NCBI GenBank assembly: GCA_041690135.1
Contig: JAWLHY010000002.1
Coordinates: forward strand, 1,008,342-1,072,341
Length of the DNA stretch: 64,000 nucleotides
Direction of reading: 5' to 3'
Source of the DNA: Armatimonadota bacterium
GTDB taxonomy: Bacteria > Armatimonadota > SYMT01
In this document: piece after piece, positions 1-64,000 of the stretch
How positions within the stretch are numbered: the stretch's first letter is position 1
Layout of the letters: every line of letters starts with the position of its first letter
The notes under the pieces: model-generated
The model's database searches: none
Told to the model about the DNA's origin: nothing
The model's input: only the letters and a program-made list of their open reading frames with translations
Made by a program: the position numbers and the translations under genes

Positions 1-12
1 CGGAACGAGCGC

Positions 13-885
13 GTGATCGAGGCCCCGGCGGAGCGCAATACGCTCGTGAAACGGTGCACGGAGGAGGCGGTCGACTTCATTCGCCGGAGCAAGGGCCGGC
101 CGTTTTTCCTCTACCTGCCCCACACGATGCCCGGCTCGACCCAAGCGCCCTTTGCGAGCGATGCCTTCCGCGGTAAGTCGGCCAACGGTCCGTATGGAGA
201 TGCGGTCGAGGAGCTGGACTGGTCCGTGGGCCGGATCCAGGCCGTGCTGAAGGAACTGGGCCTGGACGAGCGCACCCTCGTGATCTGGACCTCGGATAAC
301 GGCGCGCCGCCACGGACGCGCGGCTCCAACCTCCCGCTCGGTGGCTCGGGTTACACCACTGCGGAAGGCGGAATGCGCACGCCCTGCCTCGCGCGCTGGC
401 CGGGCAAGATTCCGGCGAGGAGCACCTGCGCCGAACTGGCCACCACGATGGATCTCTATGTCACCTTCGCCCGTCTCGCCGGCGCGCGCCCGCCGCAGGA
501 CCGCAGCATCGACGGGCTGGACATCCGCCCTCTGCTGTTTGCGGAGCCGGGCGCCCGTTCGCCCCACGTCGCCTTCTACTACTACGCGGGAGAACAGCTT
601 CAGGCGGTTCGCTCCGGCCCCTGGAAGCTTTACCTCCCGGTGAAGCGGTTTGCCGGCCGTCCGCCCAATCCGGCCCTGGCGCCCGGCCGCGCCGCCCTGT
701 ACGACGTGGTCCGCGACCCCGCCGAGGCACGGGATCTGGCCGCGGAGCATCCGCAGGCGGTCCGCATGCTGGATGCCCTGGCCGAAGCCGCCCGCGAGGA
801 CCTCGGAGATCAGGATCGTCCCGGAAAGAACCAGCGCCCCGCCGGTCACGTCGCGAGCCCGAAGCCTCTCATAAGGCGCCCTTGA
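13..885 (+). CDS. Arylsulfatase A-like sulfatase, C-terminal part (5' end probably outside window)
   Basis: PFFLYLPHTMP, YGDAVEELDWSVG, WTSDNG, EGGMRTP and LYDVVRDPAE are typical sulfatase C-terminal motifs; the catalytic CxPxR is not in the window. Confidence 0.85.
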   Translation: MIEAPAERNTLVKRCTEEAVDFIRRSKGRPFFLYLPHTMPGSTQAPFASDAFRGKSANGPYGDAVEELDWSVGRIQAVLKELGLDERTLVIWTSDNGAPPRTRGSNLPLGGSGYTTAEGGMRTPCLARWPGKIPARSTCAELATTMDLYVTFARLAGARPPQDRSIDGLDIRPLLFAEPGARSPHVAFYYYAGEQLQAVRSGPWKLYLPVKRFAGRPPNPALAPGRAALYDVVRDPAEARDLAAEHPQAVRMLDALAEAAREDLGDQDRPGKNQRPAGHVASPKPLIRRP

Positions 886-897
886 TTGCCCCGGCCC

Positions 898-1749
898 TTA
901 CGGGCCGATAGGATTTCCGCTGCCGCCCTGGCTGAACAGCAACGGCGGAGGGGTCTTCACCTCCAGGGTGCGAGCGGGACCGTTCCACTTTACCTGCCAG
1001 TTGAATTTGCGGGCCACTCTACCAAACGGCACCCACCACCCATGCTCCTGCAAGCGGGCACCGCACTCTTGTGCTGCAAACCGGTACTTGCCGAAGCGTA
1101 GCGTGGGATTCCGGGGAAGGCCGAAAACCCTCACCCTCTGATCGCGGAGCAACTCGATGCGCACCCACACCTCCCGATCTCGTAGGGTCGGTGGCTCAAA
1201 AGCCCATAGTCCCATCGTGGGGTAACCGATCGACACGGTGGGAACCGGTGGCGGCGCCAGTAGTTGCTGCGTCGCCTGGGCTTGTTCCCAGAGAGGAACG
1301 CGCCAGGCGGCGACAAAGCCGTCTCGCGGAATTCGACCGTTCCCGTGTGCCTCCTGGCCGCTCATTGCCTCGACACTCACAGTGGAGACTTCCGGTTCAC
1401 CATCGGCATCGGCTCCGCTGTAGACCTGATGCAGTTGCCAGCTGACGCCCAGCACACCGAGCGTGTCTTCTCCCAACTGTGGATAGCAGGTTTCGAACGG
1501 CACCACTGCCGGGTCATGACAGGCGTGCGGTCCTGCGATTCGCTTCGCTTGCGTCAGCGTTACCCGCGGCACGAGAGGACCATGGAAGCGATCGGCTGGG
1601 ATCGAGCAGTGGTCGATGCGGCCACTCTCTCGGTCCAACGAAATCCGAAGATTGTTCTTTTCTCTTCTCTCCGCAACATCGGCCCGACCGCTCCATCCTG
1701 AGCATCCTGTCATCCTGTTCCCTCGGGTTCTCGTGCTCTCTTCGGCCAC
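898..1749 (-). CDS. Hypothetical protein, C-terminus resembling a copper amine oxidase N-terminal (stalk) domain; start uncertain
   Basis: C-terminal GWWVPFGRVARKFNWQVKWNGPARTLEV resembles the xxVPlRfvae.lg..V.Wd stalk motif; N-terminal part unrecognised. Confidence 0.4.
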   Translation of the reverse strand: MAEESTRTRGNRMTGCSGWSGRADVAERREKNNLRISLDRESGRIDHCSIPADRFHGPLVPRVTLTQAKRIAGPHACHDPAVVPFETCYPQLGEDTLGVLGVSWQLHQVYSGADADGEPEVSTVSVEAMSGQEAHGNGRIPRDGFVAAWRVPLWEQAQATQQLLAPPPVPTVSIGYPTMGLWAFEPPTLRDREVWVRIELLRDQRVRVFGLPRNPTLRFGKYRFAAQECGARLQEHGWWVPFGRVARKFNWQVKWNGPARTLEVKTPPPLLFSQGGSGNPIGP

Positions 1750-2067
1750 CGACTGGCGGCGCGGTTCGGCTCAAGTTGACAGGGCCGCGAGCAACGTCTC
1801 AAAATAGACAGGCTCGGTGGGCCTTTTCAGGCACCCTCACCGGGCCTGTTCCATTTGAGGAGAAACTCGCATGGGGATTTGAAACTGCGAGCCAGGGAAA
1901 ATGCCGCCTCCGAGCCTGCGAACGGCACCCTCCCTCGCCGCCAGGACCCGGAGCCAGCCGCCGCGTCAGCCGTGAGCCACGCCTCCGGCGCGCCGATCGT
2001 GCCCAGCGTCCCCGAAGGGGACCCCACTCTTGCGTCCACGACCGCATCCCGACCGCCGACGAAGACC

Positions 2068-4899
2068 ATGAACTACCGCGACACCCTGAATCTGCCGAAA
2101 GACACTCTCCCGATGAAGGCGAACCTGCCGCAGCGGGAACCCGAATTCCAGCGGTTCTGGGAAGAGGCCGACGTCTACCGGAAATCCGTTGAGAAAGAGG
2201 CGCCCCAGGGGCTCTTCATCCTGCACGATGGGCCGCCGTACTCCAACGGCGACATCCACATGGGGCACGCCCTCAACAAGATCCTGAAAGACTTCATCAC
2301 CCGGCACCGCACGATGCAGGGGTTCAGCTCCCCGTATATCCCCGGCTGGGATAACCACGGCATGCCGATCGAGTACGCCGTGTCGCAGGCGGCGCGGGAG
2401 AAGAAGGAAGTCCTGGACCGGGTCGAGCTGCGGACGCGGTGCCGCGACTACGCGCGCAAGTACGTCGATATCCAGCGGGAGCAGTTCAAGCGCCTGGGCA
2501 TCCGGGGGGATTGGGACCGTCCCTATCTCACCATGTCGCACGACTTCGAGTCCCGCATCGTCGAGGTCTTCGCGGAGCTGGCGCTCAAGGGCTACATCTA
2601 TCGCGGCTTGAAGCCGATCCTCTGGTGCCCTTACGATGAAACGGCACTGGCGGAAGCCGAGGTCGAGTACGCGGAGAAGAAGTCGACCTCCATCTACGTC
2701 CGCTTCCCGCTCGCGCAGGACCCGAAGGGCGTGATGCCGGCGGGGGAAGCGAACTACACGATCATCTGGACGACAACTCCCTGGACGATCCCCGCGAACC
2801 TGGCGGTGGCGTACCACCCGGCGCTGGAGTATGTGGTCGTGCGCGCTACTCCCGCGGAGGGCGAAGCGGCGAACTACCTGCTGGCCGAGGGGCTGCTGCA
2901 GGCGACGATGGCGGCGGCCGGCATCACCGACTACGAGGTGGTGTCGCGCCACACCGGGCTGGAACTGGAGGGCATGGTCTTCCGGCATCCGTTGCACGCG
3001 CTGGACGCCACCTTCGACCGGTCGGCGCCGGTGGTGCTGGCCGACTACGTAACCCTGGACGCGGGCACCGGCGTGGTCCACACCGCTCCCGGCCATGGCG
3101 AAGAGGACTTCCGCACCGGTCAGAAGTACGGCCTACCCGTGCTTTGCCCGGTGGATGAGGAGGGGCGGTTCACGGCGGAAGCGGGGCCGTTCCAGGGACT
3201 CGCGGTCCGACCGGGCGATGCCGATATCGCGGTCCTCAAGGCGCTGGCGCAGCAGGGGAACCTCCTGAACAAGGAGTCCTACAAGCACAACTACCCGCAC
3301 TGCTGGCGCTGCCACGGTCCGCTGATCTTCCGGACCACCGTCCAGTGGTTCATGAACATCGACCACGCGCTGCCCAGCGGCGAAACGCACCGGCAACGGA
3401 TGCTGTGTGCGATCCGTGATACGCAGTGGGTTCCCGCAGAGAGCGTCAACCGGATCGAGGCGATGGCGGGCGGTCGTCCGGACTGGTGCCTCTCCCGGCA
3501 GCGGGCGTGGGGGGTCGGGATCCCGATCTTCTACTGCGGAAGCTGCAACGAGGCGATCCACACCCGCGAGAGCCTGGATGCCGCCATCCAACTCGTGCGC
3601 GAGCAGAGCGCGGACGCCTGGTTCACCGTGCCCGCGGCGGAGATCCTGCCGGAAGGCTTCCGGTGCCCGCACTGCAGCGCGGAGGGTCCGTTCACCAAGG
3701 AAACGGACGTGCTCGACGTGTGGTTCGACTCCGGCTCCACCTGGAACGCCGTGCTGGAAAGTGGCCAGTGGCCCGAGCTGCGGTTCCCGGCGGACGTCTA
3801 CCTGGAAGGGTCGGACCAGCACCGCGGGTGGTTTAACAGCTCGCTCACGGTCTGCACCGGGGTCAAGGGCGTGGCGCCGTACCGGACGGTTATCAGCCAC
3901 GGCTTCGCGCTCGACGCCAACGGTGTGAAGATGTCGAAGAGCCGGAAGAACGTAGTCGACCCCCTCGCGGAGATCGAGAAGGGCGGCGCCGACATCCTTC
4001 GGCTCTGGGTGGCCAGTGTCGACTACTTCGACGACGTGCGCATCGGCGGCCCCATCCTGGAGCACGTGCGGAACGTCTTCCTGCGCGTGCGGAACACCCT
4101 GCGGTTCCTGGCCGGCAATCTCGCCGACTTCGACCCGAACCAGCACTGGGTTGAAGAGGGGGATCGCCTGGAGATCGACCGCTGGGCGCTGCATCGCCTG
4201 CACGAAGTGCTGGCGAATTGCAACCGCGCCTACGACGAGTTCGTGTACCACGACGTGTTCCACGAGGTGCAGAACTTCTGCGCGGTGGACCTCGGGGCGT
4301 TCTACCTCGACGTGCTCAAGGACCGCCTCTACTGTTCACGCGCCGATTGGCTGCAGCGGCGCAGCGCTCAGTCCACGCTCTACCAGATCGCGGACCACCT
4401 GGCGCGCCTGCTGGCGCCGATTCTGGTCCACGTGTCGGAAGAGGTGTGGCAGGCCCTGCCCGGCGCCCGCGCCCGCTACGAAAGCGTGCACCTGGCCCCG
4501 TTCCCGGATGCCCACGGGCTCTGGAAGAACGAGGAGCTGGGCCGCAAGTGGGAGCGCCTGCGCGAGGTCCGCGACCGGGTGAACGCCGCCATCGAACCGT
4601 TGAAGCCGAAGACGAAGAACGACCCGAACTTCGTCCTGAAGACCAGCCTGGAGGCATCGGTCACGCTCACGGCCGGACCCGACTGGGCGCCGCTGCTGGA
4701 AGCCTACCGGGACGAGCTTCCAACCGTGCTCATGGTTCCCGTGGTGCAGTTGGAAAGCCGGAACGAAGCCGGGTTGGAAGTCCGCGTAGAGAAGCAGCCG
4801 GGACCGCGCTGCGAGCGCTGCTGGCTCGTGCTCCCCACTGTGGGCCAGGACCCGGACCAGCCGGACCTCTGCGCCCGCTGCGCCGAAGCCATCGCCTGA
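2068..4899 (+). CDS. ileS: Isoleucine--tRNA ligase (type 1)
   Basis: MNYRDTLNLPK start, LHDGPPY..HMGH (HIGH), GWDNHGMPIE, WTTTPWT, GSDQHRGWF, KMSKS, C-terminal CERC..CARC zinc finger; the ORF extends upstream to 1855. Confidence 0.97.
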   Translation: MNYRDTLNLPKDTLPMKANLPQREPEFQRFWEEADVYRKSVEKEAPQGLFILHDGPPYSNGDIHMGHALNKILKDFITRHRTMQGFSSPYIPGWDNHGMPIEYAVSQAAREKKEVLDRVELRTRCRDYARKYVDIQREQFKRLGIRGDWDRPYLTMSHDFESRIVEVFAELALKGYIYRGLKPILWCPYDETALAEAEVEYAEKKSTSIYVRFPLAQDPKGVMPAGEANYTIIWTTTPWTIPANLAVAYHPALEYVVVRATPAEGEAANYLLAEGLLQATMAAAGITDYEVVSRHTGLELEGMVFRHPLHALDATFDRSAPVVLADYVTLDAGTGVVHTAPGHGEEDFRTGQKYGLPVLCPVDEEGRFTAEAGPFQGLAVRPGDADIAVLKALAQQGNLLNKESYKHNYPHCWRCHGPLIFRTTVQWFMNIDHALPSGETHRQRMLCAIRDTQWVPAESVNRIEAMAGGRPDWCLSRQRAWGVGIPIFYCGSCNEAIHTRESLDAAIQLVREQSADAWFTVPAAEILPEGFRCPHCSAEGPFTKETDVLDVWFDSGSTWNAVLESGQWPELRFPADVYLEGSDQHRGWFNSSLTVCTGVKGVAPYRTVISHGFALDANGVKMSKSRKNVVDPLAEIEKGGADILRLWVASVDYFDDVRIGGPILEHVRNVFLRVRNTLRFLAGNLADFDPNQHWVEEGDRLEIDRWALHRLHEVLANCNRAYDEFVYHDVFHEVQNFCAVDLGAFYLDVLKDRLYCSRADWLQRRSAQSTLYQIADHLARLLAPILVHVSEEVWQALPGARARYESVHLAPFPDAHGLWKNEELGRKWERLREVRDRVNAAIEPLKPKTKNDPNFVLKTSLEASVTLTAGPDWAPLLEAYRDELPTVLMVPVVQLESRNEAGLEVRVEKQPGPRCERCWLVLPTVGQDPDQPDLCARCAEAIA

Positions 4900-4930
4900 T
4901 CGGCGGTCCACCACCGGCAAACGCCCAACG

Positions 4931-4979
4931 AAGGCGCCCGCCCTTGCCCCTGTTCACAGGAGTGGGGTGGGCGCCTTTC
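4931..4979 (+). terminator. Hairpin downstream of ileS
   Basis: AAGGCGCCC...GGGCGCCTT inverted repeat followed by pyrimidines. Confidence 0.5.
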
Positions 4980-5402
4980 CTCTCGTCTTCGGCTTCGTGC
5001 GCCGGATATCGGAGCAAAGTGTGGTTGAGGGGCCACAAGACCGGGCCCTGGTTAGCAAGGTCCTGGGTCGGAGCGATGCCAGGGGGTTGTTCCGGCCGTC
5101 GAGACCGATGCCGTGCCCAGAGCCCGGCCGGGGCGGAGATTCGGCCCTACATTTGACGGCGTCACAGCGCGTGCGTATGGACACGACGTTCTCCATGGCC
5201 TCGCGACTGCACCGCCGATGCCCTATTGGCGGCGCCTGTTGCTGTCACGGGATTCTGGTATAACCTTGCAGAGGATCGGACACCGGTGTGGAGTTGTTGA
5301 ACGCAGTTCGCTCCCCAAACCGGCACCGGGTGAGACTAACCGGATGGGTCCCGCAGAAGCACACTTTCAAGCGACGAACCGTTTGTCCAGAGGGATTCGC
5401 TC

Positions 5403-5975
5403 ATGAGCGCAGCCGTAGCCCTGGAGCCGATTTACACCCCTGAAGACCTGCTAGCCCTGCCCGATAGTGGCAAAGGGTACGAGCTGGTGGACGGGAAGCT
5501 GGTGGAGAAGAAGATGGGTGCGTTTGCAAGCTGGGTGGCTGCACAGATCAGTTATCTACTGGTCACGTACGGTCAGAACCACGGTCACGGTTGGGTTCTG
5601 GGCTCGGAGGGCAGCTACCAGTGCTTTCCGGATGCTCCTCGGAAGGTCCGGAAGCCGGATGTCTCCTTCATCCGCCGTGGTCGCCTGGAAGGGGAGCGCA
5701 TCCCGGACGGGCATGTCCTCATCGCGCCCGACCTCGCGGTGGAGGTCGTCTCACCGAACGACACGGCTTACGAAGTGGACGTCAAGGTCCAGGAGTATCT
5801 CGCCGCCGGCGTGCCGTTGGTGTGGGTCGTGAACCCCGCCACCTGCAGCGTCCACGTGTACCGCACCGATGGTTCCGTAGAGAGACTCGGGGAAGAGGCC
5901 GAGCTCACCGCCCCCGACCTCATTGCCGAGCTGCGCGTCAGGGTCGCGGACCTCTTCACCCTGGCTCCCCGCTAA
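5403..5975 (+). CDS. Uma2 family (DUF820) PD-(D/E)XK endonuclease-like protein
   Basis: YELVDGKLVEK, RKPDVSF, APDLAVEVVSPND, KVQEYLAAGVPLVWVVNP. Confidence 0.92.
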   Translation: MSAAVALEPIYTPEDLLALPDSGKGYELVDGKLVEKKMGAFASWVAAQISYLLVTYGQNHGHGWVLGSEGSYQCFPDAPRKVRKPDVSFIRRGRLEGERIPDGHVLIAPDLAVEVVSPNDTAYEVDVKVQEYLAAGVPLVWVVNPATCSVHVYRTDGSVERLGEEAELTAPDLIAELRVRVADLFTLAPR

Positions 5976-6121
5976 GAATACGCCCCTCCTTATCCTCATC
6001 ATAATCCGGACGGCGTCTATCCCCTCTCCCCCCGGGGTATATCGTGCTAAGCAACTCGACCGCCGCTGGCGGCGGCCGGTACTACCCGGCAGATAACCCC
6101 GCAAGATGGGAGCAAATAGAT

Positions 6122-6517
6122 ATGGCAACCGCAACGCAGCGTACGGACCTCGATCTCGATCACTTCCGGGAGTTGTTGTCCGAAGAACGAGCGCGGCTCG
6201 AGGACGACCTGGCGAAGTTGAATGCGATGGAAGAGTCGGGTGGGCCGCGAGGGGAGACCGCAACCGAGCTCGCGGATTATGACCAGCACATGGCCGACCA
6301 GGCGACGGAGACCTTCCTACGGGAGCAGGACCAGGCGATCCACCTGGGCTTGCGTAACTCACTCGACCAGGTGAACCGGGCCTGGGCCAAGCTGGAACGG
6401 GGCACCTATGGTATCTGCGAGCGCTGCGGCGCGCACATCAAGGAAGAGCGGCTGGAGTTTGTTCCGCACGCGATCTACTGCATGGATTGCGCCAGCGATA
6501 TCGAAGCCCGCTTTTGA
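6122..6517 (+). CDS. TraR/DksA C4-type zinc finger protein
   Basis: HMADQATE coiled-coil tip and GTYGICERCG..I..ERL...P.AIYCMDC; ATG at 6122 chosen over the ORF-track start at 6044. Confidence 0.9.
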   Translation: MATATQRTDLDLDHFRELLSEERARLEDDLAKLNAMEESGGPRGETATELADYDQHMADQATETFLREQDQAIHLGLRNSLDQVNRAWAKLERGTYGICERCGAHIKEERLEFVPHAIYCMDCASDIEARF

Positions 6518-6524
6518 ACCCGAA

Positions 6525-8603
6525 TTAGCCGCAGAAGGGGCCGTTCCCGAAGAGGGCGGCCACTTCCTCCGGCGCGAAGGTCAGGAACACCGGGCGTCCG
6601 TGGGGGCAGGTGTAAGGATTCTGGGCACTCCGGAGATCCAGTAGGAGTTGCTCCAGCTCCGCTGTGCTCAGGGTCTGCCCCGCCTTGACCGCTGTTTTGC
6701 AGGAGCGTCCCGCAGCCACGGAGGCGACCTCTTCCTTCCGCAGCTTCACCTGGCCGCCGTGGGATTGGGTCGCCAGCTCATCCGCCAGGTCCCGGAAGAC
6801 GGCCTCGTAGTTGCGGCCCAGCAGGCTGCGCGGCACTGAGACCAGCCGGTACCGGTTCGGACCGAACGGCTCCACGCCGAAGCCGAGCTCGGCCAGCAGC
6901 TCCCGGTGCTCTTCCAGGGCCAGCGCCTGCGTACGGTCGACCTGCAGGGTTGGGGGTAACAGGAGCGGCTCGGCCGGCTCGGCGCCGCCCGTCGCCGCCA
7001 TCATCCGGTCGAACAGGACCCGCTCGTGTGCCACATGCTGGTCGATGACCCACAGCTTTCCGTCCCCTTCGGCCAGGATGAAGAGCTCCTTCACCTGCCC
7101 CAGCAGGGCCAGTTCGGCGATGGCGTGCCGCGGCGGCTCGGCCACGGGGGGCGTCACCCTGGGCGCGGCAGGCCGGGCATCGACCGTTCGCGTGGCCGGA
7201 GTCTCTTCGAACGGGTCGAAGTCGGGTGGCAGCGGCGCTCGGGCGGTCTCCGTTCCGGAGTAGCCGTGCGTAAGGGCTGGCCCGGCACTTGGGTGCGGAT
7301 CCCGGTCTGGAGTACGGCCGGGGCTCTGCCAGCGCTGGGGCGGGACTCGCCCGCCGATGGCGGATTGGGCAAATGGCAGCGGTCCGGTCTCTTCCGCGGC
7401 TGGGGCCGGCGGAGCGGCGGCGGGTTCCGAAACCCGCAGGCTCCGCGGTGGAAGATCCTCGAGTTCCGGCGCCGGGATCGGCGGCTGGACCGCCGACCCG
7501 CTCAGCTCGCCATCCCGGCTCAGCGCCTCCCGTACGGCGTGACGAAGGGCCGCCTGCACGGACCCCTCGTCCTGGAACCGCACCTCCGTTTTGGCCGGGT
7601 GGACGTTCACATCGACCTTATCCGCCGGGACCTGGATGAACAACAGCGCCACCGGGTACCGGCCCTGCGGCATGGTGGCGCGGAAGGCGTCGTCCAGGGC
7701 CCGGTAGAAGAGGGGGGAGCGGACGGAGCGGCCGTTCACGTAGAAGTGCTGCAGGGCGCGGTTGGCGCGCGTCAGCGTGGGCCGGCCGATGAACCCCGTC
7801 ACCGATACCATTGGAAGGGCTGTGCGGGGAGTCGCCTCCTGAAAGGGATCGTCACCGGCGTCTGCGAGACGATTGGCTTCCTCCGTCCCGCTGTTATCGC
7901 CTTCCGCCGGACCGCCACGGGGTCCCACCCGGATCATATCGCGGGCGATCGGCCGGCCGAGGACCGCCACCACGGCGTTGAGAGGGTCCTGGGAGCCCGG
8001 CGAGAGGAGCGATTCCCGGCCGTCGTGGATCAGCCGGAAGCTCACGTCGGCATGGGAAAGGGCCAGTCGCTGCAGCCAGTCGGTGATCTGTCCGGCCTCC
8101 GTCGAGTCCGACTTGAGGAACTTCTCCCGGACCGGCACGTTGAAGAAGAGGCGGCGGACCGTGATCGTCGTGCCCACCGGGGCGGCCGCGGGCTCTACCG
8201 TCTTTACCATCCCGCCCTCCACCAGAAGCCGGGTCCCGCCGGCGGCATCGGGCGTGCGAGTGAGGATCTCCAGCTCGCTTACCGCAGCGATGCTGGGGAG
8301 GGCCTCGCCGCGGAAGCCCAGGGTGTGGATGTTGAACAGGTCGTCCGCCGAGCGCAGTTTGCTGGTGGCGTGCCGCTGGAGGGCGAGGCGCGCCTCTTCC
8401 GGGGTCATGCCGCAGCCGTCGTCGCTGATCCGGATCAGCGCCTTGCCGCCGGCCTGGGTCTCGACCACGATGCGCCGGGCGCCGGCGTCCAGGGCGTTTT
8501 CGACCAGCTCCTTGACGGCGGAGGCGGGGCGCTCAACGACTTCGCCGGCGGCGATACGCTCCGCGATCTCGGGCGGCAGGATCCAGATACGGGGTTCGGG
8601 CAT
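6525..8603 (-). CDS. mutL: DNA mismatch repair endonuclease MutL
   Basis: IAAGEVVERPASAVKELVENALDAGA, GFRGEALPSI, DVNVHPAKTEVRF, DQHVAHER, SCK, CPHGRP. Confidence 0.97.
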   Translation of the reverse strand: MPEPRIWILPPEIAERIAAGEVVERPASAVKELVENALDAGARRIVVETQAGGKALIRISDDGCGMTPEEARLALQRHATSKLRSADDLFNIHTLGFRGEALPSIAAVSELEILTRTPDAAGGTRLLVEGGMVKTVEPAAAPVGTTITVRRLFFNVPVREKFLKSDSTEAGQITDWLQRLALSHADVSFRLIHDGRESLLSPGSQDPLNAVVAVLGRPIARDMIRVGPRGGPAEGDNSGTEEANRLADAGDDPFQEATPRTALPMVSVTGFIGRPTLTRANRALQHFYVNGRSVRSPLFYRALDDAFRATMPQGRYPVALLFIQVPADKVDVNVHPAKTEVRFQDEGSVQAALRHAVREALSRDGELSGSAVQPPIPAPELEDLPPRSLRVSEPAAAPPAPAAEETGPLPFAQSAIGGRVPPQRWQSPGRTPDRDPHPSAGPALTHGYSGTETARAPLPPDFDPFEETPATRTVDARPAAPRVTPPVAEPPRHAIAELALLGQVKELFILAEGDGKLWVIDQHVAHERVLFDRMMAATGGAEPAEPLLLPPTLQVDRTQALALEEHRELLAELGFGVEPFGPNRYRLVSVPRSLLGRNYEAVFRDLADELATQSHGGQVKLRKEEVASVAAGRSCKTAVKAGQTLSTAELEQLLLDLRSAQNPYTCPHGRPVFLTFAPEEVAALFGNGPFCG

Positions 8604-8612
8604 GACTCAATC

Positions 8613-9497
8613 TTACCGCACCAAGCCCGCGCGCCGGAGCCACTTCAGGATGAGGTCCTCGAACGGCTCGTCGGTGATGGCCTGGAGGTAGTCGGCGCCG
8701 TACCGGCGGCACGTGTCCTGGATTCCGCCGCAGAACTGGTCCACCGCCTTCTGGTAATCTTTCAGCAGGCTGGGGCTTACGGTGATCTCCCGCTCCTCAC
8801 CGGTCTCGCAGTCCACCAGCTTCAAATCGCCGAGCACTTCGGGGCGCACTTCAGATCGGTCCAGCACGTGGACCACCGCCACCTGGAACTTCCGGTGGAG
8901 CAGGGCCTTGAGACCGGTCTCCCACTCGGGGTCGAAGAAGTCGCTGAGGAGGATCGCCACTCCCGGCCTGCGGGTGCGCAGGGCATACTCCTTCAGGCTG
9001 CCGGCGAGCGAGGTCTGCCCGTCCGGCACGGCGTTCTCCAGGAAGTTGAAGTACTGGAAGATTTGCTGTTTGCCGCGGATGGGGGGGAAGTGGTGCCGCA
9101 TCCGCTCGTCGAAGATGGTGCAGCCGACCCGGTCGTAGTTGGCGAGCCCGATGTATCCCAGCGAAGCAGCCACCCGGCGTGCATAGTCGAACTTCGTGGG
9201 CGACCCGTAAGCCATGGAGCGCGACCCATCGATCAGCACGTAGACGTGCAGGTCTTCCTCTTCCACGAACAGCTTCAGGAAGAGTTTCTCCAGCCGCGCG
9301 TAGGTGTTCCAGTCCAGGTACCGGGGATCGTCACCGAGCGTGTAGTTGCGGTAGTCGGCGAACTCCACGGAGGTACCGCGCCGGGTGCTGCGGCGTTCCC
9401 CCTTGAGCTGACCGGAGAAAACCTTCTTGCTGACGATCGAAAGCTGCTCCAGCTTCCGCAGGAATTCCGGTTCGAGCAGCGACGTCGTCAGCGGCAT
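8613..9497 (-). CDS. DUF58 domain-containing protein (vWA-like)
   Basis: GTSVEFADYRNYTLGDDPRYLDWN, LIDGSRSM, LLSDF. Confidence 0.92.
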   Translation of the reverse strand: MPLTTSLLEPEFLRKLEQLSIVSKKVFSGQLKGERRSTRRGTSVEFADYRNYTLGDDPRYLDWNTYARLEKLFLKLFVEEEDLHVYVLIDGSRSMAYGSPTKFDYARRVAASLGYIGLANYDRVGCTIFDERMRHHFPPIRGKQQIFQYFNFLENAVPDGQTSLAGSLKEYALRTRRPGVAILLSDFFDPEWETGLKALLHRKFQVAVVHVLDRSEVRPEVLGDLKLVDCETGEEREITVSPSLLKDYQKAVDQFCGGIQDTCRRYGADYLQAITDEPFEDLILKWLRRAGLVR

Positions 9498-9602
9498 GAT
9501 CTCTGGCTCCAGGGGTTCGGTTGAGATGAGGGTAGGCGAACCGTGCCGCCTACCCTCCTAAATGCTTCCCAGTCCCGTTTTATTGCGCCGGGTGAAAATT
9601 GC

Positions 9603-10736
9603 CTATGCCTGGCGCAGCAGTTGCCGGAGCTCCTGGATGTTGCCGGCGTTGACCAGGGCTTCCTCCGTGGAGATGAGTTTCGCCTCCACCAGCCGCTGCA
9701 GGCTCTGGTTCATGGTGTTCATCCCGAAGTGGCGACCATCGCGGATGGTATTGTAAAGCTCGTTCGCGTTGGCCTCTTCGATGTGCTTCCGGATACTCGG
9801 CGTGTTGATCATGATCTCCACGGCGGGCACCCGGCCCGGACCCTGCCCGCGCCGCAGCAGTCGCTGGCTGACCACCCCGGTGAGCACATTCGCCAGTTGC
9901 GAGCGGACCTGGGCGCGCTCGTGCGGCGGGAACGCGTTTACGAGGCGCTCCACGGTGGCGCCCGCGGAAGTGGTGTGCATCGTCGAGAGGATCAGGTGGC
10001 CCATCTCCGCGGCGCTCAGTGCCACCGAAATCGTCTCGGGATCCCGCATCTCGCCCAGCATGATCACGTCGGGCGACTGGCGCAGCACGCTGCGGAGACC
10101 GCTGGCGAACGAGTGGGTATCGCGTCCCACTTCCCGCTGGTAGACCACGCAGTGCTTGTCCTCGAACAGGTACTCGATGGGGTCTTCGATCGTAACGATG
10201 TTCCCGTGACGCGAGTTGTTGATGTGATCGATCAGCGAGGCCAGGGTGGTGGACTTGCCGCTGCCGGTCGGCCCGGTCACCAGGATCAACCCCTGGCGCG
10301 CGTCCGCGAGTTCTCGCAGCACCGGAGGCAGGTTCAGCTCTTCCACACTGAAGGGGCGGAGCGGAATGATCCGGAGCGCCGCGGCCACGGTGCTTTGCTG
10401 GAGGAACAGGTTCGCCCGGACCCGAACCAGATTGGGAATGGTGAAAACGAGGTCGACTTCTTCCTTCTCGGCCAGCTGCGCCATCTGCCGCTCGGCGAGG
10501 GCGGGGATGTCGTCCGCTTCCTTGCCGGGGGCATGGAAGCGCAGCAGGTAGTCCCGGCTGGCGCTGTAAATAATGGACTGCGCCAGTTCTTCCGTGTCCG
10601 CCGGCTCGAGCGGCTTCAGCTTGGTGGCGATGACGGTGCCGTCGATCCTAAGGGCCGGAGCGGAACCCGCTTTGAGTAGCAGGTCGGATGCCCGGTGGCG
10701 AATGGCCAGCTCCAACAGCTCATGGATGTTAATCAT
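9603..10736 (-). CDS. PilT/PilU family type IV pilus ATPase
   Basis: ASDLLL, GPTGSGKSTT, TIEDPIE, QREVGRDT, LRQSPDVIMLGEMRD, GHLILSTMHT, GMNTMNQSL. Confidence 0.92.
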   Translation of the reverse strand: MINIHELLELAIRHRASDLLLKAGSAPALRIDGTVIATKLKPLEPADTEELAQSIIYSASRDYLLRFHAPGKEADDIPALAERQMAQLAEKEEVDLVFTIPNLVRVRANLFLQQSTVAAALRIIPLRPFSVEELNLPPVLRELADARQGLILVTGPTGSGKSTTLASLIDHINNSRHGNIVTIEDPIEYLFEDKHCVVYQREVGRDTHSFASGLRSVLRQSPDVIMLGEMRDPETISVALSAAEMGHLILSTMHTTSAGATVERLVNAFPPHERAQVRSQLANVLTGVVSQRLLRRGQGPGRVPAVEIMINTPSIRKHIEEANANELYNTIRDGRHFGMNTMNQSLQRLVEAKLISTEEALVNAGNIQELRQLLRQA

Positions 10737-10761
10737 TACCAGCGTTTCCGGGAAGCGGAGG

Positions 10762-10775
10762 TCGGTCCCATTATA
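10762..10775 (-). promoter_or_regulatory. Candidate sigma70 extended -10 (TGCTATAAT) upstream of the pilT-like gene
   Basis: Reverse complement of ATTATAGCA about 30 nt upstream of the ATG. Confidence 0.45.
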
Positions 10776-10926
10776 GCAGAGGAAGCCTTTTGCCGCTAAG
10801 GTTCTGGGCAGCGCTTCTCAAGCGGCGCGCCTCGTCTCTTTTAGACCGGCGAGACTGCCGCTCGGTTCCACCGGGCGGCCAGGAATTCTTAGTTTTAATT
10901 TAGAAAAGGCTGGCCGGAGAAAGACT

Positions 10927-11877
10927 ATGTTGCGGCGAGAGTACATTTACGACGAAGCGTTGATCCCTTCCTGCCACGCCTCCACCCTGGTGGCGACGGA
11001 GCGGGAAGTGCTGGCCGCCTGGTTCGGCGGAACCCGGGAAGGGGCGCCGGATGTCGCCATCTGGTTTGCCCGGAGAAACGGCGCCGGCCCGGAAGGTCGG
11101 TGGTCGGCACCGGAGAAGGTCGCGTCCCACAACGGCGTGCCCTGCTGGAATCCGGTCCTGCACCAGCCCCGCCGCGGGCCGCTGCTGCTCTTCTACAAAG
11201 TCGGCCCCAGCCCGCAGACCTGGACTGGAGCGTTGCTGCGCTCGGAGAACGAAGGGGCTCGCTGGTCGCCACCGGAGGTCCTGCCGGCCGGGATCCTGGG
11301 GCCGGTCAAGAACAAGGCGTTCGAGCTGCCGGATGGGACCATGGTCTGCGGTACCAGTACGGAAAGCTACCAGGTATGGGGGTGTTGGGTGGAACGCACG
11401 CCGGACCTCGGAAAAACCTGGACCAAGCACGGCCCTATCAACGTGCCGGGCCATCTCTACGGCATCATCCAGCCCGCGGTCTTTGGCACTCCGGAGGGGA
11501 AACTCGCGATGCTCTGCCGCGCGCGGGGCCTCCACCGGATGGTCCGGGCCAGCTCGGAGGACGGTGGAAAGACCTGGACGCAGGCCTCGGCCATCGACCT
11601 TCCGCAGAACAACAGCGGTCTCGATGCGGTGCGCCTGCGGGATGGTCGTGTCGTCCTGATCTATAACCACACCACTTCCGGCCGCACCCCGCTCAACCTG
11701 GCCGTCAGCCGGGACCTGGGGCAGACCTGGAAACCCGGCCCCGTGCTGGAATCCGAACCCGGCGAATATTCTTACCCGGCCATCGTGGAAGGCCCGGACG
11801 GCCGCATCCATTTCACCTACACCTGGAATCGCAAGCGCATCCGCTACGGCGTTCTCGACCCCGAAGATCTGGGATAA
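10927..11877 (+). CDS. BNR/Asp-box repeat sialidase-family (exo-alpha-sialidase-like) protein
   Basis: CHASTL, Asp boxes SENEGARWS, SEDGGKTWT, SRDLGQTWK; RTPL and YSYPAI. Confidence 0.88.
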   Translation: MLRREYIYDEALIPSCHASTLVATEREVLAAWFGGTREGAPDVAIWFARRNGAGPEGRWSAPEKVASHNGVPCWNPVLHQPRRGPLLLFYKVGPSPQTWTGALLRSENEGARWSPPEVLPAGILGPVKNKAFELPDGTMVCGTSTESYQVWGCWVERTPDLGKTWTKHGPINVPGHLYGIIQPAVFGTPEGKLAMLCRARGLHRMVRASSEDGGKTWTQASAIDLPQNNSGLDAVRLRDGRVVLIYNHTTSGRTPLNLAVSRDLGQTWKPGPVLESEPGEYSYPAIVEGPDGRIHFTYTWNRKRIRYGVLDPEDLG

Positions 11878-11910
11878 AAAACGGGCGCACCCGAAAGGAT
11901 GCGCCCGTCC
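11876..11910. terminator. Probable intrinsic terminator between convergent genes
   Basis: AAAAA-ACGGGCGCA-loop-TGCGCCCGT; U-tract on the minus strand. Confidence 0.6.
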
Positions 11911-11939
11911 ATATTTCAACCCCGCAGGGTTCAGTTGGC

Positions 11940-12179
11940 TCAGTAATGTGGAGGCAACTGGAGGTCCGTGGGTGCCCAGTTTTCCCGGTGCGTCTCGATC
12001 CACGACAGGTAGCCGGGGTCGTCGATGTACGGGTAATTGGGCAGGGCCGACGTGCGGATCTGGTTGGATACCAGGGGTCCGTAGCAGCCGGTGACCACCC
12101 CATTGTAGTCTAACTGCACGGCGAATACTTCGCCGGACTGGCCGTGTTCCCAGAACTCAAAGATACGGTTACGATTCAT
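11940..12179 (-). CDS. Small hypothetical protein (79 aa)
   Basis: GGAGG RBS before ATG, globular-looking sequence, terminator downstream. Confidence 0.6.
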   Translation of the reverse strand: MNRNRIFEFWEHGQSGEVFAVQLDYNGVVTGCYGPLVSNQIRTSALPNYPYIDDPGYLSWIETHRENWAPTDLQLPPHY

Positions 12180-12409
12180 CGTTTCCTCCGCCCCCATGGT
12201 ACCCGGATAGGGAAAAGGCTCTAACCAGGCGAGACGTCATTGTCCGCCATTGAGAGTGCCACGGAAGCTCGCGGTTGTGCCGCCAGGTCTATATTATCGG
12301 GTCTTGGTTTCGGTGGCATTACCCCTGGGTAAGTCCTGCGGTGCCGGGGCGTCCGGCGCCGGCCCCCTCTGGGGCCGCCTCCTGATGCCTCGCGGAAGGA
12401 GGACAATCC

Positions 12410-13117
12410 ATGGATATGGACCGAGAAAGAACGCACGACGTCCACATCGAGCGGGACGCAGTCATAGAAGGACGCAAGGGCGGCACTGTAGCCGCGACCT
12501 ACCCGGGCGCGATGGCCGTCCGGCCGACCGAGAGTGAGGTTGGCGAGGTAGCTTACCTGGGCCTGAGCCGCGCTTCCTGGTCGTCCATCTGGGCCGGTTT
12601 CTTCATCGGCACGATGGCTTACATCCTGATGAACGTCCTGGGCATGGCCCTGGGTCTGACCTGGCTGAACAACGACGCGGTGACGCGCGGTGAGATGCAG
12701 ACGGCGTCCGCGATCTGGTTGATCGTTACTTCGCTGATCAGCTTCTTCATCGGCGGCTTCGTGACGGGGCGGATGATGTCTATCCCCGGTCGCGGTACGG
12801 GAGCGATGAACGGCTTCCTGTTCGGTTGCTTCAGTATCCTGTTGCTGGCGACCTTCTCGATTGCGCCGGTGCTGGGTAATCTGCCGACAGTCGCGTCGAT
12901 CTTTATGCGCCTGAACCTGGGAGGCCAGGGTGGAATGCAGGTGAGTCCCGCTAACATGCAGGCCTGGGCCTGGTGGTCGTTCATTGGTCTGATCGTGGCG
13001 CTGGGCGCCGCCACTGTGGGTGGCATGTTCGGCGCTCGTCGGGCGGATGTAGACCCGCTGACCACGGGCGAGGAGCGCGACCATGGCCATCATCGTCGCG
13101 CCGAAGCCGCCGGCTAA
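12410..13117 (+). CDS. Hypothetical four-helix membrane protein
   Basis: AAGGAGG RBS; SWSSIWAG motif and four hydrophobic segments. Confidence 0.75.
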   Translation: MDMDRERTHDVHIERDAVIEGRKGGTVAATYPGAMAVRPTESEVGEVAYLGLSRASWSSIWAGFFIGTMAYILMNVLGMALGLTWLNNDAVTRGEMQTASAIWLIVTSLISFFIGGFVTGRMMSIPGRGTGAMNGFLFGCFSILLLATFSIAPVLGNLPTVASIFMRLNLGGQGGMQVSPANMQAWAWWSFIGLIVALGAATVGGMFGARRADVDPLTTGEERDHGHHRRAEAAG

Positions 13118-13149
13118 CGCTGGTTAGGACTGGTTAACGCAGACTAAGA

Positions 13150-13195
13150 GACGTGGAGGCACGGTCCCTGATATAAGGGACCGTGCCTCCACGTC
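13150..13195. terminator. Perfect 20-bp stem hairpin overlapping the predicted mutY start
   Basis: GACGTGGAGGCACGGTCCCT-GATATA-AGGGACCGTGCCTCCACGTC. Confidence 0.6.
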
Positions 13196-14367
13196 GTTCT
13201 TCCCTTCCATTACCCCCTCCGGGCGCCGACCCGGATCCCACGCCAACGCTCGATCCCGAGCTCGCGCGGGCCATCTCCGAGCCCCTGTTGCTCTGGTTTC
13301 GCGCACACCAGCGGGACCTGCCCTGGCGGCGCGATACCCGCCCCTACGCGATCTGGGTGTCGGAGATGATGCTCCAGCAGACGCAGGTGGCGACGGTTAT
13401 TCCTTACTTCGAGCGCTGGATGCAGCGTTTCCCCACGGTCGAGGCGCTCGCCGCCGCGGAAGAGGCGGAGGTCCTGCACGCCTGGCAGGGCCTGGGCTAC
13501 TATTCTCGTGCCCGCAACCTCCTGCGGGGCGCCCGAGAGGTGGTGGAGCGCTTCGACGGCCGCGTGCCGGAAGACCCGGCCCAACTGCTGAGCCTGCCGG
13601 GCATCGGGCGCTATACGGCAGGCGCGATTGCCAGCATCGCTTACAACCGTTCTGCCCCCATCGTGGATGGGAACGTGATGCGGGTGCTGACACGCCTCTT
13701 CGCCCTGCGCGGCGATCCTCGCAAGCCGCCCTTGGCGCCTCGCCTGTGGGATCTGGCGGAAGCGTTGATCCCGGAGGGGCATGCGCGCGAGTTCAACCCC
13801 GCCCTCATGGAACTGGGCGCTACCGTGTGTACCCCGGCCCGCCCGCGCTGTGAAGACTGCCCCGTGGCGGAAGCATGCGAAGCCCGGGCGCTCGGCATTC
13901 CGGAGGAACTGCCCGAATCAGCCGCCGGTCCGCAGATCACGCCGGTTTCCATGGCCGCGGCCATCGTCCGGGATGGCGACCGCGTGTTGCTGGTTCAGCG
14001 CCCCGAAACAGCCAGCCGGTGGGCCGGGATGTGGGAGTTTCCCAACGCGGAAGTGGGGGAGCGGGAAACGCCTGAAGAGGCGGCCGCCCGCGCCGTCCGG
14101 GAGGCCACGGGGCTGGCGGTAGAATGCGGCGCCCGCGCGACCACCATCCGCCACTCCGTTACCCGCTACCGCATCACCCTCACGGTTTTTCACGCGGCGC
14201 TTGCAGGCAACTGTGGGAGCGATCCCGCACGGACTCATTTCGACTGGAAATGGGTCCATCCCGCCGAACTATCCGACTATCCGCTCCCGGCGGCGCACCG
14301 GAAGATCGCCGACCGGATCACGATCCATACGGAAGAGGTCCAGCGTGAGTTCAACTTCGGTGGTTGA
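13183..14367 (+). CDS. mutY: A/G-specific adenine glycosylase MutY
   Basis: RDLPWR, WVSEMMLQQTQV, WQGLGYYSRARNL, LPGIGRYTAGAI (HhH), VDGNV, CTPARPRCEDCPVAEAC Fe-S motif, C-terminal NUDIX-like domain. Confidence 0.96.
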   Translation: MPPRRSSLPLPPPGADPDPTPTLDPELARAISEPLLLWFRAHQRDLPWRRDTRPYAIWVSEMMLQQTQVATVIPYFERWMQRFPTVEALAAAEEAEVLHAWQGLGYYSRARNLLRGAREVVERFDGRVPEDPAQLLSLPGIGRYTAGAIASIAYNRSAPIVDGNVMRVLTRLFALRGDPRKPPLAPRLWDLAEALIPEGHAREFNPALMELGATVCTPARPRCEDCPVAEACEARALGIPEELPESAAGPQITPVSMAAAIVRDGDRVLLVQRPETASRWAGMWEFPNAEVGERETPEEAAARAVREATGLAVECGARATTIRHSVTRYRITLTVFHAALAGNCGSDPARTHFDWKWVHPAELSDYPLPAAHRKIADRITIHTEEVQREFNFGG

Positions 14368-14761
14368 GGTAGCCCTGGCGCTGGTCCGGCGGCAGGGCTA
14401 CCTGCTCATCACGCGGCGCCCCGCGCACACCCACCTGGGCGGGCTCTGGGAATTTCCCGGAGGCAAGTGCCGCGCCGGAGAATCGCCCGAGGAATGTGCG
14501 GAACGGGAGACGCTGGAGGAGGTCGGCGTCCGCTGCCGGGCGGTCCGGCGTCGCGCGACGATCGAGTTTACCTACCCGGAGCGGACGGTCCGCCTCTACC
14601 CCATCGAGTGTGAGTATGTCGCGGGCGACCCTCGCCCACTGGAAGTCGCGGAGTGGGCCTGGGTCGCCCCGGCAGAACTCACCGCCTATCCTTTCCCTCC
14701 GGCCAACGCTGGTCTCATCCAGGATCTACAGGCCCCGGAGCTACAGGCCGGAGACGTTTAG
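14360..14761 (+). CDS. MutT-like NUDIX (deoxy)nucleoside triphosphate pyrophosphohydrolase
   Basis: HLGGLWEFPGGK, Nudix box GESPEECAERETLEEVGV, YPFPPAN; GTG start overlaps the mutY end. Confidence 0.88.
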   Translation: MVEVALALVRRQGYLLITRRPAHTHLGGLWEFPGGKCRAGESPEECAERETLEEVGVRCRAVRRRATIEFTYPERTVRLYPIECEYVAGDPRPLEVAEWAWVAPAELTAYPFPPANAGLIQDLQAPELQAGDV

Positions 14762-16042
14762 CAGCGGCTCGTGGATTCCGTCCGGGTCGTCGGAGGGGGA
14801 GAAGCTGGCCCCGCGAGCCACCAGGGCATCCCGCACCTGTTTCGGCGTGGCTTGCGGGTGGGTGGCCAGGTACAGGGCAGCGGCGCCGGCCACGTGCGGA
14901 GAGGCCTGGCTCGTGCCGCTGAACGAGGCGTACTTCTTCCCCTTGAACGTGGAACGTATGCTCACCCCCGGCGCCACCAGGTCGATCCGCTCGCCGTAGT
15001 TGCTGAAGTCGGCGAAGCTCTCGTCATTTTCGACGTAGTTGCGGCGGATGCGGAAGAGCGAGGGATCGTAGCCCGCGGAGCCGTCCCGGTCCGCCATGGC
15101 GGACACGGTAATCACCCCATCCAGGATGGCGGGGTAGATCGGAAAGGCATAGGGCAGGGCGCCGGCGATGTCCTGGCGGTCGTTGCCGGCAGCCACCACC
15201 ACGGTCACTCCCGCCGCCACGCAACTGGAGATGGCGCTCCGCAGCGGTTCGGGATCATCGATCTCGCCTCCCAGGCTGAGGTTGGCCACGTCGATCGTGC
15301 CGGCGTTGGCCGCTACCCAGTCGAGGCCCTTGATCACGTCCGACCACTTCCCCTTGCCGCTACGCGGCAGTACCCGGACCGACCACAAGCGCACGCCGGG
15401 GGCTACGCCCACCACGCCCTGCCCATTGTCCAGAGCGCCGATGATCCCCGCGACGTGCGTGCCGTGCCCGTGGGCGTCCGTGTACTTGCCGCCGCGCAGC
15501 ACGCCATAGCCTCCAGCGACCCGGAGGTCGGGGTGCCGGGTATCGATTCCCGTATCCAGGACGGCCACATCCACGGGGATGGGCGTGTCGATCCCGTCCA
15601 GGTCGGCCGTGGGGCTGTGGCCCGTGCCGCAGCGCGCGATACCGGTGGGCACCGCCTGTCCCCGCGCGGCTCGCGGAGCCCGGGTGGTCTGGGGGGTGTT
15701 GCCGACGGCGTCCGGCTGTCGCGGAATCTGTACGGTAAGGTCCCGCACGACTCGCCACACGCGCGGATCACTCCGAAGCGCCCGCACTTGCGCCGGCGTG
15801 AGGTCCGCGGCAAACCCCGCGAAGGCGCGCCCATACACGTGGCGCGGCTGCACTCCCGTCCGGCGCATGACCCCCGCGGCCGACTGGGACGCGAGCCCGC
15901 GGCGCAGTTGGACGATATAGCCGCTGGCGGTCGCTGGCGATTGCGCTACCGCGCTATGGACGGCCAGGGTGGCGGCGAGCGATCCGAAGACGAGTGCGGG
16001 ACGGACGAGGAGGCGCGGCAGGCGAGGGGAGGAACACGACAT
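14741..16042 (-). CDS. Secreted S8 subtilisin-family serine peptidase with I9 prodomain
   Basis: Signal peptide; VAVLDTGID, HGHGTHVAG, AAGN and SGTSQASPHVAG catalytic motifs. Confidence 0.95.
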   Translation of the reverse strand: MSCSSPRLPRLLVRPALVFGSLAATLAVHSAVAQSPATASGYIVQLRRGLASQSAAGVMRRTGVQPRHVYGRAFAGFAADLTPAQVRALRSDPRVWRVVRDLTVQIPRQPDAVGNTPQTTRAPRAARGQAVPTGIARCGTGHSPTADLDGIDTPIPVDVAVLDTGIDTRHPDLRVAGGYGVLRGGKYTDAHGHGTHVAGIIGALDNGQGVVGVAPGVRLWSVRVLPRSGKGKWSDVIKGLDWVAANAGTIDVANLSLGGEIDDPEPLRSAISSCVAAGVTVVVAAGNDRQDIAGALPYAFPIYPAILDGVITVSAMADRDGSAGYDPSLFRIRRNYVENDESFADFSNYGERIDLVAPGVSIRSTFKGKKYASFSGTSQASPHVAGAAALYLATHPQATPKQVRDALVARGASFSPSDDPDGIHEPLLNVSGL

Positions 16043-16313
16043 CGGGCGGATACATCCTCGGGAGGCAAACAGGCTCCCTCACATCATACCTTCGGACGGG
16101 ACTGAGATGCCGCCCACCGCTGGAATCTGCAATATTGCATGAGATCCTCAGGGTTTCCTGTACGAGACATGGCCGCGGAATAGGGTAGCCATGGGCGTGA
16201 TCGAGTGCTATACTGTTGCAGTTGCCCGGCGCGGGAGCTTTGCCGCTCCCTCCTCGGCGACAAATGAATGAGGGCACCGGTAAGCGGTGCACGAAACTGA
16301 AGGGGGCGGGGAA

Positions 16314-16736
16314 ATGAAGTGGTCGGGCGTTGGCTCGGGGATGGCGGTGCTGTGCGCCGTGCATTGCGTGGCGCTGCCGGTGCTGGCGGGCGCATCCTGC
16401 TGCGTCCACGATAGTCCCTGGTCCAGCCCCTGGGTGGAAGGCAGCATGCTCGGATTCACGGCCGTGGTGGGCTTCGGCACGCTGGGCGCCGGCTTCCGCC
16501 GCCACCGGCAGTTCCTCCCCCTCGTCATGCTGACCCTGGGCCTGGGGGCGATGCTTTTCTCCCACTTCCAACTCTCGGGCCCCCCCGCGACCGCCGCCAC
16601 CATCCTCGGCGCGTTGATGATCGTCGGCGCCCAGCTCTTCAACGGCCGCTGCCCCGCCGTCTGCTGCACCACCCATACCAGCCACCCGGACATGGAGCCC
16701 CAGCAGGCCACCGCATCCGCCCCCAGCCGCGCCTGA
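16314..16736 (+). CDS. MerC domain-containing membrane protein
   Basis: LCAVHCVALP motif, GFRRHR, four hydrophobic segments, Cys/His-rich tail. Confidence 0.75.
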   Translation: MKWSGVGSGMAVLCAVHCVALPVLAGASCCVHDSPWSSPWVEGSMLGFTAVVGFGTLGAGFRRHRQFLPLVMLTLGLGAMLFSHFQLSGPPATAATILGALMIVGAQLFNGRCPAVCCTTHTSHPDMEPQQATASAPSRA

Positions 16737-17130
16737 GCTGCCCGTCGCTCTCTTCCGCACCCTTTGGCACCAACGTTGACCTGCAAGCGTTACTCCGGCC
16801 TCCGGGGTTCCGGGTAACGCTTGCATTGTTCCGCTGATACCGCATAGCGCTGCGGCCACCCAGGCGGAGCGTACGTTCGCCTCCGCCCGCTGACGGCAAC
16901 CTGGCTCCCCACTCCCGGTGTCCGGGCCGCATCGCCATGTCCTGTTCTTGCTTGGCTCGCGTGCGCCTTACTTGTCCCCAGAGTCTAAATTTCATCTGAA
17001 TCCCGTGATGGATTTAGTCGAGACAAAATTCAATTCCAACTCCCTGTGACACCTGCGGTTCGGTGCGCTATACCTATGCCGTGCCTGCGCATCAGGCGTC
17101 CGTATCCTACCCCTATCAGGAGATTGGAGA

Positions 17131-17880
17131 ATGCGTGTTTCGGCGTCCCGCCGCGGCTTCACCTTGATCGAATTGCTCGTGGTGATAGCGATCATAGCCA
17201 TTCTGGCGGCCATCCTCTTTCCCGTGTTTGCCAAGGCACGGGAGGCGGCCCGGGCCACCAGTTGTCGCAGTAATCTCAAGCAGTTGGGCAATGCCCTGAT
17301 GATGTACGTGCAGGACTACGACGAGGCCTATCCGCTGCGGCGCTTCCAGCCGATCGTCGGCCCGCATTGGGACGACAACAGTTGGCGGACGGTGATTCAG
17401 CCCTACGTCAAGAACACCCAGGTGCTTGTCTGCTCCTCCAATCCGCACAAGCAGGCCCAGAGCTACGACCCCGAGTTCGGCATCTCTTACGCCTGCAACA
17501 CAAACTGGGCCGGTACCGACTATTCGGCGCCGGAGAAGGGGCTTTTCGGTAACGCCGTTCCCGTCAGCATGGCGGCGGTCGAGCGCCCCGCGGATCTGAT
17601 CGCAGTAGGGGAGCTCTACAACATTCCGTACGTGAGTCTCATCATCGACGTCGATACCGGAGCGGCCACCAGCCACACCGGGCAGCCCGTGACCTTTTAC
17701 GGAGAGGCGATTTTTGCCGGCCACAGCGGCCGGAGCAACTACCTGTTTGCGGACGGGCACGTCAAGGCGCTCAAACCCACCCAGACGGCACAGCCGGTGA
17801 ACCTTTGGTACATCGACCACTCGCCCCTATCCGCCACTGGCATGAATGTGCTTCGCACCGCGGAGTCCCGGTTCCCCTGA
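17131..17880 (+). CDS. Prepilin-type N-terminal cleavage/methylation DUF1559-like protein with H-X9-DG motif
   Basis: [64 protein letters not shown]. Confidence 0.95.
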
Positions 17881-18229
17881 TGTGGATAACGCCCTGGAAG
17901 GGAGCGCCTACGTGCAGGCGCCGTTGTACGTCTACGGCAGCTTCCATGCCCGCCACAACGGCAGCGGCTCCGTCCTCTGGGCGGACGGGCACGTCTCCAC
18001 GGAGCGTCCCAAGGTATTGCGCACCATCTACCCGGCGGGGAACCGCCCTGCCGATCGGGTCAAGAAGCTCACCCTCGGGGACGTAGACCGCGACGGCAAC
18101 CCGAGTACGGACGAACTGAAGAACCGTCTTCGTCACCAGCCACCCCTCCGGCAGGCGCACCCCGTGCTCCCCGCGCCCGCAGAGCCATCCGAGGGGCTTC
18201 CTGCGGAAGCGGGAGCTCCCGCTCGCTGA
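17881..18229 (+). pseudogene. Orphan C-terminal fragment of a second H-X9-DG prepilin-associated protein
   Basis: Different frame directly after the stop codon: FHARHNGSGSVLWADGHVS; no prepilin N-terminus. Confidence 0.65.
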
Positions 18230-18231
18230 GG

Positions 18232-19197
18232 CTACTCGCGGTACTGCAGGTACTGGTGTTCAAAAGTGCCGTCGTCGAACAGGTCGACGACGGCATAGCC
18301 CGCCTGGGTCTCCTGGTAGGGGCCCTTCCACCAGCCGCCCGAAACGGCGCCGTTGCAGAGGTAGGTGACGCCGTTATAATCGAGCCGGTCCCGCAGGTGG
18401 ATGTGCCCGCTCAGGCAGAGCCGCACGTTGGGATGCCGGACGAAGAGGTCCTTGATCCTCCGTGCGTCGGTGTGCATCCAGGCTCCCGGCACCACCCAAT
18501 TCCCTGACTTCTCGTTCTCCCCATCCAGGAAGGCGCACCCGCAGAGGATGGGGATGTGGGAGAGCACCAGCACCGGGGTAGTGGCGGGAATGCGGCGCAG
18601 CTCCGCGGCGAACCAGTCGAACTGCGCCTCATCCAGGCGCGCGGTATAGACGCCACCCTCCACCGCGTGGGTGCTGTCCAGCACGAAAAGCCGCCAGCCC
18701 TGAAGATCGAGGCTGTAGAACCGCTCCTGGAGTCCCAGCCGCTCCATGGCGGCCCGCTTCCCGAAGAGCGGCTCGTTCCCGGTGGTGCCGCTCTTCTTCC
18801 GGTCCCAGCCCCACACGTCGTGGTTGCCCAGGCAATGGACTATCCGGAGCTTGCAGTCCTCCCGCAACACCCGGTCCCAGAGATCCCACTGTTGCTTCGC
18901 GCGAGCCCAGTCCGTGCCCAGCGTGTCCATCACCATGTCGCCGCCGTTCAGGATCAGGTCCGGGCGGTCGGCCAGCCCATGCACGTGCTGGAGACAGGCC
19001 GCCATCCCCGCCGCGGCCTCCCGCTCCGGTTGCACGTGAATATCCGTCAGGTGCGCCAGCCGGACAACGCGGCGGCGGGCCCGCTTTTCGGACGTGGTCG
19101 CTTCCGCCGCCTCGCCGCTGTGCACCGGCAAGCTGGCTGTCGCCCCGGCCACCATCCCGGAGAGCACCGCTCGCCGGCTCCAACCCTGCGCTTCCAT
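18232..19197 (-). CDS. Tat-exported calcineurin-like metallophosphoesterase
   Basis: SRRAVL twin-arginine; HLTDIH, GGD, GNHD, SHIP, GHIH. Confidence 0.92.
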   Translation of the reverse strand: MEAQGWSRRAVLSGMVAGATASLPVHSGEAAEATTSEKRARRRVVRLAHLTDIHVQPEREAAAGMAACLQHVHGLADRPDLILNGGDMVMDTLGTDWARAKQQWDLWDRVLREDCKLRIVHCLGNHDVWGWDRKKSGTTGNEPLFGKRAAMERLGLQERFYSLDLQGWRLFVLDSTHAVEGGVYTARLDEAQFDWFAAELRRIPATTPVLVLSHIPILCGCAFLDGENEKSGNWVVPGAWMHTDARRIKDLFVRHPNVRLCLSGHIHLRDRLDYNGVTYLCNGAVSGGWWKGPYQETQAGYAVVDLFDDGTFEHQYLQYRE

Positions 19198-19372
19198 GAA
19201 CGATCCTCCACTACAGCCAGCCAGTCAGTAGCCCCGGCTATGCCCCGCCACACCGTTCCCCACGTCTCGCCAACCCCACCAACCCCTGCATCCCTTCCCT
19301 GGCGCTCAGCAGCCCTCATCCCGAGCTGCGTACCAATCCTCATCCTGCACCCAGTGGGAGTCCGGGCGCCAG

Positions 19373-19490
19373 TCCGGAAACCTCGCGACCTTGCCCCCGC
19401 CTCCCGCCCGGCCAACCCACCATCCGTTCTGGTCATTAGTGTGGACTCGCCGATTGCATCGGCGACTGGCGACCTTGTCCCAGCTTCCCG
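19373..19490. repeat. Dispersed intergenic repeat with palindrome TCGCCGATTGCATCGGCGA, copy 1
   Basis: Aligns by eye with 53125-53242. Confidence 0.65.
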
Positions 19491-19844
19491 TACCGCCAAC
19501 CCCACCAACCCTTGGGTCACTTCCTTCGCGCTCACCGCCTCAGGATCGCTTGCTGCTTACCAATCCCCACCTCCCGTCCTGCTCCCCGGGTCCCTGTTAG
19601 GTGTCGCCACCGCGGGTCACCTTCACAAAGCCATCACCCTTCGACAACGGGCGCGAGTCCCCACGTCCGAGATAGAGGAACGGGCGCGGCGCAGGTGAAA
19701 TCCGGCGAGCCCCGCGCCCCCGCTGACTTGAGCGCGTGCCCCTGCGTAGAATAGCACGGAGGCAGGTCGCGGATGCGGGACATCACCCTGCCGGCAATCC
19801 GGTCGCACCGCCCTTCTGCCTGCCGCCAACCCGTAGTATTGCTC

Positions 19845-20978
19845 ATGGAATCTTCGATCCCGTCCTCTCGCGACACCGCGTCCTCCGACGCTCCCTCCCG
19901 CCCGGGAGCCCGGCGCTGGCTGGTGCTGGCGCTGGTGAGCTTTCTGGTCCCGTTGATCGCCATCGGTGGCTTCCTGGTGGTCTACGAGTTGCAGCAGCCG
20001 GCCTGGAAACGGCACAAGCCCGCGCCGGAGTTCGCCCTCCAGGACCAATCCGCCCGGACCCATCGGCTTTCCGACTACCTCGGGCGCGCCGTTGTGCTCG
20101 CCTTCTTTCCCGGTGACGACGAAAAGAGCGTGACGGCGCTCCGATCCCTGCGCTCCGCCGCCCGCGAGCTGGACATGCACGGTGTGAAGGTCTTCGCCGT
20201 GAGCTCGCAGCAGGCCGGCCCCGCCGGCGAGCTCTACCGGCGCGAGCAGTTGACTTTCCCCGTGCTGGCCGATGCGAATGGGATGGTCGCGCGGGCCTAC
20301 GGGGTCACCAGTGATGAGGGCCGGGCGGGCCTGGCGACGGTGATTGTGACCCCCAGCGGCACCATCGGCTACACGCTGCGGAACGTCGACCCGAAGGCGC
20401 ACGCGGACCAGGTGCTTCCGCTGGTGCAGTGCTGCATGGACGAGTTCGCACCCCGTGGCTCGAAAGCCCTGGGACAGCCCCTGCCGAACTTCTCCCTTCC
20501 CAACGTGGTCACCGGGGCCCAGGAAACGCTGTTCGGCACGGAATCCCCCCGCGCTACGGTAGTGGTCTTCCTTTCGGCCGAGTGCCCCTGCTCGCAGGGT
20601 TACGACGCCCGGCTGCGGAGCCTCGCCGACACGTATGGGTCCCGCGGTGTCCGGTTCGTGGCCGTGAATGCCTGCCACGGCGAGACGCTCGACGAAGCGC
20701 GGCAGCACGCACGCCGGGCCGGTTTCCCTTTCCCCGTTTTCCGCGACGCGACCCAAACGGTGGCCGGCCGCCTGGGCGCGCGCGTCACTCCGGAGGTGTT
20801 CGTGGCGGATCGCCAGGGAGTGGTCCGGTACCATGGCCGCATCGACGACAGCCGCGACCCGGAAGGGGTCCAGAGCCGGGATCTCCAGGCCACCCTCGAC
20901 GCACTTCTCCAGGGCCAGGACCCGCCCCAGGCCGAGACCCGCGCCTTCGGTTGCGCGATTCCCCGGCCCGCCAGTTAA
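19845..20978 (+). CDS. Membrane-anchored tandem redoxin (AhpC/TSA-like plus thioredoxin-like) protein
   Basis: N-terminal TM; APEFALQDQ...FPVLAD domain, then ECPCS...TPEVFV...YHGRIDD...FGCAI domain. Confidence 0.85.
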   Translation: MESSIPSSRDTASSDAPSRPGARRWLVLALVSFLVPLIAIGGFLVVYELQQPAWKRHKPAPEFALQDQSARTHRLSDYLGRAVVLAFFPGDDEKSVTALRSLRSAARELDMHGVKVFAVSSQQAGPAGELYRREQLTFPVLADANGMVARAYGVTSDEGRAGLATVIVTPSGTIGYTLRNVDPKAHADQVLPLVQCCMDEFAPRGSKALGQPLPNFSLPNVVTGAQETLFGTESPRATVVVFLSAECPCSQGYDARLRSLADTYGSRGVRFVAVNACHGETLDEARQHARRAGFPFPVFRDATQTVAGRLGARVTPEVFVADRQGVVRYHGRIDDSRDPEGVQSRDLQATLDALLQGQDPPQAETRAFGCAIPRPAS

Positions 20979-21079
20979 CGAGCTAAAAACCCCTCAGAAG
21001 GGACCCGGAACTTCCGGCGAAGTAATGCCATATTACTTCAATAGAGTGTCGTTGCAGTTCAGGGAGTAGTGGAACGTTC

Positions 21080-21556
21080 ATGGATCTTGGTCCGGGAGGT
21101 GTGCGGGGTGGCGGGTCGGACTATTTGCTGGAAGCGTGGAGGCGTCCACACGGATCCGGAAAGGTTGTCGTGGACGGCCGGCTCCCGCGGTTGGTCCGCC
21201 GTTGGGGCCGGCTTCGGCGCCTGGACGACACGGAGGCCGCGGCGGCCCTCCGAGATTGGGTAGAGTTGCTGGACGTGGGCCGTCGGGTGACCCTCCAGCG
21301 CATCAACCCGGGTCAGGTGACCGGCCCCACGGGTCGGAGGGGCTGTTCGCTGGTGGGCGTGGTGGCGGATCTCGAGGGGGCCAGGATCCTCCACACCCGT
21401 AAGTTGACCAGCGAAGACCTGGTCCACGAGCTACTCCATCTCGCGCACCCGGAATGGAGCGAGACGCAGGTGGTCCTGGAAACGGCGCGGATCCTGGGTA
21501 TCCGGCCGTGCCCCCACAATGTGCACTCCCCGGTGTGCTCGCACCATCGGCACTAG
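21080..21556 (+). CDS. Hypothetical protein with HEXXH zincin-like motif
   Basis: DLVHELLHLAHPEWSE; start uncertain. Confidence 0.55.
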   Translation: MDLGPGGVRGGGSDYLLEAWRRPHGSGKVVVDGRLPRLVRRWGRLRRLDDTEAAAALRDWVELLDVGRRVTLQRINPGQVTGPTGRRGCSLVGVVADLEGARILHTRKLTSEDLVHELLHLAHPEWSETQVVLETARILGIRPCPHNVHSPVCSHHRH

Positions 21557-21850
21557 GCTCGCGGGGGCCGTAACCCCGGAAACCGGTGCTCATCCGGAAT
21601 GGGCGAGTTCCATCTTCCGGTCAGAGAGCCGGTTGTTCCCGGCGTCCCCACCGATCCCATTCGAAACTCCGGCGCACAAGAATAGGAGAACGGAAGGCGA
21701 GTAGGGGAGGCGTCGCGTCCCTCTCCCGCCTTTCGTTCTCCCGTTCAGCCGGTGTGCACCTCGATGCACCCACCGAATGCCCGTTTGTTCCCCGGCGTGT
21801 TCCGCGCGTGTTGGCTGCCGGGAACCTCTGGGCGGGCCCCAAATGGGCTC

Positions 21851-22045
21851 TTAGCCCTCCGGGACGTTCAGGGTGTCGTAGGTCGCCTTGCTGATGAACT
21901 TGGTCAGGTTGGTGCCGTCCACTTCGGCCCGCACCGCATACCGCGGATTGCCGTTGCCCTGCGGGGTGTAGACAACCTTCTTGACCTGGCTCTCGTCCAC
22001 GCTGACCTTCTGGCGGGTCTTGACGTTATAAAACTCGATAGCCAC
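21851..22045 (-). CDS. Small beta-rich hypothetical protein (64 aa), DUF5679/CC1-like
   Basis: AAAGGAG RBS before GTG at 22045; strongly biased codon usage; MAIEFYNVKTRQKV...RYAVRAEVDGTNLTKFISK. Confidence 0.75.
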   Translation of the reverse strand: MAIEFYNVKTRQKVSVDESQVKKVVYTPQGNGNPRYAVRAEVDGTNLTKFISKATYDTLNVPEG

Positions 22046-22433
22046 GTATGATCTCCTTTCGCCGTGCGACCTGAGGCCGAACGGCACCTACTTCCTAGAG
22101 TCAGGGGTCCTGGACCGCGCGCTTCCGGGGCTACCGTGCGCCTTCGTGCTTCCCTGCCTGGAACCATCTTCGGCTAGCGCGCACTGATTCCGCATACTTC
22201 CAGGCGAGGATCGGTGCCTACCGGTAGTCCTTTCCCGGCCAATTCGGTGATCGGCCGGAAGCCGAGGCTCCTGCCGATGAAACAATACTGCATTATGGTG
22301 GGCGGTTCCTGCCTGGACTGGCGGGAATGGGCGGGCCGGAGGGGACAGAGCTTGCGAAGATGAATTCGTCCCTGGAGCCCGGACGGCGCGGTGGTTCAGT
22401 GTCGGCCGTCCTGGCCCACGGGAGGAACTGCGC

Positions 22434-23195
22434 ATGCGACGATTTGCGGATCAGGTAGCAGTGGTGACCGGCGGTGGGGCCGGCATTGGCCTGGCCACGG
22501 CGCGCCGGCTGGGTGCGGAAGGCGCGCGGGTGGTGGTGCTGGACTGGACCGCCGCGGATCTCGACCGCGCGGCGGCGCTGCTTACCGAGGACGGCACGGA
22601 TTTCCGCTGCGTCCGCGGCGACGTATCATCCACCGCCGACTGCGAAGCGGCCGTCCGGGAGGCCCTCGACGCCTGGGGTCGCCTCGACGTACTGGTCGCC
22701 AACGCTGGGGTGCGCCATTTCGGCTCCCTCCTCGACGCCACGGAGGAAGACTGGCAGCGGGTCCTCTCCGTCAATCTGCGGGGCACCGCCAACGCCTGCA
22801 TCGCCGCCGCCCGGGAGATGCAGCGCCGCGACACTCCGGGCGCCCTGGTCCTCGTCTCCTCCGTCCACGCGGAAGTCGCGCGCGCCCACATGCCGATCTA
22901 CGACGCCACCAAGGCCGCTATCGTCAGCCTCACCCGCTCCCTCGCCGTAGACCTCGCCCCCCGGATTCGCGTGAACTGCGTCTCCCCCGGCTTCACCGTC
23001 ACCGACTTCCACGTCCGCCGCGCCGCCGCCGAAAACCGCACCGAGGCCGACCTCCTCGCCACCCCCTCCGGCCTTCTCCAGCGCGCCGCCCAGCCCTCCG
23101 AACTCGCCGCCGCTATCGCCTTCCTCGCCTCCGCCGACGCCTCCTACATCACCGCCACCAACCTCCTCGTCGACGCCGGCGTCCACGCCATCTGA
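22434..23195 (+). CDS. SDR family oxidoreductase
   Basis: TGGGAGIG, ANAG, YDATK, IRVNCVSPG. Confidence 0.95.
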   Translation: MRRFADQVAVVTGGGAGIGLATARRLGAEGARVVVLDWTAADLDRAAALLTEDGTDFRCVRGDVSSTADCEAAVREALDAWGRLDVLVANAGVRHFGSLLDATEEDWQRVLSVNLRGTANACIAAAREMQRRDTPGALVLVSSVHAEVARAHMPIYDATKAAIVSLTRSLAVDLAPRIRVNCVSPGFTVTDFHVRRAAAENRTEADLLATPSGLLQRAAQPSELAAAIAFLASADASYITATNLLVDAGVHAI

Positions 23196-23244
23196 ACCGG
23201 TCCACGCCAGCTACGGGGACGCAACTCTGGAGGGGCGCGCCGCT

Positions 23245-23325
23245 TTGGTGCGAGGGGATTCCCCCTTCTCTGCGTCGGAGAAGGGCCGGGTACCCACGAA
23301 GTGGGTGGCGGGGGATGAGGTCGTC
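23245..23325. repeat. REP-like palindromic element (CCCCTTCTC...GAGAAGGG type)
   Basis: Near-identical to 41700-41797; related to 47630-47690 and 47792-47831. Confidence 0.75.
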
Positions 23326-23592
23326 CGGATCAACGGCAGCCTGCTTTGCCACAGCACCCACGAGTTGTTCTTACTCAGGAGGTACGCAGCCCCGAACGAT
23401 GGTTCCGGAAGCAACTCCATTCTAACCGCTCGGACGGCAGCCGTCCTTTCCACTACACGGGCGCTCGCCATCTGGCCGCGCCTGGAAGAGGTAGGTCTGA
23501 CGCATCACGCTGACCCCTGCAGACACGAAAAAAATAGCGCCACGAAAAGTGGCGCCAATGACTGCGGGGCTTGGGTTAGTTGACAGCCGCTG

Positions 23593-23614
23593 TTACACTC
23601 AAACTGGAGTAAAA
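23593..23614. promoter_or_regulatory. Candidate PadR operator 1
   Basis: TTACACTC-AAACTG-GAGTAAAA resembles the reverse complement of the site at 24334. Confidence 0.5.
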
Positions 23615-23763
23615 CGAGCGATTGCCGCCCTGCCGGCACCCGGTTTATGGCGCACCCCACAACCCGTCCGCCGGGATTCGCCGGCTATGAGAATCGCCCT
23701 TGAAACGAACCACGGCTTTCGCGGCGGAGCCCGGAGCAAGACCGTGGCGTACCGGAGGAACTG

Positions 23764-24324
23764 ATGTCGGTCCGTCTCTTCGTCTTGGGTATTCTCGCGG
23801 AACGGGACGCACACGGCTATGAGATCAAGGAGATCGGCCGTGCCTGGAAGCTGGACAAGTGGGCCGATGTGGGCTTTGGGTCCATCTACCACGCGCTCGC
23901 CAGGCTGCAGGAAGAGGGGTTGATCCGGGAACTCCGCACCGAACAGGAGGGAGACCGGCCTCCCCGCTCCGTCTATCGGATCACTCCTGCCGGGCGGGAG
24001 ACATTTCGCGAACTCGTGCGCGAAACTTGCCGTTCCGTGCAGCCGGAGCGGCGGGCCATTGACCTGGCGCTGCAGTTCCTCGCATACCTGCCGGCTGAAG
24101 AGCGGATTGCGTTACTCCAACAGCGCCTTGCTGCGTTGGAGCAGCGCCTCCGCGCAGCACCCGCAAGGCGGGAAGAGTTGAAGTTTCTGGAGATCAGCGC
24201 TCCGTGGGTGGGTGCGGCGCTGGAGCACCACCTGGCGCACCTGGAACTGGAAGTCCGCTGGACGCGGGAACTCCTCCAGCAGGTAGGGCAGTGGCCGGCG
24301 CGGGAATGTCAAAATGAGCCGTAA
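23764..24324 (+). CDS. PadR family transcriptional regulator
   Basis: LFVLGIL..HGYEIK, GSIYHALARLQEEGLI, RSVYRITPAG. Confidence 0.93.
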   Translation: MSVRLFVLGILAERDAHGYEIKEIGRAWKLDKWADVGFGSIYHALARLQEEGLIRELRTEQEGDRPPRSVYRITPAGRETFRELVRETCRSVQPERRAIDLALQFLAYLPAEERIALLQQRLAALEQRLRAAPARREELKFLEISAPWVGAALEHHLAHLELEVRWTRELLQQVGQWPARECQNEP

Positions 24325-24333
24325 CCGTTCGAA

Positions 24334-24355
24334 GTATATTCCAGTTTGAATATAC
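24334..24355. promoter_or_regulatory. Candidate PadR operator 2
   Basis: Perfect AT-rich inverted repeat GTATATTC-CAGTTT-GAATATAC just upstream of the CPBP gene. Confidence 0.6.
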
Positions 24356-24402
24356 AAGCCGGACCAATCGACGCACCGGCCCGGTGGCAAAGGAGGCGGA
24401 GA

Positions 24403-25086
24403 ATGGATAACGGTAAGCGGCTCGGGTTCCCTGGATGGCAGGTCTGGCTGGTTCTGGTCGGGTTTCCGGCGCTCTATCTGCTCAACAGTTTCACTCCCTG
24501 GTCTGTCGGCTTGTTCGGCCGCCAGGACCGTTCCTATTGGCTGCCGTTCATGACTTCTGTGCTGGTGCTCCACTGGGCCAGTGCCCTGGCGGTGTTCATC
24601 CTGGTACGGAAGGGCGGCGGCGCCCTCTCCGATCTGGGCCTCCGGATCTCGCCGTCCCGGGGTGCCCTGGGGCTGCTCCTGGTAATCCTCTGGAGCGCGG
24701 GTATGGTCTTCGCGCGTCACACCATGCCCCCAGCCTCCGGCTCGACGGCCCAGTATCCGTCCTGGCTGCAACTCTTCTATCCCCACACGCTTTCAGAGCG
24801 CTGTTTCTGGGTGGTTCTCTCGCTCAGCGCCGGCTTCTGTGAAGAGTTGGTCTATCGCGGCTATGCCATAACCGCGCTCCGACAGCGGGGTTTCCGCCTC
24901 TGGCCGGCGCTCGCTCTGGCGAGCACGTCGTTCGTGTTCGTCCATGGGTTTGCGGGGCTCTTCGCGTTCCCGATCTATTTCCTCAGCGGTCTGTTCTTTG
25001 CCTGGCTCTTCCTGTGGAGAAAGAGCCTCGTACCAGGAATGACGGTCCACGCCCTCTTCGACGTCAATGCCGTGTTCGCCGTGTGA
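24403..25086 (+). CDS. CPBP family (CAAX/Abi) intramembrane metalloprotease
   Basis: AGFCEELVYRGY, FVFVH, HALFD; multiple TM segments; AGGAGG RBS. Confidence 0.9.
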   Translation: MDNGKRLGFPGWQVWLVLVGFPALYLLNSFTPWSVGLFGRQDRSYWLPFMTSVLVLHWASALAVFILVRKGGGALSDLGLRISPSRGALGLLLVILWSAGMVFARHTMPPASGSTAQYPSWLQLFYPHTLSERCFWVVLSLSAGFCEELVYRGYAITALRQRGFRLWPALALASTSFVFVHGFAGLFAFPIYFLSGLFFAWLFLWRKSLVPGMTVHALFDVNAVFAV

Positions 25087-25412
25087 GGCCGATCCGCTAG
25101 GAATGGATACCAGTAGGCCGCCCTCCGCCTGTTGCCGGCCGGAGTGCCTGGCCCGAACAGGAACCGTGAGATTCGGGGACATGCGCCTTTCCCCTCCACC
25201 CTCCCGTCCCGCCCCGCACCCCCGGAGCGTCAGTCAGGAAGAAGGCAGAAGCGTGTGCTCCCTCCAGCCAAACGAGCCACGCTTCGGCCGCAGCCCTCCT
25301 TATCCTCATCATAATCTTTGTCCTAATCCGCGCAGCACACTGCCGGGTTCTGTCAGGGTGACCCTGCTACCATTCTTCCCAGAGGAACCTTCCGACCCCG
25401 AGGGAACGACCC

Positions 25413-26423
25413 ATGGAACTGCCGAGCGACTACCCGCCTTCCGAAGGCCGCTGGACCCCCAAGCGCCCCGTCCTCCGCCGCATCCTGTGGTACCGCGAGC
25501 GGATCGTCCATCACGGCGGCTTCACCCTGGCCGAGGCTCTCGACGCGCTGGAGATCCACGAGCGGACCTTCCACCGCGACATGGCCTACCTCCGCACCCT
25601 CCACTGGGACCTCGACTTCAACCGCCGGACCCTCCGCTGGGAGACCGGCGATGGCCTGGCGCCGCTCCCCCTCGCCACGGTGGGGGAGGGCGAGATGCTG
25701 GCGCTGCTGGTCGCCGAGCAGGCCCTCCGCTCCTACGCCGGTACCCCCTACGGCGAGTTGGTCCACCAGGCGCTCCACAAGCTGATCGACTTCTTCGACG
25801 CGCCTCTTACCGTGGACCTCAACCAGCCGTTCGTGCCCGTCGTCGGCGGCCCGCCCGTCCGCCGCGTGCAGACCCAGCAGTACCTCCGGCTCTTCGCCGC
25901 CTGCCGCGAGTGCCGCCGCCTGGAGCTCGAGTATTACTCCGCGGACCGCGGCGAGTGGACCACCCGCCGCGTCGATCCCTACCGCCTCTGGCTGTACGGC
26001 GGTGACCCCTACCTCATCGCCTACGATCATCGCCGCGGGAAGCCGCTCACCTTCGCCCTCGGCGAGCGGATGCGTTCCATCCGCGATACCGGCGAGACCT
26101 TCGAGCTCGACCCGGAGTTCGATCTGGACGCCTTCCTCGCGTCCGGCTTCGGCCTCTTCCAGGGCGGCCCCGTGGAGGACGTGGTCCTGCACTTCAGCTC
26201 CCGCGTGGCCCACTTCCTGAACGAGCGCGCCTGGCACGAGTCGGAGTCCAAAACCTCGCTCCCCCACGGCGGCCTGGAGCTGCGGATGCGCGTGCCCGTG
26301 AACATCGGCCTGCTCCGCTTCATCCTCCAATACGGCCCCGATGTCACCGTCGTGGAGCCGGCTTCCCTGCGCGCAGACGTTGCCGGGCTGCTGCGCAAAG
26401 CCCTGGAGGGCTATGGGGACTGA
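25413..26423 (+). CDS. HTH-WYL-WCX transcriptional regulator
   Basis: LEIHERTFHRDMAYL HTH; RRVDPYRL..YLIAYDHRR..TFAL WYL domain; FILQYGPDVTVVEPASLR WCX domain. Confidence 0.93.
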   Translation: MELPSDYPPSEGRWTPKRPVLRRILWYRERIVHHGGFTLAEALDALEIHERTFHRDMAYLRTLHWDLDFNRRTLRWETGDGLAPLPLATVGEGEMLALLVAEQALRSYAGTPYGELVHQALHKLIDFFDAPLTVDLNQPFVPVVGGPPVRRVQTQQYLRLFAACRECRRLELEYYSADRGEWTTRRVDPYRLWLYGGDPYLIAYDHRRGKPLTFALGERMRSIRDTGETFELDPEFDLDAFLASGFGLFQGGPVEDVVLHFSSRVAHFLNERAWHESESKTSLPHGGLELRMRVPVNIGLLRFILQYGPDVTVVEPASLRADVAGLLRKALEGYGD

Positions 26424-26666
26424 AGAGGGAGGCCAACTTAGTGCCGAGTGCCGGCCGCTGCTCCCCTCAATCTGTTGGTCAGGTAGTCGCTGTGGCGGAG
26501 ATGACACGCACCGCGAACGGAGAATGAGAGTTGTTTGGATATTCTTCTTGAAGCAGAGAAGGAACCGGCTGCTAGAGTATCGAATATTCTACGCGAACGT
26601 TTGGTGGTGGGCTGTTCGAATGTAAATCACACGCCTGCGGTGTGCGTGATGGGAGGAGATGCGGCG

Positions 26667-27293
26667 GTGAAGCGATACGAGGTGAGTTTTGAAGTTGAAG
26701 GGCCGGCCGCCATGTTCAACCGGCCGGACGCGGGTTCTACGCCCATTTCCTATCCGGTACCCACTTACTCTGCCTTGAAGGGCATGTTTGAAGCCGTTGC
26801 GCGCCTCCACGGAGCGTATCTCCGGCCGGTTCGTGTTGAGATATGCCGGCCCATCCGTTTTGAGAAATATGCCACGAATTACGGGGGGCCATTGCGCAAG
26901 CCCGACCAGATCAAGAAGGGCAACAACTATCAACTCGTAGCAACCATTCTCGTCGATGTTTGTTACCGAGTGTATGGGGATGTGCAACCCACGGGTGACG
27001 GTGATGGTTCGCTCAATCGCCTCCACGCGCTTCAAGTAATGTTCGAACGGAGACTGGCGAACGGGCAGTGGTACTATCCACCGGTGCTTGGCTGGAAGGA
27101 ATTCGTTCCAACGTATTTCGGACCTCTCCGGGACGGGAGCCGGCCGGAACCGGATGTGAACCTCTTTCTTCCCGCCCTGCTCCATTCGGTGTTCGATCGC
27201 CCGAAGGCCGGACGTGTCGCTCCGAGCTTTCGGCGGAATGTTCACGTTCGTGAAGGCGTGATCAATTTTGAGGAGGCGGCCGGTGCTGAGTGA
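26667..27293 (+). CDS. cas5: CRISPR-associated protein Cas5 (type I-C-like)
   Basis: FEVEGPAAMFNRP..SYPVPTYSALKGMFEA, ILVDVCY, MFERRL..G..PVLGWKEF; GGAGGAG RBS before GTG. Confidence 0.88.
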   Translation: MKRYEVSFEVEGPAAMFNRPDAGSTPISYPVPTYSALKGMFEAVARLHGAYLRPVRVEICRPIRFEKYATNYGGPLRKPDQIKKGNNYQLVATILVDVCYRVYGDVQPTGDGDGSLNRLHALQVMFERRLANGQWYYPPVLGWKEFVPTYFGPLRDGSRPEPDVNLFLPALLHSVFDRPKAGRVAPSFRRNVHVREGVINFEEAAGAE

Positions 27294-29427
27294 AGTCTAC
27301 CGCTTGTGGTGTAGCCTCGACCGAGCAGGTGTGGAGTTACCGCGAGTGCATCCCCGGGTGAATATTCCGGGCAGTACCAGTGGGCCTTGTCTGCGAGTCC
27401 GACTTAACCCGGAAGGAAGAGTTGCCGGTCTCGACGGTGTCACCCCAGATGACTGGTCGGGGCTATGGACGGTAGTTAGAACCAGCGAGGGTAGCTTCCC
27501 GGTAATTCGTGTAAAGCAACCACTTCTTTCGGTGCCGGCTGGCCTTGTGCTGTGGGCAGAACTGGCTGAAGCAAAAAAGGCAAAGGATCAGCGCAGGCGC
27601 ATCCGGATCTTGCAAGAGGCTGTCAGCTTTGCTCCAGACGCGTTGTTGCTCAAGAAGACTCTTGACCTCATACGCCGTGTAAGAGACGAGAAGGCAGGCG
27701 AACTGCTCGCCTGCACCGACCCTTGCGATCCGGATTTTGCAGCCCTCCCGGAGTTCGCCCGACGTTTCCAGCTAGCGGCACGCGAGCCGCTAACTCTCCT
27801 CGGCGAGGTTGGTACACAGGCGGTAGCAGGTCTGCTTTCAGGGCAGTCGGAGCTTCTGGATGTTGTCGAGGTCCTTCTACTTGGGAAAGGCGCACCCATT
27901 GATGACGGCTCACGACCGGACATCAATATTCAGCTTGCCTTCTGCCTTGATGATGAGCGCCTCTACCGGCGCCGTCTTTATAGCCGACACATGCGAGAGT
28001 TCGTAATGCAGATCCTTCCCAGTGAGCCGGATGCAGGTGGCCGGCCAGCACCTACGGATGGACGTGCTGAGGCTCTGGAGTGCGCCTTTATCGGGGTTTC
28101 GAAGGGCCTGCAGCACTCTGCCTTTCCCCCAGTTCGGCTCCCCCTGGTTGCTGAGAAGGGGGTGCCGTTGGTCTCCATGTTTAGCGAGGCCGCGTGTAAC
28201 CGTCGCTACGGACTTACCGACTCCTCGGTCGTGCCTGTTGACAAAGGCATGGCCTTACAGATGGCTGCCGCACTCCGGTGGGTGACTCTTGATGAGCGAC
28301 GCGGTGTAACCTGGAGAGGCGTTGCAAGCGGGAAGTTCGAGGCTTCTTCCCGCGGGAAGGTGGAAAAGCGAGATCTCCTTCTGGTGTATGTCGAGGATGA
28401 GCCCGAAATTCGTGCGGAATTTGCTGACTTCTTTGGCACGGATGCCTCCACACTCCAGAAGCAATTCGACGTCGAAACGGCTTCTGTTTGCGAGGCACTC
28501 GAAGGTCTCTCCAAGCGGAAGCCTCAAAGTCAGCTAAACCTAATCCTCATTCGTCAGGCTTCCGAGGGTCAGGTGCACGTCGCTCTTGCAGAGTCCGTCT
28601 CGGTCGTGGAGCTTCTGCATGGGGCTCAGCGGTGGCAAGAAGGTGCCAGGAACCTCCCGCCAATCGCCTTGCCTGTTCCGGGCAGCAAAGGGCAGAAAGC
28701 CGAACTACATCGCCCACGTGCTCCCTTCCCTGATCAAGTGGTCCGTCTGCTATCTGAAGACTGGGTCACGAATGGGACCAGGTCGAACAAGGTGGAGGGG
28801 ATCGGCCTCGGTCAGGTACTCGAAGTAATGCTGTGCAAGCCGGGCAAGTGGGAGCCGGGAGCTCGGTACTTGTTGGACCTCACTCTGCGCCGCACACAAT
28901 CGCTGCTTGTAGGAGTATTTGGCGCCCTTCGCACACCCGACCGCCGGAAGTGGGATGACTATGGTGCCGCTGTAAGAGAGAATGCTCTTCGGAGTGTGAG
29001 CATAATGGGGATTCTCCTGAGTGCTCTCGACCGCCAGAAGGAGACTTATATGGATTCGCCCACATTTCTTGTCGGGCGCTTGCTGTCGCTCGCCGACACG
29101 CTCCACCTCGAATACTGCAAGCACGTACGGGGAGGCGATATCCCGCCGCAACTCATTGGCAATGCGCTGATGCCGGTCGCCCGTGATAATCCGCTGGCTG
29201 CCGTGGATCGGCTTGGCGAACGATTGAGTGTTTACAAGGCATGGGCCACCAAGGCATCCGGCGATGACGTGGGCCTCGCGAAGTGGGCGGTTGGGCAAAT
29301 GGGTGAGGTCTGCCGTAGTTTGGCGGAGAAGCCTCCGTCCATTACGACAAATGAGGTGGACAGGGCCGAGATCTTCCTCGGTTACATGGCGAGTACTAAA
29401 GGTTCGTCCGGTGGAACGAACGGTTGA
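27283..29427 (+). CDS. cas8: Divergent Cas8 large subunit (Cas8c/Csd1-like)
   Basis: About 715 aa between cas5 and cas7; C-terminal helical domain with FLVGRLLSLAD and FLGY typical of Cas8c/Cas11; remainder unrecognised. Confidence 0.75.
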   Translation: MLSEVYRLWCSLDRAGVELPRVHPRVNIPGSTSGPCLRVRLNPEGRVAGLDGVTPDDWSGLWTVVRTSEGSFPVIRVKQPLLSVPAGLVLWAELAEAKKAKDQRRRIRILQEAVSFAPDALLLKKTLDLIRRVRDEKAGELLACTDPCDPDFAALPEFARRFQLAAREPLTLLGEVGTQAVAGLLSGQSELLDVVEVLLLGKGAPIDDGSRPDINIQLAFCLDDERLYRRRLYSRHMREFVMQILPSEPDAGGRPAPTDGRAEALECAFIGVSKGLQHSAFPPVRLPLVAEKGVPLVSMFSEAACNRRYGLTDSSVVPVDKGMALQMAAALRWVTLDERRGVTWRGVASGKFEASSRGKVEKRDLLLVYVEDEPEIRAEFADFFGTDASTLQKQFDVETASVCEALEGLSKRKPQSQLNLILIRQASEGQVHVALAESVSVVELLHGAQRWQEGARNLPPIALPVPGSKGQKAELHRPRAPFPDQVVRLLSEDWVTNGTRSNKVEGIGLGQVLEVMLCKPGKWEPGARYLLDLTLRRTQSLLVGVFGALRTPDRRKWDDYGAAVRENALRSVSIMGILLSALDRQKETYMDSPTFLVGRLLSLADTLHLEYCKHVRGGDIPPQLIGNALMPVARDNPLAAVDRLGERLSVYKAWATKASGDDVGLAKWAVGQMGEVCRSLAEKPPSITTNEVDRAEIFLGYMASTKGSSGGTNG
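29050..29427 (+). CDS. cas11: Probable internally translated Cas11 small subunit (125 aa), in frame within cas8
   Basis: AAGGAG at 29038-29043, 6 nt before in-frame ATG at 29050 that starts MDSPTFLVGRLL. Confidence 0.7.
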   Translation: MDSPTFLVGRLLSLADTLHLEYCKHVRGGDIPPQLIGNALMPVARDNPLAAVDRLGERLSVYKAWATKASGDDVGLAKWAVGQMGEVCRSLAEKPPSITTNEVDRAEIFLGYMASTKGSSGGTNG

Positions 29428-29445
29428 GAACAACAGGAGGAGAAG

Positions 29446-30309
29446 ATGGCAGATAGCGGGACGGAGTCGGTGCCCCGAGCGACGGGGTTGCTGGTGATCG
29501 AAGTGCGGAACTCCAATCCGAACGGTGATCCGGACCAGGAGAGTGACCCTCGTCAGCGGAGTCATGATCTGCGCGGAGTCATTTCCGGTGTGTCATTCAA
29601 ACGTAAGTTGCGTGACCTGGTGCAGGACAAGGAAGGACCAGTCTGGACTGAGGTGAGCCGGCACTTGGGCATTGGTGACCTGAGTGAGGAGTTTCATATT
29701 CTCGAAAGCCGCGGACGCGTGAGAAAGACCATTGAGGAAGAGATCAAAAGCGGCAAGTTCGAGGGTAAGTACTGGGACGCACGTCTCTTCGGCAATACGT
29801 TTCTGGAGAAGGATGGCACTGACTCACTCCGCACTGGCGTTGCGCAGTTCCCAATAGGCATATCCGTGGCGCCTATTCGCATCGAGCGCATGACGAACAC
29901 CAACAAGTCCGGTGTTCAGGAAGGTAAAGATCGGGGCATGGCTCCTCTCGGGTATCGCGTCGTTGAACATGGGGTCTATTGTATGCCGTTCTTCATCAAC
30001 CCCACGGCGGCTACTCGCACTGGCTGCACGCGCCGCGACGTCGAACTGCTGTTGAAGCTCATTCCTTACGCATATCCCCACACCGCTTCGCACGTTCGTC
30101 CCTACGTTGAAGTGCGTCACGCCTGGTATGTCGAGCACAAGTCGCGGTTAGGGTCCTGCTCCGACTTCGCAATCATCGATGCCTTGACGCCTCGTCGGAC
30201 AGGAAATCCAGACGCACCTTCGACGAGTTGGGCCGATTACGATGTGCCAACGGATCTCGACGGCCTTCGAGATCGCGTTCAACCCCTCCGCGACCTGGTA
30301 GCTGAGTGA
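29446..30309 (+). CDS. cas7: Cas7 backbone subunit (Csd2/Csh2 type)
   Basis: NSNPNGDPD, ISGVSFKRKLRD, YWDARLFG, TGVAQF. Confidence 0.92.
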   Translation: MADSGTESVPRATGLLVIEVRNSNPNGDPDQESDPRQRSHDLRGVISGVSFKRKLRDLVQDKEGPVWTEVSRHLGIGDLSEEFHILESRGRVRKTIEEEIKSGKFEGKYWDARLFGNTFLEKDGTDSLRTGVAQFPIGISVAPIRIERMTNTNKSGVQEGKDRGMAPLGYRVVEHGVYCMPFFINPTAATRTGCTRRDVELLLKLIPYAYPHTASHVRPYVEVRHAWYVEHKSRLGSCSDFAIIDALTPRRTGNPDAPSTSWADYDVPTDLDGLRDRVQPLRDLVAE

Positions 30310-32513
30310 TGTCCGATCCTCTCGCCCATAGCCCGCGACCCCCGATTGCCTCCCAGAAGTACTGCGACCATGTGGGGAACGTGGGGAGAGGCGCGGCTAG
30401 GAACGCGTCCGCGGCCGCCACCTTCTATACCGGTGACAGTGCCCAGTTCGTGGATGTGGTCCGCGCGGCGGCGGACTACCACGATTTGGGAAAGCTGGAT
30501 GAAGCCAACCAGGAGGTGCTTCGCCGGGTATCGCGGGATCCGCTTCCGATAAGGCATGAGGACGCGGGGATCGCTGCACTCCTTCAGTTGCGCCGGAGGG
30601 AGTCGGCGATCCTCGTGGCGGCGCACCATGCGGGGCTCTTCGGTCAGGCCGCGGAGATGGAAAAGCCTGAGGGGCGATTGTTCCGCATTCCGGAAGTTGC
30701 GGATCGCACTGATCGATGCCTTGACGATTACCTTCGCGCTCATGAGGAAGCCGCATGCCCCGCCTGGTCGGAGTTACCGCCGAACCAGATTCACAGGTGC
30801 GGTTTCACGCGGCGGGTCGCGCTTTCATGTCTGGTGGATGCTGATCACGGAGATACGGCGCACAATTATGGTCGGGAGGTGGCCGTCGTCCCTCCCGACC
30901 CCAGGTGGGAGGAGCGCCTCGCAGCCCTCGACCGCTTTATTGCGAACCTCCCACGTGTGAACCCTGCTCGGGACGACCTTCGGCAAAGGGTGTTTGAATG
31001 TTGTCGTGCCGCTCCAATCGAGCCTGCGATCCGCTCCTGCGATGCCCCGGTCGGCAGTGGTAAGACGACAGCGGTCATGGCTCATCTGCTTCAGGCCGCG
31101 ATTGGAAAGAATCTGCGCCGCATCTTCGTCGTTCTTCCCTACACGAATATCATTCGCCAATCGGTGGAAATCTACCGGGATGCGCTCGTGCTGCCTGGCG
31201 AAAGGCCGGAGGACATCGTCGCCGAGCACCACCATCGGGCAGAGTTCCAGGACCTGGAGCTCCGTCAACTCGCCACACTCTGGCGTGCTCCCATCGTAGT
31301 GACCACGGCGGTTCAGTTTTTTGAAACGCTGGGAGCTTCTCATCCCGCCCGGCTTCGCAAACTGCACGAGTTGCCGGGTTCCGCAGTCTTTGTGGATGAG
31401 ACTCATGCCGCGATCCCCTCCCATCTTTGGCCGCAGATGTGGAAATGGCTGGAGACCTGGACGCGAGATTGGCGGGGGCACCTGGTTCTGGCGAGTGGAT
31501 CTCTACCACGCTTCTGGGAATTGGAAGAGTTTGTAGACCCACCGAGAGCGCCCAATGAGATACCGGATCTCGTCACCGAAGACCTCCGGCACGAGTTAGA
31601 GGCCGCCGAACAGGTGCGGACGCGACTACGCCGGCTTGACAACGGCTTGACCAGTCAGGAGTTGATCGACCTCGTAACCAGTCAGCCGGGCCCACGTCTC
31701 CTCATCCTGAACACGGTTCAGTCGGCGGCAGTGATCGCCGAACGGATGCGCAACCAGGGCCACCACGTAGTCCATCTCTCGACCGCTTTAGCGCCGGCGC
31801 ATCGGGATCTAATCGTTACGAGGGTGAAAGAACGGTTGCGCCTCGGATTCAACGACTGGACCCTGGTAGCGACCAGTTGCGTGGAGGCGGGGATGAACTT
31901 CTCCTTCCGTACCGGATTCCGCGAAAGTGCTGGAGTTGCCAACCTGATCCAGGTGAGCGGGCGCGTGAGTCGCGGTGGCGAACATTCCGAAGCCGTGGTT
32001 TGGGATTTTCGGCTGGTGTGCGATGCCATGCTCCGAGAGCATCCTGGCTTCCGCATTCCCCGGAGCGTATTGGCGAGACTATTCGATCAGGGCGCGATAG
32101 GCTCACTCTCGCCAAGTGATCTAACGAAGGAAGCGATGCGCCTGGAAGTGACGGACCGTTTCGAGGACCGGGCATGCGCTCTGCAGGATGCAGAGGAGAC
32201 TTTCGAGTATCCGACGGTGAGTAAGCTCTGCCGTGTCATCGAAGCGGATACCCGTACCGTGCTCATTGATCCTGAGTTAGCCCGGGCTTTGCTGCGGAAA
32301 GAGCAAGTCGACCGACGCCGGCTGATTCTCTATAGCGTCCAAATGTGGACCGATAAGCTCACGAAACTTCCCACCCACCTGCTGGTTGGGGAGCCCAACG
32401 ATCCCCAGGCGCTTTATGCGTGGGACGCTCCTTACGATCCCGACTTCCTGGGCTACATGGCCGGTGCAATCCCGATGTTGGAAGGTCTACGGGACGGCAT
32501 TTTCGTTGCATGA
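30306..32513 (+). CDS. cas3: Cas3 HD nuclease-helicase
   Basis: YHDLGK, AHHAGL, CLVDAD; APVGSGKT, LPYTNII.Q, VFVDETH, ILNTV, TSCVEAGM, QVSGRVSR. Confidence 0.93.
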   Translation: MMSDPLAHSPRPPIASQKYCDHVGNVGRGAARNASAAATFYTGDSAQFVDVVRAAADYHDLGKLDEANQEVLRRVSRDPLPIRHEDAGIAALLQLRRRESAILVAAHHAGLFGQAAEMEKPEGRLFRIPEVADRTDRCLDDYLRAHEEAACPAWSELPPNQIHRCGFTRRVALSCLVDADHGDTAHNYGREVAVVPPDPRWEERLAALDRFIANLPRVNPARDDLRQRVFECCRAAPIEPAIRSCDAPVGSGKTTAVMAHLLQAAIGKNLRRIFVVLPYTNIIRQSVEIYRDALVLPGERPEDIVAEHHHRAEFQDLELRQLATLWRAPIVVTTAVQFFETLGASHPARLRKLHELPGSAVFVDETHAAIPSHLWPQMWKWLETWTRDWRGHLVLASGSLPRFWELEEFVDPPRAPNEIPDLVTEDLRHELEAAEQVRTRLRRLDNGLTSQELIDLVTSQPGPRLLILNTVQSAAVIAERMRNQGHHVVHLSTALAPAHRDLIVTRVKERLRLGFNDWTLVATSCVEAGMNFSFRTGFRESAGVANLIQVSGRVSRGGEHSEAVVWDFRLVCDAMLREHPGFRIPRSVLARLFDQGAIGSLSPSDLTKEAMRLEVTDRFEDRACALQDAEETFEYPTVSKLCRVIEADTRTVLIDPELARALLRKEQVDRRRLILYSVQMWTDKLTKLPTHLLVGEPNDPQALYAWDAPYDPDFLGYMAGAIPMLEGLRDGIFVA

Positions 32514-32574
32514 GTTGGTGAGATCAGCCATCTTCCGCGTCTTCCCATACAGGCGGGCTCGCGGGTAAACAACC

Positions 32575-33207
32575 ATGTTCCCTGAAGAAGAGCTCGTCAT
32601 GATCTCGGCCATCGAGCACTACTCCTACTGCCCCCGGCAGTGCGCCCTCATCCACGTCGAGAGCATCTACCACGAGAACGTGCTCACCCTCCGCGGCAAT
32701 CACGCGCACACCCGGTCCGACGAGCCCGTCACCCGGATGGAGCGGGGGATCCGCATCGAGCGGGCGCTGCCCCTCTGGTCGGACCGCCTGGGCCTCACGG
32801 GGATCGCCGACGTGGTCGAGTTCCATCCGGACGGCGCCGTCTTCCCGGTGGAGCACAAGGTGGGTAAAACGCGCGGGCACCACCACGCCGCCCTCCAGCT
32901 CTGCGCCCAGGCCCTCTGCCTGGAGGAGATGCTGGCGGTCGCGGTCCCCTTCGGCGCGCTCTTCTCGCACGAAACCCGCCGGCGCGAGGAAGTGGCCCTG
33001 GGTCCGGATCTGCGCCGCGAAACGGAGCAGGTGGTGGCGGAGATTCGGCGGATGCGGACCGACGGCCACATGCCCCCGCCGGTCAACGACCGCCGCTGCC
33101 CGCGCTGCTCCCTGGTCGATGCCTGCGTTCCCGGCGCTGTCGCGGCGGCGGCGGCCCGCTCCGCCCGCTCTACCTGGGTGCTGGAACCCGAGGAGGCGAT
33201 CCTGTGA
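32575..33207 (+). CDS. cas4: Cas4 RecB-like nuclease
   Basis: HYSYCPRQCALIH, GIADVVEF, PVEHK, LQLCAQALCLEEM, CPRCSLVDAC. Confidence 0.95.
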   Translation: MFPEEELVMISAIEHYSYCPRQCALIHVESIYHENVLTLRGNHAHTRSDEPVTRMERGIRIERALPLWSDRLGLTGIADVVEFHPDGAVFPVEHKVGKTRGHHHAALQLCAQALCLEEMLAVAVPFGALFSHETRRREEVALGPDLRRETEQVVAEIRRMRTDGHMPPPVNDRRCPRCSLVDACVPGAVAAAAARSARSTWVLEPEEAIL

Positions 33208-34238
33208 CTCGCGAGCTGCTCAACACCCTCTACGTCACCACGCCCGGCGCCTACGTGCGGCTGGACCACGACACGCTCAAGGTCCAGTGCGACCGTGAAA
33301 CGCTCCTGCAGGTCCCCGTCCACCACCTGGGCGCCGTGGTGCTGTTCCACCGGGTATCCATCACCGGCGAGGCCCTCCGCCGCTGCGCCGCCGACGGTCG
33401 CGCCGTGGTGATGTTGGACCACCGTGGCCACTTCCAGGCGCGGGTCGTCGGCCCCACCAGCGGTAACGTCCTTCTCCGCAAGGCCCAGTACGACGCCCAG
33501 GCGAGCCCCACCGCCTGCACGGACATCGCCCGCCTCATGGTGGCGGGAAAGATCCGCAACAGCCGGACCACCCTCCTCCGGGGCGCCCGCGAGCGGCCGG
33601 AGGGGGAGGCCCGGCAGGCGCTCCGCGAAGCCGCCCAGGCCCTCGCCGGGACCCTCGAAGCCCTTCGCATCGCCGTCTCGCTCGAGCAGGTCCGCGGTCT
33701 CGAAGGCCTCGCCGCCGCCGGTTACTTCCATGCCTTCCCGCACCTGCTCACCGTCCCCACCGAGGAGTTCGCCTTTCGCACCCGCTCGCGCCGGCCCCCG
33801 CGCGACCGTACCAACGCCCTCCTCTCCTTCCTCTACACCCTGCTCACGGGCGACTGCACCGCCGCCATCGAAGGGGTGGGGCTCGACCCCCAGTTCGGCT
33901 ACCTCCACGCCCTCCGCCCCGGCCGCCCCGCCCTCGCCCTCGACCTGGTCGAAGAGCTGCGGAGCTGCGTCGCCGACCGCCTGGCGCTCGCCCTCATCAA
34001 CCGCCGCCAGGTCCGGCCCGAGCACTTCGAAGAGCGCGAAGGCGGCAGCGCCCTCCTCACCGCGGAAGGCCGTAAGCTCGTCCTCGCCGCCTACCAGAAG
34101 CGCAAGCAGGAAGAGGTTCCGCACCCGCTCCTCGCCAACCCCGTCCCCCTCGGCCTCGTCCCGCACCTCCAGGCCCGCCTCCTCGCCCGCCACCTCCGCG
34201 GCGAGCTGGAAGAATACCCCCCCTACCTCACCCGCTAA
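33204..34238 (+). CDS. cas1: Type I-C Cas1 endonuclease
   Basis: LLNTLYVTT, SGNVLLRKAQY, RGLEG, RSRRPPRD, NALLSFLY, GLDP..GYLH, LALDLVEELR, ARHLRGELEEYPP. Confidence 0.97.
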   Translation: MTRELLNTLYVTTPGAYVRLDHDTLKVQCDRETLLQVPVHHLGAVVLFHRVSITGEALRRCAADGRAVVMLDHRGHFQARVVGPTSGNVLLRKAQYDAQASPTACTDIARLMVAGKIRNSRTTLLRGARERPEGEARQALREAAQALAGTLEALRIAVSLEQVRGLEGLAAAGYFHAFPHLLTVPTEEFAFRTRSRRPPRDRTNALLSFLYTLLTGDCTAAIEGVGLDPQFGYLHALRPGRPALALDLVEELRSCVADRLALALINRRQVRPEHFEEREGGSALLTAEGRKLVLAAYQKRKQEEVPHPLLANPVPLGLVPHLQARLLARHLRGELEEYPPYLTR

Positions 34239-34328
34239 AACCACCCCCTGGTCCCCACCCGTCCGGCAACGCACCACGCAAAACGAACTCGGATCACCCC
34301 GCCCTACCCTTGGTCCGCGCCGGTCCGG

Positions 34329-34620
34329 TTACGCATTACGAATTACGCATTACGAATTACGCATTACAAAGCCCATATCCGAGACACCACTCTCGAATCA
34401 AGCGCATCCAAAGCACGTAAGCCTCACGCCTCACGCACACGTCGTGTCCTTAGCGGTTCGAATTACGCAATACGCATTACGCAATAAGCTCACGTCCGAG
34501 GCAAAATCCCTGCCCCCGCAGCCGCCCCGCACGTAAGTCTCACGCATTACGCATTACGAAACCCGTGTCCGAGGCACCACTCTCGAACCACGCGCAGCCA
34601 AAGCACGTAAGCCTCCCGCC
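34329..34620. repeat. Heptamer (TTACGCA/TTACGAA) tandem repeats interspersed with 45-50-nt CCGAG units, between cas1 and cas2
   Basis: Direct reading; duplicated unit at 34378 and 34567; related cluster at 44456-44737. Confidence 0.8.
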
Positions 34621-34621
34621 A

Positions 34622-34912
34622 ATGAACCTCCTCATTTGCTACGACGTGAACACCCTCACCCCCGAAGGCCGCAAGCGCCTCCGGAAAGTCGCCCAGGCCT
34701 GCCAGGCGTATGGGCAGCGCGTCCAGTACTCCGTCTTCGAGTGCACCGTCAACCCCGCCAACCTCGAACGCCTCCGCCAGCGCCTGGTCGCCATCATCCA
34801 TCCCTCCGAGGACAGCCTCCGTCTTTACTACCTCGGCGCCCGCCGCGAGGAAGTTGTCGAAGTCCACGGCCGCGACCACTACGTCGACTTCACCGAGCCG
34901 CTCATCCTGTAG
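34622..34912 (+). CDS. cas2: Cas2 endoribonuclease
   Basis: LLICYDV, RLRKVAQACQAYGQRVQYSVFEC, EDSLRLYYL. Confidence 0.96.
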   Translation: MNLLICYDVNTLTPEGRKRLRKVAQACQAYGQRVQYSVFECTVNPANLERLRQRLVAIIHPSEDSLRLYYLGARREEVVEVHGRDHYVDFTEPLIL

Positions 34913-35154
34913 TCAGCGGCGGAACGCGCACCTCACCAGCGCCTCAAGCACTGTAGCTCCATCGGCGCCGTGAACGAACTCCCGCCTGTCTCCGAAACGC
35001 CGCCGGTTAGCCGCGCCGTAATGTCGCGGATCGGAAGCAACGAGCTCGCAGCCGTTAGGTCCGCACAGGAGTTCGTGCCTGCCACAGGGAACGGTGGGGA
35101 GGACCCAGGGGGCGAAAGCTCTCCACCGCACGCGAAACCGTGCGTGGTGGGTCC
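34913..35154 (+). promoter_or_regulatory. CRISPR leader
   Basis: Non-coding region between cas2 and first repeat; ACGAACTCC/GGAGTTCGT inverted repeat; repeats homogeneous at this end and degenerate at the far end. Confidence 0.75.
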
Positions 35155-38100
35155 GTCGCACCCGGCCACCGAGCCGGGTGAGGATTGAAACCAGCGGAGC
35201 GACGATCGGCTTACCCGACACCGCAGCACGTCGCACCCGGCCACCGAGCCGGGTGAGGATTGAAACCGATCTCAAACACGGTCGCCCCGAGCTTGTTGGC
35301 GTCGCACCCGGCCACCGAGCCGGGTGAGGATTGAAACACCCGTGAGATCACGGAAGCGCTCGGGGCCGCTTTCGTCGCACCCGGCCACCGAGCCGGGTGA
35401 GGATTGAAACCCGCTACGGCCTGGACCGGACCACCGCCGACGAGCGTCGCACCCGGCCACCGAGCCGGGTGAGGATTGAAACACGACGGCGATTGCGGGG
35501 GCGGGGGTTTCGCCGTCCTGTCGCACCCGGCCACCGAGCCGGGTGAGGATTGAAACAGCGCGTCGCTGGCCAGGTACTCCGGCAGCTCCGCGGTCGCACC
35601 CGGCCACCGAGCCGGGTGAGGATTGAAACTTCCGCTCCCAGTGCTTCTCCAGCGAACTGCGCTCCGGTCGCACCCGGCCACCGAGCCGGGTGAGGATTGA
35701 AACACGAACACCCCCCGCGTGCGGCTGTAGCCCAGCCGCTCCGTGTCGCACCCGGCCACCGAGCCGGGTGAGGATTGAAACTCGCGAGGAGGTGGAGATG
35801 GGGCAGGCGGCCGGCAAGCGTCGCACCCGGCCACCGAGCCGGGTGAGGATTGAAACACGTACAAGTAGCGAGCCGCCAAACTACCCTTTGGGTCGCACCC
35901 GGCCACCGAGCCGGGTGAGGATTGAAACCGCCGGTAGCGGTAGATCCGGATCGTATCCACCCCGCGTCGCACCCGGCCACCGAGCCGGGTGAGGATTGAA
36001 ACCTGAAGGCGGCGATCACGCCGGTAGAGGTACCGTGCTCCGTCGCACCCGGCCACCGAGCCGGGTGAGGATTGAAACGTGCCCTGCTTCACGTAACTGG
36101 TTTCATCCGCCTTTGGTCGCACCCGGCCACCGAGCCGGGTGAGGATTGAAACACAGCGTCGTTATCCTCTCTTCCGGAGTCAGGCAGTGTCGCACCCGGC
36201 CACCGAGCCGGGTGAGGATTGAAACCGCCGGTAGCGGTAGATCCGGATCGTATCCACCCCGCGTCGCACCCGGCCACCGAGCCGGGTGAGGATTGAAACC
36301 TGAAGGCGGCGATCACGCCGGTAGAGGTACCGTGCTCCGTCGCACCCGGCCACCGAGCCGGGTGAGGATTGAAACGTGCCCTGCTTCACGTAACTGGTTT
36401 CATCCGCCTTTGGTCGCACCCGGCCACCGAGCCGGGTGAGGATTGAAACACAGCGTCGTTATCCTCTCTTCCGGAGTCAGGCAGTGTCGCACCCGGCCAC
36501 CGAGCCGGGTGAGGATTGAAACGACTCGAGCCCCGTCCGCGCGGTACGAGAGGTCCGGGTCGCACCCGGCCACCGAGCCGGGTGAGGATTGAAACCGGAG
36601 TGTCGCTGTCGTTGGCCATATCCGGCCCGTAGAGTCGCACCCGGCCACCGAGCCGGGTGAGGATTGAAACGGCGGAGCGCGGGGTGCGTCCTGCGAGGAG
36701 AGAGATGGGTCGCACCCGGCCACCGAGCCGGGTGAGGATTGAAACCCGTACCGGCCGGCGGTCAGGCGTGCCGGGTCCGAGTCGCACCCGGCCACCGAGC
36801 CGGGTGAGGATTGAAACCATCTCGCGCGCGCCGGCAAACAACCCCAGCAGGATCGCGTCGCACCCGGCCACCGAGCCGGGTGAGGATTGAAACCGCCGCT
36901 GTCGCTCCCGCCAGGCCCGCAGGTATTCGTCGCACCCGGCCACCGAGCCGGGTGAGGATTGAAACCTCCTGCGCCCGGGCTGATTTCCACTGCGCCCAAG
37001 CGTCGCACCCGGCCACCGAGCCGGGTGAGGATTGAAACAGCTTGTCCGGGCGGGCGCCGATGGCGGCGATGGTGTGTCGCACCCGGCCACCGAGCCGGGT
37101 GAGGATTGAAACGCATACTCGATTTGCCGGCTATCCGTCCCGTTGTGCGGTCGCACCCGGCCACCGAGCCGGGTGAGGATTGAAACACCTGCCCGTGCCG
37201 GGCGCGTACCGCTGCCCCGAAGCGCGTCGCACCCGGCCACCGAGCCGGGTGAGGATTGAAACATCACCTCTGCGGGCGTGCCGTCGGCTCGGCGCGACGG
37301 TCGCACCCGGCCACCGAGCCGGGTGAGGATTGAAACGCGAGCACGTTGGAGAGCGTATGAGCCTCATCTTCCGTCGCACCCGGCCACCGAGCCGGGTGAG
37401 GATTGAAACTTGTAGTAGCCGTGATTGAGATCTTCGAGAATCGCCTGCGTCGCACCCGGCCACCGAGCCGGGTGAGGATTGAAACATCGCCCCCATTGCT
37501 TCCCGTTGCTGCCCGAACTGCTGTCGCACCCGGCCACCGAGCCGGGTGAGGATTGAAACCTCACTCATCCCTGCTCCCCCAATCGTCGCACGGCCGCCGC
37601 GTCGCACCCGGCCACCGAGCCGGGTGAGGATTGAAACCAGTGTAATCATTACCCTGCCGCACATAGCAAATACACGAATGTCGCACCCGGCCACCGAGCC
37701 GGGTGAGGATTGAAACACGCCGACCGGGGCAGGCACCTACACCGCCACGCTCTCGTCGCACCCGGCCACCGAGCCGGGTGAGGATTGAAACACGTCCTGC
37801 CCGTCGAACTGAAACGCGAAATCACTGACGTCGCACCCGGCCACCGAGCCGGGTGAGGATTGAAACTGGTGAATCAGGTCGATGCGGCGATCATTGCGGC
37901 GCGTCGCACCCGGCCACCGAGCCGGGTGAGGATTGAAACACCAACGTGGCGTGTGATGAGGCGCGCGAGCGCATTTGCGTCGCACCCGGCCACCGAGCCG
38001 GGTGAGGATTGAAACTTCGTCCTGGTAGCACAACCCGTCTTCGTCTAAACGTCGCACCCGGCCACCGAGCCGGGTGAGGATTGAAACAGGGCAAGACGTC

Positions 38101-41100
38101 CGGGCGCTCCGTGGCAGCCCTTGCGGTCGCACCCGGCCACCGAGCCGGGTGAGGATTGAAACGGGTCGTGGGCGCGGGCCGTGAAGATCCGGACTTGTCG
38201 CACCCGGCCACCGAGCCGGGTGAGGATTGAAACCGGGCCTGGAAAACCTTCGAGGCCCGGCCGGCCGGGGTGTCGCACCCGGCCACCGAGCCGGGTGAGG
38301 ATTGAAACCCCACGGCTGGCCCGTGGGGTTGCTGGGGCCAGCCCTGTCGCACCCGGCCACCGAGCCGGGTGAGGATTGAAACACCACCCTGGGGGGCCAC
38401 TCCAGCCGGTCCGATCCGTAGTCGCACCCGGCCACCGAGCCGGGTGAGGATTGAAACCAGCAGGCCAAGAGCGGCGAGGCGGTGCCGGCAGACGTGTCGC
38501 ACCCGGCCACCGAGCCGGGTGAGGATTGAAACAGCAGCACGTCGTACTGATCCGTGGGCTGAGTGTCGCCGGTCGCACCCGGCCACCGAGCCGGGTGAGG
38601 ATTGAAACTTCCGTCAGGTGCTCCCCCGGCGGTATCGCGTAATCCGTCGCACCCGGCCACCGAGCCGGGTGAGGATTGAAACCGCATCTCTTGCGCTGCC
38701 CGGCGAAGGTCCGGTTTGTCGCACCCGGCCACCGAGCCGGGTGAGGATTGAAACTCACAGCGGGCCGTCGCCGGCGCCATGGGGCAGCTCGACGTCGCAC
38801 CCGGCCACCGAGCCGGGTGAGGATTGAAACATTTCTTCCTCCACCAGGGGAAGACGAGCGGGAACGCGTCGCACCCGGCCACCGAGCCGGGTGAGGATTG
38901 AAACATCCTGGAAGAGATGCAGGAGCGCGGCTGGGAGCCGTCGCACCCGGCCACCGAGCCGGGTGAGGATTGAAACCCGACCTGGGGCCCCATCCACTCC
39001 TGCCGTTGCGGCGTCGCACCCGGCCACTGAGTCGGGTGAGGATTGAAACACGATAGTTCCGGTGAGTTCAACCGGTATGTGATAGGGTCGCACCCGACCA
39101 CTGAGTCGGGTGAGGATTGAAACGCGTGGGCGCCCGGCCGCAGTTCTAGGAGAGAATCGCCGGTCGCACCCGGTCCGGTGACCGGGTGAGGATTGAAACG
39201 GGCGGTGCTACGGTTGCGACAACGAAGCCTGGGACGTCGCACCCGGTCCGGTGACCGGGTGAGGATTGAAACTTCCGGAGCGGGGTCCAGCGCGATCCCG
39301 CTCCCTGACGTCGCACCCGGTCCGGTGACCGGGTGAGGATTGAAACCGGACTTCCACGTGCGCAACCACAACGGCCAGGACGTCGCACCCGGTCCGGTGA
39401 CCGGGTGAGGATTGAAACGCCATCACCTGCAGGTGCGGCCGGTGGGCCACGATCTGTCGCACCCGGTCCGGTGACCGGGTGAGGATTGAAACTCTATCAG
39501 GACTGTGAATCCCGCAGCGCTCCGGATTAGTCGCACCCGGTCCAGTGACCGGGTGAGGATTGAAACATCTTCGGTTGGCAAGGCTACAGCCTGCTTGACA
39601 GAGCGTCGCACCCGGTCCAGTGACCGGGTGAGGATTGAAACAGCGCGGATGACCTGCGGCGGATTTCCGAGACGGGTCGCACCCGGTCCAGTGACCGGGT
39701 GAGGATTGAAACGACTACGCAGTTCTGGTATGCGGCGACGCTGGAGTCGCACCCGGTCCAGTGACCGGGTGAGGATTGAAACCATCATCACAGCGGGGTG
39801 TTTGGGAATCAGTTTTACCTCGTCGCACCCGGTCCAGTGACCGGGTGAGGATTGAAACTTGTCCTGCGAACCGCTGCTGGGGCCGGTGGACTTAGTCGCA
39901 CCCGGTCCAGTGACCGGGTGAGGATTGAAACATGGACCACTACGTGCCGAACCTGCTGGTGTGGCGGCGCGTGTCGCACCCGGTCCAGTGACCGGGTGAG
40001 GATTGAAACAACCCGTGCGACGTGGTGGACAAGCCGAAGGTCCCGCGCGTCGCACCCGGTCCGGTGACCGGGTGAGGATTGAAACATCCCGGCCATTCCC
40101 TCCGCGAATTGGCTGGACAGGGTCGCACCCGGTCCAGTGACCGGGTGAGGATTGAAACAACCGGGCGGCACGCATCCAAAAACATCGGGTGGGGGTCGCA
40201 CCCGGTCCGGTGACCGGGTGAGGATTGAAACACGGTCTGGGCGGATGGAGCGCAGATCGGTAGCGCGACGTCGCACCCGGTCCGGTGACCGGGTGAGGAT
40301 TGAAACAGGGTCTCCAGGTCTCTCACGCCGCACCGCCTTTCGCTGTCGCACCCGGTCCGGTGACCGGGTGAGGATTGAAACGTCCGCGCGGAGTTCGGGG
40401 GACTGTGGGGGGGAGTCGCACCCGGGCCCGTGACCGGGTGAGGATTGTAACACCGTGAACGCCACGTCCGGGTTTGCCGGCAGGGGTCGCACCCGGTCCG
40501 GTGACCGGGTGAGGATTGAAACGATACGGTCCTGAAGATGGGCCAGAAGCGGGCCTACGTCGCACCCGACCTCACGGTCGGGTGAGGATTGAAACCGGTT
40601 GGCGCTCCGGAAGATTTCATTCGGGTAGAACTGTCGCACCCGACCTCATGGTCGGGTGAGGATTGAAACTCGAAGCTGGCAGCCGCCTGCCGGCGCTTCG
40701 CGGGTCGCACCCGGTCACCGGACCGGGTGAGGATTGAAACACCTACGAAAGCTCGAAGACGGTGCTGCGCCTTGGCAAGAGTCGCACCCGGTCACCAGAC
40801 CGGGTGAGGATTGAAACACCGGCTCGCCACACCAGCCGCAGGTGCGTGTGATGGTCGCACCCGGTCACCAGACCGGGTGAGGATTGAAACTGGCAACCCG
40901 TGCACTGCTGGGGGATGGTCGGGTTGGTCGCACCCGGTCACCAGACCGGGTGAGGATTGAAACCTTAGTAAGAAGGGGGTTTGGGATGAACCAGGCACAG
41001 GCTGGTCGCACCCGGTCACCAGACCGGGTGAGGATTGAAACTCGCTGTCGCGGGAGAAGAACCTCGTCTTGGCCTGGCTCACGTCGCACCCGGTCACCAG

Positions 41101-41634
41101 ACCGGGTGAGGATTGAAACTGCACGGCTAGGGAGTGCTGGGAAGGGCTGGGGATCAAGTCGCACCCGGTCACCAGACCGGGTGAGGATTGAAACGCCTCC
41201 GCCTGGGCGTCGAACCCGAGCTTCGTGAGGAGTCGAACCCGGCCACCGAGCCGGGTGAGGATTGCAACGGGGCCTGGTTGTCCACCAGAGCCTCGAGCAC
41301 GCGTCGCACCCGGCCACCGAGCCGGGTGAGGATTGAAACAGCGTGGCCGGCCCAACAACTACGGCGCCTCCCTGCGCGTCGCACCCGACCTCACGGTCGG
41401 GTGAGGATTGAAACTACACCTGGGACGAAGAGTTGGACAGCGAAGAGGCGTCGCACCCGGCCTCACGGTCGGGTGAGGATTGAAACAGCCTCCGGTGGTC
41501 CAGCGAGGACCCCCTCCCGCGGATGTCGCACCCGACCCCACGGTCGGGTGCGGATTGAAACTGGCTGCGGATCCAGCAGGGGTATTGCTTGGAGCGCGTC
41601 GCACCCGGTCTGGTGACCGGGTGAGGATCAAGGC
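35155..41634 (+). CRISPR. CRISPR array, about 88 repeats of 37 nt (major form GTCGCACCCGGCCACCGAGCCGGGTGAGGATTGAAAC), spacers about 33-42 nt
   Basis: Manual count; palindromic repeat ending ATTGAAAC; degenerate terminal repeat ending GGATCAAGGC; block-wise repeat variants from 39013 onward. Confidence 0.99.
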
Positions 41635-41699
41635 AGCGGTGGAGGCGCACGAACCACTACGGACGTGGCGGTGCAGACCCAAACCAACACGCCCGCTCT

Positions 41700-42280
41700 G
41701 TGCGAGAGACTTCCCCCCTTCTCTGCGTCGGAGAAGTTTACGCCCCGTGGGGGTGGGCCAGGTACCCACGAAGTGGGTGGCGGGGGATGAGGTCCTCCCG
41801 TGCAGCGGACCCAGGCGTCGTAGCTCCACTCACGCGATCTCCGGCCAGGTGGAGAGCGGAAGCCGTCAGCAGGTACAGCGAACTGGGAGCATTTGCCCAC
41901 GGTAATGTCACCCGCCACCCGCGCGCGGGTACCCCTCCCGAAAGCCTTCGGGACCCGGTCCGACACAGAGAGGTTTACGCCCCGAGGGGGTGGGCTAGCG
42001 GTTCAAACCCAGGGTGGCGGCAGAGTCAACCGGACAACTCCGAGGCGCTGCGCGAGCTTCTGAACCTCTCGATCCCGGCTCAAATCGAAGCCCTCCAGAG
42101 AGTTCTCGTTGGGTCCTCCGGGAGATTTCTTCGGGGATGCCTTCCTAACCATGCCTGCCCACCTGAACGCCTGAAAGCCCGAACGTTTACCCCCCACGGG
42201 GGGGCCCAATGCCTGAATGCCTGAATGCCTGAATGCCTGAACATTTACGCCCCACAGGGGTGCCCGAACGCCCGAATTCT
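41700..42280. repeat. Cluster of REP-like element, TTTACGCCCC..GGGG mini-hairpins and GCCTGAAT octamer repeats
   Basis: Mini-hairpins near 41737, 41973, 42187, 42244; (GCCTGAAT)x4 near 42211-42241. Confidence 0.75.
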
Positions 42281-42383
42281 CAACAATCTCTCAACGCAAA
42301 ACTACCAAACTTAAGGGTTGGATTCTCCGCGGGTCCGGACTATTTACCTGGTGCACAGTTCCAGTCGAAAACGGAGGACACCC

Positions 42384-43640
42384 ATGCACGTCCACACCCT
42401 CAATGGCCGGTCTCACGCTAACGGCGCCGTCGCCCTGCTCGAAAAGCCAGGTCCGCTCCCCGCGCCCCCTCCCGGCCTCCCCCAAGCCAATCGCGATCGT
42501 GATCGTGATCTCCCCGAGCCGTCTCTTCCTTCCCTCGTGCTAACTCTCGCACCCTTCTCTGCGGAACAGCTCCGCTCGCCCCACGGCCCCAAAGGCAATC
42601 CCTGTTCTCATCAGCCGTCGACCGCCCCCGCCTCCGATTTTCCTGATCCTCATCCTGATCGGCCGCAGCCTGTTCTTACTCTTACTCCTACTCCTACTCC
42701 TACTCCTACTCCTACTCCTACTCCTACTCCTACTCCTACTCCTACTCCCCAGACCCCCAAACTCTCCTCCCTGAACTCCCTCTCCCACGGCGTCCTCGCC
42801 CGCACCCCCGTGCTGCCCGGCGTGGAAAGCGAAACCGAGTGGCAGGCGTTCCGCGCCGGCATCCTCGCGGATTTCGCGCCGGTAGGGACCGCCCAGGAAG
42901 AGATCGCCGACGAAATCGCCGGGCTCATGTGGCGCAAGCGGCGCGTCACCCGGATGGAGACCGCCTGCTTCCACCAGGCCATCACCATGGCCCGGCAGGC
43001 CGGAGATCCCCATCCCGAGCTCGCCACGCCCACCGAGGCCGAGCTGCAAAAGGTCGCCCGCTACGAGGCCCACCTCACCCGTAACCTCCAGCGCTGCCTC
43101 AAGCTGCTCAAGGATCTCCGCACCCTGCCGCCCGACCCCAGCCACACTCGTGAACGTGACTGTAATCGGGATCGGTCACCTGATCCTTCGTATCAGTGCG
43201 AAACCCACAATTGCGAAACAAACTCCCGATTCTCATCCGACCCGCATAGTCTTAATCGTAATCCTCATCCTAATCGGCCGCAGGCCCCACCTTCAACTTT
43301 CAACCTGACCGACTGGACCGACACCCTCATCCGCGATGCCGAAGCCGTCATCGCCCGCAGCCAGGCCGCCCGCGCCTCCGCCGCCGCAAATCACGCGTCA
43401 ACGGGTTCCACTTCCAATCCGCCCGCTCCGACCAATCCGTCCGATCAAACCGAACCCCACAATTGCGAAACGAACTCCCCTCCCGTCTCCGCGCCTCCTA
43501 CTCCTGCTCCTACTCCTACTCCTACTCTTACTCCTGATCCGCCATTGGCCTCCGATCCGTCGGAACTCCACAATTGCGAAACGAACTTCTCCTCCGCCTC
43601 CGAAAAGGAAACCACGGAAACACCCTCAGCTTTGACCTGA
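42384..43640 (+). CDS. Hypothetical protein of an uncharacterised family (N..HG / P...E..lae.ia...WR..R..R.E / RYE..L.R motifs, NCETN repeats) with PT tracts
   Basis: GGAGG RBS; core SLNSLSHGVLA..WRKRRVTRME..ARYEAHLTRNLQRCL; three HNCETN motifs; (CCTACT)n tracts. Confidence 0.65.
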   Translation: MHVHTLNGRSHANGAVALLEKPGPLPAPPPGLPQANRDRDRDLPEPSLPSLVLTLAPFSAEQLRSPHGPKGNPCSHQPSTAPASDFPDPHPDRPQPVLTLTPTPTPTPTPTPTPTPTPTPTPQTPKLSSLNSLSHGVLARTPVLPGVESETEWQAFRAGILADFAPVGTAQEEIADEIAGLMWRKRRVTRMETACFHQAITMARQAGDPHPELATPTEAELQKVARYEAHLTRNLQRCLKLLKDLRTLPPDPSHTRERDCNRDRSPDPSYQCETHNCETNSRFSSDPHSLNRNPHPNRPQAPPSTFNLTDWTDTLIRDAEAVIARSQAARASAAANHASTGSTSNPPAPTNPSDQTEPHNCETNSPPVSAPPTPAPTPTPTLTPDPPLASDPSELHNCETNFSSASEKETTETPSALT

Positions 43641-43710
43641 ATGGACCAGCGCGAAGGTCAGATTCTTCCCCCAGCCGGGCACCGGGTACCCCGAAGGGGT
43701 GTGGGTGGCG

Positions 43711-44142
43711 GGGACAGGGGGGCGAAAGCGCGGAAGCCGGCACTTCATCCCGCCAACCGGAACTGGACCTTGGCATGAGCCATCCTAATCCTACTCATTG
43801 TCATTATCCTAATCCGCGAAGCCCTGGGACAGGGGGCCGAAACTGCGGAAGCACGCACTTCATCCTGCCAAACGGAACCAGGCCTTGGCCGAGACCCTCA
43901 TAATCCTAATCTTTATCTTGATCCTAATCCGCCAAGCCGGGGGGACAGGGGGCCGCAAAGGCGGAAGTATGCACCTCCTCCGGCCCGAAAAGCGAGGTCT
44001 TGGCCTCAATCTTCCTTATCCTTATCTTTATCCGCGAAGCCAGGGGGGCCGAAGACGCGGAAGTACGCACTTCGCCCCGCCAAACGAGCCGTGCCTTGGC
44101 GTGAGCCATCCTAATCCTAATCCTCATCTTCATCCGCGAAGC
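43711..44142. repeat. Four degenerate tandem units of about 100-115 bp containing ATCCTA/ATCCTC hexamer tracts
   Basis: Units start CAGGGGG(C)CG..GCGGAAG..CAC near 43711, 43826, 43942, 44041; related single copy near 25231-25335. Confidence 0.8.
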
Positions 44143-44455
44143 CCGAATTGCCCTGACCCCTCCCCCCGAATCCAACCGACTATCAGATTCAGCCGTGTTT
44201 GCCCCTCCTCCACTGCCCTGGTAGGCTATGATCAGGGGCCGAGGATAGGGGGTTAGGGGCCGGGGGTAGGGTGCTTGTCCCGCGGGCATACCACCGTACG
44301 GGTTGCCCTGCCCGCGCCGGGTACCCACGAAGCATTTCGGCTGCAGTCCAACTGCAGCCGATCCTGGAGAATTTACCAACAACATCCTGAATGCCCGAAA
44401 GCCCGAATGCCGGAAAGCCTGAACGCCCGCACCCAAAGCATGTCCCTCAAGCAAC

Positions 44456-44737
44456 ACACGCAATACGCATCACGCAGCAGCCCGAGGTAGTCCCATTGCC
44501 ATCGCACCTACCTCGCGCGAAAGTATTACGCATTACGCAATACGCATCACGCACGCGTCCGAGGTAGTAGCCCAAGCCTCCCACATACCCAACGCACGAA
44601 AGTCTTCGCATCACGCATCACGCACTACGCACTACGTAATACGCATCACGCCCCCACGTCCGAGGCGCAATCCCTGCTCCCGCAGCCGCCTCGCACGGTA
44701 GCCTCACGTTTCACGCAATACGCATCACGCATCACTC
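44456..44737. repeat. Heptamer (ACGCAAT/ACGCATC) repeat cluster with CCGAGG units, directly upstream of ftsK
   Basis: 44655-44697 matches 34491-34533 at 39 of 43 nt. Confidence 0.8.
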
Positions 44738-44740
44738 CGT

Positions 44741-47416
44741 ATGCCCACCACCAAGACCGCATCCCGCACCCGCCGGCCCCGCAGTAAACCGGCTGCCGCC
44801 TCTTCCCGCGCCCGCAACGAGGGCGGGAAGGGGGCCGCGGCGATCCCCCAGTCGCCGCAGCTCCGTTCCGACCTCTTCGCCCTGGGCATGGTCCTGGTCG
44901 CGGCTCTGCTCGGGCTGGCCCTTCTGCGGCCGGGCAGCACCGGCATGGTGGGGGCGGGACTGGTCCACTTCGTGCGGCTCTGGATGGGGCATGCGGTCCA
45001 CGTGGCGCCGATCCTCATGGTGGGCGCGGCCCTGATGCTGGTCTTCGACTACCGCCGCGCGACCAACCTGCAGATGGTGGCGGGCGTCACCTGCCTGCTC
45101 ATCACGCTCTTCGGTTTCGTGCACCTGCTCACCACCACCCACGGGCACGAGTTCGATAGCACCGGAGCTCGTTTCCAGGCGCTCCTCCGGCGCTCGCACA
45201 ACTCGGGCCTGGTCCTGCACCCGGACGGCGGCGTCTTCGGCGCGATCATCATGTCGCTCATGTTCCCGCTGGGCAAGCTGGGGTCGTACGTCACCCTCGT
45301 GGCCTTCGCCGGGGCGGGAATCCTCCTGATTACCGAGCTGACCATCCGCGGCGTGCTGGAGCGGATGCATGAGCGTTCCCGCATTGCCACCGAGGCTGCG
45401 CGGCTGCGCGCCGCCGCGATGAGCGAGCGGGCGCGGGAGACGGTGGCGGCCCTCCCGGCGCGGCGGTCTCAGGACCTCTTCCTGGAGTTGGGCGACGGCG
45501 AGGAAGAAGAGGAATACGAAGAGGAAGAGGAAGAAGAGCGACCGGCTCGTCCGTCTCTACGGGACCGCCTGTTGAAGCGGGGCGAGAACCCGCGCCGCAC
45601 CGAACGCTCGGAACGGTCCGAGCGGCCCGAGCCCGCGCCGGTCGAGGAGGCAAGACCCCGGCCGAAAAGCCGCCGCGAGCGCGAGGCCCAGCCCGAGGAG
45701 TTCCAGCCGGCCCTCCCCGCGTCGCTGCCCGCGGAGGAGGACCCGTTCGCCCCGCTGCCGTTCGTCCGCACCCTGGACACCACGGAGGACGAGCCGGAGT
45801 CGATGACGGCGTCGGCCCCGGAGCGCCCCGCTCCGAAGCCGAAGGCGAAGCCCGCGCGCCCGGCCCGCCGCGACGGGGCCGGCTACCTGCTGCCGCCGCT
45901 GGACCTGCTGGAGAGCCCGCTACCCAGGCCGAAGCAGAAGTCCGGCGAGGCGGAGGCGAACATCTCCACTCTGGAGAACACGCTGGCCCAGTTCCGCATC
46001 CAGGCGCAGGTGGTGGAGATCGCCGACGGGCCTTCCGTCACCCGCTACGAAATTCGGTTGGGGGAGGGGATCCGGGTGAAGAAGATCCTCGACCTGGCGG
46101 ACAACATCGCCATGTCCCTGGCGGCGATGTCGGTTCGCGTCGAGGCGCCCATCCCCGGCAAGGCGGCGATCGGCATCGAGGTGCCGAAGAAGAACTGCTC
46201 CATCGTCACCCTGAAGGAGTGCCTGGAGTCCGACGAGTTCAAGGACTTCCATTCCAAGGTCTCGTTCGTCCTCGGGCGGGACGTCGGCGGCAACGTGCGC
46301 TGCGCGGACCTCGCCAAGATGCCGCACCTCCTGGTGGCGGGCGCCACGAACTCCGGCAAGAGCGTCTGTCTCAACGTGCTCATCGCCAGTATGCTCTACC
46401 GGGCCACGCCCGACGAGCTCAAGATGATCATGATCGACCCGAAGCGGGTGGAGCTCACCCTTTACGACGGCATCCCACACCTGATCCACCCGGTGGTGAA
46501 AGACGTGAAACAGGCGGCCGGTATCCTGCGCTGGGTGCTCAAGGAGATGGACCGCCGCTACGACCTCTTCGCCCGCGTGATGACGCGGAACATCGAAAAC
46601 TACAACCAGAAGATGAAGGACCAGGGCGGGGAGCACCTGCCGTTCCTGGTGGTCGTCATCGACGAGTTGGCGGACCTGATGATGCAGCAGGGTCCCGAGG
46701 TGGAACAGGCCATCTGCCGTCTGGCGCAGCTCGCCCGCGCCACCGGCATCCACCTGGTCATCGCCACGCAGCGCCCCTCCGTGGACGTTATCACCGGTCT
46801 CATCAAGGCGAACGTGCCCTCCCGCATCGCCTTCTCGGTCAGCTCCCAGGTCGATAGCCGCACCATCCTCGACCAGAAGGGCGCGGAGAACCTGGTGGGC
46901 CGGGGCGACATGCTCTTCAAGCCGATCGACGCCAACAAGCCGATCCGCATCCAGGGCGCGTTCCTGAAGGAGTCGGAAGTCGAGCGGCTGGTCAACCACC
47001 TCAAAGCCCAGGGCCGGCCCGAGTACATCGCGGAAGCGCTGGCGGTGGACCACGGCGCCTACGGCCAGGAAAGCCAGGAAGAATCCGAAGACGAGATGTT
47101 CGAGCCGGCCGCTCGCTTCGTCGTCACCACCGGCCACGCCTCCACCTCGATGATCCAGCGGAAGTTCAAGATCGGCTACACCCGCGCCGCCCGCCTCGTG
47201 GACATGATGGAGGCGCGCGGCATCGTCGGCCCCCTCGACGGCGCCCGCCCCCGCGAGATCCGCATGAGCCGCGACCTGCTCGACCAGATGTTCCTCAACA
47301 CCCGCAACTCCCTCTACGGCGGCGCCGGCCACGGCGTGAATGACGAGGACGAAGAGGAAGAAGAGATCGAGGAAACCACCGGTGGGCGCGGGAACGACCC
47401 CTTTCTTGATGATTGA
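44741..47416 (+). CDS. ftsK: DNA translocase FtsK/SpoIIIE
   Basis: N-terminal TM domain, linker, GPSVTRYE, MPHLLVAGATNSGKS, IDELADLM, ATQRPSVDVITG, gamma domain STSMIQRKFKIGYTRAARL. Confidence 0.97.
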   Translation: MPTTKTASRTRRPRSKPAAASSRARNEGGKGAAAIPQSPQLRSDLFALGMVLVAALLGLALLRPGSTGMVGAGLVHFVRLWMGHAVHVAPILMVGAALMLVFDYRRATNLQMVAGVTCLLITLFGFVHLLTTTHGHEFDSTGARFQALLRRSHNSGLVLHPDGGVFGAIIMSLMFPLGKLGSYVTLVAFAGAGILLITELTIRGVLERMHERSRIATEAARLRAAAMSERARETVAALPARRSQDLFLELGDGEEEEEYEEEEEEERPARPSLRDRLLKRGENPRRTERSERSERPEPAPVEEARPRPKSRREREAQPEEFQPALPASLPAEEDPFAPLPFVRTLDTTEDEPESMTASAPERPAPKPKAKPARPARRDGAGYLLPPLDLLESPLPRPKQKSGEAEANISTLENTLAQFRIQAQVVEIADGPSVTRYEIRLGEGIRVKKILDLADNIAMSLAAMSVRVEAPIPGKAAIGIEVPKKNCSIVTLKECLESDEFKDFHSKVSFVLGRDVGGNVRCADLAKMPHLLVAGATNSGKSVCLNVLIASMLYRATPDELKMIMIDPKRVELTLYDGIPHLIHPVVKDVKQAAGILRWVLKEMDRRYDLFARVMTRNIENYNQKMKDQGGEHLPFLVVVIDELADLMMQQGPEVEQAICRLAQLARATGIHLVIATQRPSVDVITGLIKANVPSRIAFSVSSQVDSRTILDQKGAENLVGRGDMLFKPIDANKPIRIQGAFLKESEVERLVNHLKAQGRPEYIAEALAVDHGAYGQESQEESEDEMFEPAARFVVTTGHASTSMIQRKFKIGYTRAARLVDMMEARGIVGPLDGARPREIRMSRDLLDQMFLNTRNSLYGGAGHGVNDEDEEEEEIEETTGGRGNDPFLDD

Positions 47417-47791
47417 ACTTTAGAGATAAAGAACTAACGCACCGGTGTTCCGCCTTGTGGACGCAGTCGTTCAGGTGACTGCCGTTCCCAAATCTCATAG
47501 CCGTGGGCGAGGTATGTGCAACTGGTAATACCTGACGGCAGAGTCAGGAAGAGGAGGCGAGTGGGCAAGCCTATGGCGATTCGACGGTTACCGTCGGATC
47601 CGGGCTCGTTGAATCCTACTCGTCTTGAGCGTGGGCTCCCCCTCTCTGCGTCGGCGGGCCCCCTATGGGTGGGCCGGGGGGGTGAGGTTACCCGGGTCAC
47701 CGCACCGGTCAACGTGGACGGAGTTGGGGCTGGATGCCCGTTGGATACCGTTTCGGCCAGGGAAGAACCTGTCCCGCAATGGTCACGGATT

Positions 47792-47831
47792 CCCCTCTCC
47801 CGCAGCGTGGGAGAGGGGTGAGGGGTGAGGG
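47792..47831. repeat. REP-like CCCCTCTCCC..GGGAGAGGGG palindrome
   Basis: CCCCTCTCCC-GCAGCGT-GGGAGAGGGG followed by TGAGGGGTGAGGG. Confidence 0.7.
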
Positions 47832-47900
47832 CCGTCGTGGCGATCGGTAAGCCTGCTGTAATCCTCGGCTCCCGTCGGACGCCGCCGCACCCAACGACCC

Positions 47901-48221
47901 TTACCGTCGGGCCTCCTCAAAAGCCTCCGCGGTATCGTGGTGCCGTTCCTCCGGACTGTTGTACGGGTGCAACTCCTCTTCGACGGCGTCCACGTAAACC
48001 ACATCGTTGTGCAGGCGCGCCACCAGTTCCCCCGGCACCAGCAGGGCATGGGTGAACAGGTTCGGCCGTACCGCCAGGCCCACGAAGATGCCGCTCCCTT
48101 CGTCCACGATCACCTCGCTCACGCCGCCGATGGTCTCCCCATCCCGGCCGCGGACCTGCATTCCCTTCTTGATCTCGGCGTAACTTCCCTCGCGCATGGC
48201 TTGCCTCCCAACTCTCTCCAT
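47901..48221 (-). CDS. PRC-barrel / DUF2171-like small protein
   Basis: IKKGMQVRGRDGETIGGVSEVIVD. Confidence 0.7.
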   Translation of the reverse strand: MERVGRQAMREGSYAEIKKGMQVRGRDGETIGGVSEVIVDEGSGIFVGLAVRPNLFTHALLVPGELVARLHNDVVYVDAVEEELHPYNSPEERHHDTAEAFEEARR

Positions 48222-48367
48222 ACCCGGTCGGCCCGCTCCGGAAACGAAAGCCGCCAGGGCCCTCTTTGCGATTACCCCCCCGGATCCTGGTCCTCAACAC
48301 CAAACTTCCAGCCATTCCCCACCCGAAAGTGGACAGTTGGCCGGTAGTGACGGAAGATAGGTTGGGT

Positions 48368-49636
48368 ATGCCTGACGTCTTGGAAGCACAGTTGCAGAAC
48401 GGCCTCCGCGTATTGATCCGCGAGAGCCATGCCGCTCCGGTGGTGAGCTGCTGGGCGGGTTACCGCGTAGGCGCCCGGAACGAGCGTCCCGGCATCACGG
48501 GGGCGTCTCACTGGGTGGAGCACATGAGCTTCAAGGGCAGTGCTCGCCTGGGCAAGGGGGACATCTTTCGGTTCACCGCCCGCCACGGCGGCACCAATAA
48601 CGGATTCACCACCGACGACCTCACCCTCTACTACGAAACGCTCCCCTCCGCGCAGCTCGATACCGCCCTGCTGATCGAATCCGAGCGGATGGGTTACGCC
48701 CTGTTCGATGCGGACGAGACGGAGAAGGAACGTACCGTGATCCTGGCGGAGCGTTCCGGCGCCGAGAACAACCCGCATTTCGAGCTGTCGGAGCGGATGG
48801 GGGAGACCGTCTTCCTGGAGCACCCGTACCGCTGGCCGGTGATCGGCTTCCGCGAAGATCTGGAGCGGATGACCCGCGAGGATCTCTATACGCACTACCG
48901 CACCTACTACGCCCCCAATAACGCGGTGGTGGCCGTGGTGGGCGATGTGGATCCGCCCGCCGTGCTGGAGGAGATCCGGCGATACTTCGAACCGATTCCG
49001 GCGGGCGGAACGCCCCCGCCGGTCGAGGGTGCGGAGCCCCCGCAGACCGAGGAGCGGCGCCTGGAAGTCCGCAAACCGGGGGCCTCGGCTTACGTTCAAA
49101 TCGCCTACCACACTCCCGGCCTGGGTCATCCGGACTTCTATCCGCTGCTCATGGCGGATGCGCTCCTGAGCGGCGGGAAGTCGGTGAGTTGGGGCGGCGG
49201 TGGGTACATGGGTAGGACGGCGCGCCTCTACCCGGCCCTGGTCCACTCCAGCTTGGCGGTGAGTGCCGGCTCGGCGTTCCGCTTCACCCTGGACCCGTAC
49301 GTCTTCAGCCTGTCAATGACGGTGCGGCAGGGGGTGGATGCGAACCGGGCGGAGCAAGTACTCCTGGAAGTGGTTGAGGGGCTAGCGGCCAATCCCCCCT
49401 CTGACGCGGAGTTGTCACGGGTGCGCCGGCAGACGGAAGCGCAGTTCGCCTACAGCCGCGACGGGGTGACCAGCCAGGCCTTTGCCCTGCTCTTCTTCGA
49501 CCTTCTCGACCACTGGTCGTTTGTCGACCGTCACCTGGAGCGGCTCGCGCAGGTAACCCCCGCGGACGTGGCGCGGGTGGCCGCGACCTATTTCCGCCCG
49601 GAGAACCGGACGGTGGGATGGTTTATCCCGTCATGA
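48368..49636 (+). CDS. M16 family (pitrilysin) metallopeptidase, catalytic subunit
   Basis: LQNGLRV, GASHWVEHMSFKG (HXXEH), HPYRWPVIG, YYAPNNA. Confidence 0.93.
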   Translation: MPDVLEAQLQNGLRVLIRESHAAPVVSCWAGYRVGARNERPGITGASHWVEHMSFKGSARLGKGDIFRFTARHGGTNNGFTTDDLTLYYETLPSAQLDTALLIESERMGYALFDADETEKERTVILAERSGAENNPHFELSERMGETVFLEHPYRWPVIGFREDLERMTREDLYTHYRTYYAPNNAVVAVVGDVDPPAVLEEIRRYFEPIPAGGTPPPVEGAEPPQTEERRLEVRKPGASAYVQIAYHTPGLGHPDFYPLLMADALLSGGKSVSWGGGGYMGRTARLYPALVHSSLAVSAGSAFRFTLDPYVFSLSMTVRQGVDANRAEQVLLEVVEGLAANPPSDAELSRVRRQTEAQFAYSRDGVTSQAFALLFFDLLDHWSFVDRHLERLAQVTPADVARVAATYFRPENRTVGWFIPS

Positions 49637-50886
49637 TCAGCCGGCTGGAGCCCTACCGGGAAGTTCTCGATAACGGCGTCGTGCTGCTGTACAACCGGAG
49701 CCGCGATACCCCCTCCGTGGCGCTCCGGGGCTCGCTGCCCGCCGGGTCCGCCCGCGAGCCGGAGGATAAGGCCGGCCTGGCCAGCTTCGTCGGGCGCATC
49801 CTGCGCCGCGGCACCACCCATCGTTTCTCCCAGGAGATCTCGGCGGTCGTGGAGGACATCGGGGCCAGTTTCGCCACCTGGGGCGGTACGGAAGAAGCAG
49901 GTTTTTCCGCCAAGTGCCTCGGGCGCGACCTTGCCACGGTGCTCGACCTCCTGCAGGAGGTGCTGGAGCAACCCGCCTTCCCCGAGACGGAGGTTGAGCG
50001 CACCCGGGCGGAAGTTCTCACCGTCCTCCGCGAGCATGAGGAAAGCACGCGAGCGCGCGCGGACCTGGCGATCCTGCGCATGCTCTATCCGGAGGGGCAT
50101 CCCTACTCTCGGCCCTCGATCGGAAACCGGGAGACGGTGGAAGCCCTGGGGCTGGAAGATTTCCGCGAATTCCACGATGTGTTTTACGCCGCGCCGGGTA
50201 TGATCGTAACCATAGCGGGCGACGTGGATCTGGACCTGGTCCGGGGTCGCCTCGCGGGTTGGTTCAAAGAGAAGCCGACGCCGCCGCCACTGTCCTCGTG
50301 GACCGTGGAGCCGAACGGAGATGCCGGGCGCGTGGTCATCCCGATGCCGCACAAGTCGCAGGTCGATCTGATCATGGCTGGCCCTGGTGTCCCGCGGCAT
50401 CACCCGGATTTCCTGCCGCTGACCATGGTCAACCTCATCCTGGGGAGCCTGGGGCTGATGGGACGTCTGGGAGAGCAGATCCGCGAGCAGCAGGGGATGG
50501 CCTATTACGTCTCCAGTCGTTCCACCAGCCGCCTGTGGGCCGGCGAGTGGACCGCGAACGCGGGCGTGGCGCCGGAGAACGTAGACCGGACCCTGGAGGC
50601 GATCCTGGAGCAGGTTCGGATCATCCGCCGCGAGCTGGTCTCGGAGACGGAGATGACGGACGCGACCGACTACCTGATTGGTTCGCTCCCGCTGCGCCTC
50701 GAGACGAACGACGGCATCGCCAGTTACCTGTTGAATACGGAATACTATCGGCTGGGGATCGATTACATCGACCGCTATCCCGGCCAGGTTCGGGCGCAAA
50801 CACGTGAGCGCCTGCGCCAGGCCGCTCAGGACCACATGGACCCCGACCGGTTTTCAATCGCGATGGCAGGACCGCTCCCACCATGA
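49633..50886 (+). CDS. M16 family peptidase, non-catalytic partner subunit
   Basis: LDNGVVL, no HXXEH, RLGEQIREQQGMAYY; ATGA overlap with the upstream gene. Confidence 0.9.
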   Translation: MISRLEPYREVLDNGVVLLYNRSRDTPSVALRGSLPAGSAREPEDKAGLASFVGRILRRGTTHRFSQEISAVVEDIGASFATWGGTEEAGFSAKCLGRDLATVLDLLQEVLEQPAFPETEVERTRAEVLTVLREHEESTRARADLAILRMLYPEGHPYSRPSIGNRETVEALGLEDFREFHDVFYAAPGMIVTIAGDVDLDLVRGRLAGWFKEKPTPPPLSSWTVEPNGDAGRVVIPMPHKSQVDLIMAGPGVPRHHPDFLPLTMVNLILGSLGLMGRLGEQIREQQGMAYYVSSRSTSRLWAGEWTANAGVAPENVDRTLEAILEQVRIIRRELVSETEMTDATDYLIGSLPLRLETNDGIASYLLNTEYYRLGIDYIDRYPGQVRAQTRERLRQAAQDHMDPDRFSIAMAGPLPP

Positions 50887-52031
50887 GCCTCACGCAGGAA
50901 GACCTGGGCCAACGCTACCTGACCGCCGCCACCGCTCTGGACCGTGGTGACGTGGAGCGCGCGCGCCGGGAGTTTGAGCTGCTGCTGCTCGATTGCCCGA
51001 AATTCGCGCCGGCCTGGGACGGCCTCGGCCGCTGTTTCGAGGCCGCGGATGAGCTGGAGCGCGCCGAGCACTGCTTCCGGAAGTCGATGCGTCTGGATCG
51101 GCGCAACTGGGCGAGCCGGTTCCATTGGGGTGCGGCCCTGCACCGGGCAGGTGAGCTCCAGGAAGCGTGTCGCTGGCTCCGCGAGGCCGTGAAGCTCGCT
51201 CCCGAGGAGCGTCGGATCCATCTGCGGCTGGGAATGTGCCACTTCGACCTGGGCGAATACGACCGGGCCCTGGCCTGTTACCGGAAAGCGCTCGAGCAAC
51301 CGGAGCGTGATATCCGGGATGCGGAGCTCTACGTCCACATCGGCAACGCCGAAACGGAGCGCGCGGATTACGAGGCTGCGGAAAAGGCCTACGAGCGCGC
51401 CTGCCTCATCGCGCCGGATGACCCGATGGTCTACTACCACTGGGCAGCGGTAACGGCTCGCAAGGGGGAATTGCGCGATGCGGAGCGCCTGGCTCGCCGG
51501 GCCTGTGCGCTGGCGCCGCAGTCGGGCGTCTGTCGTTTGCTCCTCGTCAACCTGGTCCTCGACTCGGAAGAGTGGGATAGCGCGGCCGACCGCATCCGGG
51601 AACTGGGCGACCGACCGGAGATGGCTCGCCTCGCCCGCGCGCTCAGCGCCGAGCTGGCCCGCCGGACCGGGGATCGTTCCACGGCGTATGCCCTGGCCGT
51701 TTCCACTCTGAAGATGGAAGGTCCCCCTTCGGACCAGGCGGTGGACGTGGCACTGGCCACGCTCCGCGAATTGCGGGGCATCCGGGCCGTCTGCCGGGGC
51801 TTCCGGTTTGTGTTCGAGGTCGCTTCCGGACCGCGGACCTACTTCCGCCCCTATGTGGTGTTGGCCGAAGCGGAAGACCAGGGGGTCGGCTTCGCCGCCG
51901 AACTGCAGGCCGCCCTGGATGAAGACCCCTGGAAGATCGCGGAAGTGGAAACCTTCGCGCACGGCGGGGAAACGCTGGCCGGCGTCTACAATGTCCTTCT
52001 CTCGAAGGTCTTCTTTCCCCGGTTGGACTGA
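50883..52031 (+). CDS. Tetratricopeptide repeat protein
   Basis: Repeated AW..LG / A...Y.KAL...P helical repeats. Confidence 0.85.
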   Translation: MSLTQEDLGQRYLTAATALDRGDVERARREFELLLLDCPKFAPAWDGLGRCFEAADELERAEHCFRKSMRLDRRNWASRFHWGAALHRAGELQEACRWLREAVKLAPEERRIHLRLGMCHFDLGEYDRALACYRKALEQPERDIRDAELYVHIGNAETERADYEAAEKAYERACLIAPDDPMVYYHWAAVTARKGELRDAERLARRACALAPQSGVCRLLLVNLVLDSEEWDSAADRIRELGDRPEMARLARALSAELARRTGDRSTAYALAVSTLKMEGPPSDQAVDVALATLRELRGIRAVCRGFRFVFEVASGPRTYFRPYVVLAEAEDQGVGFAAELQAALDEDPWKIAEVETFAHGGETLAGVYNVLLSKVFFPRLD

Positions 52032-52034
52032 ACC

Positions 52035-52613
52035 ATGAACCCCCTTTCGCGCGTCCTGGACGACACCCTCCGTCGCCTGCAGCTCACCGATGCGGCGGAC
52101 GAGGCTCGCGCCGTCATGCTCTGGCCGGAGATCGTCGGCCCGCAGTTGGCGCGGATCAGCGAGCCTAAAACCTTTCACAACGGCACGCTGGTGGTGATGG
52201 TCCGCAGCAGTTCCTGGAATCAGGAGTTGACCTTCCAGAAGGCCGGCATCGTGCAGAAGTACCGCGCGCGGATGGGGAAGCCCTTCGTCCGGGACCTGCG
52301 GTTCGTGGTCGGCAAACTGGGGGGCTTGAGTGTCCAGGAAACCCACGCGCCCCCCGAGGCGGAGGTGCGCCGGATTCGGCTGTCCCCGGAGGACCTCGAG
52401 GAGATCCGCCTCGCCTCCGAGTGCGACGATCCGGAGCTGGGCCAGGCAATCCGCCGCGCCCTTACCCACGAGGCGCAGATCCGCCAATGGCGCCTCAAGC
52501 ACGGCGCCCGCGAATGCACCCAATGCGGCGCCGCTCACCGCACTCCGCACTCCATCTGCCCCGCCTGCCGCGTCGACCGCGTCGAAGGCCAGGGCGTCCT
52601 CGGCGACCCGTAA
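52035..52613 (+). CDS. DUF721/DciA family protein with Zn ribbon
   Basis: LWPEIVGPQLA..SEP....GTLVV.V.SSSWNQEL; C-terminal CTQC..CPAC. Confidence 0.85.
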   Translation: MNPLSRVLDDTLRRLQLTDAADEARAVMLWPEIVGPQLARISEPKTFHNGTLVVMVRSSSWNQELTFQKAGIVQKYRARMGKPFVRDLRFVVGKLGGLSVQETHAPPEAEVRRIRLSPEDLEEIRLASECDDPELGQAIRRALTHEAQIRQWRLKHGARECTQCGAAHRTPHSICPACRVDRVEGQGVLGDP

Positions 52614-52649
52614 CTCCATCCCCCGCCGCATCTGAGTCGGCACGCGCCC

Positions 52650-53450
52650 AGCCAACCCAACGATGGGAACCGAACTGTAGGGGCTTCGGCCCTGGTTGCC
52701 CTCGCCCTGTGCCCGATCAGTGCCCGCAATGGGGTGCACCACCAACCATACCACCGCCGTCAGACCGAAACGTTCCCGCCGACCGTGCGAAGGACGCGTA
52801 GGGGCACCGGCCCTGGTTGCCCTCGTCCTGTGTCAGATCACCAAGTGCAATACCGCACGCCACCAAGCACATCGCCGCCGTTGGACCAAACCGTAGTCGC
52901 CTTGTCCCTTTACTCGCGCACCCCGCATCCGCCTCCCGTGCTGACCACCATCCACCATGTGGGAGTCGGGACGATATGAGGCCTGTGCAAGTACCTGGTC
53001 GGGTACGGTTAAGCATAGCAAGGCCGCGCAAGCGCCGTCACTCCGGCAAACTTCGCTGACCTGAGTGGAGAAACAGGATCCTACTTAGCGGCCAAAACTG
53101 TTCCGACAGTTCCCAAGCCCCTCCGTCCGGTGTCTCGCGACCTTGGCCCCCACCTCCCGTCCCGACAAATCAGCGGCCGTCCAGGGCCTCCGTGTGGAAT
53201 CGCCGATTGCATCGGCGCCTGGCGATCCTGCCTCCGCCACCCGTCTTGCCATCCCCAACATACCCCAACCATGGGAACCGAAATGTAGGGGCACCGGCCC
53301 TGGTTGCCCTCGTCTTGGGTCAGATCAGCGCCTGCAAAACCGCACGCCGCCATGCACCCCACCACCGTTGGACCAATCCGTAGCCGCCTCTGATTCCCTT
53401 CCCACGTGCACCCCGCCTCCGCCTCCCGTGCTGACCACCAACCTCCAACC
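52650..53450. repeat. Cluster of GTAG-type REP elements within longer degenerate direct repeats
   Basis: GTAGGGGC..CGGCCCTGGTTGCCCTCG at 52677, 52798, 53285; 52798-52950 similar to 53285-53440; also holds copy 2 of the 19373 repeat. Confidence 0.8.
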
Positions 53451-53472
53451 AACACCGTCCCCCTGGCAAAAC

Positions 53473-53504
53473 AAAAGGGACGCCCCCGTCCGGGGCGTCC
53501 CTTT
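53473..53504 (-). terminator. Intrinsic terminator of the T2SS operon
   Basis: AAAAGGGACGCCCC-loop-GGGGCGTCCCTTT. Confidence 0.75.
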
Positions 53505-53541
53505 AGCTTGGGTTGAATCGTAACCGCCGATTTCGCGCCGG

Positions 53542-55818
53542 TTACTTCTCGTCGCGCTTCCGCCGGATGTCCGCCGGGTTGATGTCCAGCGGCCGGACGA
53601 ACGGCGCTTCCAGCTTCTGGAGCGGATCGATCTGCAGGCGGCCCCGCTCGTAGTCCCGGATCTTGTCCGCGTCCTGGAAGTCCGTCACGATGTGCGGCGT
53701 CAGGAAGACCACCAGCTCCGTTCGCCCCTTGGACTTCACGGTGTTGCGGAACAGGTTGCCCAGGATCGGGATGTCGCCCAGGATCGGCACCTTCTGGATG
53801 CGCCGCTGCTCTTCGTCGCTGATGATGCCGCCCAGCACCACCGTCTGGTCATTCTGCACGATCACCGTGGTACCCGCGCGCCGGCTGGTGGTGCGGGGCG
53901 CCACCTGGTTCGGTCCCACGTTGATGAACTCGATCAGGGAGTTCACCACCTGGTCGATGTCCATCATGATGTGCTTGCCGGGCGAGATGTGCGGGGTCAC
54001 GTTGAGCGTGATCGCCACGTCCTGGAAGTCGACCGAAGTCTGCGCCACGCCCTGGGTAATCGTGGTCTCACCGGCGTAGGGAATCCGCTCGCCGATGGAG
54101 ATCAGGGCCGGGCTGTTGTCGGTCACCAGCACGTGTGGCGTGGAGACGATCCGAACCTTGTTGTCGGTCTTCAGGGCCTGCAGGGTGGCCTGGAAGTTCT
54201 CGCTCAGCACGCTGTACCGGAACCCGGTGGTATCCGCGGTGGGGGAGGTCAGGCCGAAGTTGGTGCCGAAGGCGCTGGTGCCGGCCACCGCGTTCCACTC
54301 GATCCCGAACTTCGTCTCGTCGTCCAGGGTGATGTCGGCGATGATGACCTCGATGAACACCTGCGGCAGGCGACGGTCGAGACCTTCATCCTCGCGGAGC
54401 AGCTCTTCGATAACGGCGAACGTCTGGGCCGGCCCGCTGATCAGGAGCTGGTTCGTCTGGTCGTTCGGCACGATCGTTACCTGGCGCAGGAGGTCCAGCG
54501 GGCTACCCGGTGGGATCTGATTCCGGCCGGCCCCGAAGAGGCTGAACCCGAAGCCGCCCTGCTGCTGCGTGCCCAGGAAGAGGTTGCGGAGGGTGGTGGC
54601 CACCTCGCTGGCGATGGCGTTCTTCAAGCTGAACACCCGTACCACGTCCTTCACCTGCGACGGGCGGTCGAGCTGCTTCACCAGCTTCTCCAGGTTCTCG
54701 ATGCCGTCGATCGGCGCGGTTACCACGAGGCTGTTGGTCCGCACGTCGGGCACCACCCGGTAGTCCTGCAGACCGCGCTCGTTATTGCTGCCGCCTCTAC
54801 CGAAACCGAAGAAGCTAAAGCGGCCACCCGTGGCGTTGGGGTCCAGCACCTGGTTGAGCTGCTCGGCCAGCCCGGTCGGGTCGGCGTACTCCAGCTCGAT
54901 GATGCGGTACTCGGTGCGCGGCGCCAGGTTCACGTCGATCTGCTCGATGATCGACTTAACGCTCTTGATGTTGGCGGGGTTCGCATACACCAGCAGGGCG
55001 TTGGCCCGCTGGTCGGCGGCGAACCGGACGCGCCCGCGGAGTTGGGAAAGGGCCCCCGGCTGCTGCGCCTGCGGCTGGTTGCGATCGCCTCCCTGAGGCT
55101 GGGCGCGGTTCTCGTCCGGCCGGAAGAGCTCCGTCATATAGCGGGAGACCTCCGAGGCGTCCGCGTACTGGAGCTTGATCACCTCCAGGTTCACCTCATC
55201 GGAGATGTCGCGGTCCACGTGCGCGATCAACTGCGCCATCCGGCGCACGTTATCGGCCTCGTCCACCACGATCAGCGAGTTGGTGTCGGCATTTGCCATG
55301 ATCACCCCGCCGCCCGCCGCGAACAGCGGTTGGAGGTCGGTGCGGAGCCGGGCGGCATCCACGGTGGTGAGCGGGAAGATGTGGGTGATGATCTCCTTGC
55401 CTTCCGGGATGCCCGCCAGGTCCTTGCCGGCGGTCACCTTGGTGCTCCGCTTCCGGAGCGCTTCCGGCGTCGTCGTGACGATCAGGGCGTCCTCGGTCGT
55501 GACGAGGGCGAATCCCTTGAGGGAGAGGATCGTCTGGACCAGCTTGATGGCGTCGAGGACGGAGATCTGGTTCTGGTTGCGGATGGTCACCGTCGTGCTG
55601 ACGGTTGGGTCCTTGAAGATGATCTTGCCGCTGGCGTCGGCCAGGAACCGCAGCACGTCATCGATATCCGCCTGCTGGAAGCTGAAGGCGATGCGCTGGT
55701 TCGGATCGGCCTTCTTGGGCACGATCACCGTGGTCGCCTGGGCGCCCGCGGGGCGCGAGACGACCACACCCCCTACGGCGATCGCCAGGGAGGCGAGAAG
55801 TATTACGTATCGTTTCAT
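53542..55818 (-). CDS. gspD: Type II secretion system secretin GspD
   Basis: Signal peptide, N0 and N-domain repeats (ADQRANALLV, PDVRTNSLVV), QVFIEVII, KVPILGDIPILGNLFR, ELVVFLTPHIV. Confidence 0.93.
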   Translation of the reverse strand: MKRYVILLASLAIAVGGVVVSRPAGAQATTVIVPKKADPNQRIAFSFQQADIDDVLRFLADASGKIIFKDPTVSTTVTIRNQNQISVLDAIKLVQTILSLKGFALVTTEDALIVTTTPEALRKRSTKVTAGKDLAGIPEGKEIITHIFPLTTVDAARLRTDLQPLFAAGGGVIMANADTNSLIVVDEADNVRRMAQLIAHVDRDISDEVNLEVIKLQYADASEVSRYMTELFRPDENRAQPQGGDRNQPQAQQPGALSQLRGRVRFAADQRANALLVYANPANIKSVKSIIEQIDVNLAPRTEYRIIELEYADPTGLAEQLNQVLDPNATGGRFSFFGFGRGGSNNERGLQDYRVVPDVRTNSLVVTAPIDGIENLEKLVKQLDRPSQVKDVVRVFSLKNAIASEVATTLRNLFLGTQQQGGFGFSLFGAGRNQIPPGSPLDLLRQVTIVPNDQTNQLLISGPAQTFAVIEELLREDEGLDRRLPQVFIEVIIADITLDDETKFGIEWNAVAGTSAFGTNFGLTSPTADTTGFRYSVLSENFQATLQALKTDNKVRIVSTPHVLVTDNSPALISIGERIPYAGETTITQGVAQTSVDFQDVAITLNVTPHISPGKHIMMDIDQVVNSLIEFINVGPNQVAPRTTSRRAGTTVIVQNDQTVVLGGIISDEEQRRIQKVPILGDIPILGNLFRNTVKSKGRTELVVFLTPHIVTDFQDADKIRDYERGRLQIDPLQKLEAPFVRPLDINPADIRRKRDEK

Positions 55819-55859
55819 GCGTGAGCTGATGATCAGGTTGGCAGTTTGGGTCGAAGCGA

Positions 55860-57056
55860 TTAGCGGCCGTAGGACAGGGACCGGCTGCTGGAACTGGAGT
55901 TGCGACCCCGCGAGTTGGTGTCTTGTCCGAATGTCAGGCCGGAAGTGTTGCCGCTGCGCCGCGTGGTCTGTGGATTGGTAATGGGTTGGGGCGCCTCCTG
56001 AGCCTGGCTGCCGCTGCTCAGTCGGGCCCCGTTCCGGCGCGCCGTCTGCGGGTTGGAGGTGGAAGTCGCGCCTGCGGAGGTGAACTGGCTGGAACTGCGG
56101 CTGCTGCCGCCGTATCCGCCGAAACCGCCGAACCCTCCAAAGCCGCCGTAACTCGAGCCGTAGCGGGATCCGCTATAGCGAGAGCTGCTGTACCGGGAGC
56201 TGTCCCGGCCCCGGTCGTCGTCCCGGCCCCGGTCACTGCTGGAGCTATAGCTGCTGCTACGGTAGCTGCTGCCGCGGTCGCTGCCCCGGTCTCCCCAACT
56301 TCCGCCGGAGGAGCCGAAGCGGCTGCGGAAGGCCGCCATCCGGCTGGCGAAGTCGCCTCCGCCAAAGGGAGAGCCGCCGCCGGGAAATCCGCGGAAGCCG
56401 TCGCGCCCCCGTTCGCCGCGCTCTCCGCCGCCGAACGGGTTGAATCCGCCTTCCTCACCCGTACCGCCGTCGGACGAGGCCGCCGCATAACTGGTAGCCA
56501 GTTGCTTCTCACCCAGGCGCAGTTGGTACTCATCGCTGCCCCGAGCCAGGGTAACGGCGTCGGCGCCGATTTTGCGGACCGTAAACCCGAAGGCCGTCCC
56601 GCCTACCGGGACCACCTCGCGCTGCTGGTTGGTCAGGTCGACCAGCCACGCCTGATCGGTCTCGTCCTCGCGGGTGAGGCCGAACAGGACCAGGTTCTTC
56701 ACCGGATCCTCGGGAGCGGCCGGAGTGGGGGCTGGGCTCGGTGAGGGAACCGGAGCTCTCTGGGGGCGCTGGGATGAGTTCGCGGCAACACTACGGGCAA
56801 GACCCGCCTGCGAACTCGCTCGCGGCTGGTCCACGTGTGCCGCCGGGGTGCGCCGCGCGGGCCGTCCCGCGGGTGCGGTGAGTGGCGCCGCCTCGGCCGA
56901 AACCGCCTCGAGCCGTTCCGCAAGCTCGCGGATCTGCCGGGGGTCCGTCCCTTTGTATTCGGGTTGGGACATGAACAGGTTACCGGCCCAGGCAACCCCG
57001 GCGCAAAGGATGCCGGCGGAAGCCATCAGGGCGATCTGGGGAGGCAGGCTGCGCAT
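55860..57056 (-). CDS. T2SS-associated protein with GspC-HR/PilP-like domain and long Gly/Ser/Arg-rich tail
   Basis: N-terminal hydrophobic segment; LVLFGL..AWL..VPVGGTAFGFTVRKIGADAVTL; operon position. Confidence 0.6.
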   Translation of the reverse strand: MRSLPPQIALMASAGILCAGVAWAGNLFMSQPEYKGTDPRQIRELAERLEAVSAEAAPLTAPAGRPARRTPAAHVDQPRASSQAGLARSVAANSSQRPQRAPVPSPSPAPTPAAPEDPVKNLVLFGLTREDETDQAWLVDLTNQQREVVPVGGTAFGFTVRKIGADAVTLARGSDEYQLRLGEKQLATSYAAASSDGGTGEEGGFNPFGGGERGERGRDGFRGFPGGGSPFGGGDFASRMAAFRSRFGSSGGSWGDRGSDRGSSYRSSSYSSSSDRGRDDDRGRDSSRYSSSRYSGSRYGSSYGGFGGFGGFGGYGGSSRSSSQFTSAGATSTSNPQTARRNGARLSSGSQAQEAPQPITNPQTTRRSGNTSGLTFGQDTNSRGRNSSSSSRSLSYGR

Positions 57057-57068
57057 CGTAGGGTCCTC

Positions 57069-57953
57069 CTACTTCTTCTCGGCCTCGGCGCGGGAAGTCA
57101 TGAACTTCTTCAACCGCTCGTACCGATCCGGCTCCAATTGGGCTTTGATCTCTTCCAGCTTCTTCAGGCGCTCCGTCCAGGTGGGCAGGCTGAACAGGGA
57201 AGCGGTGGTGAACCCGCCTTCCGAGCCGCGCTCTTCCCGGCGTTCGCCGCGGTCTCCCCGGCCGAAGCTGCCGCGGTCCCGGCGATCCCCGCCGCCGCTG
57301 AACCCGGATGCCGAGGCCACGCTGGTGCTGCCCGGTCCCTCGATGGCGACCGCGGTGCTCATGGCAAGCTTTTCCGTCTTGCCGTCGCGCGAAAGGGAGA
57401 CCTCACTCTCCTGGATTTCTTCGATCTTGAATCCGTAGGCGTCCTCGCCTTTGGCCAGGTAGCGGCTCTCTCCCGTCGAAGTCCGCTTCAGCAGGACCTT
57501 GGTCTCGTTGTCCAGTTGCACTACGCCGAGCATTTGGAGGTCCGCCAGGCCGGTGGCGGTGGGTGTCGGGGTGGGTGTTGGAGTTTCGGTGGATGCGGCG
57601 GGGGAGTTGCTGCCCGAAGTGGGCGCGTTCGACGCCGGGGGAGTGTTCGTGATCGGAGGCAGGACCGGCGCCGTGGCGAGCGAACCCCCCCGCGCCCGGG
57701 GATCCTTGCGCGCGACCAGCGGCGTGAACAACTCGCGCACCTGGGGCCGGCCCACGAAGGCGAGCAGTTCGGGAGCCGTAGCCGCACGGCGGCCCTCCGC
57801 ACGCCCGTCTTCCGTGTTCCGGGCGAGTGGTTTCGCCAGTGGCGGTAAATCGGCGGGCTTCGCCAGCAGTTGCGCCCCCACCAGCAGCACCACCGCTCCA
57901 CCGGCGGTGGCCAGGAGGACTCCTTTCAGGTTCATCGGCTTGTTCCCGGCCAT
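57069..57953 (-). CDS. T2SS-associated protein with GspC-HR/PilP-like domain
   Basis: N-terminal TM; LQMLGVV..VLL..LAKGEDAYGFKIEEIQESEVSL; operon position. Confidence 0.6.
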   Translation of the reverse strand: MAGNKPMNLKGVLLATAGGAVVLLVGAQLLAKPADLPPLAKPLARNTEDGRAEGRRAATAPELLAFVGRPQVRELFTPLVARKDPRARGGSLATAPVLPPITNTPPASNAPTSGSNSPAASTETPTPTPTPTATGLADLQMLGVVQLDNETKVLLKRTSTGESRYLAKGEDAYGFKIEEIQESEVSLSRDGKTEKLAMSTAVAIEGPGSTSVASASGFSGGGDRRDRGSFGRGDRGERREERGSEGGFTTASLFSLPTWTERLKKLEEIKAQLEPDRYERLKKFMTSRAEAEKK

Positions 57954-58532
57954 TTACCCCTTCGCCTCTCTCTTGGACTTTTGCTGGATCACGACCGCGT
58001 AGCTCGCGATCACCATGGATCCCTGAATCTTAGACTTAGACGTCTCGTCCGTGCTGGCGGTGATGGAAAGTCTTTCGACCTTCAACTGCGGACGCGCCGC
58101 CTCCAGCTCACTCAGAAAGTCGTGGAGTGCTTCGAGCGATCCGGAGAACTGGAGCGAGACCGCACTGCGCTGGTAGCTCTCCTCACGCCGTGGCGTCATC
58201 CCTTCCACCCGGCTGACGGCGAGGCGGGCGTAGGCGGGAAGCGACTCCACCTGGATCTGCATGCGCGGGGTCTGCTCGTTCAGTGCGTGCGGGTCCGGGT
58301 AGATCGTCGCCTTCTCCTCCAGCTTTCGCATCGCCTGGACGGCGTCGGCGGCGTCCTTAACCCCGTCGTCGATCTCCCGGATCTTCGCTTCCTTCGCCCG
58401 AATGCCATCCTCAAGACTCTGCCAGTAGTCCATCGCCGGGAAGCCGGCGACCATCAGGAAGCCGATGGCGCCGAGACTGATCGCCAGGAAGCGCAGGGCG
58501 CGGCGATCGTTTTCCGAAAGGTTGGCCATCAT
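57954..58532 (-). CDS. GspM/PilO-like protein
   Basis: LSENDRRAL plus TM, coiled coil, VSLQFSGSLEALHDFLSELE; ATGA overlap with the upstream gene. Confidence 0.75.
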   Translation of the reverse strand: MMANLSENDRRALRFLAISLGAIGFLMVAGFPAMDYWQSLEDGIRAKEAKIREIDDGVKDAADAVQAMRKLEEKATIYPDPHALNEQTPRMQIQVESLPAYARLAVSRVEGMTPRREESYQRSAVSLQFSGSLEALHDFLSELEAARPQLKVERLSITASTDETSKSKIQGSMVIASYAVVIQQKSKREAKG

Positions 58533-60091
58533 TGGCGGGCCCCCGTTCGCGTGCTCCGGCGGCGGCTGCGCTTGACTTCCTCCGGCCGCAGCCGGCAAGT
58601 CATCTGGAAGCCCCACACCGGAACGCTGTTGATCGCCTCTTCCGTCTGGTAATCAAGGGTTACTTCGTCGAACAACGGCTTGTTTTCTCGTCTCTGGCGC
58701 AGGAGGGCAATCACGGCCCGCTGGGGACCGCTGGGGTGCAGGGAATAGCCCCGGATCACACTGCCCGTTCCCGCGTTGTAGCTAAGTTCCGCCAGCCAGG
58801 TACCCTCGGGCAACTGGCGACTGAGAGTGGCGATCAGGTGAGCCGCCGGTACTCTTGCGGCTGCCTGCGCCTGCACCGCTTCATCGGCTGCCTTCAGATC
58901 CGCGGGCGACATCAGGGCCGCCGCAGAGATGCCCCGCCGCTCCGCCAGTTGCTGGTCGAGGTAGGCCAGCTTGCGATTCTGCTGGGACACGGCGCCGGCG
59001 AACACGAGACCCACCGCCGCCACCGCCGCGCCGGCGAGTGCTCCCCAGGAAATGCGGGTCTGGCGTCGCTGCTCGATCTCTCGTGCCACGGTGACCCGAG
59101 CGGGGGTGAGATTGAGCGAGATCACTGCCGCGCCGGCCGCCTGGAGCGCGCAGCCGTAGGCCACGGCAAACAGGCCGCTCTCCCCGCCGTCTCCCGTGCT
59201 CGCCGCGGCCGGCGCGCCCAGGATCGTGGGGGTGAGGTCGAGGCGGTCGGCCAGATGCCACTCGGCTCCGCTGCGGGTCGCTCCCTCACCGCATAAGTAG
59301 AGACGCTGGACGGTCAGCCCTCGTTCATAAGAAAGCGCCTGGAGGGCGAAACGCACGGGCTGTGCCACGGAAGCGATCCAGCCGGGCGCGGTTAGGGACG
59401 AGGGCGCCGTGGCGATTGCCGCCCCGCCGCTACTGGCCACTCCGGCGCCTACCGGCGTCCGCTCGGCTTCCGCCGCCGCGTGGGCTTCGCCGCAGCCTGC
59501 GGAGAAGAATTGGGTGGTCACCACCTTGCCGCGCTCCAGGACGAGCAACTCGCTGCTGTCGCGCTCGATGCGGAGCACCGCGCAGGTGTCGTCCCGCTCC
59601 GAAGACGGCAGGGTCTGGATCAGGCTCACGAGCGAGGCGGCGGTAACGGTTACCTGGGCCGAGAGCCACGGCATGCAGTTGACCCGCCGTAGGGCCTCCT
59701 GCACCGTGGTGAGCCGGGCGGCGGCCACCAGCACTTCCAGTCGCGATTGCTCGTTCATTCCCAGGACGTGGTGGGAAAGCGCGAGCTCCTCTCCCGAGAG
59801 GGGCATGGCCGATTCTGCTTCCAGCGCTACCACCCGGTCCAGGTTGTCTTCCGTGGTCGGGGGAAGACTCAGGATCCGAACGGCGGCCTTCTCCAGCGGA
59901 ATCGCACACACGACCGCGGCGGGTCGGCGGGGGAGGGCGCGCAGCACGCGGGTGAGCTCCTCCGCGCTGTGGACCGTCCGCGCGGTGTGCAGCGTATGCC
60001 CGGCGGGGTCCGCCTCCGCGTTCTCCAGCACGGCGAGGCGCATCTCCTCCCCGGCCAGCTCAATGCCTATAGTAAGCCTGCTTTTAGCCAT
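58529..60091 (-). CDS. GspL-like / PilM-PilN fusion protein
   Basis: IGIEL actin-like start, AVAYGCALQ, LNLTP, TM, LSRQLPEGTWLAELSY PilN-like domain. Confidence 0.75.
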   Translation of the reverse strand: MAKSRLTIGIELAGEEMRLAVLENAEADPAGHTLHTARTVHSAEELTRVLRALPRRPAAVVCAIPLEKAAVRILSLPPTTEDNLDRVVALEAESAMPLSGEELALSHHVLGMNEQSRLEVLVAAARLTTVQEALRRVNCMPWLSAQVTVTAASLVSLIQTLPSSERDDTCAVLRIERDSSELLVLERGKVVTTQFFSAGCGEAHAAAEAERTPVGAGVASSGGAAIATAPSSLTAPGWIASVAQPVRFALQALSYERGLTVQRLYLCGEGATRSGAEWHLADRLDLTPTILGAPAAASTGDGGESGLFAVAYGCALQAAGAAVISLNLTPARVTVAREIEQRRQTRISWGALAGAAVAAVGLVFAGAVSQQNRKLAYLDQQLAERRGISAAALMSPADLKAADEAVQAQAAARVPAAHLIATLSRQLPEGTWLAELSYNAGTGSVIRGYSLHPSGPQRAVIALLRQRRENKPLFDEVTLDYQTEEAINSVPVWGFQMTCRLRPEEVKRSRRRSTRTGARQ

Positions 60092-60099
60092 TAGACTGT

Positions 60100-61809
60100 C
60101 TAATTATCCTGTCGCAACCGCGCGATGCGGCAGCGGCCGGTGCTGCGGTCGATGACCGCCGTAAGATGCACCGCGATATCGCGCGGCACGGTGAACCCTT
60201 CGGGGGTGCGGGCCACGCCCAGTGCCCGCACGGTGAAACTGTCGCTGATGACGGTGACTCTTTCAATGACGGCGTTGAAGATCGCGGGGGTCACTTCCTG
60301 CACGAGTAGCAGGTCGCCGCGGCTCATGAACGGGGCGGACTCCCGGCGAGCCACAATGGCCTGAACGATCTCCTCTGTCATCTGCGGCAGGGTGATCAAC
60401 ACTTCCGCCGGCGCGGTGTTGAGGTTGACCGCGCCTTCCATCGGTTCCGGCGCCTCGCCGGTGGCCGCTCCGGTTTCCGCCGAGCCGGTCTCCGGGGCAC
60501 CTCCTGGCGGATTTGTCCCGGTCCCTCCGGGAGGGGTTCCCGGTGCCTGGGCCAGGCGAATGCCGAAGCCGGCGCCCGATGCCGGATAGGCAGAGGGCAC
60601 GATCTCGAACTGCAACTGCTGGCTTCGGGGCCCACCTCCGCCGCCGCCAGGACTACCTCCACCGGGTTGGCCGCCGCCCGGCCGTCCGCCACCGCCGCCC
60701 GGCCGCCCGCCGCCCCCCGGTTGACCGCCGCCTCCACCGGGTCCGCCGGTCCCGCCGCTACCGCCTGCCTGATCCCCACCCTGGCCGGTAGCGGAGGTCG
60801 CTCCGTCGTTCGGCAGGGTCAGCACATCCGCGAGCAGGCGGACCGCATCCCGGTTGTTGTTGACGGCCCCCCAGACCTGGGACCAGTTGTTCACATTCCG
60901 GTTGCCGGCGATGCGCACGGCAGCATCAACGGGGTTACCCCCCGCCGGTGCTGCCTGTCCCCCCTGCTGCCCGGGCTGCGCCGGCTGGGGGGTGGTGGTG
61001 CCCGCGGCGGATTCGCCGGAGAGGATCTCGTAAACCGCCTCGAGCCGCTCCTGAAGCACTTCCCGCTCGAGCCCGTCCATCTGGAGGCGAGGCTGGCCGT
61101 CCGCGGCGATGTGCCGGGCGCGGGCGCCGACGGTCAACCGCTCGGAGAGCAGGGGCATCTCTTCCGTCGCTTCGGTCTGCTGGGCGGCGGCGTTCTGTAA
61201 TTGTGCCCAGTCGCGGCGGAACTGCTCCGCGGGGCTGAAGCGCTCGTTCCAGTTAGCGGTACCGTAGAGGAGATCGGGGGTGAAGGTCTCCAGGGTCAGC
61301 AGGTCGCTCAATGAGCGGAACAGAGTTTGGGAGGTGGTCTCCGTCGCGGTTTCGGACGTCGTTTCCCCGGTCGCTCCGGCCGTGCGGTAATCCAGGATCG
61401 CCTGCACCTGTTCTTCCGAGAGGTCGGTGATCTTGGCCAGCTCCTCCTCCGTGGCCTCATTGAGGTCCACGCGGGAGCAGTTGTCGGTGGCAAGCACCAT
61501 GTACTGGTATTGCTCCGCCTCTGGGGAAATCAACTCGTCGTCCGAGTTGAGCGTTTCCCAGGTCTGGCCCGGCGCGGTGTAAAACTCGGTCGGCTCGTCC
61601 AGTTCGGCCGCCAGCCGCTCGATGCCGGAAAGCGCCGAGTAATAGGCGCGCGCCTGGCTATCGGACATGCTGGTGCCCTGCGTCGCCATCTGGGTATCGT
61701 AAGCCAGTCCCAGGGAGACGACCACCAGGATCACGAGCAACCAGAGCACGACGGCCAGGACGGCCCCACGGCGGCGTATGCGGTTGTGACGGGACGTTCT
61801 GGCGTGCAT
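60100..61809 (-). CDS. gspK: Type II secretion minor pseudopilin GspK
   Basis: RRRGAVLAVVLWLL, RAYYSALSG, RVDLNEA, VNLNTAPAEVL, SDSFTVRALG. Confidence 0.85.
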   Translation of the reverse strand: MHARTSRHNRIRRRGAVLAVVLWLLVILVVVSLGLAYDTQMATQGTSMSDSQARAYYSALSGIERLAAELDEPTEFYTAPGQTWETLNSDDELISPEAEQYQYMVLATDNCSRVDLNEATEEELAKITDLSEEQVQAILDYRTAGATGETTSETATETTSQTLFRSLSDLLTLETFTPDLLYGTANWNERFSPAEQFRRDWAQLQNAAAQQTEATEEMPLLSERLTVGARARHIAADGQPRLQMDGLEREVLQERLEAVYEILSGESAAGTTTPQPAQPGQQGGQAAPAGGNPVDAAVRIAGNRNVNNWSQVWGAVNNNRDAVRLLADVLTLPNDGATSATGQGGDQAGGSGGTGGPGGGGGQPGGGGRPGGGGGRPGGGQPGGGSPGGGGGGPRSQQLQFEIVPSAYPASGAGFGIRLAQAPGTPPGGTGTNPPGGAPETGSAETGAATGEAPEPMEGAVNLNTAPAEVLITLPQMTEEIVQAIVARRESAPFMSRGDLLLVQEVTPAIFNAVIERVTVISDSFTVRALGVARTPEGFTVPRDIAVHLTAVIDRSTGRCRIARLRQDN

Positions 61810-61815
61810 TCCTGG

Positions 61816-62511
61816 CTAGAGGGACTCCGCGGACTCGGCTTCTGCCGCCGCGTTGGCTTCGTCGGTTTCAAACTGTGCGGACGGTAACTGGAAGGTCCAG
61901 CTCTCCACGCGGTCCTCTTCCTCGGCGGACCTGTTCTCCAGCACCAGGTCGATCCGGATGGCCGCCGGGAGACCGACCTCGCCGTCCCAGGTTTCGACCC
62001 AGTTCTGCTGGGAACTGCTGTAGAAGAGATAGCTCGCCTGTACCACCCCCGGCAGCAGAACGAAGGCGCGTTCCGGCTCGCCGGTGGTTCCGCTGGTCGC
62101 GTCGGGTACGGGGTAGGGGGTCTCGTAACGCCAGAGGCCGGTCCGACCGGTCTGCGGGTCTTCGGCGACCGCGTACTGGATCAGGGTCGTCTCGTTGGCG
62201 GCGCGCCCCGCGAGGAGCGGCTCCCCTACAATAGACGCCAGTTGCAGCACGTTGTTTGCCGTGCCTGCGGACGTGGCCGACAGTCCGAACTGCAGCCCGG
62301 AGTCGTCGGGCGGCACCGTGGCGCTGTGGAGGTCCCGGCTGATCGCTTCGTAGGCGCGCTGCAGGGCCGCGGCCTCGCTGGCCCGCTCCCGGAGACGGTC
62401 ACGGCTGCGGGTGGTCGTCGAGAACACCTGCGCCGCCAGGAACAGCAACATGGAGGCCAGGCCGGCGGCCACGAGGAGCTCGATCAGGGTGTAACCCCGC
62501 CGTCGTCTCAC
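61816..62511 (-). CDS. Type II secretion minor pseudopilin GspJ-like
   Basis: RRGYTLIELL, ISRDLHSA, WVETWD..LPAAIRIDL. Confidence 0.8.
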   Translation of the reverse strand: MRRRRGYTLIELLVAAGLASMLLFLAAQVFSTTTRSRDRLRERASEAAALQRAYEAISRDLHSATVPPDDSGLQFGLSATSAGTANNVLQLASIVGEPLLAGRAANETTLIQYAVAEDPQTGRTGLWRYETPYPVPDATSGTTGEPERAFVLLPGVVQASYLFYSSSQQNWVETWDGEVGLPAAIRIDLVLENRSAEEEDRVESWTFQLPSAQFETDEANAAAEAESAESL

Positions 62512-62951
62512 AGTGTCGCGCCTCCCGCGCCGGTCGGGCTCGGGCTCTCCGTCCCGGTCGTCCCGGTTCCGGTTGTGGTGCCGGTCTCGGTCGGCGGGTT
62601 GAGGTCGGGGCGCCGCAGCATGGTGAGCACCACCTGTTCCGAGGTGACCCGGTTGCGTGCCACCACCGTGATGAGCATCAGGGTGGGATGCTGACTCTGC
62701 TCGATACTGGCTTCCCAGTCGTAGTCCGTACCGGTATCCACGCCCTCGCCGCGATCCGTTCCGACTTGCAGGAGCGGCTCCTTCAGGATCTCGTCCATCT
62801 TGGAACGGGCGAAAAGCATGGCCCGGGCATGGTCCTCCACGCGGCGGCTGGTGGCGGCGGAGCGTGCCACCACTTCCAGCGCCCCCAGGAGGCCGATGGC
62901 GAGGACGGCCGCGGCCACGAGGATCTCCAGCATGGTGATCCCGCGTCTCAT
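62508..62951 (-). CDS. Type II secretion minor pseudopilin GspI-like
   Basis: RRGITMLEILVA; position between H and J. Confidence 0.78.
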   Translation of the reverse strand: MRRGITMLEILVAAAVLAIGLLGALEVVARSAATSRRVEDHARAMLFARSKMDEILKEPLLQVGTDRGEGVDTGTDYDWEASIEQSQHPTLMLITVVARNRVTSEQVVLTMLRRPDLNPPTETGTTTGTGTTGTESPSPTGAGGATL

Positions 62952-63475
62952 TGCCGCAGTTCTTCCTCGGTCATTTCCCGGATCTCTCCCGTAAAGCCGT
63001 CTACCCGCAGTCCGCGCTGCTTGCCCTGGCTGTCTTCGAGCACGATGGTAGCGTTATCGCTGCGGCCTTCCGGATAGAACGTGAGCGGTTGCTCCGTCCC
63101 GGCGACCTGGTTCCCACTCTCATAGCCCAGCGGGGCCACGTTCCATTCCAACACCCTGACATCCTGGTGCAGCCGGTCCCGCAGTACGGGCGCCGGTGTT
63201 TGTTGGGCCCCCGCGTCCTGCAGTTCCAAAGTCTCGGGCCGGAACGGCTGCACGGTGATCTCCCGGGTCTCGGTGTCCAGGAAAAGCTGGTGCCGGAGAC
63301 CTGTCGAGAGGGCTCGCTGTCGCGAGTACGTCACGTCCGCACGCACGGCATCCGCGGCCGCGTCCAACCGCGCGCGGATGCCGTGCTCGATGAAGCGCGG
63401 CATCACGATCATCGAGAAAAGCGCCAGGATGGTGAGCACCACGAGGAGCTCGGTCAGGGTGTGGCCACGCCTCAC
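62948..63475 (-). CDS. Type II secretion minor pseudopilin GspH/FimT-like
   Basis: RRGHTLTELLVVL, LTFYPEGRS, VDGFTGEI. Confidence 0.8.
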   Translation of the reverse strand: MRRGHTLTELLVVLTILALFSMIVMPRFIEHGIRARLDAAADAVRADVTYSRQRALSTGLRHQLFLDTETREITVQPFRPETLELQDAGAQQTPAPVLRDRLHQDVRVLEWNVAPLGYESGNQVAGTEQPLTFYPEGRSDNATIVLEDSQGKQRGLRVDGFTGEIREMTEEELRQ

Positions 63476-63909
63476 TGCTCGGTCTGAAGACTATCGATAT
63501 CGGCGTCGTCGCCGCTGCCGCCCTCACGCCCGTCTTTGCCCAGCGAGATGATGATGAATTCTTCGTCGTTCGGGCCGGGCGACTCGTAGATGTAGTCGTT
63601 GCCCCACGGGTCCTTCGGGATGGCATCGAGGAGCTTCTTCCAACTCCGGGGCTTCGGGGAGGAAGTCGGCTCGATCATCAGCGCCTCCAGGCCTTGCTCC
63701 GTAGAGGGCGGCTGGCCGTTATCGAGGGCATACATCTGCAGCGACGTGCGGAAGTTCGCGATCTGCGTCCGGGCCGCCTTGACCTTGGCCTCTTCTGACC
63801 GGCTGAGGAACCTGGGAAGCACGATGCCGGCGAGCAAAGCCAGGATCACGAGGACCACGAGAAGTTCGATCAGGGTGAAGCCGCGCCGGCTTCGAATTCG
63901 CTTGCTCAT
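63472..63909 (-). CDS. gspG: Type II secretion major pseudopilin GspG
   Basis: [54 protein letters not shown]. Confidence 0.95.
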   Translation of the reverse strand: MSKRIRSRRGFTLIELLVVLVILALLAGIVLPRFLSRSEEAKVKAARTQIANFRTSLQMYALDNGQPPSTEQGLEALMIEPTSSPKPRSWKKLLDAIPKDPWGNDYIYESPGPNDEEFIIISLGKDGREGGSGDDADIDSLQTEQ

Positions 63910-63918
63910 ATTTGCTCC

Positions 63919-63980
63919 GGTTGAGTTGAAGGTTGAAAGTTCCAGGTTGAAGGTTGTGAGTTGAAAGTTCACGGTTGAAG
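63919..63980. repeat. Heptamer tandem repeats (GTTGAAG/GTTGAAA) upstream of gspG
   Basis: Direct reading of degenerate 7-nt periodicity. Confidence 0.7.
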
Positions 63981-64000
63981 ACTGCTGCTGTGCGAGCCTG

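Follow-up and report, generated by a model that had tools for sequence, protein, structure and literature searches.

The four-nucleotide hairpin loop of a CRISPR repeat from an Armatimonadota bacterium occurs in both orientations within an unchanged stem, as do the loops of unrelated arrays whose repeats are similar. As originally predicted, the loop reads CGGT or ACCG while the arms on either side are identical; the copies number 10 and 1. We consider it probable, at roughly three chances in four, that the loop of the perfect stem was inverted at least once (ACCG to CGGT) by a template switch, after which the flipped repeat was copied at the leader end and reshuffled by recombination. What we observe directly is an exact signature of inversion that recurs in other arrays and is limited to perfect stems; from these patterns we infer template switching as the mechanism, and likewise the time of the flip and its neutrality.

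The array and its cas operon

The array occupies positions 35155–41634 of the window, which is the whole 64,000-nucleotide stretch of DNA analyzed here. It comprises 88 repeats, all of them 37 nt long and on the + strand, with unique spacers of 33–42 nt and regular spacing between direct repeats, as is characteristic of CRISPR arrays. The listing holds 89 matches, of which 88 are genuine and one, at 41209, falls within a spacer; the terminal repeat is numbered 89. A whole-genome search with the repeat pattern returned 84 forward and 0 reverse matches and located the repeat in this single array, in agreement with the original claim that the asymmetric ends GTCG and AGGATTGAAAC never reverse. 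Exchange with a second, inverted array in the same genome was dropped as an explanation, the repeat being confined to this one array. The genome carries one C5-methyltransferase gene.

The cas operon (26535–34912, + strand) was annotated with Pfam and NCBIfam. It encodes an I-C-like cas5 (26535–27293; Cas5c at 34.8 bits, below the cut-off of 85), a large ORF of 719 aa (27268–29427), an I-C-like cas7 (29446–30309; Csd2 at 110.8 bits, below the cut-off of 182), cas3 (30306–32513), cas4 (32575–33207; above its cut-off), a type I-C cas1 (33204–34238; Cas1c at 475.6 bits against a cut-off of 385) and cas2 (34565–34912; above its cut-off), all on the + strand. Adaptation genes of the I-C type (Cas4, Cas1c and Cas2) therefore adjoin the array. 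As for the signature effectors of type I-C (the large subunit Cas8c, with Cas5c and Cas7c), the 719-aa ORF matched no family in Pfam or NCBIfam, and the Cas5c and Csd2 matches were below their cut-offs. Judged by sequence, the array and operon appear to be type I-C-like with divergent effector genes. The non-coding interval between cas2 and repeat 1 (34913–35154, + strand) is the putative leader; the leader end was placed on the cas2 side because of its position and because the repeats are uniform here, whereas a degenerate repeat stands at the opposite end.

Repeat classes form a recombination mosaic

Several repeat classes succeed one another on the + strand. Repeats 1–52 (35155–38976) are of the major type, with an 8-bp stem and the loop region ACCG between inner arms GGCC/AGCC; together with repeat 85 this form has 53 copies, and its DNA hairpin folds at −10.2 kcal/mol. 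The ACCG that the original prediction pointed out in the major repeat is present, but there it is enclosed by another stem, the imperfect GGCC/AGCC, which contains a C.A mismatch. Spacers 15–18 in this part of the array duplicate spacers 11–14. Repeats 53–54 (39013–39123) have the loop ACTG in the stems GGCC/AGTC (wobble form) and GACC/AGTC (compensated form), and repeat 53 folds at only −6.7 kcal/mol. Repeats 55–73 (39163–40522) contain a perfect 9-bp stem with the loop CGGT (10) or CAGT (8); repeat 72 (40415) stands apart as a single copy that carries 3 changes. A third stem class with inner arms GACC/GGTC follows in repeats 74–75 (40559–40669; loops TCAC and TCAT). The stem of repeats 55–73 then returns with the loop ACCG in repeat 76 (40704–40740) and ACCA in repeats 77–82 (40781–41194). 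Repeats 84–88 (41232–41561) consist of two major-type copies (repeat 84 with 2 substitutions) and three of the GACC/GGTC class (TCAC, TCAC in wobble form, and CCAC), and the terminal repeat 89 (41598–41634), at the trailer end, combines a perfect stem and the loop TGGT with a degenerate 3' end.

Identical loops thus stand in blocks, which bears out the claim that variants were propagated after they arose. From old to new, the order of blocks is perfect-stem, GACC/GGTC, major, perfect-stem, GACC/GGTC, perfect-stem and major. Serial mutation cannot give this order, so that the direction and timing of the flip are not fixed by it; the array is a recombination mosaic from which no tree can be built. 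An inversion linking the perfect-stem and GACC/GGTC classes was considered and rejected, since compensatory transitions with wobble intermediates (repeats 53, 54 and 87) suffice.

A single flip accounts for the loops in the window

Between the arms of the perfect stem (5' arm CACCCGGTC, 3' arm GACCGGGTG), the loop CGGT occurs at 39163, 39236, 39310, 39382, 39456, 40049, 40195, 40270, 40345 and 40486, and its exact reverse complement ACCG once, at 40704. The two forms differ at 4 of 4 loop positions and at 0 stem positions, and the loop is 4 nt long in both. As DNA hairpins, both orientations fold equally well (−11.4 to −11.7 kcal/mol), with −11.4 kcal/mol for the form in repeats 55–73 and −11.6 kcal/mol for both repeat 76 and the terminal repeat. 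The two orientations are not adjacent in the window, as repeats 74–75, of another stem class, intervene, and the window variants rest on one assembly.

The same stem also carries CAGT (n = 8; 39530–39973 and 40122), ACCA (n = 6; 40781–41158) and TGGT (n = 1; the degenerate terminal repeat at 41598), each a single-step derivative of CGGT or ACCG. TGGT, CAGT, ACCA and ACTG are all four CpG transitions (CG to TG or CA) of the lone CpG in CGGT/ACCG, and for this reason further reverse-complement pairs form automatically; the other pairs would mainly reflect transitions at this single CpG in either orientation. The original prediction listed three pairs and concluded that the loop had been flipped repeatedly. 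ACCA and TGGT are indeed reverse complements in the perfect stem, but they do not count as separate evidence. CAGT and ACTG are reverse complements as loops but not as hairpins, the ACTG stems being GGCC/AGTC and GACC/AGTC. Three pairs are not three proofs, and the window needs one flip only.

The arrangement in the window corresponds to a recognized class of template-switch mutation. According to the available part of a study of rRNA hairpins (Monttinen and Loytynoja, PNAS 2022, PMC8794818), a class termed "loop inversion only" involves mostly 4-nt loops and is marked by an exact reverse-complement loop, a conserved loop length and an unchanged stem. In such an inversion the source and target of the switch are in opposite halves of one stem, which either stays as it was or has its mismatches moved across. 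Here the loop is exactly reverse-complemented at constant length, and neither 9-nt arm differs between the orientations. A site-specific inverton was discarded, as the inverted segment measures 4 nt between 9-bp arms rather than tens to thousands of bp.

Loop inversions recur in other arrays with perfect stems

Arrays with the same repeat ends were surveyed, comprising 164 array lineages and 1,900 repeats. Thirty variant pairs shared both arms but differed in the loop, 14 of them at two or more positions. Among these 14 pairs, 8 were exact reverse complements, 5 were reverse complements plus 1–2 transitions, and for 1 an intermediate form was observed that connects the two loops; wherever loops in the same stem cannot be linked by single steps, they are therefore reverse complements, either exact or with transitions. 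Reverse-complement pairs exceed chance, whereas a frequency no higher than chance would have refuted the original prediction; reverse-only and complement-only loops were absent from all 30 same-arm pairs.

A TTCG/CGAA flip between the stem arms CACCCCGTC and GACGGGGTG was found in arrays L066, L075, L168/L157, L171 and L180, and a GCGA/TCGC flip in another stem in array L086. L157 and L168 represent one array on contigs of two separate assemblies, and their variants agree at 30 of 30 shared repeats. Orientation changes four times among the 36 repeats of L168, and it is this relative, rather than the window, whose sequence suggests repeated flipping. Of 19 non-redundant arrays in which at least 3 repeats have a perfect 9-bp stem, 5 contained flips, versus 0 of 74 others (Fisher one-sided p = 2.2e-4, a test that overstates independence given that 4 of the 5 flip-bearing arrays belong to one repeat clade). 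The independent stem contexts number three, one of which differs at just 2 loop positions.

Flipping was absent from array G410, whose 88 repeats carry the same hairpin that is flipped in other arrays, and from the 240 repeats of G486, only 32 of which have a perfect stem; flipping is thus rare or lineage-dependent. Wider sampling yielded no further flip in viral contigs (6 loci), in the organism's own phylum (5 of 401 genomes matched) or in the order around genome G401, where 37 of 151 genomes matched and 28 of the 30 returned loci were parsed, L234 and L255 (genomes flagged unpublished) being left out. Across the repeat family, 43 of 60 single changes were transitions and 16 of 60 fell at CpGs, against a CpG share of 18% among repeat positions; a CpG hotspot is only mildly supported.

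Comparison with the Rfam family CRISPR-DR9 (RF01322) bears on polarity. Eleven repeats scored above its gathering threshold of 45 bits (48.5–51.7 bits) and thus belong to the family, and the remaining repeats listed in 38900–40830 scored below it (33.5–44.5 bits). Repeats 77–82 (ACCA), at 51.7 bits, came closest to the consensus loop of the family, followed by 49.0–49.2 bits for repeats 74–75 and 48.5 bits for repeat 76 (ACCG), whereas the CGGT/CAGT repeats 55–73 scored 42.7–43.6 bits, lower than the unflipped forms. A family relative (G005) has a TCACCG core. These scores and relatives suggest the polarity ACCG to CGGT. The window array resembles CRISPR-DR9 and type I-C arrays in that its 37-nt repeat combines a 9-bp stem and a 4-nt loop with the 3' tail ATTGAAAC, and in that a Cas1c gene lies beside it; it differs in that the flipped and major forms lie just under the threshold and the effector genes are divergent.

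Proposed mechanism and alternative explanations

In the template-switch reading, the DNA polymerase would cross to the complementary strand inside one stem arm, copy the loop backwards and then return to the original strand in the other arm. Such an inversion would spare the stem, the asymmetric ends and the hairpin required for crRNA processing. The flipped allele would then be duplicated into new repeats at the leader end, giving blocks of identical variants, and later recombination would interleave blocks of different repeat alleles. In type I-E systems, when the leader-proximal repeat is altered by engineering, new repeats receive the change by duplication, as described in the available part of PMC5039180.

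A more specific scheme, the one put forward in the original prediction, is that flips arise repeatedly and precisely during repeat duplication by Cas1-Cas2. After integration, both strands of the leader-proximal repeat would be left as single-stranded gaps that might fold into hairpins, at which the gap-filling polymerase would switch templates; we regard this step as doubtful. Flipped alleles standing in blocks of 19 (repeats 55–73) and 7 (repeats 76–82) repeats and the four orientation changes within the 36 repeats of L168 fit such a scheme, but allele recombination also yields blocks and interior singletons, and the block order in the window shows that recombination occurred. Across 64 arrays with 8 or more repeats each (26.5 on average), single-substitution variants were private in 22 cases and propagated in 21. 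Change linked to duplication predicts a ratio of about 1:1, whereas uniform in-place mutation would predict about 13:1 in favor of private variants, as estimated from the mean array size. The private-to-propagated ratio is nevertheless equal for flips (2:6, boundary flips) and substitutions (29:87), and hence does not separate the two as a test of coupling to adaptation; of the pure flips in the 64 arrays, 2 are private, 1 is propagated and 2 are single copies with a further change afterwards. The 88 duplications of the flip-prone hairpin in G410 and the 240 repeats of G486, all without flips, also speak against it. We thus hold coupling to adaptation to be unlikely. The broader version, in which loop flips and possibly the majority of repeat changes would originate in Cas1-Cas2 duplication when the polymerase crosses to the complementary gap, seems similarly improbable.

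An artefact, with the loop turned around at the palindrome during assembly or library preparation, is far less probable still. Palindromes are known to promote chimeras in sequencing libraries, but the unique spacers and asymmetric ends should let every read or k-mer of more than about 22 nt fix the loop orientation. Moreover, the variants lie in coherent blocks rather than at random, and the TTCG/CGAA pattern is the same in two separate assemblies across 30 repeats. Least credible of all is the absence of any inversion, with the reverse complement arising by coincidence from point substitutions or from a 2-nt deletion and a compensating 2-nt insertion: transitions do dominate repeat changes (43 of 60 single changes), and loops with a self-complementary CG are, by our derivation, interconvertible by two 2-nt indels, but an exact reverse complement has a chance of 1/81 per four-difference pair and is seen in two independent stems plus one 1/9 case, with no intermediate loops, no 35-nt repeats and zero counts in both the reverse-only and complement-only controls.

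Relation to known systems and implications

Inversion of small hairpin loops is known from other hairpins. Dutra and Lovett reportedly described quasipalindrome-associated template-switch mutagenesis in E. coli in 2006, with a short inverted repeat as the strand-switch site. The array resembles that system in that a short inverted repeat would be the place of strand switching during DNA synthesis. However, the E. coli process perfects imperfect palindromes, whereas the stem considered here is a perfect palindrome to begin with, and inversion affects only the spacer between its arms. Plastid genomes also undergo small hairpin-associated inversions, in which short loops between inverted repeats flip recurrently and with homoplasy; those lie in non-coding regions of an organelle, whereas the present case concerns a tandem array of functional RNA repeats. 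A parallel also comes from rRNA, where, according to the available part of PMC8794818, loop inversions share the exact reverse-complement loop, the conserved length and stem, and a size of mostly 4 nt, and are attributed to replication template switches between stem halves. That account concerns rRNA genes and in its available part never mentions CRISPR; most of its inverted loops are partly self-complementary, whereas in the window array all four loop positions change and the product has been multiplied into blocks by repeat duplication. Ordinary CRISPR repeat polymorphism likewise includes blocks of variants that follow one another along the array, with a degenerate repeat at its end, but the variants described in the available part of PMC5039180 are substitutions and indels. 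A literature search found no description of flipped loops in CRISPR repeats, for which loop inversion has apparently not yet been described.

Loop inversion adds a distinct mutation class to CRISPR repeat evolution, in which four bases are altered at once while the hairpin is kept. Alignment-based repeat trees and repeat-family classifiers will over-count divergence from such flips; in this array, a flip costs 6–9 bits against the Rfam model, so that the repeat falls under the family threshold. Flips also provide a sharp lineage marker for array histories and for recombination between arrays, and indicate that this Cas5-type processing system leaves the sequence of the loop free. Should flips turn out to be linked to the acquisition of spacers, they would serve as reporters, in living cells, of the repeat in its single-stranded intermediate state. 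Flipped loops would in that case preserve, like natural fossils, a record of this integration intermediate, and would represent a CRISPR-specific route to repeat diversification without loss of the hairpin.

Results

In the repeats of the CRISPR array, two 9-nt arms enclose a 4-nt loop, with GTCG before the first arm and AGGATTGAAAC after the second; they fall into three stem classes, for which the four innermost bases of the two arms serve as labels. Most numerous is GGCC/AGCC, the major class (53 copies and one mutated copy), whose 8-bp stem has a C·A mismatch and whose loop region reads ACCG. The second class, GGTC/GACC, forms a perfect 9-bp stem and carries the loops CGGT (n = 10), CAGT (n = 8), ACCA (n = 6), ACCG (n = 1), and TGGT (n = 1, the terminal repeat). 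The third, GACC/GGTC, is likewise perfectly paired and carries TCAC, TCAT, or CCAC. The original prediction that the loop occurs in both orientations within one unchanged stem is borne out by the GGTC/GACC arms, in which the exact reverse complements CGGT/ACCG and TGGT/ACCA are found. It had also paired CAGT with ACTG; these loops are indeed reverse-complementary, but their hairpins differ, as ACTG (repeats 53–54) sits in other, imperfect stems. As single-stranded DNA hairpins, the GGTC/GACC loop forms fold equally well (−11.4 to −11.7 kcal/mol). The stem classes are separated by compensatory transitions, and G·T wobble intermediates survive in repeats 53, 54, and 87 (39013–41561). Repeat 72 (40415–40451) occurs once and departs from the neighbouring repeats by three clustered changes, of which two fall in the hairpin, making GGGCCC, and the third in the 3′ tail.

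The loop contains one CpG, whose transitions convert CGGT to TGGT or CAGT and ACCG to ACTG or ACCA, and all four products are seen. Because these are transitions of a single CpG, their reverse-complement pairing follows by necessity; the extra pairs are automatic, and the window therefore yields one independent signal, CGGT versus ACCG. Between these two, 4/4 loop positions and 0/18 stem positions are changed; two loops that differ at all four positions would be exact reverse complements by chance with a probability of 1/81. Additional flips, that is, reverse complementation of the loop within an unchanged stem, are a possible source of the extra pairs, for which parallel transitions are a sufficient explanation. 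Across the repeat family, 43 of 60 single changes are transitions, and 16 of 60 fall at CpG, which accounts for 18% of positions (a mild enrichment). The genome has a single C5 cytosine methyltransferase (PF00145) match, at G000:C2:890767–891870, which may be relevant to deamination at CpG or CCGG in the loop.

The flip-bearing region is the trailer half of a single array at 35155–41634, in which all of the 37-nt repeats lie on the forward strand. A scan of the window gave 89 matches to the repeat 5′ end, 88 of them genuine repeats; the match at 41209 falls within a spacer and was not counted. Across the whole genome (9.1 Mb, 25 contigs), the repeat is present only in this array, with 84 forward and 0 reverse matches, and Rfam places it in CRISPR-DR9, whose 37-nt model has a 9-bp stem and a 4-nt loop. 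Upstream, cas5, a 719-aa ORF, cas7, cas3, cas4, cas1, and cas2 follow in this order at 26535–34912. Cas1 matches the type I-C model at 475.6 bits (cut-off, 385), and Cas5 and Cas7 resemble I-C proteins with scores below the cut-off. The cas3 gene has cas7 before it and cas4 after it; among specific models, I-G Cas3 fits it best, with a score far below the cut-off. Neither the 719-aa ORF (27268–29427), which occupies the position expected for the large subunit, nor a 312-aa ORF (25067–26005) in or beside the operon has a Pfam or NCBIfam match. The 242-nt gap between cas2 and repeat 1 is non-coding. The uniformity of repeats 1–52 and the degeneracy of the final repeat identify the 35155 end as the one where new spacers are added. 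Downstream of the array, short tandem repeats are dense at 41700–44800; among them are about 11 copies of the hexamer CTCCTA (42673–42750), the octamer CCTGAATG (42204–42241), and a GTTTACGCCCC...GGGGTGGGC element present several times (41731 and 41968).

Public collections were scanned for the same repeat ends with any 12 central bases, yielding 59 loci from a species-genome collection and at least 120 from metagenomes. Among the matches listed, arrays grouped by common spacers form 164 lineages (1,900 repeats), of which 41 hold more than one hairpin variant. These matches contain 30 variant pairs with both arms alike and a different loop, 16 of which differ at one position. The 14 pairs with at least two loop differences comprise eight exact reverse complements, five reverse complements with one or two transitions, and one pair bridged by an observed intermediate. 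Reverse complements thus exceed chance, with 8/14 exact and none of the 30 same-arm pairs listed being reverse-only or complement-only, the controls. TTCG/CGAA occurs in a stem with arms CACCCCGTC and GACGGGGTG at loci L066, L075, L168/L157 (one array in two assemblies), L171, and L180, and GCGA/TCGC in a stem with arms CACCCGGCC and GGCCGGGTG at L086; CTGG/CCAG at L173 is a weaker case, as one stem base differs too. From leader to trailer, L168 carries TTCG in repeats 1–22, CGAA in 23–30, CAAA in 31, TTTG in 32–34, CGAA in 35, and TTCG in 36; its orientation switches four times, and the CpG-transition pair TTTG/CAAA is also present. At another locus, L251 (G537:C6), a repeat allele with 14 copies and one with 4 copies are distinguished by one stem pair, G-C versus C-G, a double transversion that keeps pairing.

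After addition of 28 loci from a single bacterial order and of three arrays retrieved in full, and removal of spacer-sharing arrays, the set comprised 93 arrays of at least four repeats each (1,840 repeats among the matches listed). Among these matches, flips are present in 5 of the 19 arrays in which at least three repeats combine a perfect 9-bp stem with a non-palindromic loop, versus 0 of 74 others (Fisher one-sided p = 2.2e-4); because four of the five flip-bearing arrays come from a single hairpin clade, three stem contexts can be counted as independent. None of the 53 copies of the window's major repeat, whose stem is mismatched, is flipped. Flips are also absent from 88 repeats of a hairpin that flips elsewhere (array G410) and from 240 repeats in G486, 32 of them with a perfect stem, which indicates that flipping is rare or lineage-dependent.

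Discussion

The same mutation class is known from plastid hairpins and E. coli quasipalindromes. With the loop exactly reverse-complemented and stem and length kept, the CRISPR flips match the "loop inversion only" template-switch class already known from rRNA hairpins (69 clusters, typically with 4-nt loops), in a paper that makes no mention of CRISPR (PMC8794818). In such an event, a polymerase on one arm would jump to the complementary strand, copy the loop reversed, and return within the other arm; in a perfect stem, the switch would leave no further trace. The restriction of flips to perfect 9-bp stems fits this model. A flipped allele would then form blocks because the leader-proximal repeat is copied at spacer acquisition; in type I-E, indels engineered into that repeat recur in new repeats (PMC5039180).

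The older orientation is probably ACCG, judging from CRISPR-DR9 scores (48.5–51.7 bits for ACCA, ACCG, and TCAC; 42.7–43.6 bits for CGGT and CAGT) and a TCACCG core in the family relative G005. Within the TTCG/CGAA clade, it is TTCG that is widespread; closed by a C-G pair, it is the equivalent of the UUCG RNA tetraloop, which is very stable. Since the flipped CGAA is kept over 23 or more repeats in L075, constraint on the loop sequence seems to be slight.

Between the two orientations in the window lie repeats 74–75, of a different stem class. Read from the oldest repeats to the newest, the class order is GGTC/GACC, GACC/GGTC, major, GGTC/GACC, GACC/GGTC, GGTC/GACC, and major, an alternation that is impossible by serial mutation of the leader-proximal repeat and implies a recombination mosaic of at least three repeat alleles. 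Rearrangement of such a kind does happen in this array, as spacers 11–14 are exactly repeated as 15–18, a tandem four-unit duplication (period, 297 bp; 35929–36522) in the otherwise uniform leader-side part. Alternation in flip-bearing populations may partly reflect recombination of coexisting alleles rather than new flips.

The original prediction also attributed the flips to repeat duplication by Cas1–Cas2, which we regard as doubtful. When changes private to one interior repeat were compared with those at block boundaries among the matches listed, flips numbered 2 versus 6 (three pure, three with one added substitution) and substitutions 29 versus 87; the ratios are equal, and flips do not stand out here. 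Among the matches listed from 64 arrays of at least eight repeats (mean, 26.5; loci L017–L264), single-substitution variants were 22 private versus 21 propagated, whereas uniform mutation in place is expected to give about 13 private to 1 propagated; of the pure flips in the same comparison, two were private, one was propagated, and two were single copies that had changed again. Against this expectation, changes in the repeats, whatever their kind, look as if they cluster at the leader-proximal repeat or result from recombination. An assembly artefact is unlikely: the window's variants are known from one assembly, but they are grouped in coherent blocks, unique spacers and asymmetric ends flank each repeat so that a read or k-mer extending beyond the 22-nt palindrome would set the orientation, and, for the TTCG/CGAA family, L157 on a separate assembly's contig agrees with L168 at 30/30 shared repeats.

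A full-text search of the main text of openly accessible articles found no description of inverted CRISPR-repeat loops. Flipped loops are a real and recurrent class of CRISPR repeat variation, apparently undescribed so far. If flips do arise during repeat duplication by Cas1–Cas2, they would mark a single-stranded intermediate of that step.
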